Below are positions 1 through 64,000 of a DNA stretch of 64,000 nt, piece after piece. The notes beneath the pieces are model-generated. The model saw nothing but the letters and a program-made list of their open reading frames with translations, made no database searches and had not been told where the DNA came from. The stretch is from Gammaproteobacteria bacterium (lineage in GTDB: Bacteria; Pseudomonadota; Gammaproteobacteria; GRL18), in contig JALWRI010000121.1 of the NCBI GenBank assembly GCA_026994225.1, positions 30,630 through 94,629 on the forward strand. The letters run 5' to 3'. Made by a program: the position numbers and the translations under genes. The first letter of the stretch is position 1. The number at the start of each line of letters is the position of its first letter.

Positions 1-86
1 TACTACAACGGGAATAATGGAGAAAATCTTGACTTTTCGTTACAATGGTGGGCTATTTCAGTTTATTATTGAAGGTTTTAAGGAAA

Positions 87-1016
87 ATGGAATTAATTCG
101 GGGTTTACATAATTTACGCCCGTTACATCGAAATTGTGTGGCTACAATTGGTAATTTTGATGGGGTACATCTTGGTCATCGTAAAATATTAAGCCGTGCT
201 AAGGTGTTATCTCAAGCTCTGGCAGTGCCTGCTGTTGCTATTATTTTTGAACCCCAGCCACAAGAATTTTTTGCTAAAGAACATGCGCCTGCCCGTTTAA
301 CCCGTTTTAGAGAAAAAATATTAGCAATGCAATCTTGTGATATTGACAGGATATTATGCTTAGTTTTTAATGAACACTTTGCAAGTTTAACAGCAGAGCA
401 ATTTATTCAAAATATATTATTAGATGGCTTGAATATTCAGCATTTAATTGTTGGAGATGATTTTCATTTTGGTAAACAACGTCAAGGTAATTTTTCTTTA
501 CTTGAGCAAGCGGGCAAACAATATGGTTTTGCTGTTGAACGAACTAGCACATTTAGTATTGATACGCAAAGGGTAAGTAGTACCCGTATTCGGGACGCAT
601 TATTTGCAGCCCATTTTCCTTTGGCTAAAAAATTACTGGGGCGAGATTTTTCATTAAGTGGTAAAGTAGAGCATGGTCATCAGCGTGGGCGCACTATCGG
701 TTTTCCTACGGCAAATGTAGCATTAAAACGTAATCGTTCTCCTTTGCAGGGCGTTTTTGCGGTAGCCGTTTATTTTCAGGGGCAACGCTATAATGCGGTA
801 GCTAATATTGGCAAAAGACCTACCGTTGATGGTACACGACAATTATTAGAAGTGCATCTATTGGACTTTTCAGCGAATTTATATCAACAACATCTTGAGG
901 TTATTTTTTTACATAAATTACGAGATGAACAAAAATTTGAAAATTTTTCAGCATTACAAGCACAGATACAATGTGATATAGCGGATGCAAAGCAGTTTTT
1001 TGAACAAAATAAATAA
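87..1016 (+). CDS. ribF: Bifunctional riboflavin kinase / FMN adenylyltransferase
   Basis: ORF 45..1016. '[11 protein letters not shown]' nucleotidyltransferase motif and C-terminal kinase 'GFPTANV'. The E. coli-like N-terminus '[10 protein letters not shown]' starts at the ATG at 87. First gene of the conserved ribF-ileS-lspA-fkpB-ispH order. Confidence 0.93.
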
Positions 1017-1057
1017 CCCAGTCAGAACCGTTTACGATTTATAGGATACCAGCTACG

Positions 1058-3901
1058 GTGAGTAAAGAAAAACAAGACAGTAAATACAAGCAAACATTGA
1101 ATTTACCCTACACTGATTTCCCTATGAGAGGGAATTTGGCACAACGTGAACCGAAAATGATAGCACAATGGCAAGAACAAAAGTTATATTATCGTTTGCG
1201 TGAAATAGCAAAAGGACGGGAAACGTTTATCCTGCATGATGGTCCTCCGTATGCAAATGGTGATATACATATTGGTCATGCGGTAAATAAAATTTTAAAA
1301 GATATTATTATAAAGTCTAAAACCTTATCGGGTTTTGATGCACCGTATGTCCCTGGTTGGGATTGTCATGGTTTACCGATTGAATTAAATGTGGAAAAAA
1401 AGCTCGGTAAAGTAGGTAATAAAGTTGATGCAAAGACATTTCGCCAAGCCTGTAGGGACTATGCAAAAAAACAAGTAACCGGACAAAGTAAAGATTTTCA
1501 ACGCTTAGGCGTATTAGGCGATTGGGATAATCCGTATTTAACCATGAATTATCAAAATGAAGCCGATATTATCCGTTGTTTAGGCGCTATTATTGAACAA
1601 GGGCATCTACATAAGGGAGCAAAACCCGTACATTGGTGTAGCGATTGTGGTTCTGCATTAGCTGAAGCAGAAGTTGAATATCAAGATAAAGAGTCGATAG
1701 CGATTGATGTGCGTTTTAGTGTGCTAGATAAAGCGGTATTATTAAATAAAGTAGGGGGTAATGTCGATCTTATAGATAGTACATTGCCCATCTATGTAGT
1801 GATTTGGACAACTACACCGTGGACATTACCGGCAAATCAGGCAGTTGCTCTGCATCCAGAGTTAGATTATGTCATCGTATCCAAAGGGGATGAATATCTT
1901 ATTTTAGCAGAAGCCTTGTTAAGTGATAGTATGTCCCGTTATCAACAAGATGATTATATGGTTGTGGCACGTTGTCAAGGACAGGATTTAGAAGGGATAT
2001 TATTAGCGCATCCTTTTTATACCCGTCAAGTACCGATTATTTTAGCCGAGCATGTTACCACCGATGCTGGTACAGGCGCAGTACATACTGCACCAGGACA
2101 TGGTCAGGAAGATTTTGTAGCAGGACAGCAATATGCTTTAGCCGTAGATAATCCTGTTAATGCACACGGGTGTTTTGTAGATGGTACAGAACTTTTTGCA
2201 GGTCTGCATGTTTTTAAGGCAAATCCTATGGTGGTGGAGGTATTACAAGATAAGGGGATGTTGGTACATAAAGAACATATCCAGCATAGTTATCCTTTTT
2301 GTTGGCGACATAAAAAAAACCCCATTATTTTTAGAGCAACCCCACAATGGTTTATCAGTATGGATAAAGCCCATTTGCGGAATAAAGCAATGGCGGCAGT
2401 GAATGAAGTAAGATGGTTACCAGCATGGGGAAAAGAACGCATAGAAAGTATGTTGCGTAATCGTCCAGATTGGTGTATTTCAAGACAACGTACCTGGGGT
2501 GTTCCAATTCCTTTATTTGTGCATACTGATACGGGGGCATTACATCCTGATAGCCCTGCACTATTAGAAAAAGTAGCCAAAAAGGTGGAAGAAAAAGGTA
2601 TTGATGCCTGGTTCTCATTGCAAGCAGAAGAATTACTAGGTGCCCAGGCAAGCGATTATGAGAAAGTAAGCGATACGCTTGATGTATGGTTTGATTCAGG
2701 TGTAACTCATTATAGTGTATTAGATCGGCGTGAAGAATTAGTCTTTCCAGCACAATTATATTTAGAAGGTTCCGATCAACATAGAGGATGGTTTCAGTCA
2801 TCATTATTAACGGCTTTAGCAAGTAAGGGGCAAGCGCCATATCAAGAAGTATTAACACATGGTTTTACTGTGGATGCGAAGGGCGAAAAAATGTCCAAAT
2901 CCAAGGGCAATATTGTTGCACCACAAAAAATTGCAAATACCTTGGGAGCAGATATTTTACGTTTATGGGTTGCATCAACAGATTATAGCGGTGAAATGTC
3001 GGTGTCAGATGAAATTGTGAAACGTACCGCTGATGCTTATCGACGTATCCGTAATACGGCTCGTTTTATGTTGGCAAATTTAGAAGGTTTTGAGCCAGAA
3101 AAAGATGCTCTGGCTACTGCAAATTTATTACCGTTAGATGCGTGGGCTATCGCAAATATGGCAGCCTTACAAGAGAGATTGATTAAAGATTATGATAACT
3201 ATGATTTTCATAATATTTATCAACGCTTACATAATTATTGTTCTGAAGATATGGGAAGTTTTTATTTAGATGTTATTAAAGATAGACAATATACGACACA
3301 AAAAAATAGTATTGCCCGCCGATCAGCACAAACAGCGTTATATCATATTATTGAAGCCTTTAGCCGTTTGATTGCTCCGATCTTGAGTTTTACTGCAGAG
3401 GAAATTTGGGGGTATATTCCAGGGCAGGTAGAACGGGAAAAATCAGTATTTTTCACACAATGGTATCGCTTGCCAGCGGTAGCATTACCTGCAAGCTTGT
3501 CGATGTCATACTGGCAAGATTTATTACAAGTTCGGGTAGCCGTAAATAAAGCTTTGGAAACATTACGGAGTCAAAAAGTGATTGGGTCTTCATTAGATGC
3601 CGTTGTAACATTATATTGTGAAGAGGCTTTATACGATAAATTATACTATTTAGGTGATGAATTGCGTTTTGCCTTAATTACTTCGTATGCAGCAGTGAAA
3701 CCTGCAACAGAACGAGATGAAAATAGTCATCCTACAGAGTATGAGGGATTATGGTTGGCAGTAGCTGCATGTAAGGAGAAAAAATGTGAACGATGTTGGC
3801 ATCGACGTGAAGATGTAGGAACTATCGCAACGCATCCTACGTTATGTGGACGGTGTGTAAGCAATGTAGAAGGGGAAGGAGAACTTCGGAGTTTTGTTTG
3901 A
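1058..3901 (+). CDS. ileS: Isoleucyl-tRNA synthetase
   Basis: 947 aa with a GTG start. Carries 'HIGH'-type '[11 protein letters not shown]', 'KMSKS' and a C-terminal Zn-finger (CxxC...CxRC). N-terminus '[20 protein letters not shown]' is typical of IleS. Confidence 0.97.
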
Positions 3902-4410
3902 TGAGACAAAGTAAATGGTTATTATTAAGTCTATTGATTATTATTGCGGATATAGGAAGTAAATATGCTTTTAGTGAAACCTTTTATTTAGGGGAAACGT
4001 TGCCGGTTATGCCTTTTTTTAATATCACGCTAGTACATAATTACGGTATGGCGTTTGGTTTATTAAGTGAGCAAGGGGGTTGGCAACGGTGGTTTTTAGC
4101 GGCTATTGCCTTGTTGGTAGGGATAGTAATTATTATATGGATCATACGATTAAAATCTAATGAAACGCTGTTAGCCATTTCGCTTTCTTGTATTTTAGGG
4201 GGAGCATTAGGAAATTTAATTGATCGGATTTATTTAGGTTATGTGGTAGATTTTATTGATGTATTTATAAATACATGGCATTGGCCTAGCTTTAATATAG
4301 CCGATATTGCAATTAGTATTGGTACGGGTTTGTTATTAATAGATGCTTATTTGCAGTATAAAAAAGAAAAAATAGAGAACAATGAGGCTAAAAATAATAA
4401 TGACACATAA
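3901..4410 (+). CDS. lspA: Lipoprotein signal peptidase (signal peptidase II)
   Basis: ORF 3844..4410. The likely start is the ATG at 3901, overlapping the ileS TGA by 1 nt (TGATG). Multi-TM protein with 'NxGxAFG' ('HNYGMAFGLL') and 'FNIADIAI' motifs. Confidence 0.9.
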   Translation: MRQSKWLLLSLLIIIADIGSKYAFSETFYLGETLPVMPFFNITLVHNYGMAFGLLSEQGGWQRWFLAAIALLVGIVIIIWIIRLKSNETLLAISLSCILGGALGNLIDRIYLGYVVDFIDVFINTWHWPSFNIADIAISIGTGLLLIDAYLQYKKEKIENNEAKNNNDT

Positions 4411-4828
4411 TAAGGTGATGGAAGAAGGAACCAAAGTCGCTATTTATTTTACTTTAGCACTTGGTACGGGTGAGATAGTAGAAAGCAGTACCGATCAATT
4501 ATTGCAATTTACTTTGGGTGATGGTTCTATGGCCGCCCCTTTAGAAGCGGTTATTAGTCAAATGCAAACAGGAGATAAACAACAAGTTACATTACAAAAG
4601 CCCTTTGGTGAAGTAGATGAAGCGTATTTGCAATGGCTGGATAAAAGTTACTTTGATCCCAAACTTCCCCTGGAAGAAGGCTTGATTATGGCTTTTTCTA
4701 CGCCCAAATCAGGAGAGTATAACGGGACGTTAATGCAAATTGATGAGGATCAAGTGCAGGTCGATTTTAATCATCCATTAGCAGGGCAAGATATTATCTT
4801 TAGTGTAGAATTAGTACAGGCTGGATAA
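4382..4828 (+). CDS. fkpB: FKBP-type peptidyl-prolyl cis-trans isomerase (FkpB/SlpA-like)
   Basis: '[19 protein letters not shown]' is the typical FkpB/SlyD-family C-terminus, and the gene sits between lspA and ispH. Start uncertain (ATG at 4382, 4400 or 4418). Confidence 0.85.
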
Positions 4829-4829
4829 T

Positions 4830-5819
4830 ATGCAGGTTAATTTAGCATCTCCTCGAGGGTTTTGTGCTGGCGTAGATAGAGCAATAGAAATTGTAGAAAG
4901 AGCATTGGAATTACTTGATCCGCCTATTTATGTTTTTCACGAAGTGGTACATAATCGTTATGTTGTCGATAGTTTAAAGGAAAAAGGGGCTATTTTTGTA
5001 GAGGATATTGCCGCTATTCCTTCTCATTCAACTGTCATTTTTAGCGCACATGGTGTATCAAAAGCCATCTGTGAACAAGCAAATAAACGAAATTTAAGAA
5101 TATTTGATGCCACCTGCCCATTGGTGACTAAAGTACATTTAGAAGTGGCACGTTATAGCCGTGAGCAATATGAGTGTATATTAATTGGACATGATGGGCA
5201 TCCTGAGGTAGAAGGTACAAAAGGACAATATCAGCAAGGGCAATCTGGTGAAGGGGGGATTTATTTGGTAGAAAACGTAGCAGATGTTGCAAGGTTAAAA
5301 GTAAATAATCCAGAGAAACTAGCTTATGTTACACAAACCACACTATCGGTAAATGATACACAACGTATTATCGAAGCCTTATTACAACGTTTTCCTGCCA
5401 TGCAAAGTCCTAAAAAAGAAGATATTTGTTATGCTACGCAAAATCGTCAAGATGCAGTAAAAACCCTGGCACAACATAATGATGTAGTATTAGTAGTAGG
5501 TTCAGTGAATAGTTCCAATTCTAATCGCTTAAGAGAAGTAGCGGCACAACAAAATTGTAATGCTTATTTAATTGATAATGCAGATGAAATACGCCCTCAA
5601 TGGTTACTGGAAGCAAAACAAATAGGTGTTACAGCAGGGGCTTCTGCGCCAGAAATATTAGTTCAGGAAGTATGTCAACGATTAGTGCAATTAGGGGCAG
5701 ATAATATTGTAGCATTACCTGGAGTAGAAGAAACCATCACCTTTGTATTGCCTAAATCATTAAGGAAAAAAAAGGAAAAGCATCATTATGACGCAAGCAA
5801 AGCCCATATCACTGGATAA
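4830..5819 (+). CDS. ispH: 4-hydroxy-3-methylbut-2-enyl diphosphate reductase
   Basis: N-terminus '[14 protein letters not shown]', then '[12 protein letters not shown]' and 'SSNSNRL' motifs with three conserved Cys. About 15 aa K-rich C-terminal extension overlapping the next ORF. Confidence 0.95.
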
Positions 5820-6867
5820 ACAGGCAATAGTAAAATTTTTTCCTTTTAATACCTTGTCAGATACCCATTTGAACGAGGTATTTAGAAAAATACATGCCTT
5901 TGAATATGCAGAAAATACCGTATTATTTAAGCGAGGAGAACAACAACAGCAACGCTTTTATTTATTATCTGGAAAGGTAAATAAAATAGATAAAAACTAT
6001 GTCATTCGCCCTTTTTCTGCACAGGATAAAGAGAATGTTGATACGCTAGATGATCAAGATCCTTATCAATATACGGTGATTGTAATAGAAAAAAGTATTA
6101 TTTTTTATGTAGAACAAAATTATTTGGATTTAGTATTAACGTGGTCACAAGAAAGTAGCTTTTTGGAAAATACTTTAACTTGGAAACAAGAAGGTGGGTA
6201 TCAAGTTGCTGTTATTGATGAAGTGGTAGGATCGAATGATGATGATGACTGGATGTCGGTATTGTTACAATCGCATTTATTTGAGCAAATTCCTCCTATG
6301 CATATACAGGAGTTATTTATTAGTTTTGAAAGGATAGAAGTAAAAGAAAAAGATATTATTCTGACAGAAGGAGCAAAAGGTGATTATTTTTATGTTATTA
6401 GTCAAGGGGTAGCGGGCGTATATAGAACAAAAGGTGAACAGTTTGAGCATCTCGCTGATTTATCTCCAGGCGCATTTTTTGGAGAAGATGCCTTAATTGC
6501 AGATACTGCCAGAAATGCCAGTGTATTAATGCGTAGTGATGGGTTATTAATGCGTTTATCTAAAGAAAAGTTTAAACATTTACTTGAAACGCCTATATTG
6601 CATTATATAAGTATCGATGAAGCAAAATTATTGATAGCGGATAAAATGCAAAAAACTCTTTTGATTGATATACGGTTACCACAAGAATTTAAAAACAAAA
6701 ATTTAAAGGGGAGTATTAATGTACCATTATTAGTGTTAAGAAAAACGCTCACATCACTAAATTCTGATACATATTATTTAATCAGCCCTTTAGGAAATAA
6801 ACGTTGTGAAGTGGCTGCATATATTATGAAACAAGCTGGTTTTAATGCTTCTATTGTAAAGGTTTAA
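5788..6867 (+). CDS. Tandem cyclic-nucleotide-binding-like domains fused to a C-terminal rhodanese-like domain
   Basis: Second CNB domain has '[10 protein letters not shown]...FFGEDALI...RNASV'. The N-terminal CNB-like domain is degenerate. The C-terminus '[23 protein letters not shown]' is rhodanese-like. Confidence 0.7.
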
Positions 6868-6874
6868 TGGTAGC

Positions 6875-7399
6875 TCCGCCCGTACTAGAGGCAAAGTAGG
6901 AGATACAATAGCAAAGCAGAAAGAAATACAAGAAGAATCGCTGGAAAAATAACTTTGGAAATCAGCAGATAAACTTAGAAAAAATATTAATTCCGCTGAA
7001 TGCAAGCATGTTGTTTTGGGATTGATTTTTCTAAAATATATCTCTGATGCCTTCGAGGAGTTGTATGCCACATTAAAAGCGGGGGAAGGTGAATATGCGG
7101 GAGCTGATCCCGAAGATAAGGACGAATACAAAGCCGAAAATGTCTTTTTTGTACCACAAGATGCCCGCTGGTCGCACCTGCAAGCCCATGCCAAGCAACC
7201 CACTATCGGTAAAACCGTTGATAAGGCAATGGATGCCATTGAAAAGGAAAACACTTCATTAAAAGGCGTGCTGCCTAAAGTCTACGCCCGTCAAAACCTC
7301 GACCCAACCAGCCTGGGCGAACTGATTGATCTTATCAGAAATATCGCTTTAGGTGATGCTAAATCCCGTAGCGCCGATGTGCTAGGGCATGTGTTTGAA
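6875..7399 (+). pseudogene. hsdM: Type I R-M methyltransferase subunit HsdM, N-terminal fragment only (in-frame TAA at 6950-6952, catalytic domain deleted)
   Basis: '[39 protein letters not shown]...ADVLGHVFE' is the HsdM N-terminal domain. There is no plausible start codon, a nonsense codon is present, and the sequence switches to HsdS-like at about 7400. Confidence 0.8.
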
Positions 7400-8030
7400 C
7401 AAATGGCAGAAACGCTGTTTCGGCAGTGGTTTGTGATCGATGCGCGGGAGGATTGGGAGGAGAAGCCTTTATCTTTTTTTGGAGATATTGTTTGTGGTAA
7501 AACCCCGTCTAAAAAGAAACCAGAGTATTATCAAGGCAAAATACCATTTATAAAAATTCCTGATATGCACGGCAATAGTTATGTTTTTAATACAACAGAT
7601 ACTCTGACAGAAGAAGGTAGTAATTCACAAAAAAACAAGTTATTACCACTAAAATCAATATGTGTAAGTTGTATTGCTACAGTAGGGTTAGTTTCCTTAA
7701 CAACAAAAAATAGCCATACCAATCAACAGATAAATTCCATTGTTCCACATAAGAATGAATAATGAATATAGGTATTATTTGTTTTTACAGATGAAATCTT
7801 CATATAATTTACTACATGCTATGGCAAGTGCTGGAACAGCAACATTAAATTTAAATACTGGTAATTTTTCGAAAATAGAAATTCCACTACCTGATGAAAT
7901 AATATTGCAAGGGTTTCATAACGAAGTGGAACCATTATTTGATAAAATATATAAAAATCAAACCCAAATCCGCACTCTGGAATCCCTCCTGCCTAAATTA
8001 ATGTCAGGTGAAATAAGGGTGAAATTTTAA
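7400..8030 (+). pseudogene. hsdS: Type I R-M specificity subunit HsdS, distal half only, frameshifted near 7765
   Basis: '[10 protein letters not shown]...[24 protein letters not shown]...NQQINSIVP' (TRD). After a frame change comes 'GTATLNLNTGNFSKIEIPLP...LLPKLMSGEIRV', the conserved HsdS C-terminal helix. Confidence 0.8.
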
Positions 8031-8032
8031 TC

Positions 8033-8716
8033 ATGGAAAAATATCTAAATAAATATCGAACAACATCCACACGGCTGCAGAATTGGGATTATCGGTGGGC
8101 TGGGGCGTATTTTATTACCATCTGTACCCATAATCGCGTCCATTATTTTGGTGGAATTGATAACGAAAAAATGAAATTATCCAATATCGGTATCATTGCC
8201 GATATTTTGTGGTATGAAATAAAAAACCATGCCCGGAATATTGAATTGGGGGAATATATTGTCATGCCAAACCATATTCACGGAATTTTGATTTTGAATC
8301 ATGATGATACCGATACCGATACCGATACCGTAGAGACAAGGCATGCCTTGTCTCTACCATCACCATCACCATCACCATCACCATCACCATCACCATCACC
8401 ATCACCATCACCATCACCACAATCAAAAACAATAGGACAAAAACGATTTCAAAATCAGGGAAAAAATACCATTTCGTCAATTATTGGTTCGTACAAATCG
8501 GCGGTGACAAAACACGCCCACCGTTTGGGTTATGATTTTAAATGGCAACCCCGTTTTTGGGATCATATTATCCGCAATGAAGATAAATACCAACGCATTG
8601 CCCAATATATTATGAATAACCCCAAACAATGGGCGATGGATAAATTAAATAATGGCGTTGCTAATCAGGTGTTAGAAACATCAGCAAGATACAATCATGA
8701 GGAATGGATGATATGA
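8033..8716 (+). CDS. IS200-like HUH/Y1 transposase family protein (REP-associated tyrosine transposase, RAYT-like) with an internal repeat insert
   Basis: HUH motif 'MPNHIHGILIL'. Downstream Tyr region 'IIGSYKSAVTKHA' and 'RFWDHIIRNEDKYQRIAQYIMNNPKQW'. Starts 2 nt after the hsdS stop. Confidence 0.8.
   Translation: MEKYLNKYRTTSTRLQNWDYRWAGAYFITICTHNRVHYFGGIDNEKMKLSNIGIIADILWYEIKNHARNIELGEYIVMPNHIHGILILNHDDTDTDTDTVETRHALSLPSPSPSPSPSPSPSPSPSPSPQSKTIGQKRFQNQGKNTISSIIGSYKSAVTKHAHRLGYDFKWQPRFWDHIIRNEDKYQRIAQYIMNNPKQWAMDKLNNGVANQVLETSARYNHEEWMI
8306..8329. repeat. (GATACC)x4 microsatellite inside the RAYT-like ORF (encodes DTDTDTDT)
   Basis: Read directly: gataccgataccgataccgatacc. Confidence 0.97.
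8330..8357. repeat. 28-nt perfect palindrome GTAGAGACAAGGCATGCCTTGTCTCTAC (encodes VETRHALSL)
   Basis: Identical to its own reverse complement. Lies between the two microsatellites. Confidence 0.97.
8358..8419. repeat. (CATCAC)x10 microsatellite inside the RAYT-like ORF (encodes about (PS)10P)
   Basis: Read directly. Ten perfect hexamers from 8358 to 8417 plus a partial unit. Confidence 0.97.
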
Positions 8717-8780
8717 GCTAGTAGCCACCTTTTGAAATGGCTCCCGCCATCCTGAATTACAAAAAAAGAGAAAATTAAGC

Positions 8781-9776
8781 ATGCAAGATCAAATCGTTAT
8801 TTATCAATCTAAAGGAGGGCAGGCTCAAGTTGAACTTCGTTTGGAGCAAAACACTTTTTGGTTATCTCAAAAACAAATGGCTGTTTTATTTGACAAAGAC
8901 AGTGATACGATTGGTTTACATCTTAAAAAAATATATAAAGAAGGTGAATTGGATGAAAAGGCAACTACCGAGCAATACTCGGTAGTTCGTCAGGAAGGTA
9001 AGCGTCAGGTTAGACGCAACATTAAGCATTACAATCTCGATGCCATTATCTCCGTTGGCTACCGTGTCAATTCCAAACAAGGCACGCAATTTCGCATCTG
9101 GGCAACACAACATCTAAAAAACATTCTGATTCAAGGCTACAGCCTGCATCAACAACGCTTTGAACAAAACGCCCAAACCTTGCAACAAGCCCTGAAACTG
9201 ATTGAAAAAACCGTAAAATCGCCAGATTTAACGTTGAATGCAGGTCGTAGTTTAACCGAGATTGTCAGCCGTTATACGCAAACCTTTTTATGGCTACAAC
9301 GCTATGATGAAGGCTTGCTGGACGAACCCAAAGGGCAAGTAGGCGGAGATTTACCCAGCCCTGAGGAGGCAATGCAAGCCTTAATGACCTTAAAACAGGA
9401 TTTAATCGCTCGCAAACAAGCCACCGATTTATTCGCCAGACCCCGCAGTGATAGTTTGGCAGGTATTTTTGGTAATCTCAATCAAAGTGTTTTTGGCGAA
9501 GCAGCATACCCTACGATAGAAAGCAAAGCCGCCCATTTGTTGTATTTTGTGGTAAAAAACCACCCGTTTTCCGATGGCAATAAACGCAGTGGCGCATTTT
9601 TATTTGTCGATTTTCTCAATCGCAATGGACGATTACTCAATCAGTAAGGCGAGCCAGTGATTAATGATACAGGCTTGGCGGCGTTAAGCTTGCTGGTTGC
9701 AGAATCCGACCCCAAGCAAAAAGAAACGATAATTCATTTGATTATGCAGATGTTAAACAGGAAGGATGATGAATAA
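8781..9776 (+). pseudogene. RhuM-family N-terminal domain fused to a Fic/DOC domain, interrupted by an in-frame TAA at 9645-9647
   Basis: N-terminus 'HYNLDAIISVGYRVNSKQGTQFRIWATQ' is RhuM-like. Fic motif 'HPFSDGNKRSG' is present. After the TAA the same frame continues as 'GEPVINDTGLAALSLLVAESDPKQKE...' to the TAA at 9774-9776. Confidence 0.7.
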
Positions 9777-11801
9777 AATCACTGAAAATGCTATCGAAAC
9801 CTTCTGCATCGAACTACTGTAAAAGCAGGGGTACGAATATATCTACGCCTCTGATATTGCCCCAGATAGTGATAATCCGCAACGCAGCAGTTTTGAAGAT
9901 ATTTTATTAAACAGCCGTCTAACGGCTGCTATTGCCAGAATCAATCCAACGATTCCGCACGATGCCCGACAAGAGGCAATTAAAGAAATCAGTCGCATTC
10001 ATTCCCCCGAATTACTGAGTAATAACGAGACTTTTCACCGAATGCTCACCGAAGGGGTGAAGGTGAGCTACCAAAAAAACGGCAGCCAGCGCGGTGATCT
10101 GGTGTGGCTGGTGGATTTTACCAACCCACAAAACAATGATTTTGTGGTTGCCAATCAGTTGACGGTGATTGAAAACGGGGTAAATAAACGCTCTGATGTG
10201 GTGTTATTTATCAATGGCTTGCCGTTAGTGGTGATTGAGCTTAAAAGTGCTGCGGATGAAAACGCCACGATTAAATCCGCTTACCAACAACTGCAAACCT
10301 ACAAACAAGCCATTCCCAGCCTGTTTACTTATAACGGTTTGATGATTATTTCAGATGGTCTGGAGGAGAAGGCGGGTTCACTCTCGGCTGGACTCAGCCG
10401 TTTTATGAACTGGAAAACTGCTGATGGCAAGATCGAGGCCTCCCATCTGGTCAGCCAGTTGGAAACCCTGATTAAAGGGATGCTGAATAAAGAAACCTTG
10501 CTGGATTTGATTCGTCATTTTATTGTGTTTGAGAAATCCAAAAGCGAAGACCCCAAAACGGGCGTGGTGACGATAGAGACGGTAAAAAAGGGACAAGGCA
10601 TGCCTTGTCTCTTAAAAAATTGCTACAGGTTGCCTCAGGTGGGGTAATTTTTTCCACCATTCAAAAGTTCCAACCCGATGAAGGCAATGTTACTGGTAAA
10701 AAGGTGGTGTATGGTTTTGCTAAATATATGTGTGATGCCCTGCCGAATGCCACTTATTTAGGGTTTACAGGTACGCCAATAGAAAGCACCGATACCAACA
10801 CCTCCGCTGTTTTTGGTAATTATATTGATGTTTATGATATAGCCCAGGCCGTTGAAGATGGGGCAACGGTGTGTATTTATTATGAATACGCAAAAAGCCA
10901 AGGCAAAATGGACGCAGTTAGAAGCGTTAATCGGTAGTGAAAATCGCATTAAAAATATTGCTCAGGATATTGTCAGTCATTTTGAGCAACGCCGGGCCGT
11001 GTTTGAGGGTAAGGGCATGATTGTTGCCATGAGTCGCCGTATTGCCACTGATTTATACGCCCAAATCATCAAGATCAAACCTGACTGGCATTCCGATGAT
11101 CTGTATAAAGGCGTGATTAAAGTGGTGATGACCTCCAGTTCATCCGATGGTCCTGAAATTGCCAAGCACCATACCACCAAGGCACAGAGAAAAATGCTGG
11201 CAGATAGAATGAAACACCCTGATGATAAACTTAAATTGGTGATTGTGCGGGATATGTGGCTAACAGGCTTTGATGCCCCCAGTTTGCACACATTATATAT
11301 TGATAAGCCAATGAAAGGGCATAAAACCTGATGCAAGCGATTGCACGGGTGAATCGGGTTTATAAAGACAAGCCGGGCGGCTTGATTGTTGATTATTTGG
11401 GGATTGCATCCGATCTGAAAAAAGCCCTGTCTTTTTATTCCGATGCGGGCGGAAAAGGCGACTCGACTATTTTACAAGAGCAAGTCGTTGAACTGATGTT
11501 GGAGAAGTTGGAAGTGATTGCTCAGTTGTTTTATGGCTTTGCTTATGAACAATATTTTGCCGCAGATACTGCCCAAAAACTATCACTAATTCTAGCGGCG
11601 GAAGATCATATTCTAGGTTTGGAGGATGGCAAGAAACACTTTATGAATGAAATCATCGCTTTATCTAAAGTTTTTGCCATTGCCATACCCCATGAACAGG
11701 CAATGGATGTTAAAGAGGAAATCGCTTTTTTTCAGGCAGTAGAGGTGTTGAAAAAATTTGGTGAAAAGCAAATCACTCGATGTAAACATGGGATTGTCTG
11801 A
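9766..11801 (+). pseudogene. hsdR: Type I restriction enzyme R subunit HsdR, multiply disrupted
   Basis: 'MMNKITENAIETFCIELL*KQGYEYI' has an in-frame TAA at 9820-9822. 'VVLFINGLPLVVIELK' is the nuclease-domain region. Helicase motif I and the DEAH box are missing, while '[11 protein letters not shown]' and 'LGFTGTPIE' remain. Frame changes occur near 10610, about 10900 and 11330 ('GHKT*MQAIARVNRV'). The 3' end is replaced by a tnpB relic. Confidence 0.85.
10588..10613. repeat. Second copy of the RAYT-gene palindrome (AAGGGACAAGGCATGCCTTGTCTCTT) at the hsdR deletion junction
   Basis: The 18-nt core GACAAGGCATGCCTTGTC (10592-10609) is identical to 8335-8352. The 24-nt stretch matches 23/24. 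A6 runs flank both sides. Confidence 0.95.
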
Positions 11802-11986
11802 GTTGTGGCAGCACTGGTATTGATCGGGATATTAACGCCAGTGGCAAGATCCGGCAGCAGGGGATTTTGAAACCAAAGACGGCAGGTCTTATCGTTTTTG
11901 CTGATGGAGGCTTGGATAATTCCGGCACACCGCCGGTTGTTGCTAATAAAGTCAGAAGCCTTGCCTGTTAAGGCGGGGAGAAGTTA
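11786..11986 (+). mobile_element. IS200/IS605-family TnpB C-terminal relic with right-end-like hairpin
   Basis: The frame from 11786 reads 'TWDCLSCGSTGIDRDINASGKIRQQG...' (CxxCG...DRDxNA zinc-finger/RuvC-III region), with its stop at 11969-11971. A hairpin at 11959-11978 (gccttgcc/ggcgggg, with G-T pairs) follows. Confidence 0.6.
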
Positions 11987-13276
11987 CGGAATATCCAAAT
12001 CTAATTCAGGAGAAAGGGGTTTATTATCCTTTTTTTGTTGTTTTTCTTCTTCTTCTTGTTCTTTTAATGCAGCTTCCCAAGGATCTATGCTGTTATCTGG
12101 TGGAGTATCCCCCGCTTCTTTTTGTGCAGTAGCTTGTGCTTCTTCTTCTGCCTGCTCTTTTAATGCCGCTGCCCAAGGGTCATCCTCTGTTCCTTCTTCT
12201 GCTATACTGTTATTGTTATGGGCAGCTTGTTCTGAAAAGGCCTCTTGCCATAGTGCATCAGCATCCTCTTCTTGACTTTCAGTGGATGTATCTGCTACAA
12301 GCGTGTCTGTTTGAGTTGTTGCATGATGCTCTTTTTCTGCTTGCTCTTTTAATGCTGCCGCCCAAAGGTCATCTTCTGCCCCTTCTTCTGCTATATTATC
12401 ATTGTTATGAGCAGCTTGTTCTGAAAAGGCTTCTTGCCATAGCGCATCGGCATCCTCTTCTTCTGTGTTATCAGTACTTTCTGCTGTAATGTTTGTTTCT
12501 GTTTCTGTTTCTGCTACTATTTGGGTTGCTGGCTCTGAGCTAGCAATAGTATCAAATGTTTCTCCTACTATGGTCTTATCATCTACTAAGGATTCTTCTA
12601 TAGTACTTGTAGCAGCAGGAGTTGTGGGCGTAGAGGCAGTGGGGTCTATTTTTTGACGCAAGTGTAAGATAGCTTTTAATATTTCATTAGCTTGAATATT
12701 TTGTGTTTCAGGGTTAGTATGACCATATTCAGTTACCAGTGTTGTGAGTGTTTCTAATGCTTCATTAAGATGCTCATTGACATTATTATTATTTTTTTCT
12801 AATTGCTGTATTTGATACATTAAATTCATTTTTTCTTGATCTAATTCCTGGCATTGCTGAGATAATGCGGCTACTTCTGTTGCATTGGCACTACCCGATG
12901 TATTTTTAGTAATAGTAAAAAAATGATTATTCATGGTACTTAATTGCTTGCGCAAGGTAAGTAATGCTTGTGGATCACGATTGCGTTCTAAATAAATCTG
13001 ACTAAAAGTTTTAATAAAATCCGTTTCTACTTGTAATAACTTCTCACTCTCCTCATCAATATTTCCACTGTGATCATGTACCTCTTTTAATAATGTTTTA
13101 ATTTCTAATTTACGGTTATCATTGGTGAGATTAGTGATCTGGCTTAATTGATTGATGGCATCTAAATCTGCTTTTTTTTGACGTAAAACCCGGACAACGA
13201 TAATAATGGTAATAATGGCAAGAACCACTGCAATTTCACTGATAATAATTAATAAGCTAGGAATGGTTTCTGACAT
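11984..13276 (-). CDS. Membrane-anchored coiled-coil protein with an acidic C-terminal tail carrying five 'D-x-[LP]-W-x-x-A-[FL]-[KS]-E-Q' motifs
   Basis: 430 aa. N-terminal TM 'LLIIISEIAVVLAIITIIIVV', a Q/N/E-rich coiled-coil region and a repeat tail. The start overlaps the upstream vWA gene stop by 1 nt. Confidence 0.75.
   Translation of the reverse strand: MSETIPSLLIIISEIAVVLAIITIIIVVRVLRQKKADLDAINQLSQITNLTNDNRKLEIKTLLKEVHDHSGNIDEESEKLLQVETDFIKTFSQIYLERNRDPQALLTLRKQLSTMNNHFFTITKNTSGSANATEVAALSQQCQELDQEKMNLMYQIQQLEKNNNNVNEHLNEALETLTTLVTEYGHTNPETQNIQANEILKAILHLRQKIDPTASTPTTPAATSTIEESLVDDKTIVGETFDTIASSEPATQIVAETETETNITAESTDNTEEEDADALWQEAFSEQAAHNNDNIAEEGAEDDLWAAALKEQAEKEHHATTQTDTLVADTSTESQEEDADALWQEAFSEQAAHNNNSIAEEGTEDDPWAAALKEQAEEEAQATAQKEAGDTPPDNSIDPWEAALKEQEEEEKQQKKDNKPLSPELDLDIP
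12143..12460. repeat. Intragenic tandem duplication, period 189 nt (63 aa), about 1.7 copies
   Basis: 'EEDADALWQEAFSEQAAHNN..IAEEG.EDD.WAAALKEQAE' occurs at residues 273-314 and again at 336-378 of the 430-aa protein. Confidence 0.9.
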
Positions 13277-15114
13277 TATATCGCCTCAATCAATGTTTGT
13301 ATTTGTTCTTTTTGCTTCTTTTTCCAATGTTTATAGAGTAACCAACTAGGTATAGCAATAATAATATTGCTTAAAAATACAATGAATGCTACAAGTAACC
13401 AATTTACTGGGGTATCTACAGGGGAAGTGTTTTTTGTTGGAGGCGGCTCTTTTGCTGTAGATGGCACTTCAAGTTGTTTTTTGGCCGGTTTTTTTTGTTT
13501 TTTTGTCGCTAATTTCAGTTCAATGAGAGGAGAACGGTATTGGATGCTTCTTCCTTGTTTAGATTGTGTAGATACTAAAAGTTGCACTCGGTATTTTTTA
13601 TTGGCATCGAGGATTGGAGTAGGAAAACTCCACAGTTTTGCTGGTGAGGGTTCTGATTTTAAGAGCGTCTTTTTGCCGACAGAATTAACTAAAAAAGCAG
13701 TAACTTGTGTTTTGTCTGGATCAACAAATTCTAGCAGAGGGGATACTAAAATGCGGTATACTAATTGTGGTGCAGGAGATAACAATTCAATATGGGGAGA
13801 TACCAATAGTGTATTACTAACATGTAAATAATGTTGTAATTCTCGTTGAAAGGTTGGGCTGGAAATTTTTACATTTAGTATGTGATCACCAGGAATTAAG
13901 GTTTTCTCTAATATTAGTGTGTAATAGCCATCACCACTTTTTTTATCTCCTTGTAATCCAAAATCACTTAAAAACCATTTTTGTTCTTCTTCATCGGGTT
14001 GGGTTTGTGCGATGGCAACAGAAATAACTTGTAAAAAGTCTTCGTCATCAATATGTTTATCATTTTCAGTGAGGGATATTAAAATGCTAAGGGTTTCCCC
14101 ATAAAATACATTATTGGGGAGGGGAGATGTTTGCATTTGTAAATTAGTAACTACCATAGCACGGTTATCAGGATCCATTTCTGCGTTAATATGCCATTCC
14201 CCCGACATAGGTTTAGTAATAGTAATTAAGTCATAACCCACTTCATGTTGCCATGATACATATTTTTTATAATGTTTGTTAAATGTGATTTTCTTTTTGT
14301 CAGGCATAATTATTTCAGTAGGTCGAGCGTTTTTTTTTCGAAAAACCAACAGGGTTAATTCATAGATAGAGTTATCTATAGTAAACGTATTATCAGTTAA
14401 TGGAACAGTATCACGAGGTGTCGCTTTTTCAAACATATGTAAAAAAATATGCTGGAGTTGATCGGCATTATCGGTTTGTTCAAATCCTCCATCGGTAGTT
14501 AATGAAAGGTCTTGCAAAAATTGATGATCTGCATTTTCAGATAAAGCAATAGTGTGTACTTTTATATGTTGTTGTTGTAACTGAGGGACTAATTGTTCCA
14601 AAATTCGTGTTTTTTCAATCCTGTTTTTATTCGGATCTTTAGAAATATCAACCATTCCGTCAGTAAGTAAAATGATATTACGATGAGATACTTGATCATC
14701 TTTGATGGGATGTTGTTTCCAATAAGTCAAGGCTTTTTGTAAAATATTTCCAATATCAGTAAATAGTTCTTGTGAAGTAATTTTATTTTCAATACGTTGG
14801 GCCTTGTTTTTCCAATTTTTGTTGGTGGTACTCATTTTTAATAGTGGTTTGGATTTAGCACCAAATGTCCAGATTGCTGCTTTAGATTCAGAAGGGAGTA
14901 AACTACTTAACAAACGTAATGCAGGTCGTCTGAGATTTTGGGGATCATTTTTTTTCATGCTACCTGATACATCAATAAGAATAAAGGTCTCATTGGTAAC
15001 AGAAGGTACTTTTGCATGACAGATATTCGTACATATAAAGAGTATAATATATAATAGAGGGAAGATATTATATTGGGATACAAGAGAAAAGATAGAACTA
15101 TAATATATCGACAT
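13276..15114 (-). CDS. Exported, C-terminally membrane-anchored von Willebrand factor A (vWA) domain protein
   Basis: 612 aa. MIDAS 'DVSGS' in 'ILIDVSGSMKKND' and 'ILLTDG'. Hydrophobic N-terminal signal. A long beta-rich middle, then C-terminal TM 'WLLVAFIVFLSNIIIAIPSWLL' followed by a K-rich tail. Confidence 0.8.
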   Translation of the reverse strand: MSIYYSSIFSLVSQYNIFPLLYIILFICTNICHAKVPSVTNETFILIDVSGSMKKNDPQNLRRPALRLLSSLLPSESKAAIWTFGAKSKPLLKMSTTNKNWKNKAQRIENKITSQELFTDIGNILQKALTYWKQHPIKDDQVSHRNIILLTDGMVDISKDPNKNRIEKTRILEQLVPQLQQQHIKVHTIALSENADHQFLQDLSLTTDGGFEQTDNADQLQHIFLHMFEKATPRDTVPLTDNTFTIDNSIYELTLLVFRKKNARPTEIIMPDKKKITFNKHYKKYVSWQHEVGYDLITITKPMSGEWHINAEMDPDNRAMVVTNLQMQTSPLPNNVFYGETLSILISLTENDKHIDDEDFLQVISVAIAQTQPDEEEQKWFLSDFGLQGDKKSGDGYYTLILEKTLIPGDHILNVKISSPTFQRELQHYLHVSNTLLVSPHIELLSPAPQLVYRILVSPLLEFVDPDKTQVTAFLVNSVGKKTLLKSEPSPAKLWSFPTPILDANKKYRVQLLVSTQSKQGRSIQYRSPLIELKLATKKQKKPAKKQLEVPSTAKEPPPTKNTSPVDTPVNWLLVAFIVFLSNIIIAIPSWLLYKHWKKKQKEQIQTLIEAI

Positions 15115-15326
15115 ACGTCATAACTTATAAAAACTTAAAAGAGTAGAGTCTGGGTGTATTGTTTGTGCGGTTAGAATATAGCCGATTATATAGCTTTTTT
15201 ACAGCTTCCATCAATATGCAATGCTATATAAATTAAGTCAATCGCTATTGTAAGAACAAATAAATACCGTATGTTATAATAATTATTTATATTTCACACA
15301 TAGTTTATTTTGCTGGTGCATATGGT

Positions 15327-15836
15327 ATGCAAGGCACAATGGATAATTATAATAAATATATTTTAGTCGTTGATGATGATATGTTGAATAGGGAGCTGAT
15401 TGCGGAAATATTAGTAGAGAATATGCAAACAAACCATTATCATCTTGATTTTGCAGTAAATGGTGAAGAATGTTTACAAAAATTACAGCAAACTAAATAC
15501 CAATATGATGTTATTTTACTCGATCGTATGATGCCTGTGATGGATGGTATGCAAGTATTACAAAATATTAAAGAGCATGAACAGTGGAAATATATCCCTA
15601 TTATTATGCAAACTGCAAAAGTGGGTTTAGATAATATTGTAGAAGGCATTGAAGTGGGTGTTTTTCAGTATTTAACCAAGCCTTTTGAATGGGAAAAGTA
15701 TATGGAGTTTGATCCTGGCAGAGCCTTTGATCCAAATGGGAGGGGAATTGCGATGGCACAAAGTATGAGTTTTGATAAATTGGAATTTTTTCGACCGGGA
15801 AATAAAGTAAAAGCAACACTTATCTTAAAAGACTAA
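15327..15836 (+). CDS. Response-regulator receiver domain fused to the last ~45 aa of an RsbW/SpoIIAB-type HATPase-like domain (probable internal deletion)
   Basis: 'ILVVDDD...DVILLDRMMPVMDG...MQTAK...YLTKPFE' is the REC domain. The tail 'FDPGRAFDPNGRGIAMAQSMSFDKLEFFRPGNKVKATLILK' resembles the G2-box end of HATPase_c_2. Confidence 0.65.
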   Translation: MQGTMDNYNKYILVVDDDMLNRELIAEILVENMQTNHYHLDFAVNGEECLQKLQQTKYQYDVILLDRMMPVMDGMQVLQNIKEHEQWKYIPIIMQTAKVGLDNIVEGIEVGVFQYLTKPFEWEKYMEFDPGRAFDPNGRGIAMAQSMSFDKLEFFRPGNKVKATLILKD

Positions 15837-15999
15837 GTATTATGCTGCTGTTATGATCTTTGATGAGGACGGATAAGCGTGCAAGAGTGCAATTTTTTGG
15901 CCAGTATTTATGGAAACTTAAATTTCAGTGGTGAAGAACAGATCTAAACAGAGATTGTCCAACATATTGTATCGGTAATATAACAGCAAGGTAGTGTAA

Positions 16000-17817
16000 A
16001 TGACAATAAATATACCAAAATATATTGGGCGTTTTCCTGTGATTAAAAAATTGGGTCATGGGGGTATGGGAGCGGTTTATCATGCAAAAGATCCTGATAT
16101 TGATAGAGATGTTGCAATTAAGGTTTTAACAGGTGTTACTGATGAGGTATCTAAAAAAAGATTTTTAAATGAAGCAAAAACGATTGGTCGTTTATCGCAT
16201 CCTAATATTGTCTTATTACTTGAATATGGCTTTCAGGGTGATGAACCCTATTTGGTTATGGAATACTTATCAGGTGATTCGCTAGATACCTGGATAAAAA
16301 AGTACCCTGTAGCAGAATCATTGGAAACAAGACGTAATATTATTTTACAGTTATGTCGTGCTGTGAATTATTCTCATCAACAGGACATTTTGCATAGAGA
16401 TATTAAGTTGCAAAATATCCAAATTTTGCCGGATAATTCAGTAAAACTTTTGGATTTTGGTATTGCACAAACAGAAAATACTCATTTTACTGCTACAGGG
16501 CAATTTATTGGTACACCCGAATTTTTAGCACCAGAAATCCTTAATGGACAACCGCACAGTACTAGCACTGATTGTTATTCAGTTAACTTAATTGCTTATA
16601 CATTATTGACTGATACCCGCCCTTTTAATGCAAAAACATTACAAGAGTTAGTGACTCATAAATTAACACTCATCCCTTCACCCCCTCATAAGCTAAATAA
16701 AGCAGTAAGTAAAGCCTTGTCTAAAATGGTGATGAGTTATTTAGAAATGCCTGCTAATTTACGTTATCAGAATTTAGAGCCATTAGAACAAGCTATTATA
16801 GATCCGAGTACAGCAACATTGACAAGCAGTTTTTTTACACTTAATAATGATGTAACTTTAATAGCTCAAAATACAGTAGTCAGTGCCAGCATAAGAAAAA
16901 AGCGCAGAGTTAATCTATGGTTAGGTATTTTGTTGCTATTAGTAATAGCAGGAGGGATGGGAATACTGTTTGTTGAGCAGTGGAATAAAAAAACGGAGGT
17001 GGTTGATAGCTCCCCAGTTATCACTCCAAAAAACGAGTTAAAACAAGCGGCTAGTAAAAAACACCTAGCTAAAGAGGAGAAAGAGGATAAAGTAGCGCAA
17101 TTACCCGTCGTGCCGCTGATGGTTGCCTCTCCAACCCCAACGCCGCCACAGCCAGAAAAAGATAAACGTCCTCCTCAGGTAACTACGGTAATACCTCCTC
17201 CCATGATGACGTTAGAAAAAGTACCAGTAAAAACTCCTAACATACCTGCTGATAAGATAAAAAAACACCCAGTGCAGACTAAGCAAGTAAAAAAAGAGGA
17301 TAGGCAAGATGCAGATAAAAAACAGCCATCAAAATCAGAGGCTATGGTGGCGGTAAAAAAAATGCCTGTTATGACAATAAAAAAAACAGAACCTGTAGCT
17401 TTAGTGCAAAACCCTGCCCCTTCGAATTTGGATTTAGATAACAATAAGAGCGCAGTATCCGTACCCATACCGCCACCTCCGGTAAAACCGCCTTCTGTAA
17501 GCCGTTTACCTTCTTTAGCCTTATTGGGAGATCATCCGAAAATTAGGGCTATTTCTTCAACTTCTTTGCGGAGAGGGAAACAGATAGATTTTCAAATAGT
17601 ATTAGACAAAAGTATACCAAGTATAAAATTTTTTTTTCATCACAATAATAAAAAAACACAACAAGTTAAAATTTATCAACAAGATGAGCTATCACATAAT
17701 CGCTTTAATTTAAAACTGTTTGTAGAACCTAATGCACAGTTAGGTACATATATTTTATTTGGTGGTACGTATGATAATGTATTAACCGATCCACTAATTA
17801 TAAGGGTAACATTGTAA
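16000..17817 (+). CDS. Transmembrane Ser/Thr protein kinase with a P/K-rich linker and an extracytoplasmic C-terminal beta-rich domain
   Basis: 'GHGGMGAVY', 'VAIKVL', 'HRDIKLQN', 'DFG' and 'GTPEFLAPE' are all present. TM 'LWLGILLLLVIAGGMGILFV'. Confidence 0.9.
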   Translation: MTINIPKYIGRFPVIKKLGHGGMGAVYHAKDPDIDRDVAIKVLTGVTDEVSKKRFLNEAKTIGRLSHPNIVLLLEYGFQGDEPYLVMEYLSGDSLDTWIKKYPVAESLETRRNIILQLCRAVNYSHQQDILHRDIKLQNIQILPDNSVKLLDFGIAQTENTHFTATGQFIGTPEFLAPEILNGQPHSTSTDCYSVNLIAYTLLTDTRPFNAKTLQELVTHKLTLIPSPPHKLNKAVSKALSKMVMSYLEMPANLRYQNLEPLEQAIIDPSTATLTSSFFTLNNDVTLIAQNTVVSASIRKKRRVNLWLGILLLLVIAGGMGILFVEQWNKKTEVVDSSPVITPKNELKQAASKKHLAKEEKEDKVAQLPVVPLMVASPTPTPPQPEKDKRPPQVTTVIPPPMMTLEKVPVKTPNIPADKIKKHPVQTKQVKKEDRQDADKKQPSKSEAMVAVKKMPVMTIKKTEPVALVQNPAPSNLDLDNNKSAVSVPIPPPPVKPPSVSRLPSLALLGDHPKIRAISSTSLRRGKQIDFQIVLDKSIPSIKFFFHHNNKKTQQVKIYQQDELSHNRFNLKLFVEPNAQLGTYILFGGTYDNVLTDPLIIRVTL

Positions 17818-19166
17818 TGTCTTTAGTTAAAAAACAGGTGAGTAACGGGATTTTTATATTATTGTTAATATGGAGTGTGGCACTTGTCGCTGCACCTATG
17901 GCATCTGAAAAGCGTTTACAACAACTAGAAATACAATGGCAACAGATGCAACAGGATATTCAACAGCTAAAACAAGATGTGAACATTATTCAGCATCAAA
18001 ATCAGGCGGTAGAGAGTGTACCGCAATTACAACAGCGTATTACCGATTTAGAAAATTATGCAGTGCAGTTATATAATGTATTAAGTAAATTGCAAAAGCA
18101 ATATGATAAAACAGAATTAGAAGTTACCCAATTAGCTGCTTCAGCACGTAATCAGCCTAATATCACTTTATATGGTACGTTTGCTATAGATAAGAAAAGG
18201 CATGAAGCAACGATTTTTGATGCACAATCGGTGGAGTTGGTTTTTAGTGGGCAACCACATCAAAAAATTAGTTATTTTACTGAATTTGAATTTGAACGGG
18301 CAGCAACCGTAGGGGGAGGACGTGGAGGAGAAGTCTTAGTTGAGCAAGCCTATTTAGATTTGCAGCTTTTTGATTGGATGTCATCTCGTACTGGCGTTAT
18401 TTTAATTCCTTTTGGTAATATCGAAGAAAATCACTATACTCCCATTCGGGAGACCATCTCCAAGACATTAACAGCCTATGCGCTTGCTCCTTCAGATTGG
18501 TTTGATAACGGTACGGGATTAACTGGGCAGGTCAAGGTCAATAAAGATTGGTTACTTTTCTATCAAACTTATTTAACCACCGGTTTAGGTAGCGATATAA
18601 GTGCTACGGGATTACGTGGTACCCGTCAGGGTTTTGGCGTAGATAATAATAATAATAAAGCCTTTAGTTTAGATGTCTCTTTAAAATTTGCCTCTATGTT
18701 AAATATGGGGTGGAGTTTTTATCAAGGTGCATATAGTGATGATGGGAAAGAGGATATTACTGGATGGAGTAGTGATTTTATATTTGAATGGAAGGCCTTA
18801 AAATTGTCTGGAGAATATATGCGGATGAATGTGGATAGAGCAGAAGGCACAACGGCTAAAATGGATGGTCTTTATTTAAGAAGCAGTTATGAAATATCTC
18901 AATATTTTAAACCTTTGTGGAGTGGAACGTTATTTCCCGATGCAAAATTGCATTACATTATGCAGTATGATTGGGTTAATATTGAAAATCCTTATACTTT
19001 AGAAGTAAAAGATAATAAAGAACAACGCTATACACTAGGGTTTAGTTATCGTCCTGACCACCGCTTAGTATTAAAATTAAACTATGAATATAGTAAGGCA
19101 TCAGGATTAAGAATTTTACGTGGTAATGCGAAATCTTGGTTAGCATCAATGGGCTATATTTTTTGA
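17817..19166 (+). CDS. Outer-membrane beta-barrel (porin-like) protein with an N-terminal periplasmic coiled coil
   Basis: Signal peptide and a Q-rich heptad region 'LQQLEIQWQQMQQDIQQLKQDV'. Alternating beta-strand pattern with terminal 'GYIF'. The ATG overlaps the kinase TAA (TAATG). Confidence 0.65.
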   Translation: MSLVKKQVSNGIFILLLIWSVALVAAPMASEKRLQQLEIQWQQMQQDIQQLKQDVNIIQHQNQAVESVPQLQQRITDLENYAVQLYNVLSKLQKQYDKTELEVTQLAASARNQPNITLYGTFAIDKKRHEATIFDAQSVELVFSGQPHQKISYFTEFEFERAATVGGGRGGEVLVEQAYLDLQLFDWMSSRTGVILIPFGNIEENHYTPIRETISKTLTAYALAPSDWFDNGTGLTGQVKVNKDWLLFYQTYLTTGLGSDISATGLRGTRQGFGVDNNNNKAFSLDVSLKFASMLNMGWSFYQGAYSDDGKEDITGWSSDFIFEWKALKLSGEYMRMNVDRAEGTTAKMDGLYLRSSYEISQYFKPLWSGTLFPDAKLHYIMQYDWVNIENPYTLEVKDNKEQRYTLGFSYRPDHRLVLKLNYEYSKASGLRILRGNAKSWLASMGYIF

Positions 19167-19182
19167 TGATTATATATAAATA

Positions 19183-19269
19183 TGGTGCCGAGGGTCGGAG
19201 TCGAACCGACACTCCTTTGCAGGAACTGGATTTTGAATCCAGCGCGTCTACCAATTTCACCACCCCGGC
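19183..19269 (-). tRNA. tRNA-Leu (anticodon CAA), CCA encoded
   Basis: The reverse complement GCCGGGGTGGTGAAATTGGTAGACGCGCTGGATTCAAAATCCAG...GGTTCGACTCCGACCCTCGGCACCA has a cloverleaf with a long variable arm. The anticodon loop is TTCAAAA. Confidence 0.93.
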
Positions 19270-19398
19270 TTTATAGAGTGAAGTATTGTAATCGCTTCAT
19301 TATTAAAGTGCAAGGGAAATAGCATTGTTAATGGTTATCAAATTTTTATCCATAGCCTTAATTATGTTATCATAGCGGGCTTTGATATTTCATAGTTA

Positions 19399-19429
19399 GT
19401 CAACTACCCCTAAGCTAAAGCCTTAGGGG
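19399..19429. repeat. Hairpin repeat GTCAACTACCCCTAAG-CTAAAGC-CTTAGGGG
   Basis: 8-bp perfect stem. The left flank 'AACTACCC' is shared with the repeats at 25892-25915 and 36262-36297. The 'GCTAAAG' loop is shared with 19713-19753 and 27051-27096. Confidence 0.7.
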
Positions 19430-19712
19430 CTTGGATCGTAAGATTTAGGATAGCAGATGAATACTGTAATAGGTGATTAGTCTAAGCCTTAAACTGGCTA
19501 CGTTGTTTAAGTGATAGCACCTTCGGGCCTCCCAGGTCCGTTGTGCTGCTTTTTAATGTTAAAAGACTAAAAGACCTCAACGGGTTGGTGCATTAAAATT
19601 GACAGGCTTTTACAACATTGACGATGGGAATCTACTGGTTTGTGTGTTCCAGATTAAATTTTTAATATTTAATATAAAAATACGCACTAATTTTAAAAAG
19701 GGTTAGCAGTGG

Positions 19713-19753
19713 CAATTCATCCTCTCGGCTAAAGAACGACGGGTTTTCTTGCC
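19713..19753. repeat. Hairpin repeat CAATTCATCCTCTCGGCTAAAGAACGACGGGTTTTCTTGCC
   Basis: By eye, about 75% identical to 27051-27096 (caattgacattctcccatagctaaagcgatgggttttgtgcttcag). Confidence 0.65.
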
Positions 19754-19770
19754 ACAGGAATATAAACTTC

Positions 19771-21937
<2,167 letters not shown>

Positions 21938-22005
21938 AAGTGATGTTATAATATGTGCGATGGTAACAAGTATTTTTTCATATATTTTTTATTAAAGGAG
22001 TTGAT

Positions 22006-22344
22006 ATGAGTTTTTTTATTAGTGATGCAATGGCAGAAGGTGCTCCTGTAGCACAACAGCAAGGTGATCCGATGGTGACCTTCATTATGATGGGAGCGAT
22101 CTTTTTAATTTTTTATTTCTTGATTATACGTCCACAAAGTAAACGTGCTAAAGAGCATAAGGCAATGATTGATGCATTGGGTAAAGGAGATGAAGTAATC
22201 ACGGGTGGAGGAATTTTAGGCAAAATTATCACCTTGCATGATCAGTTTGTAACGGTAGAAGTAAACCAGAATATGCAGATTAATGTACAACGACAATCTA
22301 TTACTACTGTTGTCCCTAAAGGTACTATTAAGTCTATAAAATAA
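22006..22344 (+). CDS. yajC: Preprotein translocase subunit YajC
   Basis: 112 aa, single TM, 'IRPQSKRAKEHKAM...GDEVITGGGILGKI'. Confidence 0.92.
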   Translation: MSFFISDAMAEGAPVAQQQGDPMVTFIMMGAIFLIFYFLIIRPQSKRAKEHKAMIDALGKGDEVITGGGILGKIITLHDQFVTVEVNQNMQINVQRQSITTVVPKGTIKSIK

Positions 22345-22386
22345 GTAATGGAATTACTTATCCTCTTGCCGCATTTTTAAATAAGA

Positions 22387-24276
22387 GTGAATAAACGTAT
22401 GTTAAATCAATACCCCCGTTGGAAATATATCGCCATAATATTGACCTTACTGACTGCATTATTATATGCCTTACCTAATATTTTTGGGGAAGATCCTGCA
22501 GTACAAATAGCAGCATCAGCACGAGGTATCACAGTTGATACTGAAACTTTACAGCGGGTAGAGAAAATTTTAACCGCACATCAGTTGAAATGGAAAAAAG
22601 CGGCATTGACGGATAAGGGTATATTAGTTCGTTTTTTTGATGAAGATACGCAAATTACAGGACGGGATATATTAGGAAAAACATTAGGTAATGGTTATGC
22701 TATTGCCTTAAATTTAGCGCCTGCAACCCCTGAGTGGTTATTGCAATTAAATGCTAAACCGATGTATTTAGGGCTGGATTTACGGGGGGGTGTTTATTTC
22801 CTGATGGAAGTCGATATGCGTACTGCAATTAAAAAAACGATGCAAAGCTTTGTCAGTGATATACGTAGTTTATTACAAAAAAACAAGTTGAAATATTTAG
22901 CAGTGTTAACAAGTGGCGGGAATGATTTAGAATTACGTTTTAAATCAGAGCAACAGCGTGCGAGTGCACATGAAATAGTAAAACGGGAATTTAGACAACT
23001 CACGTTTAGCTTTAAAGATAATGGACGTATTTTTTCTTTATATGGAAAATTAAGCGAAAAAGAGCTCACTGATACGAAAAGGTTTGCTCTGGAACAAAAT
23101 ATTACCACATTACGTAAACGGATTGATGAAAAATTTAATGGTTTGGTTGAACCGATTATTCAGCAGCAAGGCGATAGTCGGATTATTATTCAATTACCAG
23201 GTATTCAAGATACAGCCGGTGCAAAAGATATTCTCGGTGCAACAGCAACGCTAGAATATAGAGCTAAAGCAAAGACCGATACAGAAGCACGTCAAGCAGC
23301 GCAAACAGGACGAGTACCTCCTGGTACAGAATTATATCAACGGCGTGATGGTAGCCCTATTTTATTGAAAAAACGGGTTATAGTAACAGGGGATCATGTT
23401 ACTAATGCTCAGGCAGGTATTGATCCTGATACCGGTGGAGCAATGGTTTCAGTACGTTTAGATGGATATGGTGGTAAACGTATGGGAAACTTTACCAAGA
23501 AAAATATAGGTAAAGTGATGGCAGTAGTCTATATTGAAACCCGTATAGAAACAGATACGGATGAACAAGGTAAGGTAATAAAACGTAAGAAAACAACGAA
23601 AGAGGTGATTAGTGATGCGGTAATTCGAGGACATTTTACGAATCGTTTTCAAACTACCGGTTTAGATAGTGTACAAGAAGCAAATACCTTATCCTTATTA
23701 TTGCGTGCCGGTGCATTGGCAGCCCCAGTAGAAATTATTGAAGAACGAACCATTGGCCCGAGTTTAGGTAAGGCAAATATTGATCAAGGGATTAATTCAG
23801 TTATATTAGGCTTTATTTTAGTATTAATTTTTATGTTGTATTGGTATCGCAGTTTTGGTCTGATTGCTAATATTGCCTTAGGATTAAATCTTGTCATTAT
23901 CGTTGCAGTATTATCTATATTGCAAGCAACATTAACCTTACCAGGGATTGCAGGTATTGTTTTAACCGTAGGGATGGCCGTTGATGCCAATGTTTTAATC
24001 TTTGAACGTATCAGGGAAGAATTGAGAGCCGGAAATTCAATACAAAATAGTATCCATGAAGGATATGCTAAAGCCTTAAGTACGATTGCAGATGCCAATG
24101 TAACGACGTTAATTGCAGCATTTGTTTTATTTGTGGTGGGTACAGGCCCTATTAAGGGCTTTGCCGTTACATTATCTATTGGTATTGCTACATCGATGTT
24201 TACTGCTATTGTTGTGAGTCGAGCAATTGTGAATATATGGTATGGGAATAAAAAAATAGAAACACTTTCGATATAA
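22387..24276 (+). CDS. secD: Protein translocase subunit SecD
   Basis: 629 aa. 'LGLDLRGG' and a C-terminal 6-TM SecD/F domain. Start is GTG 22387 or ATG 22399. Confidence 0.95.
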   Translation: MNKRMLNQYPRWKYIAIILTLLTALLYALPNIFGEDPAVQIAASARGITVDTETLQRVEKILTAHQLKWKKAALTDKGILVRFFDEDTQITGRDILGKTLGNGYAIALNLAPATPEWLLQLNAKPMYLGLDLRGGVYFLMEVDMRTAIKKTMQSFVSDIRSLLQKNKLKYLAVLTSGGNDLELRFKSEQQRASAHEIVKREFRQLTFSFKDNGRIFSLYGKLSEKELTDTKRFALEQNITTLRKRIDEKFNGLVEPIIQQQGDSRIIIQLPGIQDTAGAKDILGATATLEYRAKAKTDTEARQAAQTGRVPPGTELYQRRDGSPILLKKRVIVTGDHVTNAQAGIDPDTGGAMVSVRLDGYGGKRMGNFTKKNIGKVMAVVYIETRIETDTDEQGKVIKRKKTTKEVISDAVIRGHFTNRFQTTGLDSVQEANTLSLLLRAGALAAPVEIIEERTIGPSLGKANIDQGINSVILGFILVLIFMLYWYRSFGLIANIALGLNLVIIVAVLSILQATLTLPGIAGIVLTVGMAVDANVLIFERIREELRAGNSIQNSIHEGYAKALSTIADANVTTLIAAFVLFVVGTGPIKGFAVTLSIGIATSMFTAIVVSRAIVNIWYGNKKIETLSI

Positions 24277-24316
24277 TATCGGTTAAGTATCAGAGAATAA
24301 GTAGGAAAAATAAAGT

Positions 24317-25282
24317 ATGCGATTAGATGTAGATTTTGATTTTATGGCACAGCGTCAGTTAGCTGTTCGTTTTTCAATAACATTAATAGTGATTTCAGTA
24401 TTGTCTTTAATTATCGGGCAATTAAATTTCGGTCTGGATTTTACCGGAGGCACTTTAGTTGAATTACGTTATAACGAGCCGGTTGATTTAAAACCAGTGC
24501 GGGATATAGTAAATACCCGTTACACCAATGCACAGGTTAAACATTTTGGCTCTGCTTCAGAAATAGTAGTCGTTGTTCCCCCGCATGAAAAGGAAAGTAA
24601 TGCACAAGTGAGTGAACAGTTGTTAACATTACTCCGTCCTAATCCTAAAGACACCTCCATACAAGTAAATCGAGTTGAGTTTGTAGGCCCGAGTGTTGGT
24701 GATGAACTGACCGAAAAAGGGGGATTAGCAATGATCGGTGCATTATTTTGCATCTTGATTTATGTTGCATTACGTTTTGAATATCGTTTTGCAGTAGGTG
24801 CTGTAGCAGCCTTAGCGCATGATGTTATCATCGTATTAGGTATTTTTTCCGTACTACAATTAAATTTCGATTTAACAGTATTAGCTGCTATTCTGGCAGT
24901 AATTGGTTATTCCTTAAATGATACGATTGTCGTATATGATAGAATTCGTGAAAATTTTCGTATTATGCGAAAAGGGAGCAGTGCTGAAATTATTAATACA
25001 TCATTAAATCAGACTTTATCGAGAACTTTGGTCACATCATTAACTACCGCTCTTGTTTTGTTGGCATTATTATTTTTTGGTGGTGAATTAATTCGAGGTT
25101 TTGCCATTGCATTGTTAAGTGGTGTGGTTATTGGAACGTATTCATCCATTTATGTTTCAAGTGTGATGCTTATTATGATGAAAGTAACGAAAGAAGATCT
25201 TGCTCCTGTGAAAAAAGAGGGGGAAGAATTTAAAGAAGAAATGTATGAAGAAATTCCATTAAGAGGAGAAGAACAAAGATAA
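24317..25282 (+). CDS. secF: Protein translocase subunit SecF
   Basis: 321 aa. 'GLDFTGGT' and 'GYSLNDTIVVYDRIREN'. Confidence 0.95.
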   Translation: MRLDVDFDFMAQRQLAVRFSITLIVISVLSLIIGQLNFGLDFTGGTLVELRYNEPVDLKPVRDIVNTRYTNAQVKHFGSASEIVVVVPPHEKESNAQVSEQLLTLLRPNPKDTSIQVNRVEFVGPSVGDELTEKGGLAMIGALFCILIYVALRFEYRFAVGAVAALAHDVIIVLGIFSVLQLNFDLTVLAAILAVIGYSLNDTIVVYDRIRENFRIMRKGSSAEIINTSLNQTLSRTLVTSLTTALVLLALLFFGGELIRGFAIALLSGVVIGTYSSIYVSSVMLIMMKVTKEDLAPVKKEGEEFKEEMYEEIPLRGEEQR

Positions 25283-25339
25283 TCGCCCTTATCCTTACTG
25301 GTCATTTTATTTTTAACTGCTAGTACAGCGGTTTGAACA

Positions 25340-25870
25340 AAAGATACAGGGCGCAGTCTCGCTCCTTCAGGAGCGAGTTAGCCCGTGATGTCAGGACGGT
25401 GCATTTTGTTATTGCACATACTTTTTGACCACGCTCAATGAAGCGCCACCCGTTGATATAATACAATAACTGGGTGACCAGAATTGCTTGCCCCAGTTAC
25501 GATCTGGGGATTGTTCAGCTTCCAGTCAGCAATGTGCTCAGTGCAGTGATACGGATAAAAAGAACCGTAAGAGCCAGTCTGAGTTCTTATGTTTAAAATG
25601 CGGGCATACAGACAATGCCGGTAATAATGCCTCAAAAGTAATAAAACAAAGAACCTTCGAATATTTACGCTCTAAAGCGTTCCTCAATGGGAAAAAAAAG
25701 CGTAAAATTTCCATTTGAAAAAAAGCGGTACAGGCGGTGGAACGACCGTCTTTAGATGGCAAAGGAGATGTAAGCCCGGAAAATCCGGCAACGGCTGTTG
25801 ATGCGTCAAACGAAAACAGAGTAACTTAATCACCCGGTATGGGTGATTAAGTTACTCTTTTAGTAGGCTC
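25340..25870 (+). mobile_element. Nested, degenerate IS200/IS605-family relics (right-end-like hairpin, then a TnpB C-terminal zinc-finger region with an in-frame TGA)
   Basis: Hairpin ctcgctcc-ttca-ggagcgag at 25358-25377. ORF 25488..25718 reads 'SSQQCAQCSDTDKKNRKSQSEFLCLKCGHTDNAGNNAS' (CxxC...CxxCGH..NAxxNA). The same frame continues past the TGA (25716-25718) to the TAA at 25827-25829. Confidence 0.65.
25818..25858 (+). other. 18-bp perfect stem-loop (AGAGTAACTTAATCACCC-ggtat-GGGTGATTAAGTTACTCT) followed by TTT
   Basis: Read directly. It spans the stop codon of the TnpB-like frame. It is either an intrinsic terminator or the subterminal IS200/IS605 hairpin. Confidence 0.7.
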
Positions 25871-25871
25871 G

Positions 25872-26024
25872 TTATGCCTGTAGGGGTGCGGCTCCTTTAG
25901 GGGTGGGTAGTTCACGCAGCCCTTGTTTTTGGTCAAACCGAATGGTTTCTACATTAATATTCGCAAGTTTTGCTAAACGTCCGATTGTTAATGGTTTATC
26001 AAGGGATACTTCTTCACGCTTCAT
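25872..26024 (-). pseudogene. MerR-family HTH N-terminal fragment (50 codons)
   Basis: By manual translation, 'MKREEVSLDKPLTIGRLAKLANINVETIRFDQKQGL' resembles a MerR-type HTH. It then reads into the repeat sequence ('RELPTPKGAAPLQA*'). Confidence 0.5.
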
Positions 26025-26035
26025 AAGTGTTAATG

Positions 26036-27016
26036 TTATGGTGTGGCGGTATTGGTAGTAGGTGTTGTAGTTGAAGAAGGCGTTGATGGTTGAGGTGGAG
26101 AAGGCGGCGTAGAAGGGTTAGCCTTTGCTCCTACATTCATCATGCCCATCATAAAACCCATAAATGCTGCATCAAATTCTTGTTGTGTTGTAGCATTGCC
26201 AAGTTGTGTCATCATAGCGTCAATACTGCCTATCAACATCATAGTTTGTACTTTGTTCTTAGCCATTTGTTCAGGGGATATTTTAGCAATTTCTTGTTTT
26301 GCTTTGTCTATTTCCATCTTCCAATTTTCGGCTAAGTTGCTAGGAATCCAGTGTTCTTCTATTTTAGTCATATTTTCATTACGACTTTGACCATTTTTAT
26401 AAATGGTTTTAATAACGGCATTATTACCTTCACTTGAAACTAATTCAATTTTTTCAATATCATTGAGAAATTGCTTGGAGTATCCAGTATTATTTTCTGG
26501 TAGTGATTGTTGTAAACGATGAAATTGTGTCATAAATTGACTACCTGTAGTGGTCAAAAATTTTTCTATATCCAGCGTTTTTACTTTGTCAATATCAGTT
26601 AAATCACTTTGTGTAAGTGTTGCGAATAAACTAACGACCGCATCCCAATTTTTCTCAATATCTGCCTTGTTTGCTTGTGCTTGAGGTTGTGACATCATAG
26701 GACTATTGAGAATAAAGTTTTTTTGATCACGTAATAGAATCACTAATTTTGTACTGAGTGCAGCAATTTTATTGTACAGCTCAACATCCATTTTATTGGC
26801 AAAATCATGGATAAGAGTATTAATATCTTGTTGATAACTAGGTGGAAGCGCTTTCCATAAAGCCTGCGGTTTATTTTCTTTTAAATCTTGTAATACCGCA
26901 TTAGAAACGCTATCAGGGGTGTTGGTCTGTTCCTTTTTTTGATCGCTACAGGCAGATAAAAAGAACAAGAGACTGAGCACTAAAAAAAACGATATGTGTG
27001 TTGTATGTTGAGGCAT
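26036..27016 (-). CDS. Lipoprotein of unknown function with a P/S/T-rich C-terminal tail
   Basis: Lipobox 'FFLSAC'. Mostly helical. Tail 'NPSTPPSPPQPSTPSSTTTPTTNTATP'. Confidence 0.6.
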   Translation of the reverse strand: MPQHTTHISFFLVLSLLFFLSACSDQKKEQTNTPDSVSNAVLQDLKENKPQALWKALPPSYQQDINTLIHDFANKMDVELYNKIAALSTKLVILLRDQKNFILNSPMMSQPQAQANKADIEKNWDAVVSLFATLTQSDLTDIDKVKTLDIEKFLTTTGSQFMTQFHRLQQSLPENNTGYSKQFLNDIEKIELVSSEGNNAVIKTIYKNGQSRNENMTKIEEHWIPSNLAENWKMEIDKAKQEIAKISPEQMAKNKVQTMMLIGSIDAMMTQLGNATTQQEFDAAFMGFMMGMMNVGAKANPSTPPSPPQPSTPSSTTTPTTNTATP

Positions 27017-27050
27017 GTTATATTTATTCCTTTATTAAATTTAAGTGTTT

Positions 27051-27096
27051 CAATTGACATTCTCCCATAGCTAAAGCGATGGGTTTTGTGCTTCAG
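27051..27096. repeat. Hairpin repeat (CCCAT-aGCTAAAGcg-ATGGG then GTTTTGTGC), same family as 19713-19753
   Basis: Direct sequence comparison. Confidence 0.65.
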
Positions 27097-27146
27097 TTTT
27101 TACAATATGTTAGATACATTGATAGCATATTGAGTATAACAAAATT

Positions 27147-27638
27147 TTACTCTTTGGTTGTTTTTTTGTAGCTTATTTTACCTAAAAAACGATTTAAAAA
27201 ATTATCTCTTGGGAGAAAGGGTATAATTGGAGGACGACGTTCGCCGATATATTCTTGTAATTCAATAAGGGGAATATGTTCTGCATCTACGGAAAATCCT
27301 TTTTGCATTGCTTGCACGGCTTGTTTTCTATGACCTAATTTTAATTCTGCATGGACAAGATTACAAAATACATCACCATCAAAATGTTCATCTTTAGCAG
27401 CTCTACGACAAAGATTTAATCCAGATCTATCACCGGTTAAAACGGATGATAAGCCAACAAAGGAAAGGTATTTATTATAATAGCTGGAACTAGATGATAC
27501 TGATTTGAGGGCTTGTGAAAAAGCATTAAGGGCTGCTGAGAAATTTTCACTTGAAAAATGCTCTAATCCTTGATAGAAAGCGGGATGATATTCCATTCCC
27601 GTCATAGTATTCGTTGTATGAGAGTGATCAATAGTCAT
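27147..27638 (-). CDS. Small TPR-like helical protein
   Basis: ORF 27147..27788. The first 50 codons are AT-rich low-complexity sequence, so the start is more likely the ATG at 27638 ('MTIDHSH...'). It has helical repeat character. Confidence 0.5.
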   Translation of the reverse strand: MTIDHSHTTNTMTGMEYHPAFYQGLEHFSSENFSAALNAFSQALKSVSSSSSYYNKYLSFVGLSSVLTGDRSGLNLCRRAAKDEHFDGDVFCNLVHAELKLGHRKQAVQAMQKGFSVDAEHIPLIELQEYIGERRPPIIPFLPRDNFLNRFLGKISYKKTTKE

Positions 27639-27909
27639 TTTATATTTTCCTGAATTAATACCGATAGTTAAGTTGTAGCCAATGATGTTTTTTTGGTAGC
27701 AGGTATTGGTATTAAATATTATTATTTTCAATAAGTATATCAAAATAAAAAAGAAGTCCATAGTAAACCGGGATATGTTATAATCCATTTGCTACAAAAG
27801 ACGTATTATCATGGTATAAATAAGATACTGTAGTAAACAACGATACTGTATAAGCCTATAGAGTGCTTGTCACCTAATTTAAAGTAATGAAAATGTGGTC
27901 ATAAAGGTT

Positions 27910-28821
27910 ATGAAAACTAACTTAGCAATTATGTTTGCTGATATTAGTGGTAGTACACGAATATATGAAACCCTTGGGGATAGTCGGGCTAGAGATATTA
28001 CTGCTAAATGTGTTGAATTGATGAGTAAAATTACCCAACAATATGAAGGTAGGGTAATAAAAACTATTGGAGACGAAGTCATGTGTGTATTTCCTTCAGC
28101 TGATACGGCAGGAAATGCGGCAATTTTCATGCAAGAAAGTATTCAACGTAGTGAGGCTGATTTTGGTTATCCATTACGTATTCGAGTAGGATTTCATTAC
28201 GGTGAGGTCATTGAAGAACAAGGAGATGTGTTTGGTGATGCGGTAAATTTAGCGGCACGTTTAGCTGGACAGGCAAAAGCTGATCAAGTGATTACCAGTG
28301 GTGAAACGTGTGAGTATATGCATCCGCTGTTAAAAGGGAAAACCCGTCTTTTAATTACAACGACAGTAAAAGGAAAACAAAAATCAGTAAAACTGTATGA
28401 ATTGACCTGGGGAGAAGAAGAAGATCTCACTATTATGGGATCGGTGAGTCAGATAATGACATCGGTAAATCCAGAAGTTTATCTAAATGTGTATTATCAA
28501 AATCAAGAAATTCAGGTGAATCAGGGATTATCCAATATTACAATAGGACGGGGCGCACAAAATCATTTTATGGTATCTGTTGCAGTCGCATCCCGATTAC
28601 ATGCTCGTATTGAGTTTCGTAGGGGTAAATTTTTTATTGTCGATCAAAGTACGAATGGAACGTATGTGATAATGAATGGTAAGGTAAATTTTGTACATAG
28701 AGATGAGTTGCCACTGGAAGGACAGGGTAAAATTAGTTTAGGTAAAAAATTCACCGGTGATGAGCAACAAAATAATGAGTATGTTTTACGTTTTGTAGTT
28801 AATGGTTCATTGCCTCAGTAA
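27910..28821 (+). CDS. Class III adenylate/guanylate cyclase domain fused to a C-terminal FHA domain
   Basis: 'AIMFADISGSTRIYE', 'KTIGDEVMCVF' and 'GDAVNLAARL' mark the cyclase. FHA: 'ITIGRG...SRLHARIEF..GKFFIVDQSTNGTYV'. Confidence 0.88.
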   Translation: MKTNLAIMFADISGSTRIYETLGDSRARDITAKCVELMSKITQQYEGRVIKTIGDEVMCVFPSADTAGNAAIFMQESIQRSEADFGYPLRIRVGFHYGEVIEEQGDVFGDAVNLAARLAGQAKADQVITSGETCEYMHPLLKGKTRLLITTTVKGKQKSVKLYELTWGEEEDLTIMGSVSQIMTSVNPEVYLNVYYQNQEIQVNQGLSNITIGRGAQNHFMVSVAVASRLHARIEFRRGKFFIVDQSTNGTYVIMNGKVNFVHRDELPLEGQGKISLGKKFTGDEQQNNEYVLRFVVNGSLPQ

Positions 28822-28851
28822 GCAAGGTCAATTTATGGAATAGGAAAGATA

Positions 28852-30531
28852 ATGGAGCAAGATAAAACCCTGGTTCAAAAGTCCTCTTCAGTAGAAGATA
28901 AGCAAATGATTGGTAAGTATGTAATACAGGAAATCCTTGGACAAGGTGCTATGGGTATTGTATATCGAGCGATTGATCCCTTAATTCAGCGTACTGTGGC
29001 ATTAAAAACCATTCGATTTGATGCTTTTTCTCCTTCCCAATTAAAAGAAGTAAGACAACGCTTTTTACATGAAGCACAAGCAGCAGGACGTTTAAATCAT
29101 CAACATATTGTCATATTGTATGATTTTGGGGAAAGTGATGAGATTACGTATCTTGCAATGGAATATGTTGAAGGAACAGAATTACAACATTATCTAAAAA
29201 ATAATCACCGTTTTAGTTTTAGTAAAGTAATTGATATTATTAGTCAAATTCTTGATGGCTTATTATACGTTCACTCCCATAATATTATCCATAGAGATTT
29301 AAAACCGGCAAATATTATGCTGGAAAAAGATGGAAATGTGAAGATAATGGATTTTGGTATAGCGAGAGTGGATACATCGATTTTAACAACGGCAGGGGCT
29401 ATTTTAGGAACACCTAGCTATATGTCTCCTGAACAATGTATGGGAAATATGGTGGATGCTCGTAGTGATCTATTCTCCGTAGGCGTCATTTTATATCAGT
29501 TACTGACCGGAGAAAAACCTTTTTTTGGTGAAAATCCACATACGATTATGCATCGAGTATTACATACTCAACCTGAACCGCCCTCGGTATTAAATATGCA
29601 AATTCCTGCAGAATTTAATGATATAGTCAATAAAGCGATGGCAAAACATCCCGATGAGAGATTTCAATCTGCAGAGGAATTTTTGCAAGCTCTTCATTGT
29701 TTAGCAAAAGGGAGTTTTACAGATAAACCGCCTGTAACGGATACATCGCCAGTAATAGAAAATGGGCAAGAAACGATTGTGGAGGAAAAAAAGACGCTGA
29801 TCTTGGTTAATGAGGATGCCAGCCCTGAAGCTGATCAAATATCAAAACAATATAGTAAAAATAGTAAGGAAAAAAATGCAAGCCGTGGGGTAGGGAAAGG
29901 AGTCGGTTTTTTTATTTTCTTGCTATTAGTTGCAGGAGGTATTGCCTTTTTTTTTCTACAACCAACAAAACAGGGTGAAAAATATCCAATAGAGATACCT
30001 GCAATAGATAAGAGCCATACTCGAGTAACAGTGAATAAAAATAACGATAGCCCCCCACCGACTATTCAGACTGCTGAAAAGAAGACACCTACACTCCCCC
30101 CTGCTACCGAACCTGAACCTGTACCGGTATTAATTAACAGCCCAGAGATAAAAACCCCTGAATCACTTTCTCATACTGAAAAAGATATGTTAATTAAAGA
30201 GGATAACAAACAAACAGTAACAGAACAGGAAGAAATTTTAGAAATTACAGTGGATAAGCATAAACAAGAGCCAAAGACGCAAAGTCAAACAGATACTTCT
30301 AGCACTACCTTGAAAAATAAGATAACGACTGAGCCAATAGTGAAGCCAGTGGCTGAAGAAGAACAAATTAAAGAAGCAGATTTTAATATTAGTGTACCCA
30401 GTATACCTAAATCAGATAATATGGAGTGGCAAGACGTTAAAGAGATAAATAGTTTAGAAAAGGGGAAGCAATGGAAAACCATTGATACAGGAGATGATAG
30501 TTCTTTACCCGTAATAAAATTAGGAGAATAA
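28852..30531 (+). CDS. Transmembrane Ser/Thr protein kinase
   Basis: 'GQGAMGIVY', 'VALKTI', 'HRDLKPANIM', 'DFGIAR', 'GTPSYMSPE'. TM 'GFFIFLLLVAGGIAFFFL'. Confidence 0.92.
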   Translation: MEQDKTLVQKSSSVEDKQMIGKYVIQEILGQGAMGIVYRAIDPLIQRTVALKTIRFDAFSPSQLKEVRQRFLHEAQAAGRLNHQHIVILYDFGESDEITYLAMEYVEGTELQHYLKNNHRFSFSKVIDIISQILDGLLYVHSHNIIHRDLKPANIMLEKDGNVKIMDFGIARVDTSILTTAGAILGTPSYMSPEQCMGNMVDARSDLFSVGVILYQLLTGEKPFFGENPHTIMHRVLHTQPEPPSVLNMQIPAEFNDIVNKAMAKHPDERFQSAEEFLQALHCLAKGSFTDKPPVTDTSPVIENGQETIVEEKKTLILVNEDASPEADQISKQYSKNSKEKNASRGVGKGVGFFIFLLLVAGGIAFFFLQPTKQGEKYPIEIPAIDKSHTRVTVNKNNDSPPPTIQTAEKKTPTLPPATEPEPVPVLINSPEIKTPESLSHTEKDMLIKEDNKQTVTEQEEILEITVDKHKQEPKTQSQTDTSSTTLKNKITTEPIVKPVAEEEQIKEADFNISVPSIPKSDNMEWQDVKEINSLEKGKQWKTIDTGDDSSLPVIKLGE

Positions 30532-30557
30532 CTCTCAATAAGAGATAATAATTAAAT

Positions 30558-33500
30558 ATGAAGCTACACAACACCCCTTTGGGGATACGTTTTTTATTAA
30601 GCATTATCTTACCATTATTATTAGTGATATGGTTTATTAAATATTCTTTGCTTATCATGGAAGATATGTGGGAAAAACAGTATGTGATAGAAAAAAATTA
30701 TATAATTACTGAGCATTTTAGACGTATTCAATTTCTATTCACACAATTAAGTTTGCAACAACGCCAATATTTATGGACAAATCAAACCGCTTTACTAAAT
30801 GAATATCAACGTATTTCCTTAAAATTAGATGAAACGATACAACAAATTATTGTAGCCAATATTGGCGATGAAAAAATTACGCAAGACATAGAAATGGTGC
30901 GTATTTATATACATAATTGGAAAAAATTGGCATTAAAAGAAATTAATCAACGTAAGAAAATACCTGAAAAAGTAATAACGATAAATGATGTGGTGCGCTT
31001 TGTAGAAAAAGGGCAAGGTAAGTTATTTATGGATGATTTACAGGTTGCTTTAGATAATTTGTTAGAAAAAGTAAAAGAGTATAAGCAAGATTTGCTACGT
31101 TATTGGATAATAGCGATCGCTAAAGATATTGCTGATATGGAAGCAGGATTGAAAGGCTATTTATTAATAGGGGAGGATAAATATTTAGAATCTTATAATA
31201 ATGCTCAAATTACGTTTAGAAATAATTTATCTAATTTACGCAGTCTATTAAAAGGAGACTATGAAGACGAAACCTATGAATTAGATGTGCTATTATCCAG
31301 CTGGATAAAAAATATTGCGGAAAAACAAATTGAATACCGTAAAAAGATAAATAAGAAGGTATTGACATTACAATATCTTGCAACGCAAGTAAAGAATAAT
31401 ATGTACCAAAATATTTTTTCCAGCCTAAATGAGAATATTCAAAATATACTAATTAAATATACTAATCAAAGAAAGGAAATTATTGATCAGCTTGCAAGCA
31501 ATAAAGAAACTATCAAGCAGGATATTATTTTATTAGGTTCATTGATTATTATATTTAGCTTATTATTGCTATGGATTAGTATTCGTAGTGTTATACAGCC
31601 AATAAGAAAGTTGGTTTATATTACAAAAGAAGTTGCCAACGGTAATCTAAGTATTCGAACGCATATTAGCTCTCAAGATGAAATTGGACAACTTTCCAGG
31701 CAGCTGGATAAAATGTTAGCAGAATTAGAAGAAAACAGGAAAAAAGTAGAAGTTGAACAGCAAGAACGTGAAGCAGCAGTACAAAAATTACAAAACATTT
31801 TAGTAGAACGAGAGGAATATAATTGGTTAAAGACACAGTTAGCAAGTATCACCCAGTTATCACAAGGAATAAAAGAAACCAAAGTGTTAGCACAAAAAAT
31901 TATAGCCCTGATAGCTAAACAAGTAGAAGCTGCACAAGGGGTGTTTTATATGATTAATATCGCAGAAAATAAAGAACCATCATATTCATTATTAGGTAGT
32001 TATGCCTATACACACAGAAAGCATATCAATAATAAAATTATGCCAGGAGAGGGATTAGTTGGACAATGTATAGTCGAAAAAGAAAATATTATTTTAACGC
32101 AAGTCCCTAATGATTATGTAGTTATCTCTTCCGGTTTAGGAGAAGCAAAGCCTTTGATGATTATGGTATTACCAATATTATTTGAGGGGCAAGTAGTAGG
32201 GGTTATTGAGCTATCTACCTTTACAGTTTTTACCGATTTACAGCAACATTTACTAAATGAAATTACTCAAAATATGGGAGTCATTATTAACAGTATTTTA
32301 AATCAGGAAAAAACAGCAGTATTATTATTAGAATCACAGCAGTTAACGTTAGAATCACAGATGAAAACAGAAGAGCTGCAAGTTCAAACAGAGGAATTAC
32401 AGTATCAAAGTAAATGTTTAAAGCAGGCAAATCAAGAATTACAGGAAAAAACCACTGTCTTGGAACAACAAAAAGAAGAAATTGAAGAATCGAAAAAAAT
32501 TATTCAAATTAAAGTACAGGAATTAGAACAAACAAGCCGATATAAATCTGAATTTTTAGCGAATATGTCGCATGAATTGAGAACACCGCTAAATAGTTTA
32601 TTGATTTTATCTAAAATCTTATCAGATAATGAAGAAGGTAATTTAACACCAGAGCAGGTACATTCTGCAAAGGTCATTTATGAAGGAGGACAAGATTTAC
32701 TCAATTTAATTAATGATATTTTAGATTTATCCAAAATTGAAGCACATAAATTACAGTTATCTATTGAGAATGTAGCTTTAGATACGATACTCAATAATAT
32801 AGAGAGAATGTGTCGACCTTTAGCAGAGAACAAACATTTAGATTTTAGAATAGAAAAAATTCCACCTTTACATGAATACCTTAAAACGGATGCAAAACGT
32901 GTAGAACAAATATTGCGTAATTTATTGGCCAATGCAGTAAAATTTACGCACACTGGTGCGGTGACTCTGAGTGTAAAAATGGATCAAAACAAACAATGTA
33001 TAGGATTTATTGTAAGTGATACAGGAATAGGGATCGCTAAGGATAAATATCAAATTATTTTTGAAGCATTTCAACAATCAGATGGTTCAATTAGCCGCAG
33101 TTTTGGAGGCACAGGATTAGGTTTAACTATTTCTAAAGTATTAACGGAGTTGTTGCAAGGACGTATAGAGTTAAGTAGTGAAGAAAATGTGGGAAGTACC
33201 TTTATTTTGTGGTTACCATTACAAGAAGAATCTCCTACAGCAATGACAATAGAAGAAAATACCCCTATAGATAAGGAAATAAATATTGAAACAGATAAAC
33301 AGGATGCACATCAAGGTACATTATTAATTTATGAAACCAACCCAAAGTTAGTCAGTTTGTTAATGGAAATATCACAGCAAAAAGGTTATCAATGTGTAAG
33401 GGTAGATCATCCAGAGGATATACAAAATATAGCTAAAAGATGTCATCCTGACGCAATAATAATGAGTAAAGCAAATAAAGAAGAGATATTTAAACAACTT

Positions 33501-34454
33501 CCAAAAGAGAATATGTTGCAATCAATACCCCTTCATCTTATTGATGAAGAGATATTGCAACACAATATGATTAATTACTTAACTAAACCGGTTAACACCG
33601 ATGCAGTCGTACAGCTATTACATAAAATAGAGCAGCAAATAGATAATAATATTAAAAAAATATTAGTAGTAGAAGATGATAGAAATAGTCAACAAGCCAT
33701 AATAGAGATAATAAAAAGTCAAGGGGAATACCATATCACTACAGTAGAAAATGCAGAAAAGGCTTATACTCATATTTCACAAGAGCATTATGATTGTATT
33801 ATTGTAGATTTAAGTTTACCTGATATGAATGGCGATCAGTTATTAGAACAATTATATTCTGAAAATAAACACTTACCTCCTGTTATTGTTTACACTGCGA
33901 AAGATTTAGATATAGATGAGTATAACAGTTTACAACAATATGCAAGTAGTATCGTTATCAAAGGAGATAATTCCTATCAACGTTTACTCGATGAACTTTC
34001 ATTATTTCTTGTTGATTTAGAAAATAAAGACAGTACGTCTTATGTATCGGAACAAGCAAAGAAAGATAGGCTATTTATAAATAAAAAAATATTATTAGTG
34101 GATGATGATATTCGTAATACCTTTGCCCTATCAGGCGTATTAGCACGCTATGGTTTAGATGTAGAAGTAGCAGAGAATGGACAAAAGGCATTGGATAAAT
34201 TACAAGAAGATACAGCAGTGCATTATGATTTGATTTTAATGGATATTATGATGCCAGTTATGGATGGATATGAGACCATTCAACATATTCGTACCCTGCC
34301 TGAAGGTAAAAATATTCCCATTATTGCATTAACAGCAAAAGCAATGAAAGGGGATGATAAAAAATGTATTGATGTTGGAGCGAATGATTATTTAACCAAG
34401 CCGATAGATATGGATAAATTATTATCTATACTGTACGTATGGTTAGCGAAGTAA
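30558..34454 (+). CDS. Hybrid sensor histidine kinase: CHASE3-TM-HAMP-coiled coil-GAF-HisKA-HATPase-(pseudo-REC)-REC-REC
   Basis: 'GYLLIGEDKYLESY' (CHASE3-like), HAMP 'IQPIRKLVYITKEVANGNL', GAF 'GEGLVGQC', H-box 'MSHELRTPLNS', 'GTGLGLTISK'. Two receivers with DD...D...K ('VVEDD..DLSLPDMNG', 'LVDDD..MDIMMPVMDG..TAKA'). Confidence 0.9.
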   Translation: MKLHNTPLGIRFLLSIILPLLLVIWFIKYSLLIMEDMWEKQYVIEKNYIITEHFRRIQFLFTQLSLQQRQYLWTNQTALLNEYQRISLKLDETIQQIIVANIGDEKITQDIEMVRIYIHNWKKLALKEINQRKKIPEKVITINDVVRFVEKGQGKLFMDDLQVALDNLLEKVKEYKQDLLRYWIIAIAKDIADMEAGLKGYLLIGEDKYLESYNNAQITFRNNLSNLRSLLKGDYEDETYELDVLLSSWIKNIAEKQIEYRKKINKKVLTLQYLATQVKNNMYQNIFSSLNENIQNILIKYTNQRKEIIDQLASNKETIKQDIILLGSLIIIFSLLLLWISIRSVIQPIRKLVYITKEVANGNLSIRTHISSQDEIGQLSRQLDKMLAELEENRKKVEVEQQEREAAVQKLQNILVEREEYNWLKTQLASITQLSQGIKETKVLAQKIIALIAKQVEAAQGVFYMINIAENKEPSYSLLGSYAYTHRKHINNKIMPGEGLVGQCIVEKENIILTQVPNDYVVISSGLGEAKPLMIMVLPILFEGQVVGVIELSTFTVFTDLQQHLLNEITQNMGVIINSILNQEKTAVLLLESQQLTLESQMKTEELQVQTEELQYQSKCLKQANQELQEKTTVLEQQKEEIEESKKIIQIKVQELEQTSRYKSEFLANMSHELRTPLNSLLILSKILSDNEEGNLTPEQVHSAKVIYEGGQDLLNLINDILDLSKIEAHKLQLSIENVALDTILNNIERMCRPLAENKHLDFRIEKIPPLHEYLKTDAKRVEQILRNLLANAVKFTHTGAVTLSVKMDQNKQCIGFIVSDTGIGIAKDKYQIIFEAFQQSDGSISRSFGGTGLGLTISKVLTELLQGRIELSSEENVGSTFILWLPLQEESPTAMTIEENTPIDKEINIETDKQDAHQGTLLIYETNPKLVSLLMEISQQKGYQCVRVDHPEDIQNIAKRCHPDAIIMSKANKEEIFKQLPKENMLQSIPLHLIDEEILQHNMINYLTKPVNTDAVVQLLHKIEQQIDNNIKKILVVEDDRNSQQAIIEIIKSQGEYHITTVENAEKAYTHISQEHYDCIIVDLSLPDMNGDQLLEQLYSENKHLPPVIVYTAKDLDIDEYNSLQQYASSIVIKGDNSYQRLLDELSLFLVDLENKDSTSYVSEQAKKDRLFINKKILLVDDDIRNTFALSGVLARYGLDVEVAENGQKALDKLQEDTAVHYDLILMDIMMPVMDGYETIQHIRTLPEGKNIPIIALTAKAMKGDDKKCIDVGANDYLTKPIDMDKLLSILYVWLAK

Positions 34455-35290
34455 AAAGTGGTATGTGTGACAAGGACAATAAGCATATACATTATGAAAT
34501 AGAGCTGTTATTAAATGCCTTATATCATAGTAGTGGTTATGATTTTAGAGAATATGCCCGTGCCTCTTTAAAACGTCGTTTGTTGCAACGCTTGGCAAAT
34601 GAAAATTTACAATATCTCTCTCAGATGCTTCCACTTATACTCTATGATAGTGCTTTTCAGCATAAAATATTAATGGATTTATCTATTAATGTAACGGATA
34701 TGTTTCGTGATCCTGATTTTTTTTTAGCCTTACGTAAAGATATTATTCCAATATTAAAAACGTATCCCTTTGTTAATATTTGGCACGCTGGATGTGCAAC
34801 AGGGGAGGAGGTTTATTCTATGGCAATTATTTTAGCAGAGGAAGGCTTTTATGATAAAGTAAATATTTACGCCACAGACTGTAATGCAAAAATAATACAA
34901 GAAGCTAAACAAGGAATTTATCCAGTACATAGAATACAGCAGTTTACTGAAAATTATCATATTGCTGGGGGACGTCACCATTTTTCCAAGTATTATCATA
35001 GTAAATATCAGCAGGCAAAAATAGATGAAGGATTAAAAAAGAATATTATTTTTGCTAGTCATAATTTAGTTTCTGACCATATATTTGCAAAAATGCAGCT
35101 TATTATTTGTCGTAATGTGATGATTTATTTTAATCAAACATTAAAAGATAAAGTGCTACAACTTTTTTTCAATAGTCTTACATATAAAGGTTTTCTTTGT
35201 TTGGGAAAAAAAGAAACCTTAAATTTTTCCAATACAGAAGCGTGTTTTACTCCTTACAGAGAAACTGAGCGGATTTATCAAAAAAAATAG
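34439..35290 (+). CDS. cheR: CheR-type protein-glutamate O-methyltransferase
   Basis: 'TDMFRDPDFF', 'IWHAGCATGEEVYS' and 'IICRNVMIYFN'. Overlaps the kinase stop by 16 nt. Confidence 0.85.
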   Translation: MVSEVKSGMCDKDNKHIHYEIELLLNALYHSSGYDFREYARASLKRRLLQRLANENLQYLSQMLPLILYDSAFQHKILMDLSINVTDMFRDPDFFLALRKDIIPILKTYPFVNIWHAGCATGEEVYSMAIILAEEGFYDKVNIYATDCNAKIIQEAKQGIYPVHRIQQFTENYHIAGGRHHFSKYYHSKYQQAKIDEGLKKNIIFASHNLVSDHIFAKMQLIICRNVMIYFNQTLKDKVLQLFFNSLTYKGFLCLGKKETLNFSNTEACFTPYRETERIYQKK

Positions 35291-35293
35291 TGT

Positions 35294-36160
35294 TTAGGGA
35301 TCGATCATTGCGATAGTATTTCCCATATAAAGATGAGAACCTGCATGAAAATGCGTATTCCAATGTAGATCAGGATGATTAAAAAGGAGTATCACGGTAG
35401 ATCCCATATTGAAACGTCCCATTTCTGTACCCCGTTCAAGGGTAATGTTGTCTGTGGGAGTATAACTCCATCGTTGTATGTGTTTTTGGCTAGGTGGAGT
35501 AACAACACCATGCCAGATTGTTTCGATACTGGCAACAAAAATAGCACCCACTAAAATCATTGCCATTTCACCCCATGGTGTGTCAAAAATACAGATAATC
35601 CGTTCATTGCGAGCAAATAAAGCAGGTATAGTACGAACTGAAGCAGGGTTCACACTAAATAATTTTCCTGGAACGTGTATCATCTGTTTTAATGTTCCGG
35701 TAATCGGCATGTGGATACGATGATAATCTTTAGGTGATAAATAAAGGGTAGCAAATTGACCGCCTTGAAACTGATGAGATAAGGTGTCATCGGCAAGTAA
35801 TTGCGTTAGTTGATAAGATTGTCCTTTTGCTTGATAAAGCGTGTGATGTTCAATATGTCCCCATTCACTGATACAGCCATCTACGGGAGAGATAATATGT
35901 TCATCTTGAGAAGAAAAAGGACGGCTATTGGGTTTTAATTCTCGGGTAAAAAAAGCATTAAAGTGACGATAATAATTGCTATCGGGATGCCGTGCATCAA
36001 GCATATTGATATTATAACTTTTGATAAAGCGGTTAATAAACAGTTTGGAAAAAGAGGTACGTGTAAGATATAAAATAATACGAGATAAAGTATGTTGAGG
36101 TAAAAGGTAATGAGGCCAAACTTTTATTTTATCAATAAGAGATGTGATTGTTGTACGCAT
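35294..36160 (-). CDS. psd: Phosphatidylserine decarboxylase proenzyme
   Basis: 'YLSPKDYHRIHMP' and the self-cleavage region 'FNMGSTVILLF'. Confidence 0.93.
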   Translation of the reverse strand: MRTTITSLIDKIKVWPHYLLPQHTLSRIILYLTRTSFSKLFINRFIKSYNINMLDARHPDSNYYRHFNAFFTRELKPNSRPFSSQDEHIISPVDGCISEWGHIEHHTLYQAKGQSYQLTQLLADDTLSHQFQGGQFATLYLSPKDYHRIHMPITGTLKQMIHVPGKLFSVNPASVRTIPALFARNERIICIFDTPWGEMAMILVGAIFVASIETIWHGVVTPPSQKHIQRWSYTPTDNITLERGTEMGRFNMGSTVILLFNHPDLHWNTHFHAGSHLYMGNTIAMIDP

Positions 36161-36244
36161 AGGGAAAATGAACCAGGTTAAATATCAATTAAGGTGTCGT
36201 TGAGTGGTAAATATGGTTGTTTGCTAGTCGTCGCTTTGTTCTTT

Positions 36245-36445
36245 TTACTCCCTGCTTTGGGGTGAACTACCCGCCCCTAAAGGAGTGGGTAGTTCACTGA
36301 GGTATTCACCTTTGGTAAATTCACAAAGTTTCATTTTTGTTGTCATTTCATGGATGATCTGATCATCTAATTCCAAAAAAAGACTCACTCCAGAAAGGAA
36401 TATAGTATCATCATTAATATCAAAGGGGATGTTAGTGGTAATCAT
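36245..36445 (-). pseudogene. N-terminal fragment of a cyclic-nucleotide-binding-like protein ending inside a palindromic repeat
   Basis: 'FLSGVSLFLELDDQIIHEMTTKMKLCEFTKGEYL' fits the start of a CNB domain. The ORF then reads 'SELPTPLGAGSSPQSRE*', encoded by repeat 36262-36297. Confidence 0.45.
36262..36297. repeat. Palindromic repeat GTGAACTACCC-gcccctaaaggagt-GGGTAGTTCAC
   Basis: 11-bp perfect arms. 23/24 nt match the reverse complement of 25892-25915. Confidence 0.9.
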
Positions 36446-36570
36446 TTGACCTGTACTAATAGTAGATAAATTTTAGAAAGCTTACAAAAGCTGTTACATA
36501 TAACCTAAATAACATAGAATAGTCAACTTATTGTTAAAATAGCGTCAATGACCATTAAGCTAAAGATGCA

Positions 36571-38919
36571 GTGGTTTTTTCGCAGAAAATTGATAAAAGA
36601 GATCATTTATTGATAATGTTAGAACAGTATTTACAGTGGTTATGGCGTTGGCATAAATGGCTGGTGATAGTGTCTATGATAGCCCTTGTGGTCTTGTCAT
36701 TAGGGATATTACAGTTACATATTAGTCGTGATTTACGAGTCTATTTTAGCCATGATAATACCCATATTAAAAATTTTGAAGTATTAGAGAGTATATACCA
36801 TAAACAAGATACCTTGGTTTTTTTAATTGATCCGCAAGCAGGGGATAACGGGATTTTTTCAGAAAAGAGTTTACGTTTAATTACCGAGTTGACCGAACAA
36901 GCCTGGAAAATTCCTTATTCTCAGCGAGTTACTTCTCTTGGTAATTATTTATATACCAGAGCAACAGAAGATAGTTTGGAAACACGAGAATTAATTTCTT
37001 TTGATACTGATTTAAGCAGTGCTAGAGAGCGGCAGAAAATTCAAACGATAGCACTTGAAGAATATGAATTGCGTCATAATTTAATTGCTGCGGATGCACA
37101 AGTGAGTGTAGTGATTGTAAATATAGCATTGCCAGAAAATGATAGCGATACTACTGCGGCGCAAAAAACGATTGATTATGCACAAATGATGTTAAGGCAC
37201 TATAAGACAACATATCCGCAGATCAATATACTCTTGTCCGGTTCAACCATATTTAATCATACGATGGGAGAAGCAGTAAAAGATGACATTATGCATTTAG
37301 CGGGATTGAGCTATGGATTAATTATTATCGGATTATTTATCTTTTTACGCAGCTTATCGGGTACGGTGTTAATTGTGACGATTATAGCTGCTTCTGCTAT
37401 GACAACAATGGGATTTTTTGGCTATTTAGGGTATCACTTATCGCCGGTTGCAGGATTTATCCCAACGGCTGTGATGACGATTGCCGTAGCAGACACTATT
37501 CATATATTAGTCACTTATTATTATGAAATTCAGCAAGGCAAGGATAAACAGCAGGCACTAGAAAATGCTATGTATATCAATGCCTGGCCTATTTTTATTA
37601 CCAGTGTTACAACAATGATAGGGGTTTTATGTTTACAATTTATTGATTCGCCCCCTTATCAAGATTTAGGACAAATGATAGCTTTTGGTGTGTTTATGGC
37701 TTATCTATTAGCTATGAGCTTCCTGCCTGCAATGTTGGTATGGTTGCCTAAACCAAAGCGAAAAGCCGTCTTGCAATGGCAAAAAATGGATAATTTTGCA
37801 CAATGGATTATATATTACCAAAAGCAATTATTTTGGGGCATTATTGTTCTGGTGGTGATATTTGCAAGTCAAATTGGTGAAAATAAGTTAACAGAAAGAT
37901 GGCATGAATATTTTGATAAGAGTTTTTCTGTTCGTCAGGCAGTGGAAATCATTAATAATAAGTTATCGGGCGCACATCGTGTATTATATAGTATTCAAAG
38001 TGGCGAAAAGGAAGGCATTAGTAACCCTGCTTATTTGCAACAGATAGATCAATTATCGCAATGGTATAGACAACAAGCAGGAGTGGTATATGTAACCAGC
38101 TTAGTGGATATAATAAAAAAACTCAATCAGTTGTTACATGATAATGATCCCAAATGGTATCGTGTTCCAGATAATAAACCGTTAATTGCACAAATTTTAT
38201 TGCTATATGAAATGTCATTACCTCAAGGTATGGGTTTAGATAATATTATTGCCGTTGATCGTAGTCAGATATTGTTAGCGGTAACAGTGAAAAAAACCGA
38301 TTCACAGCAATTACTGGACTTGGATCAACAAGCACAACATTGGTGGCAACAACATAGCCATTTTCCAGCAATACAAGGAACGGGTATGGATATCGTCTTT
38401 GCAAATATGATATACAATATTATACAAGGCTTATTACAAGGGGTGAGTGTTGCTTTTATTCTCATTTCTTTATTATTAATGTTGGCATTACGTTCTGTTA
38501 AAATGGGGGTAATTAGTTTAATTCCCAATATTTTACCAGCGATGTTAGCGTATGGTATATGGAGTATATGGAAAGGGTATATTGATACCTCGGCAGCAAT
38601 TGTTGTGTGTGTAGCACTAGGTCTCATTGTAGATGATACCGTGCATTTTTTAACAAAATATCAATATGCCAGAAAACACCAACACTGTGATGCAAAAGCA
38701 GCTATACGTTATGCATTCAATACAGTAGGAGTAGCGTTATGTATTACTTCCATTGCTCTAGTAGCAGGATTTATGGTGATGTTATTATCACATTTTACAC
38801 CAAGTAATGTCTTGGGTAGTTTATTATCTCTAACAATCAGTATAGCCTTATTTATTGATTTATTCTTTTTACCTCCATTATTAATTCGTGTCGACAAATA
38901 TCTGTCGAAAACAACATAA
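36571..38919 (+). CDS. RND-superfamily (MMPL/HpnN-like) exporter with 12 predicted TM segments
   Basis: 782 aa with a GTG start. Two repeats of one TM, a large loop and five TM, with SSD-like 'LVDDTVHFL'. Confidence 0.75.
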   Translation: MVFSQKIDKRDHLLIMLEQYLQWLWRWHKWLVIVSMIALVVLSLGILQLHISRDLRVYFSHDNTHIKNFEVLESIYHKQDTLVFLIDPQAGDNGIFSEKSLRLITELTEQAWKIPYSQRVTSLGNYLYTRATEDSLETRELISFDTDLSSARERQKIQTIALEEYELRHNLIAADAQVSVVIVNIALPENDSDTTAAQKTIDYAQMMLRHYKTTYPQINILLSGSTIFNHTMGEAVKDDIMHLAGLSYGLIIIGLFIFLRSLSGTVLIVTIIAASAMTTMGFFGYLGYHLSPVAGFIPTAVMTIAVADTIHILVTYYYEIQQGKDKQQALENAMYINAWPIFITSVTTMIGVLCLQFIDSPPYQDLGQMIAFGVFMAYLLAMSFLPAMLVWLPKPKRKAVLQWQKMDNFAQWIIYYQKQLFWGIIVLVVIFASQIGENKLTERWHEYFDKSFSVRQAVEIINNKLSGAHRVLYSIQSGEKEGISNPAYLQQIDQLSQWYRQQAGVVYVTSLVDIIKKLNQLLHDNDPKWYRVPDNKPLIAQILLLYEMSLPQGMGLDNIIAVDRSQILLAVTVKKTDSQQLLDLDQQAQHWWQQHSHFPAIQGTGMDIVFANMIYNIIQGLLQGVSVAFILISLLLMLALRSVKMGVISLIPNILPAMLAYGIWSIWKGYIDTSAAIVVCVALGLIVDDTVHFLTKYQYARKHQHCDAKAAIRYAFNTVGVALCITSIALVAGFMVMLLSHFTPSNVLGSLLSLTISIALFIDLFFLPPLLIRVDKYLSKTT

Positions 38920-38992
38920 TTAGCTGGTTGCATTTAGTGACTATTGTAGCTTATAGTTACACCCTTTCTATCTATCTAACAACAAGTGTGCT

Positions 38993-40141
38993 ATGTCTGA
39001 TTGTTTAATTATTGGTGGTGGTTTAATTGGGTTACTGACGGCTAGAGAATTGCTCAAGTCAGGATTAAGTGTAACAATTTTGGATAAAAGCCAAATGGGA
39101 ACGGAGTCATCTTGGGCTGGTGGGGGTATTCTTTCGCCTTTATACCCGTGGCGGTATGAACCCAGTATTACTGCGTTAGCACAATGGAGTCAACAGCATT
39201 ATCCAGATGTATTACGACAAATCCAACAAGAAGCAGATTATGATCCAGAATTACTTTATAGTGGTTTATTATTATTAAATTTAGGTGCAGAAGCTCAGCA
39301 AGCAAACGATTGGGCAAAGCAGTATCATTATCAATTAAAAACCATAGCAGTAGAGCATATTCAGCGATATGAAGCAGGTATTGATGAACAAATAGTACAC
39401 GATGCGTACTTAATGCCAGATATTGCACAAGTGCGTAATCCCCGATTAATGCGAGCTGTTTATGCGAGTGTAAAAAGTTTAGGTGCAAAATGTGTTACTA
39501 ATACTACAGTGCAACAGATATTAACAAAAGACAATAAAGCGATAGGGGTAGAGACCAGGCAGGGAGAATTTTTAGCTAAACATATTGTCTTGTGCAGTGG
39601 AGCATGGACGGCTGAACTATTACAAGGTTGCGTGGATATTCCCTATATTGTTCCGGTTAAAGGTGAAATGATTGTTTTTCAGGCAAAGCCTGGGATTGTT
39701 GCACATATTGCGTTATCAGATGGACATTACCTTATCCCTCGTAAAGATGGACATATTGTGGTAGGAAGCAGTATTGAATATAGCGGTTTTAAAAAGGAGA
39801 TTAGCCAAAAAACCGGTAATAAATTACGTCATTTTGCTTGTCAATTATTTCCTTTATTAGAGCATTATCCCATTGAGCGTCATTGGGCAGGATTACGTCC
39901 AGGTTCTCTTTCAGGTATCCCATATATTGGTCAACATCCACAACTTGAACAATTATATATTAATACGGGACATTATCGTAATGGAGTGGTAACAGGTTTA
40001 GCATCGTGTCGTTTATTGGCAGATATTTTATTGGAAAGAAGCCCCGTTATTGATCCTGCTCCGTATGCGCTTAACGCAGAACGTTTAGTAAAAGATAGTA
40101 GTATGATAGAACCAGAAAAACGAGCAGATTTATTATTTTGA
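38993..40141 (+). CDS. thiO: FAD-dependent oxidoreductase, glycine oxidase ThiO-like
   Basis: 'CLIIGGGLIGLLTAREL' dinucleotide fold, 'SWAGGGILSP' and 'TGHYRNGVVTG', typical of ThiO/DAO. Confidence 0.6.
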   Translation: MSDCLIIGGGLIGLLTARELLKSGLSVTILDKSQMGTESSWAGGGILSPLYPWRYEPSITALAQWSQQHYPDVLRQIQQEADYDPELLYSGLLLLNLGAEAQQANDWAKQYHYQLKTIAVEHIQRYEAGIDEQIVHDAYLMPDIAQVRNPRLMRAVYASVKSLGAKCVTNTTVQQILTKDNKAIGVETRQGEFLAKHIVLCSGAWTAELLQGCVDIPYIVPVKGEMIVFQAKPGIVAHIALSDGHYLIPRKDGHIVVGSSIEYSGFKKEISQKTGNKLRHFACQLFPLLEHYPIERHWAGLRPGSLSGIPYIGQHPQLEQLYINTGHYRNGVVTGLASCRLLADILLERSPVIDPAPYALNAERLVKDSSMIEPEKRADLLF

Positions 40142-40210
40142 CTTAAATAATATTTAGGTCATCAGGGTGTCATACATAGATAAAAATAAAGACAAAACAG
40201 GATTATCATT

Positions 40211-42979
40211 ATGAGTAAATATATTTATGCTTTTGCAGAAGGGGATGGAAAAAATAAACAATTATTAGGAGGAAAAGGCGCAAATTTATGTGAAATGACA
40301 CAATTTGGTTTAAATGTTCCTCCTGGTTTTGTTATCACTACAGAGGCTTGTCTCGATTATCTAAAAAATCCACAACAACCTTTGGCAAAGAGCTTATTAC
40401 AAGAATTAAAAGCACATATTAGTGAGATGGAAAAAGCAAGCAAAAAAGGGTTTGGGTCAGCAGATAATCCGTTATTAGTTTCGGTACGTTCGGGTTCAGC
40501 AATGTCTATGCCCGGTATGATGGATACTATTTTAAATCTGGGCTTAAATGAACAAACCTTACAAGGGCTGATACAGCAAACACATAACGAGCGTTTTGCT
40601 TATGATGCATATCGCCGATTTATCCAGTTATTTGGTAAAGTGGCATTGGGTATCGAAGATAAAAAATTTGATGAACCCTTTGAAGTATTTAAAAAACAAG
40701 TAGGTGCTAAAGTCGATTTGGCATTAAGTGCTTACCATTTAAAAGAGATCAGTCAATTATTTTTACAAGTGGTAAAAGAAAATACCGGACAAGCTTTTCC
40801 GCAAGATGTATTTGAACAACTGGATTTAGCCATTAAGGCAGTATTTCGTTCCTGGTTAGGAAAACGAGCAGTAGATTACCGTAGAGAGTTTAATATTACT
40901 CCAGACATGGCAAAAGGTACTGCAGTCAATATTGTAACAATGGTATTTGGTAATATGGGTAATGATAGTGCTACTGGGGTCGGTTTTACTCGTAATCCAG
41001 GAACAGGAGAAAATCAGCTATATGGTGAATATTTGGTGAATGCACAAGGAGAAGATGTCGTTGCCGGTATTCGTACCCCCCGCCCTGTCCATGAGCTAGC
41101 AGCAGATATGCCAGAAATGTATGCGCAATTACTGGAATTGCGTGAAAAGCTGGAAAAACATTATGCGGAAGTGCAAGATTTTGAATATACCATTGAAAAA
41201 GGGGACTTGTATTGTCTGCAAACTCGCAATGGTAAAATGAATGCAACGGCAACAGTACGCACTTCGGTAGAAATGTTTGAAGAGGGTTTGATTAGCAAAG
41301 AACAAGCATTATTACGCATTCAACCAGATACTTTAGAGCAGTTATTACATCCTCGCCTGGATCCAGAAGAAAAAGCAAAAAGTGATGCCTTAACAAAAGG
41401 TTTACCGGCATCACCTGGGGCTGCATCAGGTGAGATAGTGTTTGATGCAGATAGAGCAGAATATCTGGCAAAAACAGGTAAAAAGGTAATTTTAGTACGA
41501 GAAGAAACAAAACCAGAAGATATTCATGGTTTCTTTGCCGCACAAGGTATTTTAACCAGTCGTGGTGGTAAAACGTCACATGCTGCGGTGGTTGCAAGGG
41601 GAATGGGTAAACCATGTGTTGCTGGTGCAGAAGGGATCAGTATTGATGATAAGGCAGGTATCGCTAAAATGGGAGGAAAGGTACTTCATGAATCAGATAT
41701 TATTACCATAGATGGGGCAACCGGAGAAGTATTTAGTGGAGCAATGAAGACCTTACCCGCTACCTTTTCAGATGAATTAAAAAAATTATTGGTATGGGCA
41801 GATGAAACAGCACATTTACAAGTGATGGCAAATACTGATACACCAGAAGCTGCACAAAAAGCACTAGAATATGGAGCAAAAGGCATTGGCTTGTGCCGTA
41901 CAGAAAGAATGTTTAATGCTCAAGATCGCTTACCCTTAGTGATTGAAATGATTTTAGCTGATACGACTGAAGCAAGACAACATGCTTTAGATAAATTATT
42001 ACCCATACAACGTCAAGATTTTGAAGCATTGTTTACAGCGATGTCACCACATCCGGTTACTATTCGTTTACTCGATCCCCCTATCCATGAATTTTTACCT
42101 AGTGAACGACAATTAGAAACTGATTTAGAACATATGCGGCAATTATTGAATACTGTAGGGGGGGTGTCAGAAATGGTCAATTCCATTCGTTTATTACACC
42201 CTAATAAAGTCAATGATTTTAATAATTTACCTATACCTTTTAATGGACAAGGTAAAGACTTGTTAAATGAAATGATAGAAAAGAAAGAAGAAATGTTACA
42301 AAAGGTAAGGGAGTTATATGAAGTTAATCCTATGTTGGGACATCGTGGTGTACGTTTAGGTATTACTTATCCTGAAATTTATGTAATGCAAATTCGAGCC
42401 GTGTTAGAAGCCGCTGCAAAATGTCAACAGCAAGGTATTCAGATCAAGCCACAGATTATGGTACCACAAGTATGTACGGTACAAGAATTGAGTTATGTAA
42501 AACAATATGTCAATAAGATATTACAACAAGTCGAGGCTGATTTTAATTGTCAGGTACATTTTCAGTTTGGTTCTATGATTGAAGTTGTAAGAGCATGTAT
42601 GCGTGCAGAACAACTTGCAGAAGTCGCAGAGTTTTTCTCGTTTGGTACAAATGATCTCAGTCAAGCCACTTTTTCCTTTTCTCGGGAAGATGCTGAAAAT
42701 AAATTTTTACCGCTATATAATGAAACTGAAATATTAACCGATAATCCTTTTGAAGTATTGGATACAAAAGGGGTTGGAAAGTTAATGGAGATTACGGTAG
42801 AGTGGGGGAGAAAGGCAAAACCTGATTTAAAAGTAGGTATTTGCGGAGAGCAAGGTGGTCATCCTGCATCCATTGCTTTTTGTCATAATATTGGACTCGA
42901 TTATGTATCCTGTTCGCCTTTACGTATACCCGTAGCTCGTTTAGCCGCTGCACAAGCAAAATTATTAGAAAAGCATTAA
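40211..42979 (+). CDS. ppdK: Pyruvate, phosphate dikinase
   Basis: 922 aa. 'GGKGANLCEM', phospho-His region 'GGKTSHAAVVARGMGKPCV' and a PEP-utilising C-terminus with 'GICGEQGG'. Confidence 0.95.
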   Translation: MSKYIYAFAEGDGKNKQLLGGKGANLCEMTQFGLNVPPGFVITTEACLDYLKNPQQPLAKSLLQELKAHISEMEKASKKGFGSADNPLLVSVRSGSAMSMPGMMDTILNLGLNEQTLQGLIQQTHNERFAYDAYRRFIQLFGKVALGIEDKKFDEPFEVFKKQVGAKVDLALSAYHLKEISQLFLQVVKENTGQAFPQDVFEQLDLAIKAVFRSWLGKRAVDYRREFNITPDMAKGTAVNIVTMVFGNMGNDSATGVGFTRNPGTGENQLYGEYLVNAQGEDVVAGIRTPRPVHELAADMPEMYAQLLELREKLEKHYAEVQDFEYTIEKGDLYCLQTRNGKMNATATVRTSVEMFEEGLISKEQALLRIQPDTLEQLLHPRLDPEEKAKSDALTKGLPASPGAASGEIVFDADRAEYLAKTGKKVILVREETKPEDIHGFFAAQGILTSRGGKTSHAAVVARGMGKPCVAGAEGISIDDKAGIAKMGGKVLHESDIITIDGATGEVFSGAMKTLPATFSDELKKLLVWADETAHLQVMANTDTPEAAQKALEYGAKGIGLCRTERMFNAQDRLPLVIEMILADTTEARQHALDKLLPIQRQDFEALFTAMSPHPVTIRLLDPPIHEFLPSERQLETDLEHMRQLLNTVGGVSEMVNSIRLLHPNKVNDFNNLPIPFNGQGKDLLNEMIEKKEEMLQKVRELYEVNPMLGHRGVRLGITYPEIYVMQIRAVLEAAAKCQQQGIQIKPQIMVPQVCTVQELSYVKQYVNKILQQVEADFNCQVHFQFGSMIEVVRACMRAEQLAEVAEFFSFGTNDLSQATFSFSREDAENKFLPLYNETEILTDNPFEVLDTKGVGKLMEITVEWGRKAKPDLKVGICGEQGGHPASIAFCHNIGLDYVSCSPLRIPVARLAAAQAKLLEKH

Positions 42980-43006
42980 TCTGTACATAAAGAAAAAGGA
43001 TTTTCT

Positions 43007-45931
43007 TTATGCAGAATATTGTAATTTTTGTATCACTGTGGTGTGTTCATCTTCATTAACCAGATATGGCTGAGGTCTACCTATATGATAGCCCTGTGCA
43101 TAATCGACACCTAAAGTCGTGAGGATTTCAAGAATTTCCTGATTTTCTACAAATTCAGCAATGGTCTTTTTACCTAATCCATGTGCTATTTCATTCATAG
43201 CTTTTACAAATAATTGATCAAATTGGCTTTGGTGAAGGTTTTTAATAAATAGCCCATCAATTTTGACATAATCAACAGGAAGTTGTTTTAGATAAATAAA
43301 AGAAGAAAATCCGACACCAAAGTCATCCAGAGCAAAACGACATCCTATACTTTTTAGTTGACTCATTAATTGTTCAGCCTTACTAATATCAGATACAGCA
43401 ACCGTTTCAGTTAACTCAAAAATAATATATTGGGTATTAATATTATATTCTGCAAGTTGTGCTTTAATATAATCACTGATATTTTGATCATCAATGGCTT
43501 TCCCGGATAAATTGACAGATAAATGAATAGGGTGATTGTTTTGTTTTTGAAAATTACTTAACGCCTGTATTGATTTTTTAATCACTAATTTATCAATTTC
43601 TTGAATAAGCCCTAAGTGTTCAGCCTCAGGAATAAATTGTCCAGGCAATAAAATATTTTGATTGACATCTAGCATACGTAAAAGTGTTTCATAGTGAGTA
43701 ATACGTGAGGTGTTAATGGAATAAATAGGTTGGTAATAGAGGACAAAACTTTCATTTTCCAACGCATATTCTATGCGCTGTTTGCTGTTCATTAATTGAT
43801 GAATTTTTTGGCGTGAATGGATGGTATTAGAAAATAAGGTGTAAGTGCCTCGTTGTCGTTCTTTGGTTTTATACATGGCAATATCGGCATTTGCCAATAA
43901 ATCAGAGATATTGTCTCCATTATCAGGATATATAACAATACCAATACTGACGCTGATTTTGTGTGTTCCACCTAAAGAGGGAGAATGAATACTGCGAACC
44001 GTATTATTGATACGTTCTGCAATGTTGCAGGCAATGGATTCATTAATATCAGGTAAGATAACACAAAATTCATCACCGCCTAATCGAGCGATAATATCGT
44101 TTTGTTTTAATGTAATACGCAATTTATCTGCGATCATTTGTAACAGTCTATCTCCTGCTTGATGACCTAAGCTATCATTAACAAACTTGAAATAATCAAT
44201 ATCAAAATAGAATAAAGCACCGCCTGTTCCATTAGTTTGTGCTACTTTAAGTGCTTTTTCCATTTCCTGATGAAAACGCCGTCGATTGAATAATTTAGTG
44301 AGAGCATCATGATCTGCAACCCAGGAAAGTTGTTCTTCAATAATTTTACGTTCTGTAATATCTATACCAATGGACATCATAACAGAATGATCCATACCCT
44401 CTATAGATAATTTGGAATGATACCAGGAAAGGGTATGATGGGTTTTATCACCATGTAATATCTGTGATTCATGTTGAAAATGGTGTAATTTGCCCTGACG
44501 AATTAATTGTAATTGTTGAGAAATATGATCATCTATAGCATCAAAGGGGAATAAGAGGGATTCAAAAGAGAGATTACTTTGATCGGTGTTAACATTGAAC
44601 AGCTTTTTACCTTTGTCATTGATCATTAATATCTGACCATCTTGGTTTTGCGTTAAAATAATCGCATCGGAGGTATTGATTAATCCCTTAACAAAATCTC
44701 TTTCCTGCATTAAGGCTTGACTGTTTTGTAGTAATTCTTGAGTTTTTGCTTTGACTTGTGCTTGTAAATCTTCGAGCTGATACGATAATGCAATAGTCGA
44801 TTCTTGTAATACGGAGACTTCATTTTTTAACCCTGTTTTATGTACAGGAGAGGATAAACGATGCCGTATTTGTTTAAATTGATTATCTGGAAATAAACAC
44901 AGTACCGAAGAGATGCGAGATAATTGTAAAAAAGGTTTTTGTAATATTAAAAATAATAATAGTATCATGATAAATAAGCTACTAATTGCAGTGATGATCA
45001 TTTTGTTATTATGTTGTATTAAGCTGTTTTTTTCATTCGTAATATCATTGACAATCAATAGCCAGGAATTATGAGCTTGTTTGCTATCTCCTCCTATTGG
45101 TAATACTGATAACTCGAACCAGTGTTGTTGATATTGATAAAGTTGTGGACTTTGTATTACTTTATGGAGAGAAGTATTGTTAATAATAGATGTTAACAAG
45201 GCTTGTTTCTCTTTTAGATGAGAAAAAGCGTGTAAATGAATATTCCAGGGATGAATAAGTGGGCTTTTTGCAGTATGTTGATGGGTTGGCATTTTTAGGT
45301 TGTGAATAGAAAAAATACCTACTTCAGCATGATTAATACGATGAAAATTAATAAGTAGTTCAGCAATAGAATTAGCTAGCAATAAGACATGTACCTCTCC
45401 AGAAGCAGTGAGTACTGGTACGGCAGAATAAATAGTACATTCTTGGTGGCAATCTAATAATGATTGAGGAGAATAATCATTAAAAGTTTTGGTGATAATT
45501 TTTTGAATAGCCGGATCTAAATCGTGACCATTCCAACGAAATACGACTGTTTCCGGGGCAGTAAAATACCAGGCGCTGTCTAAACCATATTCCAGATTGA
45601 GTAATGGAGCATGTTCTTCAAAAATTAGGGGTATAGAGGTGCTGTTGTCAAAAGTATGAGGGGTACTATGTACCGTAAGATTAGGGATGATATAAGCGAG
45701 TTGATTTAAACGTTGAAAGGCATCAGCCATGACACTGTTTAAATTATACCGGTAATTGGCTTGCACAGTTTGACGTTCACGTAAAAATTGCTCATTCGTA
45801 TAGTGGGTAGCTGTTTTCCAGAATATAAAACTGGTTAGTATGAGTAATGCACTGACAGAGCAGACCACTTGCCATTTAAGACTAAAATAGAAAGGTGAGC
45901 GAGAAGTAAGTAATGATCGCATAATACTCAA
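43007..45931 (-). CDS. Membrane sensor protein: periplasmic domain-TM-coiled coil-PAS-GGDEF-EAL
   Basis: 974 aa. 'RLGGDEFCVIL', 'YYQPIY...ETLLR', 'FELTET' and 'DDFGVGFSS'. Confidence 0.9.
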   Translation of the reverse strand: MSIMRSLLTSRSPFYFSLKWQVVCSVSALLILTSFIFWKTATHYTNEQFLRERQTVQANYRYNLNSVMADAFQRLNQLAYIIPNLTVHSTPHTFDNSTSIPLIFEEHAPLLNLEYGLDSAWYFTAPETVVFRWNGHDLDPAIQKIITKTFNDYSPQSLLDCHQECTIYSAVPVLTASGEVHVLLLANSIAELLINFHRINHAEVGIFSIHNLKMPTHQHTAKSPLIHPWNIHLHAFSHLKEKQALLTSIINNTSLHKVIQSPQLYQYQQHWFELSVLPIGGDSKQAHNSWLLIVNDITNEKNSLIQHNNKMIITAISSLFIMILLLFLILQKPFLQLSRISSVLCLFPDNQFKQIRHRLSSPVHKTGLKNEVSVLQESTIALSYQLEDLQAQVKAKTQELLQNSQALMQERDFVKGLINTSDAIILTQNQDGQILMINDKGKKLFNVNTDQSNLSFESLLFPFDAIDDHISQQLQLIRQGKLHHFQHESQILHGDKTHHTLSWYHSKLSIEGMDHSVMMSIGIDITERKIIEEQLSWVADHDALTKLFNRRRFHQEMEKALKVAQTNGTGGALFYFDIDYFKFVNDSLGHQAGDRLLQMIADKLRITLKQNDIIARLGGDEFCVILPDINESIACNIAERINNTVRSIHSPSLGGTHKISVSIGIVIYPDNGDNISDLLANADIAMYKTKERQRGTYTLFSNTIHSRQKIHQLMNSKQRIEYALENESFVLYYQPIYSINTSRITHYETLLRMLDVNQNILLPGQFIPEAEHLGLIQEIDKLVIKKSIQALSNFQKQNNHPIHLSVNLSGKAIDDQNISDYIKAQLAEYNINTQYIIFELTETVAVSDISKAEQLMSQLKSIGCRFALDDFGVGFSSFIYLKQLPVDYVKIDGLFIKNLHQSQFDQLFVKAMNEIAHGLGKKTIAEFVENQEILEILTTLGVDYAQGYHIGRPQPYLVNEDEHTTVIQKLQYSA

Positions 45932-47146
45932 TTAAAATTGCCAAAATAAAGAAAGTGCTATCATATCCCAAAATTTATCTCGATGATATTGATCAGGATT
46001 TTCTATATCAGATAACCAGGAAGTACCCTCAATGTTATGGTATTCAACTTTAACTTGAAAATCGGGCAATATTTCCCAATTAACGCCTAGTGTCCAATCA
46101 CGGGAATAACGCAGATGTTGGGGAAATCCTGTTTGTAAACTAAATTGTTTGCCATCTTTATCGGGACGATCAAATTGATAGGTATCATACCGTACTAATA
46201 GTGAGACAGAGGAAGTAATATCCCGTATTGCTTGTAAATACCAACCATATCCTTCAGATTTATTAGAACTGAAAAAGCGAGGATTAAAGTCATTATAATC
46301 GAGACTGAGTGTTAAATACTCACTAGTGAAATGCCACTGCGGTAAATTATATTCAATAGAGGCAATGTATAATGCTAAATCTATATTACCTTGTTGCAAC
46401 GGATCAGCATTGCTAGTGCGATAACGTAACTTACCAGGAAAGGCACTTAAAGCAAAACGCATTCTTCCGCCATCATGTTCATATAAAATGCGTCCTACGC
46501 TGTGTAAGCCATCAGGCTCTAGATCACCTGCTCTATTATCAGCTAAAAACGCATATTCTACGGATTCATCTAAAAGAAATTTAGACGTACCAGTACCTAA
46601 TTCAATTTGTAAATTTCCCGTGCTGAGAAAAGAATTATGGTAAAGCATAATACCATCAGTAGATAATTGTGCATTACGTACCCTATCAAAATAAATAGAT
46701 TGAGGTAAAAAGATAGAAGGGCGGGTCATTGGTACATCACGAGTGAGATTATAAAAACCCAAAGGATTTTTATATCGTCCTATACGTATTCCTGTATTGC
46801 TGTTTTCAGAGGTATTGGCTGTTATATCCGCTAATCCATAATCAAAATGGAAGTGATTGCCTGCATCGAGATCACCGGCATTACGAAATAATACTTGTCC
46901 TGCAAAACGTAGACTATCATTTTTTTGCCATGAAGTATTAATACCTATTTCAGTAAATTCAGCACTAATATGATCTGCTTTTCCTCCATAAAAGGTATTG
47001 CCTGTGGTGGTAACAAGTCCTTGACCTAAAAAACCATGCAGCGATATATTTTCACTTAATTCCAAAGCATGAACAGCGTAATGAGGAACTAATAATATAT
47101 AGATGGGTAATAAGTAAAAAAATATAATAGAATTAAGTTTTCTCAT
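45932..47146 (-). CDS. Outer-membrane beta-barrel (porin-like) protein
   Basis: Signal peptide, alternating strand pattern and terminal 'SLFWQF'. Abuts the GGDEF/EAL gene with no gap. Confidence 0.65.
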   Translation of the reverse strand: MRKLNSIIFFYLLPIYILLVPHYAVHALELSENISLHGFLGQGLVTTTGNTFYGGKADHISAEFTEIGINTSWQKNDSLRFAGQVLFRNAGDLDAGNHFHFDYGLADITANTSENSNTGIRIGRYKNPLGFYNLTRDVPMTRPSIFLPQSIYFDRVRNAQLSTDGIMLYHNSFLSTGNLQIELGTGTSKFLLDESVEYAFLADNRAGDLEPDGLHSVGRILYEHDGGRMRFALSAFPGKLRYRTSNADPLQQGNIDLALYIASIEYNLPQWHFTSEYLTLSLDYNDFNPRFFSSNKSEGYGWYLQAIRDITSSVSLLVRYDTYQFDRPDKDGKQFSLQTGFPQHLRYSRDWTLGVNWEILPDFQVKVEYHNIEGTSWLSDIENPDQYHRDKFWDMIALSLFWQF

Positions 47147-47613
47147 TAATTGACCCTATTTTGAATAGACAATATTTTTACATTAGGCATATCAGTGCGT
47201 ATTTTAGGGATATAACCTATTGCACCAGGTGTGGTACTGACTTTTAACAGCATTTCTTGTATCGTTAATACTTTGTGAGGGCTATCCCCCGTACCTGAAT
47301 ATACGTTTCTGTTCCAGGCTTTTTTTAGTTGATAAGGCAAGAGTTTAAGTATTTGTGTGCTAAAAAGAGTATTAATTTTTTTATTCTCGGTAGTAGATTT
47401 AAATACATAGACGGCTATTTTTGCACCGTCATTCCAGTGTGTTTTGCGCATAGAAAAGATAGCACGGATAATATTCAAAGGTAGTGCTTCCTCTTGTATG
47501 GAAGTGTTTACAATGATAACACTTTGACCATAGCCAGAGGATGAATACGTTATACTTAGCAGTAAAAGCAAACAGATGAGTACAAAGGTATATGTAGATT
47601 GAAGATTTAACAT
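47146..47613 (-). CDS. Small periplasmic PstS/PBP-like (phosphate-binding-protein-like) domain protein
   Basis: 155 aa with a signal peptide. 'IIRAIFSMRKTHWNDGAKIAVYV' and 'TPGAIGYI' resemble PstS-family motifs. The stop overlaps the porin start by 1 nt. Confidence 0.6.
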   Translation of the reverse strand: MLNLQSTYTFVLICLLLLLSITYSSSGYGQSVIIVNTSIQEEALPLNIIRAIFSMRKTHWNDGAKIAVYVFKSTTENKKINTLFSTQILKLLPYQLKKAWNRNVYSGTGDSPHKVLTIQEMLLKVSTTPGAIGYIPKIRTDMPNVKILSIQNRVN

Positions 47614-47831
47614 AACATATTATATCGTAAAGGTATAAGTTAAAGCAGATATCGATGCTTATCATATCCAGTGACAGGGTATTATAAAACATAAATTACT
47701 ATTTTAGTATACATGGATATACCTATATATGTAATTATTTTATACTAGTTTTAGCCAAGAAAAGAGGAAAATAAATTTTCTGATGGTATATAATACTCAC
47801 CCCATTTAATTACATTTAGATAGTTAGTTGT

Positions 47832-49508
47832 ATGGAAATAACGGTTAGTGATTTTATTGTTAAGTATATGGAGCATTTAGGTATTCAACATATTTTTGGT
47901 ATGCCTGGCGCACATATTTTGCCTGTTTATGATAGTTTGTACCATTCCTCTATACAAACTGTCTTAGCTAAACACGAGCAAGGAGCCGCCTTTATGGCTT
48001 GTGGGTATGTACGAGCAAGTGAACAGATTGCAGCGTGTATTACTACCGCAGGCCCGGGAGCAACTAACCTGATTACGGGTATTGCTAATGCCTATGTAGA
48101 TAAACAAGCCATTTTAATTATTACTGGAGAAACCCCTACCTATATTTTTGGTAAGGGCGGATTACAAGAAAGTTCGGGAGAAGGGGGAAATATTGAACAA
48201 GTGGCTCTATTTCAAAGTATTACCCGTTATTGTCGCTTAATAGAACGTACTGATTATTTGCTGAATGTGTTACAAAGAGCAGCTAAAATACTTTTATCTG
48301 ATAATTCAGGACCTGTATTATTAAGTTTTCCCTTTAATATTCAAAAAGAATATATAGACGATACCTTATTAGAGCAAATTCGTTTCCAAAGACAAGAAAA
48401 ATGCACCGCTGCACAACAAGGACACACTCAATCCTTGTTACAAGCTATCGTTAATGCTAATAATGCCTTGATTATTGCAGGCTATGGCTGTATACGTGCC
48501 AATGCACAACAAGAGGTGAAAACCTTAAGTGAATGTTTACAGATACCAGTTAGTAGTAGTTTAAAAGCAAAAGGGGTTGTAGATGAAAATTCCCCTTTAG
48601 CATTAGGCAGCATTGGGGTAACCTCTTATAGTAAAGCCTATCAGTATTTATTAAATGAAGTAGATACCGTGATAATATTAGGTGCTGGGTTTAATGAACG
48701 CACCAGTTATGTATGGAAAAAAGAATTGCTAGCAAATAAAACAGTTATCCAAATTGATCACGATGCAGAACAATTAGAAAAAGTCTTTGTTGCAGATTTA
48801 GCCATACAAGGTGATATTAAACATATTTTAACTGAGGTGTTGATTGAGTTAGATAGTTATATATTACAATATGATAAATTGCCAAAAGCATCCCATAGCT
48901 GGAATAATAGCAGTTCAAATTACTATATATTACAAGCACAATTTCCTTTAGTGGAGGCATTTTTTCAACAACTTGCTGATGTGTTTCCACAGGATTTAAT
49001 GGTTTTTGATGATAATATTATTTTTTCTCAAAATTTCTTTGTTGTATCAGCGGATAACCATTTTTATCCCAATGCCGGTATTTCTTCACTTGGACATGCT
49101 ATTCCAGCAGCGATTGGAGCAGGATTTATACATAATAAAAAACAAGCGATAGCCATCTTGGGGGATGGGGGCTTTCAAATGTGTTGTATGGAGATCATGA
49201 CCGCAGTGAATTATGCCATTCCATTGGTAGTGGTGATGTTTAATAATGCTACAATGGGACTAATTAGAAAAAATCAGACACAGCAATACGATAAACGCTT
49301 TATTGATTGTGATTTTATTAATCCAGATTATGCAACATTAGCAAAGGCATTTGGGATGGATTATGTTGCAGTAAAAGAAGATGCAGATTTAGATAAAGTG
49401 TTTTATGGTTTGCAATCTTTAGCGCAAAATAAAACGAATACCAAGCAGATATTGATTGATTTTAAGGTGGATAAAGATAGTTTTCCTGGTTATTTTTCCA
49501 GAAGGTAA
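47832..49508 (+). CDS. Thiamine-diphosphate-dependent enzyme, acetolactate-synthase-like
   Basis: 'FGMPGAHILPVYD', 'TAGPGATNL' and 'GDGGFQM...N' ThDP motifs. Confidence 0.8.
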   Translation: MEITVSDFIVKYMEHLGIQHIFGMPGAHILPVYDSLYHSSIQTVLAKHEQGAAFMACGYVRASEQIAACITTAGPGATNLITGIANAYVDKQAILIITGETPTYIFGKGGLQESSGEGGNIEQVALFQSITRYCRLIERTDYLLNVLQRAAKILLSDNSGPVLLSFPFNIQKEYIDDTLLEQIRFQRQEKCTAAQQGHTQSLLQAIVNANNALIIAGYGCIRANAQQEVKTLSECLQIPVSSSLKAKGVVDENSPLALGSIGVTSYSKAYQYLLNEVDTVIILGAGFNERTSYVWKKELLANKTVIQIDHDAEQLEKVFVADLAIQGDIKHILTEVLIELDSYILQYDKLPKASHSWNNSSSNYYILQAQFPLVEAFFQQLADVFPQDLMVFDDNIIFSQNFFVVSADNHFYPNAGISSLGHAIPAAIGAGFIHNKKQAIAILGDGGFQMCCMEIMTAVNYAIPLVVVMFNNATMGLIRKNQTQQYDKRFIDCDFINPDYATLAKAFGMDYVAVKEDADLDKVFYGLQSLAQNKTNTKQILIDFKVDKDSFPGYFSRR

Positions 49509-49517
49509 ACACGTTTT

Positions 49518-51329
49518 ATGTCATTAGCACCTTGTTTTTCTCAACTTTTAACACACTATAGCAATGATCCCGTACTTACTGATATAGCATTAGAGCTTAA
49601 TGCCTGTAAGAGCTATTCAGAGGCATTAATGCGTTGCTATGATACGGCCATTCCAATATTGGAAACATATTTAGCAAAAGCACAGTTTGCACCGCAATTA
49701 TTAGCAGATTATCAGCGGATGTTTCAAGAACGAGAGCAAATACTAGATAAACTGGCAGTGCAAAGCGGTAAAGATAAATATCGCCATGATATAGTGGTTG
49801 CTATACCTGTTGCAGATAGACCAGCACATTTGCAATCTTGTTTAGACAGTTTGTTGACACTCATAGCGGTCTTTTTAGGAGAAAAAAATCGTCGTGTTTC
49901 AGTGCTTATCATTGATGATAGTAAAGATGATGAGGCAATAAAAGTGCATCAACAGTTGGCAAGTACCTTTACAAAAAAAGGATTGATCGTCAACTATTTT
50001 GGTGCTATAGCGCAACAAGAAGAAATCAAACAGTTAACCACTTTGTCAAAGGCAGTAAAGGCAAGAATTATAGGTGATATACCAACAACACAGTTTTATC
50101 ATAAAGGGGCATCTCTTTCTCGCAATATCAGTTATTTATATTTACGTCGTATACAACATACAAAACATAATCCCTTGTTTTTCTTTATAGATAGTGATCA
50201 AGAGTTTCGAGTACCGGTTATGACCTCGACAGGAGAAAAATATTGCTACGGTATTAATTATTTTTATTATTTAGACCGGCTTTTTACAGAACGGGATATT
50301 ATTTTTTGTACTGGGAAAGTAGTGGGTGATCCACCTGTATCGCCCGCAGTGATGGCAGGTAATTTACTCGATGATGTGTATTTCTTTTTACAACAAATAC
50401 AACATACTGATAGTCAGGCAGCATGTCAATTTCATACCCATCATCATCTCCATAATGATGCGGCATATCATGATATGGCAGATTTATTTGGGTTTAAAAA
50501 AACAAGCCCTACATACCCTTATGCTTGTCCTATTGATGGTTCACATACCCATACGGATTGTTTACAAACCTTTGTAGATAATCTTATGCATTTTTTTGAT
50601 GGGGAGCATCCTACTCGTAAAAGTGTTTATCAATACGTTGATATATTAGAAAATTACCAAACGGCTCGTACCGTATATACGGGCAATTATGTATTTACCC
50701 CCCGAGGACTAGAGTATTTTATTCCTTTTGCAACATTAAAATTGCGGATGGCAGGGCCTGTATTAGGGCGTATTATCAAAGCACTATGTGGACAACGATT
50801 TATTTCAGCTAATTTGCCGTTGTTGCATAAACGTACACTTACACACTTAGGTCGAGCGGAATTTCGTGTAGGTATAGATAAATGCCAACATCATATTGAT
50901 ATGTCAGGAGAGTTTGAACGACAATTTTGGGGCGATGTGATGTTATTTAGTGTTGAGCAATTATTACAAGATGGATATATAAAAAACAATATATCTTTAG
51001 AAGAAATAGCCCAAACAGTACAGACAACACAGCAACGCTTATATAAAAAATATATTGCTAAACAACAGGAAATTAAGGATAAACACCAACAAATACAAAA
51101 ATTTTTTGAGCAACATAGTTATTGGTGGCAGCAACAAAAATTATTACCTATAAGGACGCAATTTGACCATTTTCTTGCCAATATAGAATACAATTTTAAT
51201 GAACAAGCACCTGTTTATCAATTATTATGTTCCCAGGAATATGTTGCGATACAGCAAGAAAAGATAGTACAAGCCCTGTTTGCTTATCCTGGTGATCATC
51301 ACGCATGGACAAAGTTTATATCGGCATAG
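49518..51329 (+). CDS. Hypothetical protein with a GT-A (family-2-like) glycosyltransferase core
   Basis: 'IVVAIPVADRPAHLQSCLDSLL', 'VLIIDDSKDD' and 'FIDSDQEF' (a DxD-like motif). The rest is unrecognised. Confidence 0.45.
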   Translation: MSLAPCFSQLLTHYSNDPVLTDIALELNACKSYSEALMRCYDTAIPILETYLAKAQFAPQLLADYQRMFQEREQILDKLAVQSGKDKYRHDIVVAIPVADRPAHLQSCLDSLLTLIAVFLGEKNRRVSVLIIDDSKDDEAIKVHQQLASTFTKKGLIVNYFGAIAQQEEIKQLTTLSKAVKARIIGDIPTTQFYHKGASLSRNISYLYLRRIQHTKHNPLFFFIDSDQEFRVPVMTSTGEKYCYGINYFYYLDRLFTERDIIFCTGKVVGDPPVSPAVMAGNLLDDVYFFLQQIQHTDSQAACQFHTHHHLHNDAAYHDMADLFGFKKTSPTYPYACPIDGSHTHTDCLQTFVDNLMHFFDGEHPTRKSVYQYVDILENYQTARTVYTGNYVFTPRGLEYFIPFATLKLRMAGPVLGRIIKALCGQRFISANLPLLHKRTLTHLGRAEFRVGIDKCQHHIDMSGEFERQFWGDVMLFSVEQLLQDGYIKNNISLEEIAQTVQTTQQRLYKKYIAKQQEIKDKHQQIQKFFEQHSYWWQQQKLLPIRTQFDHFLANIEYNFNEQAPVYQLLCSQEYVAIQQEKIVQALFAYPGDHHAWTKFISA

Positions 51330-51945
51330 TTGCTGCGGTTGCTTTATCCATTTCCAGGATGCTACATCCTCGTTGTGTAGTAATATATTGGTGTTGTAAA
51401 GTAGGGTAAGCCTTTTGCCACAAATGAATAATATCTTGTTCATCGGGTCTTGCTGCATCATCTAAAAACACACGGCAATATTGAGTAAAATATTCAAAAA
51501 AGAGGGGAATAGCCGGAAAGCGGGAATATTTTTGTAGATACCCTGGAGGGCCATCAATGACCAACATATCAATACTAAGTGAGGGTAATGCTGTTATCTC
51601 ATACCACTGGTAAGTGATGTCTTGTAAACTATAAGGGATAAGGGGAGCATCGAGTATCTCAACATATTCTTGCAGTTGGTATGAAGTAATAAATTGACGG
51701 GTTCTTTCTGCATATTGTGAGCCATTTTCTAAACTCCATACTTTTCCTTGTTGATTGATTTGGCAACAACGTGCCAACATTAAGGTGGTTAACCCTGAAC
51801 TACATTCTACAATGGTTTGTGGTTTACGCTGCAAACAATCATCAACAATTAAGGTGATAAAATCTGCTGCTGCTGACCAATGTTCTGTATAAGGAATGTC
51901 TTGTGTTAAATGTAAACGTTGACAGAGTGTATGGTAACTATGCAA
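51316..51945 (-). CDS. Class I SAM-dependent methyltransferase-like protein
   Basis: 'IVECSSGLTTLMLA' (motif I-like) and 'MLVIDGPPG'. The 3' end overlaps the convergent gene by 14 nt. Confidence 0.5.
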   Translation of the reverse strand: MHSYHTLCQRLHLTQDIPYTEHWSAAADFITLIVDDCLQRKPQTIVECSSGLTTLMLARCCQINQQGKVWSLENGSQYAERTRQFITSYQLQEYVEILDAPLIPYSLQDITYQWYEITALPSLSIDMLVIDGPPGYLQKYSRFPAIPLFFEYFTQYCRVFLDDAARPDEQDIIHLWQKAYPTLQHQYITTQRGCSILEMDKATAATMPI

Positions 51946-52059
51946 AAGAGAATATCCTGTTCACTGATAGACTAATAGAGCGTTTTATCCTGGTAGAGAA
52001 AATACGGTTTATTAGTCATATTTTAGGGGTAAAAATAGCTTATTGTATAATGTGAGTTA

Positions 52060-53700
<1,641 letters not shown>

Positions 53701-53750
53701 TCACTTGGACAGATAATTCTTTGTTGCTAAATTAAGTATGGATAGTCTCT

Positions 53751-54104
53751 TTAACGGCTGCGTATTCTATCTAATGTTACCCATTCATCCCAACTGCTAT
53801 CATAACCTGTGTAATGAATACGTACCCGACTACCAGATGTTTCCAATGTTTTAGCAGGATACCATTTTCCTTTCCATAATACTTCTATTCGCATTCTTTT
53901 GGGGCTTACCCATTCATCCCAACTACTATCATAGCCATCATAATGGATTCTAAAATTAGCATCTTGTTGCTGGATAATATGTGCTGGGTAATACTTTCCT
54001 TTCCAACTCACCTGGACAGGGTCATTGATACCTAAAGCCATAACAGAATGTGCTATCAATGATAGTGATAACCCTAATAGAATATAAATTATTTTCCGCT
54101 GCAT
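53751..54104 (-). CDS. Secreted protein made of two tandem Tudor/Agenet/SH3-like small beta-barrel repeats
   Basis: ORF 53751..54164. The likely start is 'MQRKIIYILLGLSLSLIAHSVMA' (ATG at 54104). Repeats: 'WKGKYYPAHI..FRIHYDGYDSSWDEWV' and 'WKGKWYPAKT..VRIHYTGYDSSWDEWV'. Confidence 0.6.
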   Translation of the reverse strand: MQRKIIYILLGLSLSLIAHSVMALGINDPVQVSWKGKYYPAHIIQQQDANFRIHYDGYDSSWDEWVSPKRMRIEVLWKGKWYPAKTLETSGSRVRIHYTGYDSSWDEWVTLDRIRSR

Positions 54105-54234
54105 AAAATGTACCTTTCTTGTTTTAGTAGAGTAATAAAGAGCATCTTCACAACTGATCGTCATAACAAGTGCTCTTATCTAGTGTACAATAAAATAATC
54201 ATAATACCTATTGAATTTTAACGTGGACATAGAT

Positions 54235-57200
54235 ATGACAAACCAAACATCCGTAATTTTATCTTTATTGCAACAGCGTATTCTTATCCTGGATGGGGCA
54301 ATGGGTACAATGATACAGCGTTATAAATTCTCGGAACAAGATTATCGTGGGGAACGCTTTGCAAATTGGTCATCTGATGTAAAAGGGAATAATGATTTAT
54401 TGTCATTAACACAACCGGATATTATTCGAAAAATTCACCAACAATATTTGCAAGCCGGTGCAGATATTATAGAAACTAATACGTTCAATGCTAACCGTAT
54501 TTCTATGGCAGATTATCAGATGGAGGAGTTATCTTATGAACTTAATAAGGTAAGTGCTGAACTTGCCCGAGCAGAAGCGGATAAAGCGCAACAATATGAT
54601 AATCATCCCCGTTTTGTTGCAGGCGTGCTAGGCCCTACCAATCGTACATTGAGTATTTCTCCTGATGTGAATGATCCAGGATTTCGTAATATTGATTTTG
54701 CCACCCTATGCAGTGCTTATTATGAAGCAACAGAAGGTTTACTCGATGGGGGTTGTGATATATTAATGGTGGAAACCATTTTTGATACACTGAATGCGAA
54801 AACAGCTTTATTTGCTATAGAGCAAGTTTTTACAGATAGAAATATCCCTGTAGAACAACGCCCCCCTATTATGATTTCCGGTACTATTACTGATAAATCA
54901 GGACGCACTTTATCTGGGCAAACGGTTGAAGCATTTTACAATAGTATTCGCCATGCAAAACCGTTATCTATCGGTTTTAACTGTGCTTTAGGTGCTAAAG
55001 AATTACGTCCTCATCTAATGGAGCTGGCACATATTTGTGATACCTTTGTTTCAGTCCATCCAAATGCGGGTTTACCTAATGAATTTGGAGAATATGATCA
55101 AACTGCAAAAGAGATGGCAGAGATTATTACTGAATTTAGCAACAGTTCTTTATGTAATATTATCGGTGGTTGTTGTGGTACTACGCCTGTACATATTAAA
55201 GCTATTGCAAACGCAGTGAAAGATATGCCTCCTCGTACTCTTCCGAAAATAAATATTGCTTGCCGTTTGGCCGGATTAGAGGCCTGTAATATTGATAAAA
55301 ATAGTTTATTTATTAATGTGGGTGAACGTACTAATGTTACCGGATCGGCTAGATTTAAACGCCTTATTAAGGAAGAACAATATGAAACGGCCTTGAGTGT
55401 GGCAGAAGAACAAGTTGAAAATGGCGCACAAATTATTGATATTAATATGGATGAAGGGCTTTTAGATTCTAAAGCAGTAATGGTTAAATTTTTACAACTT
55501 ATTGCTAGTGAACCAAATATTTCTAAAGTACCTATCATGCTCGATTCTTCTAAATGGGATATTTTAGAAGCGGGATTACGCTGTGTACAGGGTAAGGGTA
55601 TTGTCAATTCCATATCGCTAAAAGAAGGGGAAGAAAAATTTATTCAACAAGCACATTTAGTGCGGCGTTATGGGGCAGCCGTTATTGTGATGGCTTTTGA
55701 TGAGCAAGGTCAAGCGGATACTTTTGAACGTAAGATTGCTATTTGTCAGCGTTCCTATCAAATTTTAACTGATCAAATCCTTTTTCCGCCTGAAGATATT
55801 ATCTTTGATCCCAATATTTTTGCCGTTGCAACAGGGATTGATGAACATAATAATTATGCAGTCGATTTTATTAAAGCCACTGAGTATATTAAACAACATC
55901 TTCCTTATGCTAAAGTATCTGGAGGCGTATCGAATGTCTCCTTTTCTTTTCGTGGTAATAATACCTTACGAGAAGCTATCCATTCGGTATTTCTTTATCA
56001 TGCGATCAGTGCTGGTATGGATATGGGTATTGTTAACGCTGGGCAGCTTGCCATTTACGAAGATTTACCTACAGAATTAAAACAACGGGTTGAAGATGTT
56101 ATCTTAAATCGGCGTAATGATGCCACTGAACGACTACTTGATATTGCCGATCAATATCGGGCAGATGCTAATACAGAAAATAATGCAAATCAACAGGCAT
56201 GGAGAGAGGAAACCGTTTCCAGGCGTCTGGAGTATGCGTTAGTAAAAGGTATTACTGATTTTATTGAAGCAGACACAGAAGAAGCCCGACAACAGGCAAA
56301 AGCACCGATTGATGTGATTGAAGGGGCATTAATGGATGGCATGAACGTAGTCGGTGATCTTTTTGGTAGTGGTAAAATGTTTTTACCTCAAGTTGTAAAA
56401 TCAGCACGGGTAATGAAAAAAGCGGTAGCCTATTTAATGCCTTATATTGAAGCTGAACAGGATGAAGGAAGTTTGCAAAGCAATGGTAAAATTTTACTTG
56501 CAACGGTAAAAGGAGATGTCCATGATATAGGTAAAAATATTGTTGCGGTAGTATTACAATGTAACAATTTTGAGATTGTAGATTTAGGGGTGATGGTGCC
56601 ATCTGATACAATTTTACAAACAGCAATAGAGGAAAAATGTGATATTATCGGTCTTTCCGGCTTAATTACCCCTTCATTAGATGAAATGGTACATATTGCC
56701 AATGAAATGCAATGCCAGAAATATCAAATTCCATTGTTAATTGGTGGGGCAACGACGTCTAAAATTCATACTGCGGTAAAAATTGCACCAAACTATCAAC
56801 ATCCTGTGATATATGTTCCCGATGCTTCTCGTGCAGTCGGTGTAGCACAAAGTTTGTTATCGCATACGTTATATGATAACTATACACAAGAGATTGCAAC
56901 AGAGTATGCGGCTATTCGAGAAAAACGTGCTAATAAAAAACAGGTGAAGAAGCCGCCTTTAGCAGATATTCGTGCTAATAAAACACCTATAGATTGGGCA
57001 AACTATACCCCCCCAAAACCATCGTTTTTAGGTACTAAAGTTTTGCTCGATTATCCACTTGAAACACTCCGAGAAACCATCGACTGGACACCGTTTTTTC
57101 AATCTTGGGAACTTGCTGGACGTTATCCTCGTATTTTAGATGATCAGATCGTGGGGGAAGAAGCTAGAAAATTATTTGCCGATGCGAATGAGATGTTGGA

Positions 57201-57921
57201 TATCTTAATTGCTGAACAGTGGCTGACGGCTTCTGCTGTCATTGGTTTTTTTCCTGCTAATCAGGTACATGATGATGATATTGAAATTTATACCGATACG
57301 GAACGAAAAACGGTACTGGTTACCTTACATCATATTCGTCAACAAATGCGTAAACCCAAAGGGAAGTTTAATGCCTGTTTAAGTGATTTTATCGCTCCTA
57401 AGGGCGTACAGGAAGATTATATTGGTGCTTTTGCAGTGAATGTCGGTACGGGTATTGAGGCACATATTCAACACTTTGAGGCAGAGCATGATGATTACAA
57501 CAGTATTTTATTAAAAGCACTTGCTGATCGTCTTGCAGAAGCCTTTGCTGAACATTTGCATCAACGAGTACGAAAGGAGTATTGGGGGTATGCTATGGAG
57601 GAAGAGCTAGATAATGATGCGTTAATTAAAGAACAATATCAGGGAATACGTCCTGCTCCTGGCTATCCTGCTTGTCCTGATCACAGTGAAAAACAAACCT
57701 TGTGGCAATTATTAGATCCAGCTAAACATATTGCATTAACATTAACAGATAGTTTTGCTATGTATCCAGCCTCTGCCGTATCGGGTTGGTATTTTTCTCA
57801 TCCTCAAAGTCATTATTTTGGTACAGGAAAAATACAGCCTGATCAAGTAGAAGATTATGCTAAAAGAAAACAGCAAGATATCACATTAATACAACATTAT
57901 CTTGCTCCGGTGATAGACTGA
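54235..57921 (+). CDS. metH: Cobalamin-dependent methionine synthase
   Basis: About 1228 aa from the ATG at 54235 (the ORF track opens at TTG 54211). 'ILDGAMGT', the B12-binding '[11 protein letters not shown]' and a C-terminal reactivation domain. Confidence 0.95.
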
Positions 57922-57922
57922 T

Positions 57923-59725
57923 TTAATGACCAGCGTATAAACGCTCAATGTCATCATAATACTTTTCAATAATTTGATGACGGCGCAGTTTTAATGTAGG
58001 GGTGAGTAAACCGTTTTCTACTGTCCAGGGTTCAAGCAGTAAATCTACTTTATAGATTTTGGCATAACCTGGAAATTGTTTTAAACATTGATTAATTTTT
58101 TCCAGGGTGAAGCGCAAGAGGGTAGGGTGGGTTAAAATCTCTGCTTGCTGGATATTTTTAAGATGCACTTGTTTCATTATTTCTGGCCAACGATGCGGAT
58201 TAAGTACGACTAATGCGCTAAGAAAAGGTCGTCCTTCCCCATAGACTAATACTTGATCAAAATCTTGATCATGGCTAATAGCGATTTCCATTTCAGTCGG
58301 GGGAATTTTCTCACCATTACTTAATACGATAATATCTTTTACTCGTCCTATAATATAGAGGTGTTTATTCACTATTTTGGCTTTATCTCCGGTATGAAAC
58401 CAGCCATTTTCATCAATGACTTTTTTAGTTGCTTGATGATTATTCCAATAGCCTTGCATTACCCCTGGACTTTTAACCAATAGTTCCTGTTCGGGACTAA
58501 AAGCCACTTTAACACCAGGAAGTAATTGCCCTACACTTTCTGGATCATTGTGTTCGAGGGTGTTGGTAGATAATATAGGACTGGTTTCAGTCAAACCATA
58601 TCCTTGAATAATCGGTACATTCAGTGAAATAAAAAAACGAGATATTTCTTTTGCAAGAGGCGCGCCGCCACTGACTGCAATTTGTAGTTTGCCACCTAAT
58701 TTATTTACTATTTTTCGTGCTACGATATAGTCTAAAAGTGGCCAGAGTAAAAAATGGATAGACCAGGATGCCTGATGTTGTTGATATAAAAATCGTTGCC
58801 AACCTATTTGTAAGGTATAAGTAAAGAGTTTTTGTACTATTTTGGGTTTCTGGTGTAGTTGTTCGGTAATTTTATGGTAAATGCGTTCAAATATACGTGG
58901 TACACAGACTAAAGTTGTGGGTTTAAAAGTGCGTATATCTTCAGCTAAATCATTAATAGAGCGGGCGTAGGCTACTTTTGCACCAACTAGCATAGGAATA
59001 TAATAACCCACTGTACGTTCAAACATATGTGATAAAGGTAAAAAAGATAAAAAACGATAATGTTGTTGACAAGGTACATTATAGAGTGCATCGGCAGCAT
59101 TACTAAGTATATTCCAATGGCTTAACATCACCCCTTTTGCTCGTCCTGTGGTACCAGATGTGTACACAACGGTAGCTAAGTGATGCGGATCAGTGACCAC
59201 ATTTTGTAACGGGGTGGCATGGGTATTAGAGACTATCATATTATGGGCAGCATGGAGTTTATGCCAACGATGAGGCAGTATATCCAAACTGATAGCAGCA
59301 TCTAGTTGTGGTAATTGATCGGTAATTTTATTAATTTCAAGCCATTGTGTTTGATCTTGGAAAATAAGTAATTTAACTTGGGCATCATTGAGTATATAAG
59401 CAATATTTTCGGCTCTATCATTGGTATAAATTGGTACAATATATGCGCCTAATCCGAGTGCTGCCTGTTCACAAATGATCCATTCCTGGCTATTGGGTAG
59501 CATTAATGCTACCCCATCTCCGGTATTAATACCTAAACGCTGCATATAGCATTGCCAATATACCACCTTGTCAGCAATAGTTTTCCAACTATTACCCAAC
59601 CATTTTTGTGTTAGGTTATCATAATGGTAGTAGGCTATACGTTCTGGATCACGTTGTACACGTTGTGCGAATAAACCAGAAAGTGTTTTTGCTTGCTGCG
59701 GATCTATAAAGTGTGGATTAGGCAT
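57923..59725 (-). CDS. AMP-dependent long-chain acyl-CoA synthetase/ligase
   Basis: 'YTSGTTGRAKGVMLSH', 'GYGLTETS' and 'GWFHTGD'. Its stop lies 1 nt from the metH stop (convergent). Confidence 0.85.
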   Translation of the reverse strand: MPNPHFIDPQQAKTLSGLFAQRVQRDPERIAYYHYDNLTQKWLGNSWKTIADKVVYWQCYMQRLGINTGDGVALMLPNSQEWIICEQAALGLGAYIVPIYTNDRAENIAYILNDAQVKLLIFQDQTQWLEINKITDQLPQLDAAISLDILPHRWHKLHAAHNMIVSNTHATPLQNVVTDPHHLATVVYTSGTTGRAKGVMLSHWNILSNAADALYNVPCQQHYRFLSFLPLSHMFERTVGYYIPMLVGAKVAYARSINDLAEDIRTFKPTTLVCVPRIFERIYHKITEQLHQKPKIVQKLFTYTLQIGWQRFLYQQHQASWSIHFLLWPLLDYIVARKIVNKLGGKLQIAVSGGAPLAKEISRFFISLNVPIIQGYGLTETSPILSTNTLEHNDPESVGQLLPGVKVAFSPEQELLVKSPGVMQGYWNNHQATKKVIDENGWFHTGDKAKIVNKHLYIIGRVKDIIVLSNGEKIPPTEMEIAISHDQDFDQVLVYGEGRPFLSALVVLNPHRWPEIMKQVHLKNIQQAEILTHPTLLRFTLEKINQCLKQFPGYAKIYKVDLLLEPWTVENGLLTPTLKLRRHQIIEKYYDDIERLYAGH

Positions 59726-59778
59726 AACACGCTCCCTTTAAAATACTTTTAAATAGCTTATTAGCGGTATGGATAGGA

Positions 59779-60660
59779 TTATTCATGGTTGACACCGATA
59801 CGAGATAAAAATGCAAAGGTTTGTTTTTTTGGCATATAACCGGGTAGATAACAATCGCCAGTGGTATTGCATAATTTACCTTCTTTATTCCAGGGTAAAT
59901 GACGATATAGCATCACATCATCAGTACTAAAAAGCGGGTATTTGATAATCGTAAAGTAGGGGGAATAATCAAAATCTTTAGGGGTAAGTAAACGAGGATT
60001 ACGTTGGTATAAGGAAGGATTACCTTGGTCATCATATTGTACAATGGGCAGTACGGGATAGTGTACAGAATGAAACGCTTCGGATAACATCGTAGAACAG
60101 ACAGTACGGGTTGGTTTTCCGGCATGATGTTGAAATAAAGTAGAACGCCAGCGGCGGGGTAAAAAACTCCAGGGACAAAAAAAACGGGCTAAATCAATTA
60201 ATTGCCGTACATCATAGTCTTCTCCTAAACGATTGATAGCATATTGAATAACACGTTGTGTATCTTTAACAGATAATCCCATAGGACGGCAAATACGAAT
60301 ATGATCACTGGCGTACTTTTGTAAGGGATAAACGACAGTACCTTCACCGAGTAGTGCCTCAATAATTAATGCTTGATGGGGATTACCGGTATAATTTTGA
60401 TAAATTTTTTTACGTAAGAAGGGGCTTTTTATATCATTAATTTTACCAATATATAATGCAGAATGTGTCCAGGGACTTTGAGTAATAACTTTTATCACAT
60501 CAGAAACGTGACTACGACCTTCAACTAAAATGACATCTCCAGGACGAATTTGCTCTGCTAAACGGGGATAATCGTACAAGGGTTGATCATCAGCAGTGTA
60601 TTCAGAAACCAGAAAATGGATAATTTTCTGCCATAGCCAGGAAGCAAAATTGAGATGCAT
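59779..60660 (-). CDS. Permuted papain-like (YiiX/C92, DUF830-type) putative hydrolase
   Basis: 'GDVILVEGRSHVSDVIKVITQSPWTHSALYIG' with the downstream Cys region 'TVCSTMLSEAF'. Confidence 0.5.
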   Translation of the reverse strand: MHLNFASWLWQKIIHFLVSEYTADDQPLYDYPRLAEQIRPGDVILVEGRSHVSDVIKVITQSPWTHSALYIGKINDIKSPFLRKKIYQNYTGNPHQALIIEALLGEGTVVYPLQKYASDHIRICRPMGLSVKDTQRVIQYAINRLGEDYDVRQLIDLARFFCPWSFLPRRWRSTLFQHHAGKPTRTVCSTMLSEAFHSVHYPVLPIVQYDDQGNPSLYQRNPRLLTPKDFDYSPYFTIIKYPLFSTDDVMLYRHLPWNKEGKLCNTTGDCYLPGYMPKKQTFAFLSRIGVNHE

Positions 60661-60791
60661 GGATGTGTCCCCCTACAATAGAGTCATTAGCGTATCATAG
60701 TCAGTGTTTTCCTTGGTTGTTGAGTGATAATTATTATATTTACAACTTTTCCTTGGTATATTACTAATATAGTAAAGAATACGGAGATTGC

Positions 60792-60824
60792 AAGGTGAAT
60801 GGTACAGACTATCCCATTCACCTT
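60792..60824 (-). terminator. Stem-loop AAGGTGAATGG-N11-CCATTCACCTT downstream of the RND pump gene
   Basis: 11-bp perfect stem about 55 nt after the stop at 60877. No strong T-tract follows. Confidence 0.4.
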
Positions 60825-60876
60825 AGGTTAATATTGATGCTGCTGGTTGTGGTATTTACGCATCACCGTGTCATAA

Positions 60877-63800
60877 TCAATTTGTATAAGTTGCAAACTT
60901 CGCTTTAGAAAACCAGGCATATAACACGGGTAACACAAATAAAGTTAAGAAGGTAGAAGTGACTAAACCTCCAACGATAACGGTAGCAAGAGGTTTTTGA
61001 ATTTCTGCACCTACGCCAGTAGATAGAATCATCGGGATTAATCCTAATGCTGCAACAATGGCAGTCATAAGGACAGGTCTTAAGCGAGATACTGCCCCTT
61101 CAAATATCGCTGTATACATCTTTGATGCTTGGTATTCAATACGTAAATTAATGGCTTCTACCATGACCACACCGTTAAGCACTGCCACACCAAACAAGGT
61201 AATAAATCCTATTGAGCTGGGTACAGAGAGATATTGCCCAGTAATATACAATGCCACAATTCCACCTATCATTGCTAAGGGTAAATTAAGCAAAATTAAA
61301 ATAGCTTGTCCGATAGAATGAAAAGCAAAATAGAGGAGTAGAGCGATTAATCCAATAGAAAGGGGAACGACTATCATCAAGCGTTGTTGTGCACGTTGTT
61401 GGTTTTCAAATTGTCCACCAATGGCAACAGAATAGCCTACAGGTAAATCAACGTTTTGGGCAATAGCCTGGCGTATATCAGCGACGACGCTGCCCATATC
61501 CCGTCCTTGTACATTTGCCTGTATCACAATACGGCGTTGTACATCATCACGGCGTACTTGTGGTGGTCCTGATTCAATAGCAATATTGGCAACATCCCCT
61601 AAACGCACCCATGCACCGGTGGCAGAAAGCAAACGTAAATCAGCAATATGTTGTCTATCTTGGCGAAAATCTTTGGCAAGGCGTACCATAATATTGTAGC
61701 GTTCATTACCATTGATGATTTGTCCTGCTTCTCTACCACCTATCCCGTCACGAACTATCTCCATAATATCTTTCACGGCTAGACCATAACGAGATAGTTG
61801 TTGCCGATTCGGTGTTATCACCAATTGTGCTTCTCCTGCAATTTGTTCCATGGCAACATCTCTGGCACCGTTAACAGTTTTTACTGCTGTTTCTATTTCT
61901 GCCCCTTTAGCAGCAAGCACATTGAGATCGGCACCAAATAATTTAATCGCTAATTGTGCTTTTACCCCAGATAATAACTCATCTACTCGGGTTGCAATAG
62001 GTTGTGAAAAGTTGAGTAATAAACCAGGATATTGTTCTAGTTTTTCTTCCATTAAGGCTTGTAAAGCTAATCGGTTGTGAGCGCTTGTCCATTCTTTTAC
62101 CGGTTTTAATCCAATATAAATCTCGATATTACTGACCGGTTCTGGATCACCGCCAATTTCAGCTCTTCCTATTCGACTCAGCGCATAGATTACCTCAGGA
62201 AATTCCATTAACATGCTTTCGAGTTGGGGGGCAACGTGTAAGGCAGTTTGTAAACTTGAAGAGGGGGCAAGGGTAACACGTAAATTAATAGTACCTTCTT
62301 CTAGTTCAGGGACAAATTCTGTACCTAAACGGGGTAATAACATTAAAGCTGCAATCAGCATAGCAAGTGCTGTGAATAAAACCAGTGGCTTAAAACGCAT
62401 TGCTAGTGTAAGTAGAAATCGGTAAGCAATTTCCAGGGGAATGAGGAGTAGGCTTTTTCTTTCTTTTATTCCGTGTTTAAAAAAATAACTGGCTAGAGCA
62501 GGTACAACGATTAAAGAGACGATTAATGAAGTTGCCATAGCTAGCATGATACTCACAGCCATAGGTTGAAACATTTTACCCTCAACGCCTTCTAAACTAA
62601 ATAAAGGAGCAAAAACAACCATGATGATAGTGACAGCAAAAAATACAGGTTTAGCCACTTCTTTAGCGGCAATTTGGATACGTATTGCAATGTTTGTGTC
62701 ATGTTTTATATCATAAGGATCATCGTCATTGGTAGCAACTTTCCGTGCATGTTGTGCATCATGTTCTTGATCGGGATGAGTTAAATGTTTAAAAATATTT
62801 TCCATCATGACGACTGCACCATCAACCATCATACCAATCGCAACGGCTAGTCCACCTAAAGACATTAAATTTGCAGAAAGACCATGATAGGCCATCACTG
62901 TTAATGCCATACCTACTGATAGAGGAATAGAGATTAACACTAATAATACGGCTCGGATATTTAATAAGAATAAGACTAATACAATAACAATAAATATAAA
63001 GGCTTCAATTAATGCTTTGGCAACAGTATGTACCGCTTTTTCAATTAAATCGGCTTGATCATAAAAGGCTTCAAAACGTACTCCTTTAGGTAATGCTTGT
63101 TGTATTAATTTAATGCGGGTGTTTATCCCATCAATGGTAGCTTTGGTATTAGCTCCCATACGTTTTAATACAATCCCGGATACGACTTCCCCTAACGATT
63201 CAATCTTTCCATCATGGTTACGGCGAGTCATAGTCACTGCACCCTGGCGTATTTCACTACCAATTTGAACCGTTGCCACATCTGCAATATGTACTACTGT
63301 ACCATTAATTGTTTTTAGTGGGATTTGGCGTAGTGCTTGTAAGCCTTTTTGATCATGATCTAACCAACCTACTCCCCGTATGATGAGTTGTTCCTGACCT
63401 CGGTTCATATACCAACCACCAGCATTTTCATTGTTGTTTTCCAATGCTTCAACTATATCTTCTTGGGTGATTTGATATGCAAGTAAACGGGAAGGATTAA
63501 CAGCTACCTGGTATTGACGCACGTTACCCCCAAAAGAGAGGACATCAGTAACACCATCTACAGGCATTAATAATAGTTTGACGACCCAATCATTTAAACT
63601 TCGTAACGCCATAGCATCATAATCCGTTGAGGGATCGGCGACTAATAAATATTGGTAGACTTGTCCTAAACCGGATGTGTTAGGACCGATTTCAGGTGTT
63701 CCCATCCCTTCAGGAATAAATTCTTTTGCCGATTGTAAACGTTCAAAAACTAATTGTCGGGCAAAATAAATATCAGTACCTTCTTCAAAGACCACGGTAA

Positions 63801-64000
63801 TACCAGATAAACCCGTTTTGGATATAGAACGAACCTCTTTAACATCGGGTAAGGCATACATCACAGCTTCGATGGGAAAAGTAATCAGTTGTTCTACCTC
63901 TTCTGCAGCCAGTCCAGGTGCTTCAGTGTTGATAGATACTTGAATATTCGTTACATCAGGAAAAGCATCTAAATTAAGACGAGGTATAATAAATATTGCA
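60877..64000 (-). CDS. CzcA/CusA-family heavy-metal efflux RND transporter (partial; N-terminus lies beyond the window end)
   Basis: 'GPNTSGLGQVYQYLL' and 'AIGMMVDGAVVMMENIF'. 12-TM RND layout. The frame stays open upstream of the listed Met at 63864. Confidence 0.9.
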   Translation of the reverse strand, partial: AIFIIPRLNLDAFPDVTNIQVSINTEAPGLAAEEVEQLITFPIEAVMYALPDVKEVRSISKTGLSGITVVFEEGTDIYFARQLVFERLQSAKEFIPEGMGTPEIGPNTSGLGQVYQYLLVADPSTDYDAMALRSLNDWVVKLLLMPVDGVTDVLSFGGNVRQYQVAVNPSRLLAYQITQEDIVEALENNNENAGGWYMNRGQEQLIIRGVGWLDHDQKGLQALRQIPLKTINGTVVHIADVATVQIGSEIRQGAVTMTRRNHDGKIESLGEVVSGIVLKRMGANTKATIDGINTRIKLIQQALPKGVRFEAFYDQADLIEKAVHTVAKALIEAFIFIVIVLVLFLLNIRAVLLVLISIPLSVGMALTVMAYHGLSANLMSLGGLAVAIGMMVDGAVVMMENIFKHLTHPDQEHDAQHARKVATNDDDPYDIKHDTNIAIRIQIAAKEVAKPVFFAVTIIMVVFAPLFSLEGVEGKMFQPMAVSIMLAMATSLIVSLIVVPALASYFFKHGIKERKSLLLIPLEIAYRFLLTLAMRFKPLVLFTALAMLIAALMLLPRLGTEFVPELEEGTINLRVTLAPSSSLQTALHVAPQLESMLMEFPEVIYALSRIGRAEIGGDPEPVSNIEIYIGLKPVKEWTSAHNRLALQALMEEKLEQYPGLLLNFSQPIATRVDELLSGVKAQLAIKLFGADLNVLAAKGAEIETAVKTVNGARDVAMEQIAGEAQLVITPNRQQLSRYGLAVKDIMEIVRDGIGGREAGQIINGNERYNIMVRLAKDFRQDRQHIADLRLLSATGAWVRLGDVANIAIESGPPQVRRDDVQRRIVIQANVQGRDMGSVVADIRQAIAQNVDLPVGYSVAIGGQFENQQRAQQRLMIVVPLSIGLIALLLYFAFHSIGQAILILLNLPLAMIGGIVALYITGQYLSVPSSIGFITLFGVAVLNGVVMVEAINLRIEYQASKMYTAIFEGAVSRLRPVLMTAIVAALGLIPMILSTGVGAEIQKPLATVIVGGLVTSTFLTLFVLPVLYAWFSKAKFATYTN

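What the first reader, a model, noticed from the sequence alone, without database searches (positions are those of the whole stretch)
8306..8420. Perfect 28-nt palindrome flanked by two hexanucleotide microsatellites, in frame inside a RAYT-like HUH transposase gene
Between the HUH motif ('NHIHGILIL') and the Tyr region ('GSYKSAVTKH') the gene contains three adjacent elements. These are (GATACC)x4, then GTAGAGACAAGGCATGCCTTGTCTCTAC (a perfect palindrome), then (CATCAC)x10. They translate as [17 protein letters not shown]-(PS)10P, and the frame is preserved. HUH/Y1 enzymes act on ssDNA hairpins, so a REP-like hairpin embedded in the enzyme's own gene is striking. From memory, related IS200-like ORFs often carry a palindrome at this position, but I cannot verify that here. 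The flanking microsatellites are not something I recognise. Both have a 6-nt period, so slippage would change linker length rather than frame. Hypothesis: the hairpin is the cognate substrate or recognition site of the encoded enzyme, and the repeats are by-products of nick/repair or a length-variable linker.
Basis: partly seen in the sequence, partly recalled or inferred. Interest (0 to 1): 0.7.

Follow-up and report, generated by a model that had tools for sequence, protein, structure and literature searches.

The report
REP hairpin inside its own transposase gene
A 28-base DNA hairpin of the kind that a domesticated transposase (RAYT) is thought to act on sits in frame inside a floppy loop of that enzyme's own gene, flanked by slippery six-base repeats; a 2018 paper already described this arrangement and lists this exact 28-base sequence, so this is one more example, not a discovery.

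Summary
Window 8306-8329 is (GATACC)x4, 8330-8357 is a perfect 28-nt palindrome, and 8358-8417 is (CATCAC)x10. All are in frame in a 227-aa HUH/Y1 gene (8033-8716).

The gene is a subclass 2.4 TnpA_REP, also called a group 4 RAYT (motifs NHIH, WQ, YIMNNP; best PDB match 4er8). The palindrome is a 'double-foot' GTAG REP.

Quentin et al. 2018 (PMC6006769) already reported that subclass 2.4 genes carry such REPs in frame between HuH and Y, together with short repeats. Their Table S1 lists this exact 28-mer.

My tests agree:
- 47 of 79 genome homologues carry a double-foot palindrome in the same loop.
- The arms co-vary (98.7% paired, 7 compensated pairs).
- The same DNA is read in two different frames, so conservation is on the DNA, not the peptide.
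- Palindrome type follows the protein clade.
- About 86% of 131 metagenome copies of the 28-mer lie away from any RAYT gene.
- A degenerate copy lies 2.2 kb downstream in the window.
- In-frame tandem repeats are 12-fold enriched in this loop, and their copy number differs between near-identical genes.

Corrections: the catalytic Tyr is Y192 (YIMNNP), not Y154, and the CATCAC copy number depends on the assembly.

Verdict: new member of a known kind, low to moderate interest.

The parts
8033..8716 (+). RAYT / TnpA_REP gene, subclass 2.4 (group 4), 227 aa, apparently intact
   Evidence: ORF. NCBIfam REP_Tyr_transpos E=8.6e-17 (61 bits, below the 80-bit cut-off). PDB 4er8 by sequence and by fold. 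More than 5900 homologues.
8273..8281 (+). HUH motif (H81-I-H83 within PNHIHG), on strand beta3
   Evidence: Invariant P79, H81 and H83 in alignment A1. Strand E81-88 in the model.
8297..8470 (+). Disordered beta3-alphaC loop (residues 89-146) that holds the three elements
   Evidence: AlphaFold2 shows no secondary structure for residues 89-146, with 10-residue-block mean pLDDT of 44-57 between residues 91 and 140. In homologues the loop ranges from 0 to 276 nt.
8306..8329 (+). (GATACC)x4 in-frame hexanucleotide array, encoding (DT)4
8330..8357 (.). Perfect 28-nt 'double-foot' REP: GTAG foot, 8-bp arm, GCATGC centre, arm, CTAC foot. Encodes VETRHALSL on either strand.
   Evidence: The identical 28-mer is listed as a subclass 2.4 double-foot REP in Quentin 2018 Table S1.
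8358..8417 (+). (CATCAC)x10 in-frame hexanucleotide array, encoding (PS)10. The copy number depends on the assembly.
   Evidence: Scaffold gap at 8358/8359 in a second assembly.
8543..8548 (+). W171-Q172, the 'WQ' motif of subclass 2.4 (GTAG-contacting region in E. coli TnpA_REP)
   Evidence: Invariant W171 and Q172. Aligns to WQ of 4er8. Subclass motif table.
8606..8623 (+). YIMNNP, the catalytic Tyr motif (Y192) on helix alphaD
   Evidence: Aligns with YIYINP of 4er8. Invariant Y192, I193 and N196. Helix 183-195.
10592..10609 (.). Second, degenerate copy of the REP core (GACAAGGCATGCCTTGTC; the match extends to ...TCTCT). It lacks both GTAG/CTAC feet, is flanked by direct TAAAAAA repeats, and sits at a break in a decayed hsdR.
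   Evidence: Intact HsdR homologues continue ...TVKKLAAYHQYY at this point.

Best explanation
What it is: the palindrome is a 'double-foot' GTAG REP, the short DNA hairpin family associated with subclass 2.4 TnpA_REP (group 4 RAYT) enzymes. One copy lies in frame inside the RAYT gene itself, in the disordered loop between the HUH strand (beta3) and helix alphaC.

Shown here: the element is conserved as DNA, not as peptide. It co-varies with the enzyme clade. It also occurs dispersed outside RAYT genes.

Inferred by analogy with the tested group 2 and group 3 enzymes: when the DNA is single-stranded the 28-mer folds into a 12-bp hairpin. The enzyme recognises the hairpin together with its 5' GTAG 'guide' and cuts and rejoins at a nearby CT or CA dinucleotide. 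That activity spreads or maintains the REP family. Because the element is a perfect palindrome with a foot at each end, either strand presents the same substrate.

Why the in-gene copy is tolerated: two of the three reading frames of the 28-mer are open (VETRHALSL and RDKACLVST; the third contains TAG), and the host loop has no length or sequence constraint.

The two hexanucleotide arrays: they are products of replication slippage or local duplication next to the hairpin. Selection filters them so that only multiples of three survive. The result is a hypervariable linker around a constant palindrome. Whether the in-gene copy has a function of its own is not known.
For: Family:
- Motifs NHIH, WQ and YIMNNP match the subclass 2.4 signature NH[IFV]H / WQ / YIxNNP.
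- The best PDB match is TnpA_REP bound to a REP hairpin.

Prior description:
- Quentin et al. 2018 report double-foot REPs inserted in frame between HuH and Y as a unique feature of subclass 2.4, plus short repeats in the variable domain.
- Their Table S1 lists this exact 28-mer.

Conservation is at the DNA level:
- 28-mers were picked only by their feet, with the interior unconstrained. They are 98.7% paired. Seven of eight variable pairs show changes on both sides (46 cells), and there are no G-T pairs. No shuffle out of 500 reaches the observed value, and shifted registers give 31-53% pairing.
- The same DNA is read as VETRHALSL-type or RDKACLVST-type peptide in different genes.
- Compensated arm changes alter the encoded amino acids (VEARHALPL, VETLHATSL, IETEHAPSL).

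Co-evolution: palindrome type clusters with the RAYT clade.

Dispersal:
- Of 131 exact copies in metagenome contigs, 8 are in a RAYT loop, 9 are within 400 nt of a RAYT match, and about 113 have no RAYT nearby.
- The 28-mer also occurs in IMG/VR contigs.
- Flanking REPs lie next to the gene in 20 of 79 loci.
- A degenerate copy lies 2.2 kb downstream in the window.

Loop: it is disordered in the model, and 'empty' loops of 0-11 aa exist in homologues.

Flanking repeats:
- Tandem repeats occur at 6.1 per kb in the loops against 0.52 per kb elsewhere. 55 of 58 arrays have a period that is a multiple of 3, and several units are duplicated half-palindromes.
- Genes with 92-99% identical cores differ in repeat number while keeping the palindrome.
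Against: - No subclass 2.4 enzyme has been assayed on a double-foot REP. Binding and cleavage are extrapolated from groups 2 and 3.
- The E. coli enzyme needs a bulged stem and loses activity when the stem is regularised (introduction of PMC8266576; also stated in the discussion of PMC3733652). A perfect 12-bp stem must therefore be recognised differently.
- The window gene is not flanked by REPs, and only one degenerate extra copy is present in 64 kb.
- In most homologue loci no other copy lies within 10 kb, so these are low-copy families.
- The NCBIfam and Pfam models score below their cut-offs.
- The slippage origin of the arrays is an inference. Tandem repeats are much commoner next to RAYT-associated copies (11/17) than next to other copies (20/114), which simple hairpin-induced slippage does not explain.
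Confidence: 0.85

Rival explanations
1. The in-gene REP is not a mere tolerated passenger. It is kept by selection as a cis element. It could be a linked 'seed' or master copy that guarantees the enzyme and its substrate are inherited together. It could also be a self-recognition site through which the enzyme acts on or regulates its own gene. In that case the flanking repeats would be scars of repeated action in cis.
For: - The arrangement is present in most of the family across phyla, always in the same loop.
- The identical 28-mer is found in genes only about 50-60% identical in protein.
- In many loci the in-gene copy is the only one within 10 kb.
- Tandem repeats are far commoner beside RAYT-associated copies than beside other copies (11/17 vs 20/114, Fisher p = 1e-4).
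- In L208 the REPs with large flanking repeats lie within 2 kb of the RAYT gene.
Against: - Some family members have an empty loop and carry REPs only beside the gene (L175, L189, L197, L199), so the in-gene copy is dispensable.
- Age alone, meaning an old insertion in an unconstrained loop, could explain the extra repeats.
- The samples are small (17 RAYT-associated copies).
- There is no expression or activity data.
Confidence: 0.2
2. The hairpin acts mainly in the mRNA. A stable stem inside the coding region would slow translation or control transcript stability of the RAYT gene, and that is why it is conserved.
For: - The RNA fold is strong (-25.7 kcal/mol, z = -6.2).
- REPs are known to affect mRNA stability and translation in other contexts (background cited in PMC3733652).
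Against: - The same 28-mer is mostly found away from RAYT genes, in varied contexts.
- No G-U pair occurs among 228 cells despite 46 double changes. That fits DNA pairing, or a true double-stranded palindrome, better than an RNA helix.
- The GTAG/CTAC feet are invariant, as expected for the DNA guide motif.
- No Rfam family matches.
Confidence: 0.07
3. VETRHALSL is a functional peptide motif of the enzyme, and the palindromy of its codons is incidental.
For: The peptide is highly conserved among the 120 best hits (76 strict matches).
Against: - The same DNA is read in another frame (RDKACLVST-type) in other family members.
- Compensated arm changes alter the peptide.
- Some members lack the motif altogether.
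- The region is disordered.
- The 28-mer also occurs in non-coding DNA and in other genes.
Confidence: 0.02
4. Assembly artefact: the palindrome and repeats arise from mis-joined reads at a contig end.
For: A second assembly of the same sequence breaks exactly at the palindrome/CATCAC junction (100 N). The gene caller made no call for this gene there.
Against: - Both sides of the gap are identical to the window.
- The same architecture recurs in scores of independent genomes and metagenomes, including isolate genomes, and is published.
- Only the repeat number is in doubt.
Confidence: 0.03

Closest known systems
Subclass 2.4 TnpA_REP with in-gene 'double-foot' REP (Quentin, Siguier, Chandler & Fichant 2018, BMC Genomics 19:475; equals group 4 RAYT of Bertels et al. 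2017)
   Same: The protein motifs are the same (NH[IFV]H, WQ, YIxNNP). The variable insertion lies between beta3 and alphaC. The REP has a 5' GT[AG]G foot and a 3' C[TC]AC foot and is inserted in frame between HuH and Y. Short DNA repeats are present in the variable domain. The exact 28-mer is listed in their Table S1.
   Different: Nothing essential differs. This copy comes from an unnamed metagenome organism with 36.5% G+C. It has unusually clean hexanucleotide arrays on both sides, lacks REPs flanking the gene, and sits inside a decayed type I R-M operon.
E. coli TnpA_REP with REP/BIME (group 2; PDB 4er8) and the group 3 enzymes of S. maltophilia and Marinomonas
   Same: They share the HUH/Y1 fold, a GTAG tetranucleotide at the 5' foot of a hairpin, and co-evolution of enzyme and REP. 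The group 3 REPs are also perfect palindromes.
   Different: Those REPs are extragenic, have a single foot and are high-copy. Those enzymes have no insertion in the beta3-alphaC loop. Their activity has been shown in vitro, which is not so for subclass 2.4.
Rickettsia palindromic elements (RPE) inserted in frame in protein genes
   Same: These are short palindromic repeats that land in coding regions without breaking the frame and add a peptide segment (mentioned in PMC3733652).
   Different: RPEs are longer (my recollection: roughly 100-150 bp), have no GTAG foot and no known dedicated HUH enzyme, and are not known to sit in the gene of their own mobilising enzyme.
IS200/IS605 TnpA with subterminal hairpins
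   Same: The catalytic fold is the same, and the enzyme recognises single-stranded hairpins with a 5' guide tetranucleotide.
   Different: In IS200/IS605 the hairpins lie at the element ends, outside the ORF, and the unit transposes as a multi-copy IS. Here the hairpin is inside the ORF, and no flanking ends are seen in the window.

Membership tests
TnpA_REP subclass 2.4 / RAYT group 4 | HuH motif NH[IFV]H | tested here: met
   PNHIHG at residues 79-84. H81 and H83 are invariant in A1. Signature taken from Table 1 of PMC6006769.
TnpA_REP subclass 2.4 / RAYT group 4 | W motif 'WQ' and Y motif 'YIxNNP' | tested here: met
   KWQPRFWDH (W171, Q172) and YIMNNP (Y192-P197). They align to WQ and YIYINP of 4er8.
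TnpA_REP subclass 2.4 / RAYT group 4 | Variable-length insertion between beta3 (HuH) and alphaC | tested here: met
   Model: strand 81-88, no secondary structure and low pLDDT over 89-146, helix 147-164. The loop is 0-276 nt in 79 homologues.
TnpA_REP subclass 2.4 / RAYT group 4 | Associated REP with a 5' GT[AG]G foot (canonical or double-foot), in or next to the gene | tested here: met
   GTAG...CTAC 28-mer inside the gene. It is identical to Table S1 entries for subclass 2.4. No REP flanks the gene in the window.
TnpA_REP subclass 2.4 / RAYT group 4 | HUH/Y1 (TnpA_REP-like) fold | tested here: met
   Foldseek top hit 4er8_A, E = 4.3e-7, followed by IS608 and ISDra2 TnpA.
TnpA_REP subclass 2.4 / RAYT group 4 | Enzyme binds and cleaves its REP as single-stranded DNA | not testable with these tools
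   In vitro data exist only for groups 2 and 3.
NCBIfam NF047646 REP_Tyr_transpos (equivalog) and Pfam PF01797 Y1_Tnp | Score at or above the curated cut-off | tested here: not met
   NCBIfam: 61.4 bits against a cut-off of 80. Pfam: 10.7 bits, or 14.4 with the loop removed, against 23. These models do not capture this subclass well; precomputed Pfam hits are listed for only 2 of the 120 best homologues.
REP family (dispersed repetitive palindrome) | Multiple copies dispersed in the same genome, mostly outside genes | tested here: inconclusive
   Only 64 kb of the source genome is available, and it holds one full and one degenerate copy. Across metagenome contigs about 86% of copies lie away from RAYT genes. 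Bertels 2017 reports about 14 occurrences per replicon for group 4 flanking 16-mers.
IS200/IS605 insertion sequence | Subterminal hairpins at both ends outside the ORF; several identical copies per genome | tested here: not met
   No flanking hairpins lie around 8033-8716. The window holds a single copy. The neighbours of homologues are heterogeneous and show no IS ends.

The most novel reading that the evidence does not exclude
The copy inside the gene is a selected part of the system, not a passenger. The RAYT gene with its internal double-foot REP would be a self-contained unit. It would carry its own substrate (a 'seed' for new REP families after horizontal transfer) and be acted on in cis by its own product. 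That action would drive the exceptional in-frame repeat turnover of the linker, and of REP-bearing neighbours such as the hsdM/hsdS genes in L208.
Probability: 0.2. Interest if true: 0.55.

Novelty: new member of a known kind. Interest (0 to 1): 0.25.

Why it matters
RAYT/REP systems are a leading example of a domesticated transposase that maintains a population of short hairpin repeats in bacterial genomes. Subclass 2.4 is the least studied branch and has no biochemistry.

This locus adds no new principle. It is a clean example, with a perfect palindrome, two perfect arrays and an intact gene, and could serve as a test substrate.

The comparative results sharpen the published description:
- The element is conserved as DNA.
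- It is read in two frames.
- It co-varies with the enzyme.
- Repeat enrichment is specific to the RAYT loop.

They also make one open question testable: whether the in-gene copy is functional or merely tolerated.

Tried and rejected
- Peptide-level explanation: rejected, because the same DNA is read in two frames and the arms show compensated changes.
- Known RNA family: none reaches its gathering score anywhere near the site. An E-value search of 8000-8750 gave only sub-threshold miRNA-model noise.
- Flanking arrays as outer arms of a longer palindrome: rejected in general. Upstream flank against reverse-complemented downstream flank gives a mean z of 0.39, and only 3 of 40 loci exceed z = 2. 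In the window z = 1.6. A few loci do extend the stem to 18-25 bp.
- Half-site search in the window: the hit at 39548 is a chance match inside a ThiO-like oxidase ORF and has no palindrome.
- Conserved synteny around homologues: none. The largest neighbour cluster covers 4 of 79 loci.
- Source organism: exact look-ups gave only unnamed metagenome records. I ran no further search on taxonomy.
- Repeat-number polymorphism in the source population: it could not be read directly. The only hint is the scaffold gap at the junction.

Full report
**1. The observation**

- (GATACC)x4 at 8306-8329.
- The perfect palindrome GTAGAGACAAGGCATGCCTTGTCTCTAC at 8330-8357.
- (CATCAC)x10 at 8358-8417.

Tandem Repeats Finder reports both arrays as 100% perfect. 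The repeat finder reports two 14-nt arms, fully complementary, with no spacer. All three elements are in frame in ORF 8033..8716, 227 aa. The 28-mer does not occur in shuffles of the window, and the region folds far better than shuffled sequence as DNA or RNA.

Two corrections are needed.
- The catalytic tyrosine, by alignment to E. coli TnpA_REP (4er8), is Y192 in YIMNNP, not the tyrosine in GSYKSAVTKH.
- A second public assembly of the same DNA has a 100-N gap exactly at the palindrome/CATCAC junction. The number of CATCAC units therefore depends on the assembly.

**2. The gene**

Curated models only half-recognise it. NCBIfam REP_Tyr_transpos scores 61 bits against a cut-off of 80, and Pfam Y1_Tnp scores well below threshold. 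The best solved relative is the REP-associated tyrosine transposase bound to a REP hairpin, both by sequence and by predicted fold.

The gene has more than 5900 homologues, largely from Bacteroidota and metagenomes. Its motifs (NHIH, WQ, YIMNNP) are the signature of TnpA_Y1 subclass 2.4, which equals group 4 of Bertels et al..

In the model, the HUH strand ends at residue 88. Residues 89-146 have no secondary structure and low confidence. Helix alphaC starts at 147. All three elements lie in that loop.

**3. What is already published**

Quentin, Siguier, Chandler and Fichant (2018, PMC6006769) state the following:
- Subclass 2.4 is associated with canonical and 'double foot' REPs (5' GT[AG]G and 3' C[TC]AC).
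- The variable insertion domain contains short DNA repeats.

Their Table S1 lists GTAGAGACAAGGCATGCCTTGTCTCTAC itself as a double-foot REP of subclass 2.4 genes, under entries AesuA01 AFL81528.1 and RsliA01 AEI46934.1.

**4. Independent tests on homologues**

Among the 120 best protein hits, 76 carry VET[RGT]HALSL and about 100 carry a looser version at the same place. Low-complexity runs flank it: D/N/G-rich upstream and Q/P/S-rich downstream. A few hits have two or three copies, and some have none.

I fetched 80 homologue loci from named genomes.
- In 79 of them both conserved halves could be placed, and every loop keeps the frame.
- 47 have a strict GT[AG]G...C[CT]AC palindrome in the loop, and more have degenerate ones.
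- Loops without one can be as short as 0-11 aa.

*Conservation is on the DNA.* I selected 28-mers only by their feet and left the interior free. This gave 19 distinct sequences that are 98.7% paired. Seven of eight variable pairs changed on both sides (46 cells), with no G-T pairs. No shuffle out of 500 reached the observed pairing, and shifted registers paired at 31-53%.

The same DNA palindrome is translated as VETRHALSL-type peptide in most genes and as RDKACLVST-type peptide in others. The third frame contains TAG and is never used.

*Palindrome type follows the protein tree.* The GACA[AG/GG/AC]GCATGC type, the GACGTTGCA type and the GACGCAAAATTTTGCGTC type fall into separate clades. Frame-1 cases are scattered inside frame-0 clades.

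**5. Copies outside the gene**

In the window, the 18-nt core recurs at 10592-10609, and the match extends to ...TCTCT. This copy has no GTAG/CTAC feet. It sits at a break in a decayed hsdR: intact homologues continue ...TVKKLAAYHQYY at this point. Direct TAAAAAA repeats flank it.

Elsewhere:
- A loose core pattern found many full double-foot copies in IMG/VR contigs. Only one of those contigs carried a RAYT gene.
Of 131 copies, 8 are inside a RAYT loop, 9 lie within 400 nt of a RAYT match, and about 113 have no RAYT nearby. 23 of those 113 lie inside stop-to-stop ORFs of at least 150 aa.
- In the genome loci, REPs lie beside the gene in 20 of 79 cases. Only 28 outside copies occur in 1.18 Mb, and most are within a few hundred bases of the gene.

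These numbers indicate low-copy families. That agrees with the roughly 14 replicon-wide occurrences Bertels et al. give for group 4 flanking 16-mers.

**6. The flanking repeats**

- Tandem repeats occur at 6.1 per kb in the loops against 0.52 per kb in the rest of the loci.
- 55 of 58 loop arrays have a period that is a multiple of three.
- Several units are duplicated halves of the palindrome, for example VETGHVETGHALSL, or NATSLPP repeated.
- Genes whose conserved cores are 92-99% identical differ in the number of flanking units while the palindrome stays constant.

The enrichment is not simply a property of the hairpin. A tandem repeat lies within 40 nt of 11 of 17 RAYT-associated copies, of 20 of 114 other copies, and of 8.9% of random sites (binomial p = 0.002 for other copies against random; Fisher p = 1e-4 for RAYT-associated against other).

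The two flanks are not inverted repeats of each other (mean z = 0.39). The downstream flank is 74% A+C. The palindrome itself is symmetric, so this asymmetry follows the orientation of the gene. That points to coding constraints rather than to the element.

**7. How it most likely works**

Shown:
- The element is a conserved DNA palindrome with invariant GTAG/CTAC feet.
- It co-varies with a HUH/Y1 enzyme and is dispersed outside that enzyme's gene.
- One copy sits in a disordered loop.
- The flanks turn over by in-frame repeat gain and loss.

Inferred from the tested group 2 and 3 systems: the single-stranded hairpin with its GTAG guide is the enzyme's substrate, and cutting occurs at a nearby CT or CA.

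Not known: whether the in-gene copy does anything. I put about 0.2 on the reading that it is a selected cis element (a linked seed copy or self-recognition site). The rest goes to a tolerated, old insertion in an unconstrained loop. The mRNA-structure, functional-peptide and artefact explanations are weak (see rivals).

**8. Context**

The RAYT gene starts 3 nt after a fragmentary hsdS. Upstream lies an HsdM_N/Methylase_S fusion fragment. Downstream lie a RhuM/Fic gene and four hsdR fragments. The gene is therefore embedded in a decayed type I R-M operon.

The same embedding recurs:
- Metagenome contig L208 reads hsdR-RAYT-hsdM/S. It carries the identical 28-mer in frame in the RAYT gene, in hsdM (frame 1) and at the hsdM-hsdS junction (frame 0). 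Each copy has low-complexity flanks.
- 9 of 80 genome loci have hsdR, hsdM or rhuM within their fetched flanks, most of them directly beside the RAYT gene.
- Otherwise the neighbours are heterogeneous.

**9. Verdict**

This is a new member of a known kind: a subclass 2.4 RAYT with an in-frame double-foot REP and a repeat-rich linker. Interest is about 0.25. The residual value lies in the open question of whether the in-gene copy is functional, and in the R-M operon association noted in passing.

Noticed in passing
window 10570-10630: A degenerate second copy of the REP core (GACAAGGCATGCCTTGTCTCT, no GTAG/CTAC feet) is flanked by direct TAAAAAA repeats. It sits exactly where a decayed hsdR departs from intact homologues (...TVKK|LAAYHQYY). 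A TAGAGAC half-foot lies 10 nt upstream, and CTAC lies 10 nt downstream of the extended match. It is unclear whether this is an insertion with target duplication or a rearranged REP.
   Followed up: partly
window 7016-11801; L208; L121, L133, L150, L154, L156, L159, L165, L182, L185: Subclass 2.4 RAYT genes recur next to or inside type I R-M operons. The window reads hsdM'/hsdS'-RAYT-rhuM-hsdR'. L208 and L156 read hsdR-RAYT-hsdM. L154 reads hsdM-RAYT-rhuM. 9 of 80 genome loci have an hsd or rhuM gene within their flanks, most directly beside the RAYT gene. That looks far above what I would expect by chance, but I did not compute a proper background.
   Followed up: partly
L208 3870-6758: A 962-aa HsdM-HsdS fusion ORF carries the same 28-mer twice in frame. 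It reads RDKACLVST inside HsdM and VETRHALSL at the M/S junction. Each copy is flanked by in-frame 3-, 9- or 30-nt repeats, as in the RAYT loop.
   Followed up: partly
window 8358/8359 (L321 1218-1317): An independent ENA scaffold of the same DNA has a 100-N gap exactly at the palindrome/CATCAC junction, and no gene call for the RAYT there. This is consistent with repeat-length heterogeneity in the sampled population, or with assembler failure at the palindrome.
   Followed up: yes
window 7016-8030 and 10042-11801: All hsd genes of this operon look decayed. One 248-aa ORF joins an HsdM N-terminal domain directly to an HsdS target-recognition part. hsdR is split into four ORFs totalling about 610 aa, against the roughly 1000 aa I would expect for an intact HsdR (from general knowledge, not tested here).
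   Followed up: partly
window 19399-19635 (+): A full-length HEARO RNA (Rfam RF02033, 98.5 bits) lies next to tRNA-Leu(CAA) at 19183-19269. It is followed by two ORFs whose sequences look like queA (19771-20838) and tgt (20786-21937), judged by eye and not searched. No IscB/HNH ORF of at least 100 aa lies between 19300 and 21500, so this HEARO copy appears to be an orphan.
   Followed up: partly
window 8300-8385 (RNA fold): In the RNA fold, the GAU of each upstream GAUACC unit pairs with the AUC of a downstream CAUCAC unit. Both arrays share the 6-nt period, so this extends the hairpin by a ladder of 3-bp helices. The DNA centroid does not show it. It may be coincidence.
   Followed up: no
window 25818-25858: A perfect 18-bp stem with a 5-nt loop (AGAGTAACTTAATCACCCGGTATGGGTGATTAAGTTACTCT). 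It is the longest hairpin in the window and is unrelated to the REP.
   Followed up: no
window 11984-13276 (-): A 430-aa acidic ORF contains long internal protein repeats (...EEDADALWQEAFSEQAAHNN...AEEG.EDD.WAAALKEQAE... occurs twice). A precomputed faint Pfam hit to FliN_N is on record for it.
   Followed up: no

Follow-up and report, generated by a model that had tools for sequence, protein, structure and literature searches.

How did a copy of a palindrome carried by a RAYT-like gene come to lie inside a type I restriction gene 2.2 kb away, at a point where part of that gene is missing, and did its arrival inactivate the gene? We examined this question in a 64,000-nt stretch of DNA (hereafter the window) from a Gammaproteobacteria bacterium (GCA_026994225.1, contig JALWRI010000121.1, positions 30,630–94,629 of the forward strand). 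Coordinates of the features are collected in Table 1.

The palindrome and the RAYT gene that carries it

The match on which the initial annotation rested was reproduced: AGGGACAAGGCATGCCTTGTCTCT at 10589–10612 agrees with AGAGACAAGGCATGCCTTGTCTCT at 8332–8355 at 23 of 24 positions, and the 18-nt core shows no difference between the hsdR copy and the RAYT-gene copy. The 64-kb window has no other copies (100 shuffled sequences gave none; the chance expectation is 0). A candidate third copy at 39548–39561 (GTAGAGACCAGGCA) was rejected as a lone half-site with no inverted partner; it encodes GVETRQG within a 382-aa ORF (38993–40141). The window contains no further GTAG-footed hairpins, and there is no REPIN arrangement, with a single palindrome at each site and no partner within 40 nt. 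The orientation relative to replication, which the annotation had proposed to record, is undefined for any perfect palindrome.

The copy in the RAYT gene, which we call the master REP, lies in frame inside the ORF, where it reads VETRHALSL, and its stem-loop is enclosed by a 5′ GT[AG]G and a 3′ C[TC]AC foot. The DNA hairpin has a folding energy of −11.3 kcal/mol (z −6.35). Both feet adjoin microsatellites, and similar microsatellite or low-complexity flanks surround the REP across the RAYT family; in a second assembly (L123, from ENA ERZ23491061, sample SAMN10217895) a 100-N scaffold gap falls exactly at the RAYT palindrome and the (ACCATC) microsatellite.

The RAYT ORF carries the HuH motif NH[IFV]H as NHIH (within ...VMPNHIHGILIL) and the WQ and Y (YIxNNP) motifs as KWQPRFWDH and QYIMNNPKQW, in agreement with the subclass-2.4 entries in Table 1 of PMC6006769. 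Genes of subclass 2.4 characteristically contain their own ‘double-foot’ REP in frame (Quentin et al. 2018, PMC6006769), and a RAYT gene with an in-frame internal REP is thus an element type already known. The PDB entry 4ER8 (TnpArep) matched the ORF with an E-value of 2.6e-7 over 40 residues, and the NCBIfam model REP_Tyr_transpos scored 61 bits (cut-off 80) in two stretches divided by an insert; Pfam returned nothing for this ORF at E<0.01 and PADLOC returned no match. More than 3475 homologues were found, some of them named RayT. The peptide VET[RGT]HALSL occupies the REP site in most of the 120 homologues examined, and the element recurs in homologues, unchanged or as compensated variants, with P0107 using another reading frame. 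The subclass-2.4 motifs, the 4ER8 match and the recurrence of the element in homologues bear out the description of the palindrome as a RAYT-associated hairpin, and they support its assignment to a TnpA_REP gene of subclass 2.4 as the cognate double-foot REP. Because the 64 kb hold just two REP copies, RAYT activity in the source genome is only putative.

The element itself is widespread. The 18-nt core has at least 148 occurrences, spread over at least 120 contigs of many different phyla, against a chance expectation that we estimate at ∼9 in 596 Gb. Both feet are present in 76 of the 148 copies, 74 of these 76 with a compensated tenth base pair; 101 of the 108 evaluable copies in other genomes lie outside long ORFs, and copies elsewhere have no direct-repeat flanks. 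This REP is dispersed over many phyla and lies mostly outside genes. None of the 120 REP-bearing genome loci has type I restriction-modification (R-M) genes nearby, so linkage to R-M systems belongs to the RAYT clade and not to the REP generally. We found no paper on the 18-mer core.

Table 1. Features of the R-M locus in the window (positions are those of the window)
Feature	Position	Strand	Description
HsdM N-terminal domain–HsdS fragment fusion ORF	7016..7762	+	Pfam HsdM_N and Methylase_S; no palindrome
TnpA_REP/RAYT-like gene, intact, 227 aa	8033..8716	+	subclass 2.4 (Bertels Group 4)
(GATACC)x4.2 microsatellite	8306..8330	+	TRF; adjoins left foot of REP; encodes DTDTDTDT
Master REP	8330..8357	.	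GTAGAGACAAGGCATGCCTTGTCTCTAC, a perfect 28-nt palindrome with ‘double feet’ (GTAG, CTAC)
(ACCATC)x10.7 microsatellite	8356..8419	+	TRF; adjoins right foot of REP; encodes (PS)n
RhuM/Fic-DOC gene, intact	8781..9647	+	Pfam Virulence_RhuM and Fic; PADLOC PDC-S23, E 2e-118
hsdR pseudogene (type I restriction subunit R)	9769..11744	+	at least 4 reading-frame pieces; Pfam, NCBIfam
TAA nonsense codon, hsdR codon 18 (ELL*KQ)	9820..9822	+	upstream of palindrome junction
Native hsdR codons V-K-K (GTAAAAAA)	10582..10589	+	left deletion edge
Foot-less REP copy AGGGACAAGGCATGCCTTGTCTCT	10589..10612	.	23/24 versus master REP; blastn to intact orthologues
Native hsdR codons L-K-K-L (CTTAAAAAATTG)	10611..10622	+	right deletion edge
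Second deletion junction	10681..10690	+	105 nt, in-frame; blastn 10-nt overlap, tblastn gap
Third deletion junction	10883..10891	+	∼90 nt (∼aa 528–556) and frameshift; no palindrome

The hsdR junction in a decaying operon

The hsdR pseudogene was aligned to the intact 1076-aa HsdR of locus L126 and to those of L124 and L127. In blastn against these three orthologues the alignment breaks off at 10589 and continues from 10611 or 10612, with 370 reference nucleotides skipped. The annotation had placed the copy exactly where hsdR leaves ...VVTIETVKK and the frame changes, and had noted a loss of helicase motif I; the alignments agree on both points, with GSGKS (motif I) lying within the missing segment. 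The skip of roughly 250 aa that it gave is twice the actual size: about 370 nt, or 123 codons, are deleted, corresponding to residues 275–397 of the L126 protein and comprising helicase motifs I–Ia and a linker. The alignment to intact HsdR that the annotation called for thus confirms that the deletion is real and that 10590–10610 is not native hsdR. These 21 nt are the only clearly non-hsdR bases between the deletion endpoints, bases 10589 (A) and 10611–10612 (CT) being compatible with both the palindrome and native hsdR. The REP copy is the sole bridge across the 370-nt hsdR deletion in the window. The junction is common to two assemblies, the window and L123, which may derive from the same reads.

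Both edges of the deletion are native coding sequence. At the left edge all 10 orthologues have ACGGTTAAAAAA, or a synonymous form of it, and then CTGGCGGCC (LAA); at the right edge orthologues have CTYAAAGAATTR (LKEL) followed by LQVASGG. The A6 runs that were said to bracket the element are present at 10584–10589 and 10614–10619, but their significance as flanks did not hold, both being native hsdR codons: the left run is GT(T)AAAAAA (VKK) in all 10 orthologues, and the right one corresponds to CTYAAAGAA (LKE), which in the window reads CTTAAAAAA. A target-site duplication was rejected, as the TAAAAAA runs are native codons that lie 370 nt apart in the orthologues (n=10), and no duplication of the MITE or IS type flanks the hsdR copy. 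The supposed upstream echo of the palindrome arm (‘gatagagacgg’) also proved to be ordinary coding sequence for the native TIETV; the same ACGATAGAGACGG stands in L121, where no palindrome follows.

The hsdR copy has no GTAG and CTAC ends, its flanks reading AAAG...TCTT, so that the double feet of the master REP are missing. The hairpin is retained (−8.0 kcal/mol, z −4.77). With the feet missing and the stem kept, the copy is a degenerate derivative and not a canonical REP, and therefore cannot now be a canonical mobilisable one. The block of identity begins with AG and closes with CT, so that on either strand it reaches as far as the CT of the 3′ foot, and the native right flank starts with CT; the left junction does not match a CT-to-CT strand transfer, since the native bottom strand there reads CAG/TTTTTT. 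By our estimate, a REP landing at random would fall on one of the three internal junctions of this ∼2-kb pseudogene about once in 700 times, and the REP and the deletion are thus almost certainly linked.

The rest of the operon is in decay as well. The 105-nt deletion in hsdR formed between GGCAATGT direct repeats and removed motif II (DEAH), with no palindrome present; the 3′ end of the gene is truncated. Neither the intact frame nor motifs I (GSGKS) and II (DEAH) of a functional type I HsdR remain. Upstream, the hsdM–hsdS fusion lacks ∼2.3 kb relative to L121, including the methyltransferase catalytic domain (position 7398 of the window corresponds to position 2278 of L121, and 7397 to 4627). 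The two other hsdR deletions and the hsdM–hsdS deletion formed without a REP, from which it follows that deletion here does not need one. The intact RhuM/Fic gene fills the hsdS–hsdR slot alongside the RAYT gene, and a RhuM/Fic gene sits in the same slot in 24 related loci.

The annotation had linked the RAYT hairpin to a gene-inactivating rearrangement 2.2 kb away. The first half of this statement stands, as the hairpin is at a deletion; the second is unproven because of the stop at codon 18, the two palindrome-free deletions, the frameshift and the 3′ truncation. The REP-linked deletion belongs to a set of at least six lesions, of which it is not demonstrably the earliest, and the R-M system is decaying anyway. 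The codon-18 stop may pre-date the REP/deletion event.

REP copies in the hsdR genes of related loci

Of 67 orthologous loci, 14 have a RAYT-like gene immediately upstream of hsdR. The lineage-specific REP internal to the RAYT gene is also present inside the neighbouring hsdR in four loci other than the window (L121, L128, L132 and L181). The RAYT gene of L121 has GTGGAGACGCAA-aata-TTGCGTCTCCAC and its hsdR has the same stem; the RAYT genes of L128, L132 and L181 have GTAGAGACGCAATGCATTGCGTCTCTAC and the hsdR genes have the same core. The REPs in these four hsdR genes are always in the linker after RA[TVS]G[HF], which lies inside the interval deleted in the window. The annotation had proposed a comparison with sister strains; among related loci the result was concordant, the RAYT-less L124, L125 and L126 keeping the native linker with no REP. 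Thus in these type I R-M operons a RAYT gene in the hsdS–hsdR slot accompanies a copy of its own REP in hsdR. In L121, L128, L140 and L180 the REP stands in place of the native codons for LEKQTPVSQV and is not a clean addition, a replacement that fits insertion with loss of target DNA.

Distant RAYT homologues reside in other operons (P0045 with A2M/PBP1C, P0096 next to HipBA and P0060 with hisC/hisB), and the R-M association is therefore not family-wide. In the literature searched we found nothing linking RAYT to type I R-M systems; two apparent matches were discarded since they reflected the author name ‘Raytselis’. The comparative pattern, that of a RAYT gene whose palindrome recurs in the adjacent hsdR, is new.

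Origin of the junction and comparison with known systems

We consider it probable that the hsdR palindrome is a degenerate, foot-less copy of the REP from the RAYT gene 2.2 kb upstream and that it is linked to the deletion. The RAYT protein, or repair or replication acting on its hairpin, would have seeded the REP into hsdR, and the deletion would have formed with the REP or at it. Either target DNA was swapped for the REP in a single step, or the REP came first, in the linker, and deletions later reached the base of its stem. Characterised TnpA_REP enzymes cleave at CT, with GTAG serving as a guide (PMC8266576). The CT ends of the identity block count for our explanation when set against this cleavage preference; the absence from the hsdR copy of both GTAG feet, which the same enzymes need or use, counts against it. 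A stronger version, in which the RAYT clade of the hsdS–hsdR slot repeatedly writes its own REP into hsdR and the window junction is the footprint of a CT-to-CT strand transfer, is on the present comparisons a long shot.

That the REP preceded the deletions is possible, though we lean against it. A full double-foot REP would have entered in frame in the post-RATGH linker of a working hsdR and, after the gene had died, deletions of ∼75 nt on the left and ∼290 nt on the right would have removed the feet; we give this detail the same guarded credence. The linker is a recurrent REP site inside the deleted interval, with L121, L128, L132 and L181 as examples of linker insertion; moreover, the hsdR REP shares an open frame with the downstream part of hsdR, and the pseudogene has other, ordinary deletions. 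This order of events, however, needs two independent deletions that both end within 2–4 nt of the stem base, and no remnant of the linker is left on either side of the REP. A one-step replacement by template switching or gap repair of the MMBIR kind, for which RAYT catalysis is not required, seems to us unlikely. A nascent strand would have left hsdR at the A-run, copied ∼21–24 nt of the palindrome and re-annealed through microhomology 370 nt downstream. The junction microhomology, 1 nt (A) at the left edge and 2 nt (CT) at the right edge, is what such a route would use, the donor is near (2.2 kb) and on the same strand, and the filler comes without the feet that a transposase would need; the REPs of L121, L128, L140 and L180, which replaced linker codons and did not add to them, can be read in the same way. 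Left unexplained are the symmetry of the copied block about the palindrome centre and the recurrence of the RAYT REP, with full feet, in the hsdR of several lineages, and there is one mismatch against the presumed donor.

Recombination between two REPs at two sites in hsdR, with loss of the 370 nt between them and one copy left, is very doubtful. It could delete the interval because a perfect palindrome is a direct and an inverted repeat at once; several REP or half-REP copies do occur in P0065, P0069, P0115 and L132, and a double-foot REP can arise via central deletion of an inverted REP dimer (PMC6006769). A simple crossover of full REPs keeps the feet, yet both are missing here, and no orthologue has a REP at either endpoint. 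We regard it as extremely improbable that the junction is an assembly artefact, produced where a metagenome assembly mis-joined or collapsed a short palindromic repeat. The gap in L123 at the RAYT palindrome and microsatellite, and a sister contig (L122) with odd inverted hsdR segments, show where such a concern comes from; but two assemblies have the identical junction, with 100% identity over 5289 nt, the decay elsewhere in hsdR is independent and ordinary, and assemblers usually finish with k-mers longer than a 24-nt repeat.

The means by which REPs spread are, according to PMC8266576, still poorly understood. Junctions in nature between a REP copy and target DNA are rare, and the window locus supplies one. 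The sister loci offer putative cases of seeding from RAYT to hsdR without a large deletion beside the REP-with-deletion case of the window, so local, cis-proximal seeding and REP-with-deletion events become testable by comparative genomics. If the pattern is general, the RAYT clade would be a new passenger in the accessory-gene slot of R-M systems. If the CT-to-CT footprint were true, the locus would be direct genomic evidence for REP dissemination, with a RAYT able to disable or modulate the adjacent restriction subunit; should none of this hold, what is left is a decayed REP copy of an ordinary kind within a pseudogene that is itself decaying.

Among known systems, the subclass-2.4 REPtron (Quentin, Siguier, Chandler & Fichant 2018) shares the NH[IFV]H, WQ and YIxNNP motifs, the 5′ GT[AG]G and 3′ C[TC]AC feet and the patchy distribution over phyla. 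It differs in that no REPs flank the window RAYT, whose only copies are the internal one and a degenerate one at a distance of 2.2 kb, and in that the window gene is located inside a type I R-M operon; PMC6006769 mentions no restriction genes. Intragenic GTAG REPs and Rickettsia palindromic elements (Di Nocera et al. 2013, PMC3733652) are likewise short palindromes in protein-coding genes, usually in tolerant loops, and the hsdR genes of L121, L128, L132 and L181 and the histidine kinases of L016 and L052 follow this pattern. The window copy, in contrast, does not cleanly decorate the gene in frame: it stands in place of 370 nt, the frame changes with it, and its GTAG feet are gone.

The IS200/IS605 elements (IS608, ISDra2) and TnpA_REP (Corneloup et al. 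2021, PMC8266576) are of the same HUH-Y1 type and act on hairpin substrates. As in IS200/IS605, no target duplication is seen at the window junction, and as in CT cleavage by TnpA_REP (PMC8266576), the CT of the 3′ foot marks the limit of the identity block and a CT opens the right target flank; unlike IS200/IS605, the window has no two-ended element, and its left junction resembles neither a CT nor a CA site. REPINs (Bertels & Rainey 2011) are also RAYT-associated palindromic repeats thought to be spread by RAYTs, but they consist of two inverted REPs with a spacer, whereas the window has a single perfect palindrome of 24–28 nt in two copies in 64 kb, of a REP family widely common to different phyla. 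Finally, MMBIR or template switching produces the same outcome of a deletion with a short insert from a few kilobases away and 1–2 nt of microhomology on each side; the filler in the window differs in being a specific transposase-associated hairpin that recurs in the hsdR of other lineages.

REP copy at the hsdR deletion junction

The palindrome (REP) of the RAYT-like gene is present in exactly two copies in the window, the other being in the hsdR pseudogene. The copies are equal at 23 of 24 positions, with an identical 18-nt core, and no match was found in 100 dinucleotide-preserving shuffles; the element in hsdR is, as the initial annotation had it, a copy of the REP of RAYT. In single-stranded DNA folding the RAYT-gene site yields −11.3 kcal/mol (z −6.35) and the hsdR site −8.0 kcal/mol (z −4.77). 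On the minus strand (10592–10609) the hsdR copy and the T6 run after it are scored as resembling an intrinsic terminator, which is probably a side effect of the native A-run.

Features of the RAYT gene and of the hsdR pseudogene (window coordinates)
Feature	Position	Remarks
RAYT-like ORF	8033–8716	product of 227 aa
(GATACC)x4 microsatellite	8306–8330	directly abuts one REP foot
Perfect 28-nt palindrome GTAGAGACAAGGCATGCCTTGTCTCTAC	8330–8357	inside RAYT ORF
RAYT-gene copy AGAGACAAGGCATGCCTTGTCTCT	8332–8355	centre of the 28-nt palindrome
(ACCATC)x10.7 microsatellite	8356–8419	directly abuts the other REP foot
hsdR TAA nonsense codon	9820–9822	codon 18
hsdR copy AGGGACAAGGCATGCCTTGTCTCT	10589–10612	foot-less
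hsdR in-frame 105-nt deletion	~10681–10690	between GGCAATGT direct repeats; DEAH motif removed
hsdR ~90-nt deletion and frameshift	~10886	
hsdR further frameshift	near 11325	
hsdR 3′ end		last ~234 codons lost

Intact HsdR orthologues (75–91% amino-acid identity, 1075–1100 aa) were collected from metagenomes. The alignment of the window with three of these loci (L124, L126 and L127) breaks off at 10589 and restarts at 10611 or 10612, with 370 nt of the reference skipped. Residues 275–397 (123 codons) of the 1076-aa HsdR of L126 are absent, the missing segment being LAAYHQYY...GGVVWHTQGSGKS...ITDRNDLDD...VENRDQ; helicase motifs I and Ia are lost with it and the net change at the junction shifts the reading frame. 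The alignment shows that the REP copy bridges a real deletion in hsdR, at about half the ~250 aa initially proposed. The left edge VVTIETVKK, with codons ACGGT(T)AAAAAA, is native in 10 of 10 orthologues, and the right edge CTTAAAAAATTG corresponds to native LK(E/K)L (CTYAAAGAATTR). The A6 runs that had been taken for brackets of the element are native hsdR codons, and the upstream ‘gatagagacgg’, read as an echo of the palindrome, encodes native TIETV. With these three corrections (size, A-runs and echo) the original observation is real. Only 21 nt (10590–10610) at the junction are foreign; base 10589 (A) and bases 10611–10612 (CT) fit both the palindrome and native hsdR, a microhomology of 1 nt and 2 nt, respectively.

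Two related loci show other breaks in hsdR. In the closest sister (L122, N-terminus with 92% amino-acid identity) two internal segments are inverted (2786–2858 and 2996–3184) and others are deleted; the ends of one inverted segment fall within ~8 nt of the window deletion endpoints 10611 and ~10690, so that either the two loci share hot spots of breakage or the L122 contig is a chimera. In L121 hsdR is cut off after VESRD, one codon from the right endpoint of the window deletion, by unrelated sequence (7270–7436) that extends to the contig end and contains a reverse-strand ORF; it looks like an IS insertion.

Origin of the junction

The restriction–modification (R-M) system carries further lesions: besides those of hsdR listed in the table, hsdM and an hsdS fragment form a fusion that lacks ~2.3 kb in comparison with L121. 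None of the other hsdR or hsdM–hsdS junctions in the window contains the palindrome; thus, deletions in this island can form without the REP. The chance of a REP landing on one of the three internal junctions in ~2 kb is ~1 in 700 by our own estimate, so the REP and the 370-nt deletion are almost certainly connected. The interpretation that tied the RAYT hairpin to a gene-inactivating rearrangement is, therefore, partly supported: the link to the deletion stands, while the REP-linked lesion is one candidate among several, including the codon-18 TAA, for the inactivating event. Further downstream, a minus-strand ORF of 430 aa (11984–13276) contains an internal tandem duplication of ~157 nt (12117–12273 versus 12306–12462, 85% identity).

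The REP may have been seeded into the adjacent hsdR by RAYT, or by repair or replication acting on its hairpin, and the 370-nt deletion would have formed with the REP or at it. Three courses are possible: the REP came first into the linker and deletions then extended up to its stem; the segment was replaced in one step, through RAYT catalysis or through template switching with the copy at 2.2 kb distance as donor; or a crossover occurred between two REP copies. Characterised TnpA_REP enzymes cut at CT with GTAG as a guide (PMC8266576). On each strand the block of identity, from AG to CT, stops at the CT of the 3′ foot, and the native sequence on the right likewise starts with CT; since CT is the known cleavage site, these boundaries weakly favour enzyme involvement, although the left junction does not fit the scheme. 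Mis-assembly of the junction is unlikely, because an identical junction is present in the second assembly of the locus (L123, 5289 nt at 100% identity), which may share reads with the window. Still, a point on the side of mis-assembly is that L123 itself breaks, with a 100-N gap (1218–1317), exactly at the RAYT palindrome and microsatellite.

RAYT genes and REPs in related hsdR loci

What is mainly new here is the comparative evidence on RAYT, hsdR and REP. In 14 of the 67 evaluable orthologous loci (L121, L128, L132, L137, L139, L149, L161, L172, L181, L183, L184, L187, L194 and L202) hsdR is preceded on its own strand, within 1.6 kb, by a RAYT-like gene of subclass 2.4. The gap between hsdS and hsdR is a cargo slot, occupied by RhuM/Fic genes in 24 related loci and in the window. 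Wherever the RAYT in this slot has a double-foot REP of GT[AG]GAGAC type, a matching copy is found inside hsdR. In L121 the RAYT gene carries GTGGAGACGCAA-aata-TTGCGTCTCCAC; this stem recurs in hsdR around the loop catc, together with a half copy. In L128, L132 and L181 the RAYT gene contains GTAGAGACGCAATGCATTGCGTCTCTAC, whose 18-nt core is repeated unchanged in hsdR. The hsdR copies in these four loci are all situated in a variable linker after RA[TVS]G[HF] (around residue 300), which falls inside the interval deleted in the window, and they replace the native LEKQTPVSQV codons rather than being simply added to them. When HsdR N-termini are placed on a rough neighbour-joining tree, the loci with REP and with RAYT are scattered among sisters that have no RAYT and retain the native linker (L124, L125 and L126), an indication of several gains tracking RAYT presence. 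RAYT and a REP copy within hsdR co-occur in several lineages, and this recurrent pattern is the part worth following up.

Unrelated GTAG-type palindromes (e.g. GTAGGGGCGAACC...GTTCGCCC), with no adjacent RAYT gene, were observed in the hsdR linker after RA[TS]G[HY] in L140, L180, L133, L146 and L168; in L140 and L180 they likewise replace the LEKQTPVSQV codons. The linker loop is a site at which REPs in general land or are tolerated. A 57-nt in-frame insertion whose inverted repeats (CTGCCTGTGCGT...ACGCACAGGCAG and ACCTGTCT...AGACAGGT) are nested or interleaved is present in hsdR of L121 (6657–6713) between WKTAD and GK; as a palindromic element it differs from the RAYT REP.

A type I R-M neighbourhood was found for four of seven sampled RAYT homologues, all four within the best 32, with differing gene orders (L204, L205, L206/L207 and L208/L209); the three more distant homologues are in other operons. 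The literature searched contained no mention of a link between RAYT and restriction.

The RAYT gene and its REP among known elements

In the usual view REPs are lineage-specific. The 18-nt core was found at least 148 times in at least 120 contigs in an exact-match scan covering one genome per species, against a chance expectation of ~9 in 596 Gb (our own estimate). Among the matches listed, hosts include Bacteroidota, Desulfobacterota, Cyanobacteria, Chloroflexi, Spirochaetes, Planctomycetes, Ignavibacteria, Deinococcales, Cloacimonadota, Omnitrophota and Alpha-, Beta- and Gammaproteobacteria (with Thiotrichaceae and Ca. Marithrix), cultured isolates among them. In these contigs (L001–L120; >10 phyla among the matches listed) the core is usually part of the full 28-mer, some stems are compensated variants, and the REP is often adjoined by half-copies or microsatellites. 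Both feet are present in 76 of the at least 148 listed copies, with a complementary tenth base pair in 74 of the 76 (e.g. GTAGGGAC...GTCCCTAC). Among the matches listed only ~10 copies are in or adjoin a RAYT-like gene, and 101 of 108 evaluable ones lie outside long ORFs; of the other seven, four are in RAYT genes, one is in an ORF adjacent to RAYT and two are in histidine kinases, where the REP falls in a loop. Some Bacteroidota and Desulforhopalus contigs have the core within tandem arrays with periods of ~65–70 nt or ~140–170 nt (L002 937–1164, L018 12–159, L080 71–1105 and L118 56–588), which may be BIME-like clusters or coding repeats. No paper with the REP sequence was found in the literature searched.

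A 25-nt near-perfect palindrome, AACTACCGAGCAATACTCGGTAGTT (8963–8987), lies in the RhuM/Fic gene of the window, where it is translated as TTEQYSVV. Palindromes that resemble it, with compensated changes, occur in loci L170 (2921–2945), L188 (1880–1904) and L201 (918–942), a hint of a conserved hairpin.

The RAYT-like product has a split, sub-threshold match to NCBIfam REP_Tyr_transpos (61 bits, cut-off 80), a match to the E. coli TnpArep structure 4ER8 (E 2.6e-7) and more than 3475 homologues, several named ‘REP element-mobilizing transposase RayT’. Across 120 homologues examined the palindrome stretch is hypervariable and low-complexity, with expansions around the REP analogous to those in the window. 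Translated as VETRHALSL in the window, the stretch nearly always encodes VET[RGT]HALSL, as the palindrome or a base-pair-compensated variant; it is absent from a few homologues, present in two or three copies in some, and translated in another frame in one (P0107). The product's motifs NHIH, KWQP and YIMNNP are those listed for TnpA_Y1 subclass 2.4, which is equivalent to Bertels' RAYT Group 4 and has ‘double-foot’ REPs with 5′ GT[AG]G and 3′ C[TC]AC as well as, typically, an in-frame REP within the RAYT gene (Quentin et al. 2018, PMC6006769). The window reproduces this arrangement exactly; given this match and that of the 120 homologues, the palindrome inside the RAYT gene is an already-known feature of a known family. 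The element thus belongs with the double-foot REPs of subclass-2.4 RAYTs, which are already known; the new instance in the window is the copy without feet that lies at a deletion junction in the decaying hsdR.

What the first reader, a model, noticed from the sequence alone, without database searches (positions are those of the whole stretch)
11984..19166. Divergent vWA / acidic-repeat partner versus receiver / Ser-Thr kinase / porin cluster: candidate uncharacterised envelope-spanning signalling system
On the minus strand there is an exported, membrane-anchored vWA protein with an intact MIDAS (DVSGS...TDG) plus its coupled TM/coiled-coil partner. Across a 212-nt AT-rich divergent promoter region (15115-15326), the plus strand carries three genes. 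These are a receiver protein (truncated), an apparently active TM Ser/Thr kinase with an extracytoplasmic C-terminal domain, and a coupled outer-membrane barrel. vWA proteins recurrently co-occur with Ser/Thr kinases, PP2C phosphatases and FHA modules in bacterial signalling and conflict loci. Here no PP2C or FHA is present; the truncated receiver gene may have lost a domain. An outer-membrane component is attached instead. I cannot assign the combination to a described system.
Basis: inference. Interest (0 to 1): 0.6.

Follow-up and report, generated by a model that had tools for sequence, protein, structure and literature searches.

The report
Two unrelated gene pairs, not one system
The five genes are real, but they are two independent, widely conserved two-gene modules that only happen to be neighbours here: a membrane kinase wired to its own outer-membrane pore, and a periplasmic vWA protein with an acidic partner that tracks with flagella; a decayed regulator gene lies between them.

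Summary
All five ORFs, their coordinates and their domains are confirmed. The proposed five-gene system is not supported.

- **No shared locus.** In 14 same-family genomes the vWA gene and its partner lie in a fixed block: rluA-sbcB-partner-vWA, divergent from KAS and REC-HATPase_c_2. No kinase or porin is present in that block.
- **Kinase-barrel pair.** The barrel's 29 relatives in a public species-genome collection, plus three metagenome contigs, come from Gammaproteobacteria and Acidobacteriota. A roughly 580-aa Hanks kinase lies directly upstream in 29 of 31 loci. Its stop codon overlaps the barrel start by 4 bp in 23 of 25 loci. No vWA, partner or receiver gene lies within 6 kb of any of them.
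- **Kinase-barrel anatomy.** The kinase has an active domain, one membrane helix, a 119-247-aa Pro-rich linker and a C-terminal Ig-like domain. The barrel is a 16-strand porin with a periplasmic coiled-coil stalk. This self-contained module is apparently uncharacterised and is a good candidate for trans-envelope signalling.
- **vWA pair.** It is a separate, widespread module related to TIGR03503. Of 82 genomes with a hit, 79 also encode FliN (odds ratio 61). Five non-flagellate relatives have lost or degraded it. The partner's tail repeats a motif otherwise found in this genome only at the FliN N-terminus.
- **Receiver gene.** It carries an in-frame internal deletion of a REC-HATPase_c_2 orthologue.

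The parts
11984..13276 (-). Partner of the vWA protein (430 aa). It has an N-terminal membrane helix with a conserved Glu (..SEIAVV..), a cytoplasmic coiled coil and an acidic tail.
   Evidence: ORF. It lies directly downstream of vWA in 14 of the 14 same-family loci examined (genome-wide hits) and, as a TM-Glu protein, in about 14 of 17 other gammaproteobacterial families. It has no Pfam or NCBIfam model apart from a FliN_N hit.
12047..12469 (-). Acidic tail with five copies of D-x-[LP]-W-x-x-A-[LF]-x-E-Q (Trp at residues 280, 305, 343, 368 and 400).
   Evidence: Orthologues carry 3-7 copies of [ED][ED]DPW[AG][AD]ALAEQ. The only other ORF in the whole genome with this motif is the FliN N-terminus. 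Pfam FliN_N E 1.9e-6.
13276..15114 (-). Exported vWA protein with a C-terminal membrane anchor (612 aa). It has a signal peptide, a vWA/MIDAS domain (14446-14982), a TIGR03503-like beta region (13312-14409), a C-terminal membrane helix and a short basic tail.
   Evidence: At least 1598 homologues, named 'VWA domain-containing' or 'TIGR03503 family'.
15115..15326 (.). Divergent 212-nt intergenic region with 29% G+C.
   Evidence: The promoter scan found no more sites than in shuffled sequence.
15327..15836 (+). Decayed REC-HATPase_c_2 gene. The receiver domain is intact (15360-15698) and is joined in frame to the last ~48 residues of the ATPase domain (15678-15821).
   Evidence: No intact copy exists elsewhere in the genome.
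16000..17817 (+). Hanks-type Ser/Thr kinase (605 aa). It has a kinase domain (16039-16770), a membrane helix (~16909-16977), a Pro/Lys-rich periplasmic linker of ~188 aa and a C-terminal Ig-like domain (17539-17814).
   Evidence: The AlphaFold2 model of the last 115 residues has pLDDT 89 and is a beta-sandwich. Foldseek returns generic Ig domains. Weak Pfam matches to Qn_am_d_aIII and TIG.
17817..19166 (+). Outer-membrane barrel (449 aa). It has a signal peptide, a periplasmic helical stalk (~17901-18152), a 16-strand porin-like barrel (~18159-19163) and a C-terminal Phe.
   Evidence: AlphaFold2 model pLDDT 72. Foldseek top hits are OmpT, Omp32, OprP, OprO and OmpM1. A kinase gene lies directly upstream in 29 of 31 loci.
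19183..19269 (-). tRNA-Leu(CAA). It bounds the kinase-barrel pair on its 3' side.

Best explanation
The interval holds three independent units that are neighbours only in this lineage.

**Unit 1, kinase plus barrel (16000-19166, + strand).** This is a self-contained, translationally coupled two-gene module. The barrel is a 16-strand, probably trimeric porin with strongly conserved inner loops and a periplasmic coiled-coil stalk. The kinase sits in the inner membrane. Its long Pro-rich linker carries a C-terminal Ig-like domain across the periplasm.
- Inferred: the Ig domain docks on the stalk or the periplasmic face of the barrel. The state of the porin (occupancy, damage or envelope spacing) then changes how the kinase molecules cluster, and so changes their autophosphorylation and the phosphorylation of cytoplasmic targets. 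This would work like FecA-FecR cell-surface signalling, but with a porin as input and a Hanks kinase as output.

**Unit 2, vWA plus partner (11984-15114, - strand).** This is a separate, widespread two-gene operon. The vWA/MIDAS domain faces the periplasm. The partner's acidic tail faces the cytoplasm and displays several copies of the FliN N-terminal motif.
- Inferred: it is an accessory of the flagellar or chemotaxis apparatus, and it recruits or titrates whatever binds that motif.

**Unit 3, receiver gene (15327-15836).** This is a remnant of the REC-HATPase_c_2 gene that neighbours the vWA pair in relatives. Its ATPase domain is deleted.

Shown: the gene pairings, the domain anatomy, the distributions and the motif sharing. 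Inferred: the physical contacts, the signal and the targets.
For: **The units are separate.**
- The vWA and partner genes are adjacent in 14 of the 14 same-family loci examined, inside the block rluA-sbcB-partner-vWA, divergent from KAS and REC-HATPase_c_2.
- The kinase matches in relatives cover only its kinase domain and lie on other contigs. The barrel has only weak hits elsewhere.

**The kinase-barrel pair is a unit.**
- In three unrelated metagenome contexts a ~580-aa Pkinase gene overlaps the barrel gene by 4 bp.
- The genome-collection scan found 29 loci in Gammaproteobacteria and Acidobacteriota.
- The kinase is upstream in 29 of 31 loci, and these two are the only families shared among the loci.
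- The [AG]TGA overlap is present in 23 of 25 loci.
- The architecture is constant.
- Pairwise distances of the kinase domain and the barrel correlate at r = 0.965.
- Folds.

**The vWA pair is linked to flagella.**
- In 300 sampled class genomes, 79 of 82 with vWA also have FliN, against 66 of 218 without vWA (odds ratio 61, p 1e-27).
- The control gene sbcB gives only 59% (odds ratio 1.95).
- The five same-family genomes that lack FliN and FlhA have vWA absent or fragmented.
- The motif is shared only with FliN in this genome.
- In one genome vWA follows flhG-fliA-motC-motD.
- In another family the partner tail carries two FliM-like 'ADIDAL[FL]' motifs.
Against: **Kinase-barrel pair.**
- No contact between the kinase Ig domain and the barrel was tested. 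The tools offered no complex prediction, and the distance correlations did not single out the stalk as the contact surface.
- Linker and stalk lengths do not compensate for each other (r = +0.5).
- Every carrier found is a metagenome-assembled genome, so there are no experimental data.
- The barrel model has only moderate confidence (pLDDT 72).

**vWA pair.**
- Two genomes (G091, G123) keep an intact pair without FliN or FlhA.
- 66 flagellate genomes lack the pair.
- In genus g3 FliN lacks the motif although the partner has seven or more copies.
- The W motif is confined to one family. Other families have different acidic motifs.
- The phyletic test is not corrected for phylogeny.
Confidence: 0.7

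Rival explanations
1. One reading: all five genes form one envelope-spanning signalling or conflict system, in which the vWA pair works with the receiver, the kinase and the barrel.
For: The genes are adjacent across a shared divergent intergenic region. The receiver-vWA neighbourhood is conserved within the family, with a KAS gene in between.
Against: No relative has the kinase or barrel near vWA. None of the 31 kinase-barrel loci has vWA, partner or receiver within 6 kb. The vWA domain is periplasmic. The receiver gene is decayed.
Confidence: 0.04
2. The kinase and the barrel are co-expressed but never touch. The barrel is an ordinary substrate-specific porin. The kinase's Ig domain senses a periplasmic solute or the cell wall, and the kinase adjusts metabolism to what the porin admits.
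For: The barrel resembles specific and general porins and has a conserved L3-like 'PFGN' loop. The Ig-like domain belongs to a very common bacterial repeat family.
Against: Strict 4-bp translational coupling across two phyla and the absence of any third conserved gene suggest a 1:1 complex. The stalk on the barrel and the roughly 120-250-aa spacer on the kinase look like parts meant to meet.
Confidence: 0.2
3. The kinase's C-terminal Ig domain is passed through or displayed by the barrel, so that one polypeptide spans the whole envelope and senses the outside directly, as in RcsF or intimin-type display.
For: The linker (119-247 aa) is longer than needed to cross the periplasm. The C-terminal ...EV[TS]L end is invariant.
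Against: A 16-strand porin with a constriction loop is too narrow for a folded Ig domain. The invariant last Leu codon is also constrained by the overlapping start codon of the barrel gene.
Confidence: 0.06
4. The vWA pair has nothing to do with flagella. It is a general envelope or adhesion module, or a polar hub, of free-living motile Gammaproteobacteria. In that case the FliN-like motif is a convergent acidic amphipathic peptide.
For: G091 and G123 keep the pair without flagella. The pair is rarely encoded near flagellar genes. The tail motifs differ between families.
Against: The odds ratio of 61, against 1.95 for a control gene. Five losses or decays together with flagellar loss inside one family, including a 4.0-Mb complete genome. 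The motif occurs in only two proteins of the whole genome.
Confidence: 0.3

Closest known systems
FecA-FecR-FecI type cell-surface signalling (TonB-dependent transducers)
   Same: An outer-membrane barrel with a periplasmic N-terminal extension is paired with a single-pass inner-membrane protein. That protein's C-terminal domain is periplasmic and its N-terminal domain is the cytoplasmic output. The genes are adjacent.
   Different: The barrel here is a 16-strand porin-like barrel with a coiled-coil stalk, not a 22-strand plugged receptor with a signalling domain. The output is a Hanks kinase, not an anti-sigma factor. No ECF sigma or TonB genes are conserved nearby.
Stalked porins OmpM1 (Veillonella, PDB 8BYM) and SlpA
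   Same: A 16-strand porin barrel preceded by a periplasmic coiled-coil stalk. OmpM1 is among the Foldseek hits.
   Different: There is no SLH wall-binding domain at the tip of the stalk. The organisms are Proteobacteria and Acidobacteriota. The barrel is paired with a kinase.
OprP/OprO phosphate-selective porins (Pfam PF07396)
   Same: The Pfam match exceeds the cut-off. The barrel has 16 strands, and OprP and OprO are among the top structural hits.
   Different: Sequence identity is only 12-16% in the structural alignments. An N-terminal stalk is added. The conserved loops differ ('PFGN..DH', 'RQGFGxDNNNNKA'). No phosphate link was found.
PknB/Stk1-type receptor kinases
   Same: An active Hanks kinase, one membrane helix and an extracytoplasmic sensor region.
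   Different: The sensor is a Pro-rich spacer plus one Ig-like domain instead of PASTA repeats. The hosts are diderm. The kinase has an obligatory outer-membrane partner gene.
TIGR03503 family (NCBIfam hypothetical equivalog)
   Same: The C-terminal 366 residues of the vWA protein align over the whole model (positions 2-373 of 374; E 8e-39). JGI names relatives 'TIGR03503 family'.
   Different: The score of 133.6 bits is below the 305.6-bit cut-off. The family has no known function, and no paper mentions it.
TerY-type vWA / Ser-Thr kinase / PP2C triads
   Same: A vWA protein and a Hanks kinase lie in one neighbourhood.
   Different: Here the vWA domain is exported, there is no PP2C, and the two genes are not co-localised in any other genome.
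HubP/FimV polar hubs (comparison from general knowledge)
   Same: A single-pass membrane protein with a long acidic, repeat-bearing cytoplasmic region, in polar flagellates.
   Different: There is no LysM domain. The periplasmic part is supplied by a separate vWA protein. The repeats are short FliN_N-like motifs. No homology was detected.

Membership tests
von Willebrand factor A domain (Pfam PF00092) | HMM match above the gathering score | tested here: met
   41.9 bits against 23.8, residues 45-223.
von Willebrand factor A domain (Pfam PF00092) | Complete MIDAS (DxSxS...T...D) | tested here: met
   D48, S50, S52, T119 and D152 are invariant in 16 homologues.
TIGR03503 (NCBIfam hypothetical equivalog) | Score above the curated cut-off of 305.6 bits | tested here: not met
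   133.6 bits. The alignment covers model positions 2-373 of 374, so the protein is homologous but outside the equivalog.
Hanks-type protein kinase (PF00069) | HMM match and catalytic residues (VAIK Lys, alpha-C Glu, HRD, DFG, APE) | tested here: met
   172.7 bits. K41, E58, H132-R133-D134, N139, D152-F153-G154 and A177-P178-E179 are invariant across four family members.
Porin_O_P (PF07396) | HMM match above the gathering score | tested here: met
   34.8 bits against 20.9. The precomputed Pfam column lists the domain for only some of the orthologues.
Porin_O_P (PF07396) | 16-strand barrel like OprP | tested here: met
   The AlphaFold2 model has 16 strands (pLDDT 72). OprP 2o4v has E 1.9e-13 and TM 0.51-0.56.
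Porin_O_P (PF07396) | Phosphate or anion selectivity (Arg ladder) | not testable with these tools
   The conserved residues differ from those of OprP. Channel recordings would be needed.
Response regulator receiver (PF00072) | HMM match and acceptor residues | tested here: met
   85.4 bits. The DD pair, D65-type acceptor, Thr and Lys are all visible in the sequence.
REC-HATPase_c_2 regulator (the orthologue in relatives) | Complete HATPase_c_2 domain | tested here: not met
   Only the last ~48 residues remain. About 133 residues are deleted in frame.
vWA / Ser-Thr kinase / PP2C (TerY-type) triads | Cytoplasmic vWA protein, PP2C phosphatase and kinase in a conserved neighbourhood | tested here: not met
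   The vWA protein has a signal peptide and a C-terminal anchor. There is no PP2C. The genes are not co-localised in 40 relatives or in 31 kinase-barrel loci.
TonB-dependent cell-surface signalling | TonB-dependent receptor with N-terminal signalling domain, FecR-like anti-sigma factor and ECF sigma factor | tested here: not met
   The Pfam scan returned no such domain in the kinase or the barrel. No third gene family is conserved among the loci.
FliN N-terminal motif (PF16973) | HMM match above the gathering score | tested here: met
   28.1 bits against 24 for partner residues 298-324. This is a short motif match, not evidence that the protein is a FliN.

The most novel reading that the evidence does not exclude
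The kinase-barrel pair is a new, TonB-independent kind of cell-surface signalling. A dedicated stalked porin is the receptor in the outer membrane. A Hanks-type Ser/Thr kinase, held to the porin by its C-terminal Ig domain, carries the signal to the cytoplasm. Independently, the vWA-partner operon would be an unrecognised accessory of gammaproteobacterial flagella that displays FliN/FliM-like peptides at the membrane.
Probability: 0.3. Interest if true: 0.8.

Novelty: new variant of a known kind. Interest (0 to 1): 0.55.

Why it matters
Hanks-type kinases are common in Gram-negative bacteria, but how they receive signals from beyond the periplasm is largely unknown. A strictly coupled kinase-porin module found in two phyla gives a concrete, testable route for signalling from the outer membrane to a kinase. 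It also adds to a recurring pattern in which stalked porins are encoded beside sensor proteins.

The vWA-partner operon has more than 1500 homologues and no published function. Its tie to flagella, and its tail built from FliN-like motifs, offer a first functional handle. They also point to an unknown binding partner of the FliN N-terminus.

For the scan itself, the case shows that a suggestive divergent arrangement can be pure juxtaposition.

Tried and rejected
- **Five-gene system:** rejected on the synteny evidence.
- **Specific fold for the kinase C-terminal domain (TonB-C, PASTA, PEGA):** rejected. It is a generic Ig-like sandwich with only weak Pfam matches to Qn_am_d_aIII and TIG.
- **Linker and stalk lengths compensating for each other:** not seen (r = +0.5).
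- **Partial distance correlations to locate the contact surface:** uninformative, because all parts co-diverge at r = 0.93-0.97.
- **Strict co-variation of the FliN and partner motifs:** rejected. In genus g3 FliN lacks the motif while the partner has seven or more copies.
- **Promoter and terminator scan:** no more sites than in shuffled sequence, so operon boundaries remain unresolved.
- **Literature searches** for TIGR03503, for the motif strings, for vWA with flagella and for Hanks kinase with porin: nothing relevant.
- **TIGR03503 in the 14 named control genomes:** absent.
- **Pfam and NCBIfam on partner orthologues:** no family.
Full report

- Pfam and NCBIfam confirm a vWA domain, a receiver, a Hanks kinase and a Porin_O_P-like barrel. 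They also show that the C-terminal 366 residues of the vWA protein align end to end with the hypothetical family TIGR03503, though below its cut-off.
- The MIDAS residues are invariant in 16 diverse homologues.
- The kinase keeps every catalytic motif.
- The vWA stop overlaps the partner start by one base, and the kinase stop overlaps the barrel start in TAATG.
- The divergent spacer is 212 nt with 29% G+C.
- The promoter and terminator scans did not exceed shuffled controls.

**Is it one system?** I searched 40 related genomes with each protein.

- The vWA gene and its partner are adjacent in all 14 same-family loci examined.
- Larger regions from 20 genomes show a fixed block in 14 family members: rluA-sbcB-partner-vWA, divergent from a beta-ketoacyl synthase (KAS) gene and then a 305-aa REC-HATPase_c_2 gene.
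- In relatives the kinase matches only through its kinase domain (residues 1 to about 270-360), on other contigs. The barrel has only weak hits elsewhere.
- The window's receiver aligns to residues 1-119 and 253-300 of the 305-aa orthologue. It is therefore an in-frame deletion derivative with an intact receiver and no functional ATPase domain.
- This genome lacks the family's KAS orthologue, and its sbcB lies on another contig.
- The kinase-barrel pair lies between the receiver remnant and tRNA-Leu(CAA).

**The kinase-barrel pair.**

- *Distribution.* Barrel homologues of 35-49% identity exist. In three unrelated contigs each is preceded by a ~580-aa Pkinase gene with a 4-bp overlap, and the other neighbours differ entirely. 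A scan of one genome per species found 29 loci. They are Lysobacterales, Rhodanobacteraceae, Alcanivoracaceae, Sedimenticola and Enterobacterales MAGs, plus Thermoanaerobaculia and Vicinamibacteria of the Acidobacteriota.
- *Linkage.* tblastn and all-against-all ORF clustering show the kinase directly upstream in 29 of 31 loci. The exceptions lie at contig ends or in damaged loci. No other gene family is shared, and none of the loci has a vWA, partner or receiver match. The kinase stop overlaps the barrel start as [AG]TGA in 23 of 25 loci.
- *Kinase anatomy.* All kinases share the same plan: a kinase domain, one membrane helix near residue 300, a low-complexity Pro-rich linker of 119-247 residues and a 92-residue C-terminal domain ending EV[TS]L. 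AlphaFold2 folds that domain as a beta-sandwich (pLDDT 89). Foldseek returns only generic Ig domains. A profile search shows the same domain as tandem repeats in giant proteins and as the single C-terminal domain of many 500-680-aa proteins. Pfam gives weak Qn_am_d_aIII and TIG matches.
- *Barrel anatomy.* The barrel model has a signal peptide, two long helices (residues 29-61 and 68-112) and 16 strands. Its best structural matches are trimeric porins, including OprP, OprO and the stalked OmpM1. The long third loop carries an invariant PFGN..DH motif, and the fourth loop an invariant RQGFGxDNNNNKA motif. This points to a specific channel or binding site rather than a general pore.
- *Co-divergence.* Kinase and barrel distances correlate at r = 0.965, so the two genes have diverged together.

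**Mechanism for the pair (inferred).** Strict 1:1 coupling, a stalk reaching down from the outer membrane and a spacer-borne Ig domain reaching up from the inner membrane suggest a physical complex. In it, the state of the porin would control kinase clustering and autophosphorylation. No tool here could test the contact. Linker and stalk lengths do not compensate, and the partial correlations do not single out the stalk. Rivals are simple co-expression without contact, and display of the Ig domain through the barrel. Earlier notes of this scan describe stalked Porin_O_P-like barrels next to histidine kinases in other genomes. I took these as unverified leads that fit the same theme.

**The vWA pair.** The family is large: at least 1598 homologues, named only 'VWA domain-containing' or 'TIGR03503 family'. 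Named relatives include chemosynthetic symbionts of Gigantopelta and of lucinid clams.

- *Topology, read from the sequence.* The vWA protein has a signal peptide, a periplasmic vWA domain and beta region, a C-terminal membrane helix and a short basic tail. The partner has a short N-terminus outside, one helix with a conserved Glu, and a cytoplasmic coiled coil and acidic tail.
- *Conservation of the partner.* Across about 14 of 17 other gammaproteobacterial families the gene after vWA encodes the same kind of protein. It has no Pfam or NCBIfam model.
- *The tail motif.* In the window's family the tail carries 3-7 copies of [ED][ED]DPW[AG][AD]ALAEQ; the window has five. A six-frame scan of the whole genome finds this motif in only one other ORF, the N-terminus of FliN (DPWEAAMNEQ), next to fliL and fliM. 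This agrees with the Pfam FliN_N hit.
- *Phyletic test.* In 300 evenly sampled genomes of the class, 82 have a vWA hit, 145 have FliN, and 79 have both (odds ratio 61, p 1e-27). The control gene sbcB, which has similar prevalence and is the pair's own neighbour, is FliN-positive in only 59% (odds ratio 1.95).
- *Co-loss within the family.* The five genomes without FliN also lack FlhA. They have vWA absent (G005, G017) or in fragments (G001, a complete 4.0-Mb genome; G006; G008).
- *Other hints.* In one genome vWA follows flhG-fliA-motC-motD. In another family the tail has two 'QADIDAL[FL]' motifs that resemble the FliM N-terminal EIDAL peptide.
- *Evidence against.* Two genomes keep the pair without flagella. 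Genus g3 has the partner motif but no FliN motif. The test is not corrected for phylogeny.

I therefore hold the flagellar or chemotaxis accessory reading at roughly 55-60%. I treat any specific ligand (CheY-P, FlhG or C-ring proteins) as speculation.

**Comparison with the known.**

- The kinase-barrel pair works most like FecA-FecR cell-surface signalling, but it fails every membership feature of that system.
- The barrel is a Porin_O_P member with an OmpM-like stalk and no SLH domain.
- The kinase is a PknB-like receptor kinase with an Ig domain instead of PASTA repeats.
- The vWA protein is a sub-threshold relative of TIGR03503. Its closest solved relative is the vWA domain of an uncharacterised membrane protein (4rck, E 9e-9).
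- No paper was found on TIGR03503, on the motif, or on a kinase-porin pair.

What remains is two conserved, uncharacterised two-gene modules. One is a plausible new variant of trans-envelope signalling. The other has a new and fairly strong link to flagella.

Noticed in passing
window 27895-35290 (+): A second signalling cluster lies here. It comprises an adenylate/guanylate cyclase-FHA protein, a 559-aa Hanks kinase, a 1298-aa hybrid histidine kinase (CHASE3-HAMP-GAF-HisKA-HATPase-REC-REC) and CheR. It contains the only FHA domain near the finding.
   Followed up: partly
window 13180-13270 (-), and the partner orthologues in L094-L111: The single membrane helix of the partner carries a conserved Glu in every family looked at (..SEIAVV....AEASIV....VELAVG....GEAALM..). 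It is followed by a conserved 'E+xFYxxxxxxYLxR[DN]' block. A buried acidic residue is reminiscent of ExbD, TolR and MotB, but no homology was found.
   Followed up: partly
L038:7207-8265 (genome G026): This partner orthologue lacks the Trp motif. Instead it has two 'QADIDAL[FL][ED]Q' repeats that resemble the FliM N-terminal EIDAL peptide. Other families show 'DLD[IL]DSLF' or 'DDLDELL' repeats.
   Followed up: partly
L037:11613-15663 (genome G027): Here the vWA gene lies directly downstream of flhG-fliA-motC-motD and a 128-aa membrane/coiled-coil gene. FliN is 11 kb away on the same contig.
   Followed up: no
genome G001, contig C1, 3918102-3925438: In this complete 4.0-Mb genome, which has neither FliN nor FlhA, the vWA gene is split over three frames. 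The partner has an internal stop and lies about 5 kb away. This looks like decay after loss of flagella.
   Followed up: partly
window 6868-11986: The hsdR fragments, the RAYT gene and the other remnants of a decayed type I restriction-modification island replace the sbcB-rluA genes that flank the partner gene in relatives.
   Followed up: no
L073 and L061: The kinase (L073) or the barrel (L061, L073) of the conserved pair appears frameshifted in these MAG loci. This may be a pseudogene or an assembly error.
   Followed up: no
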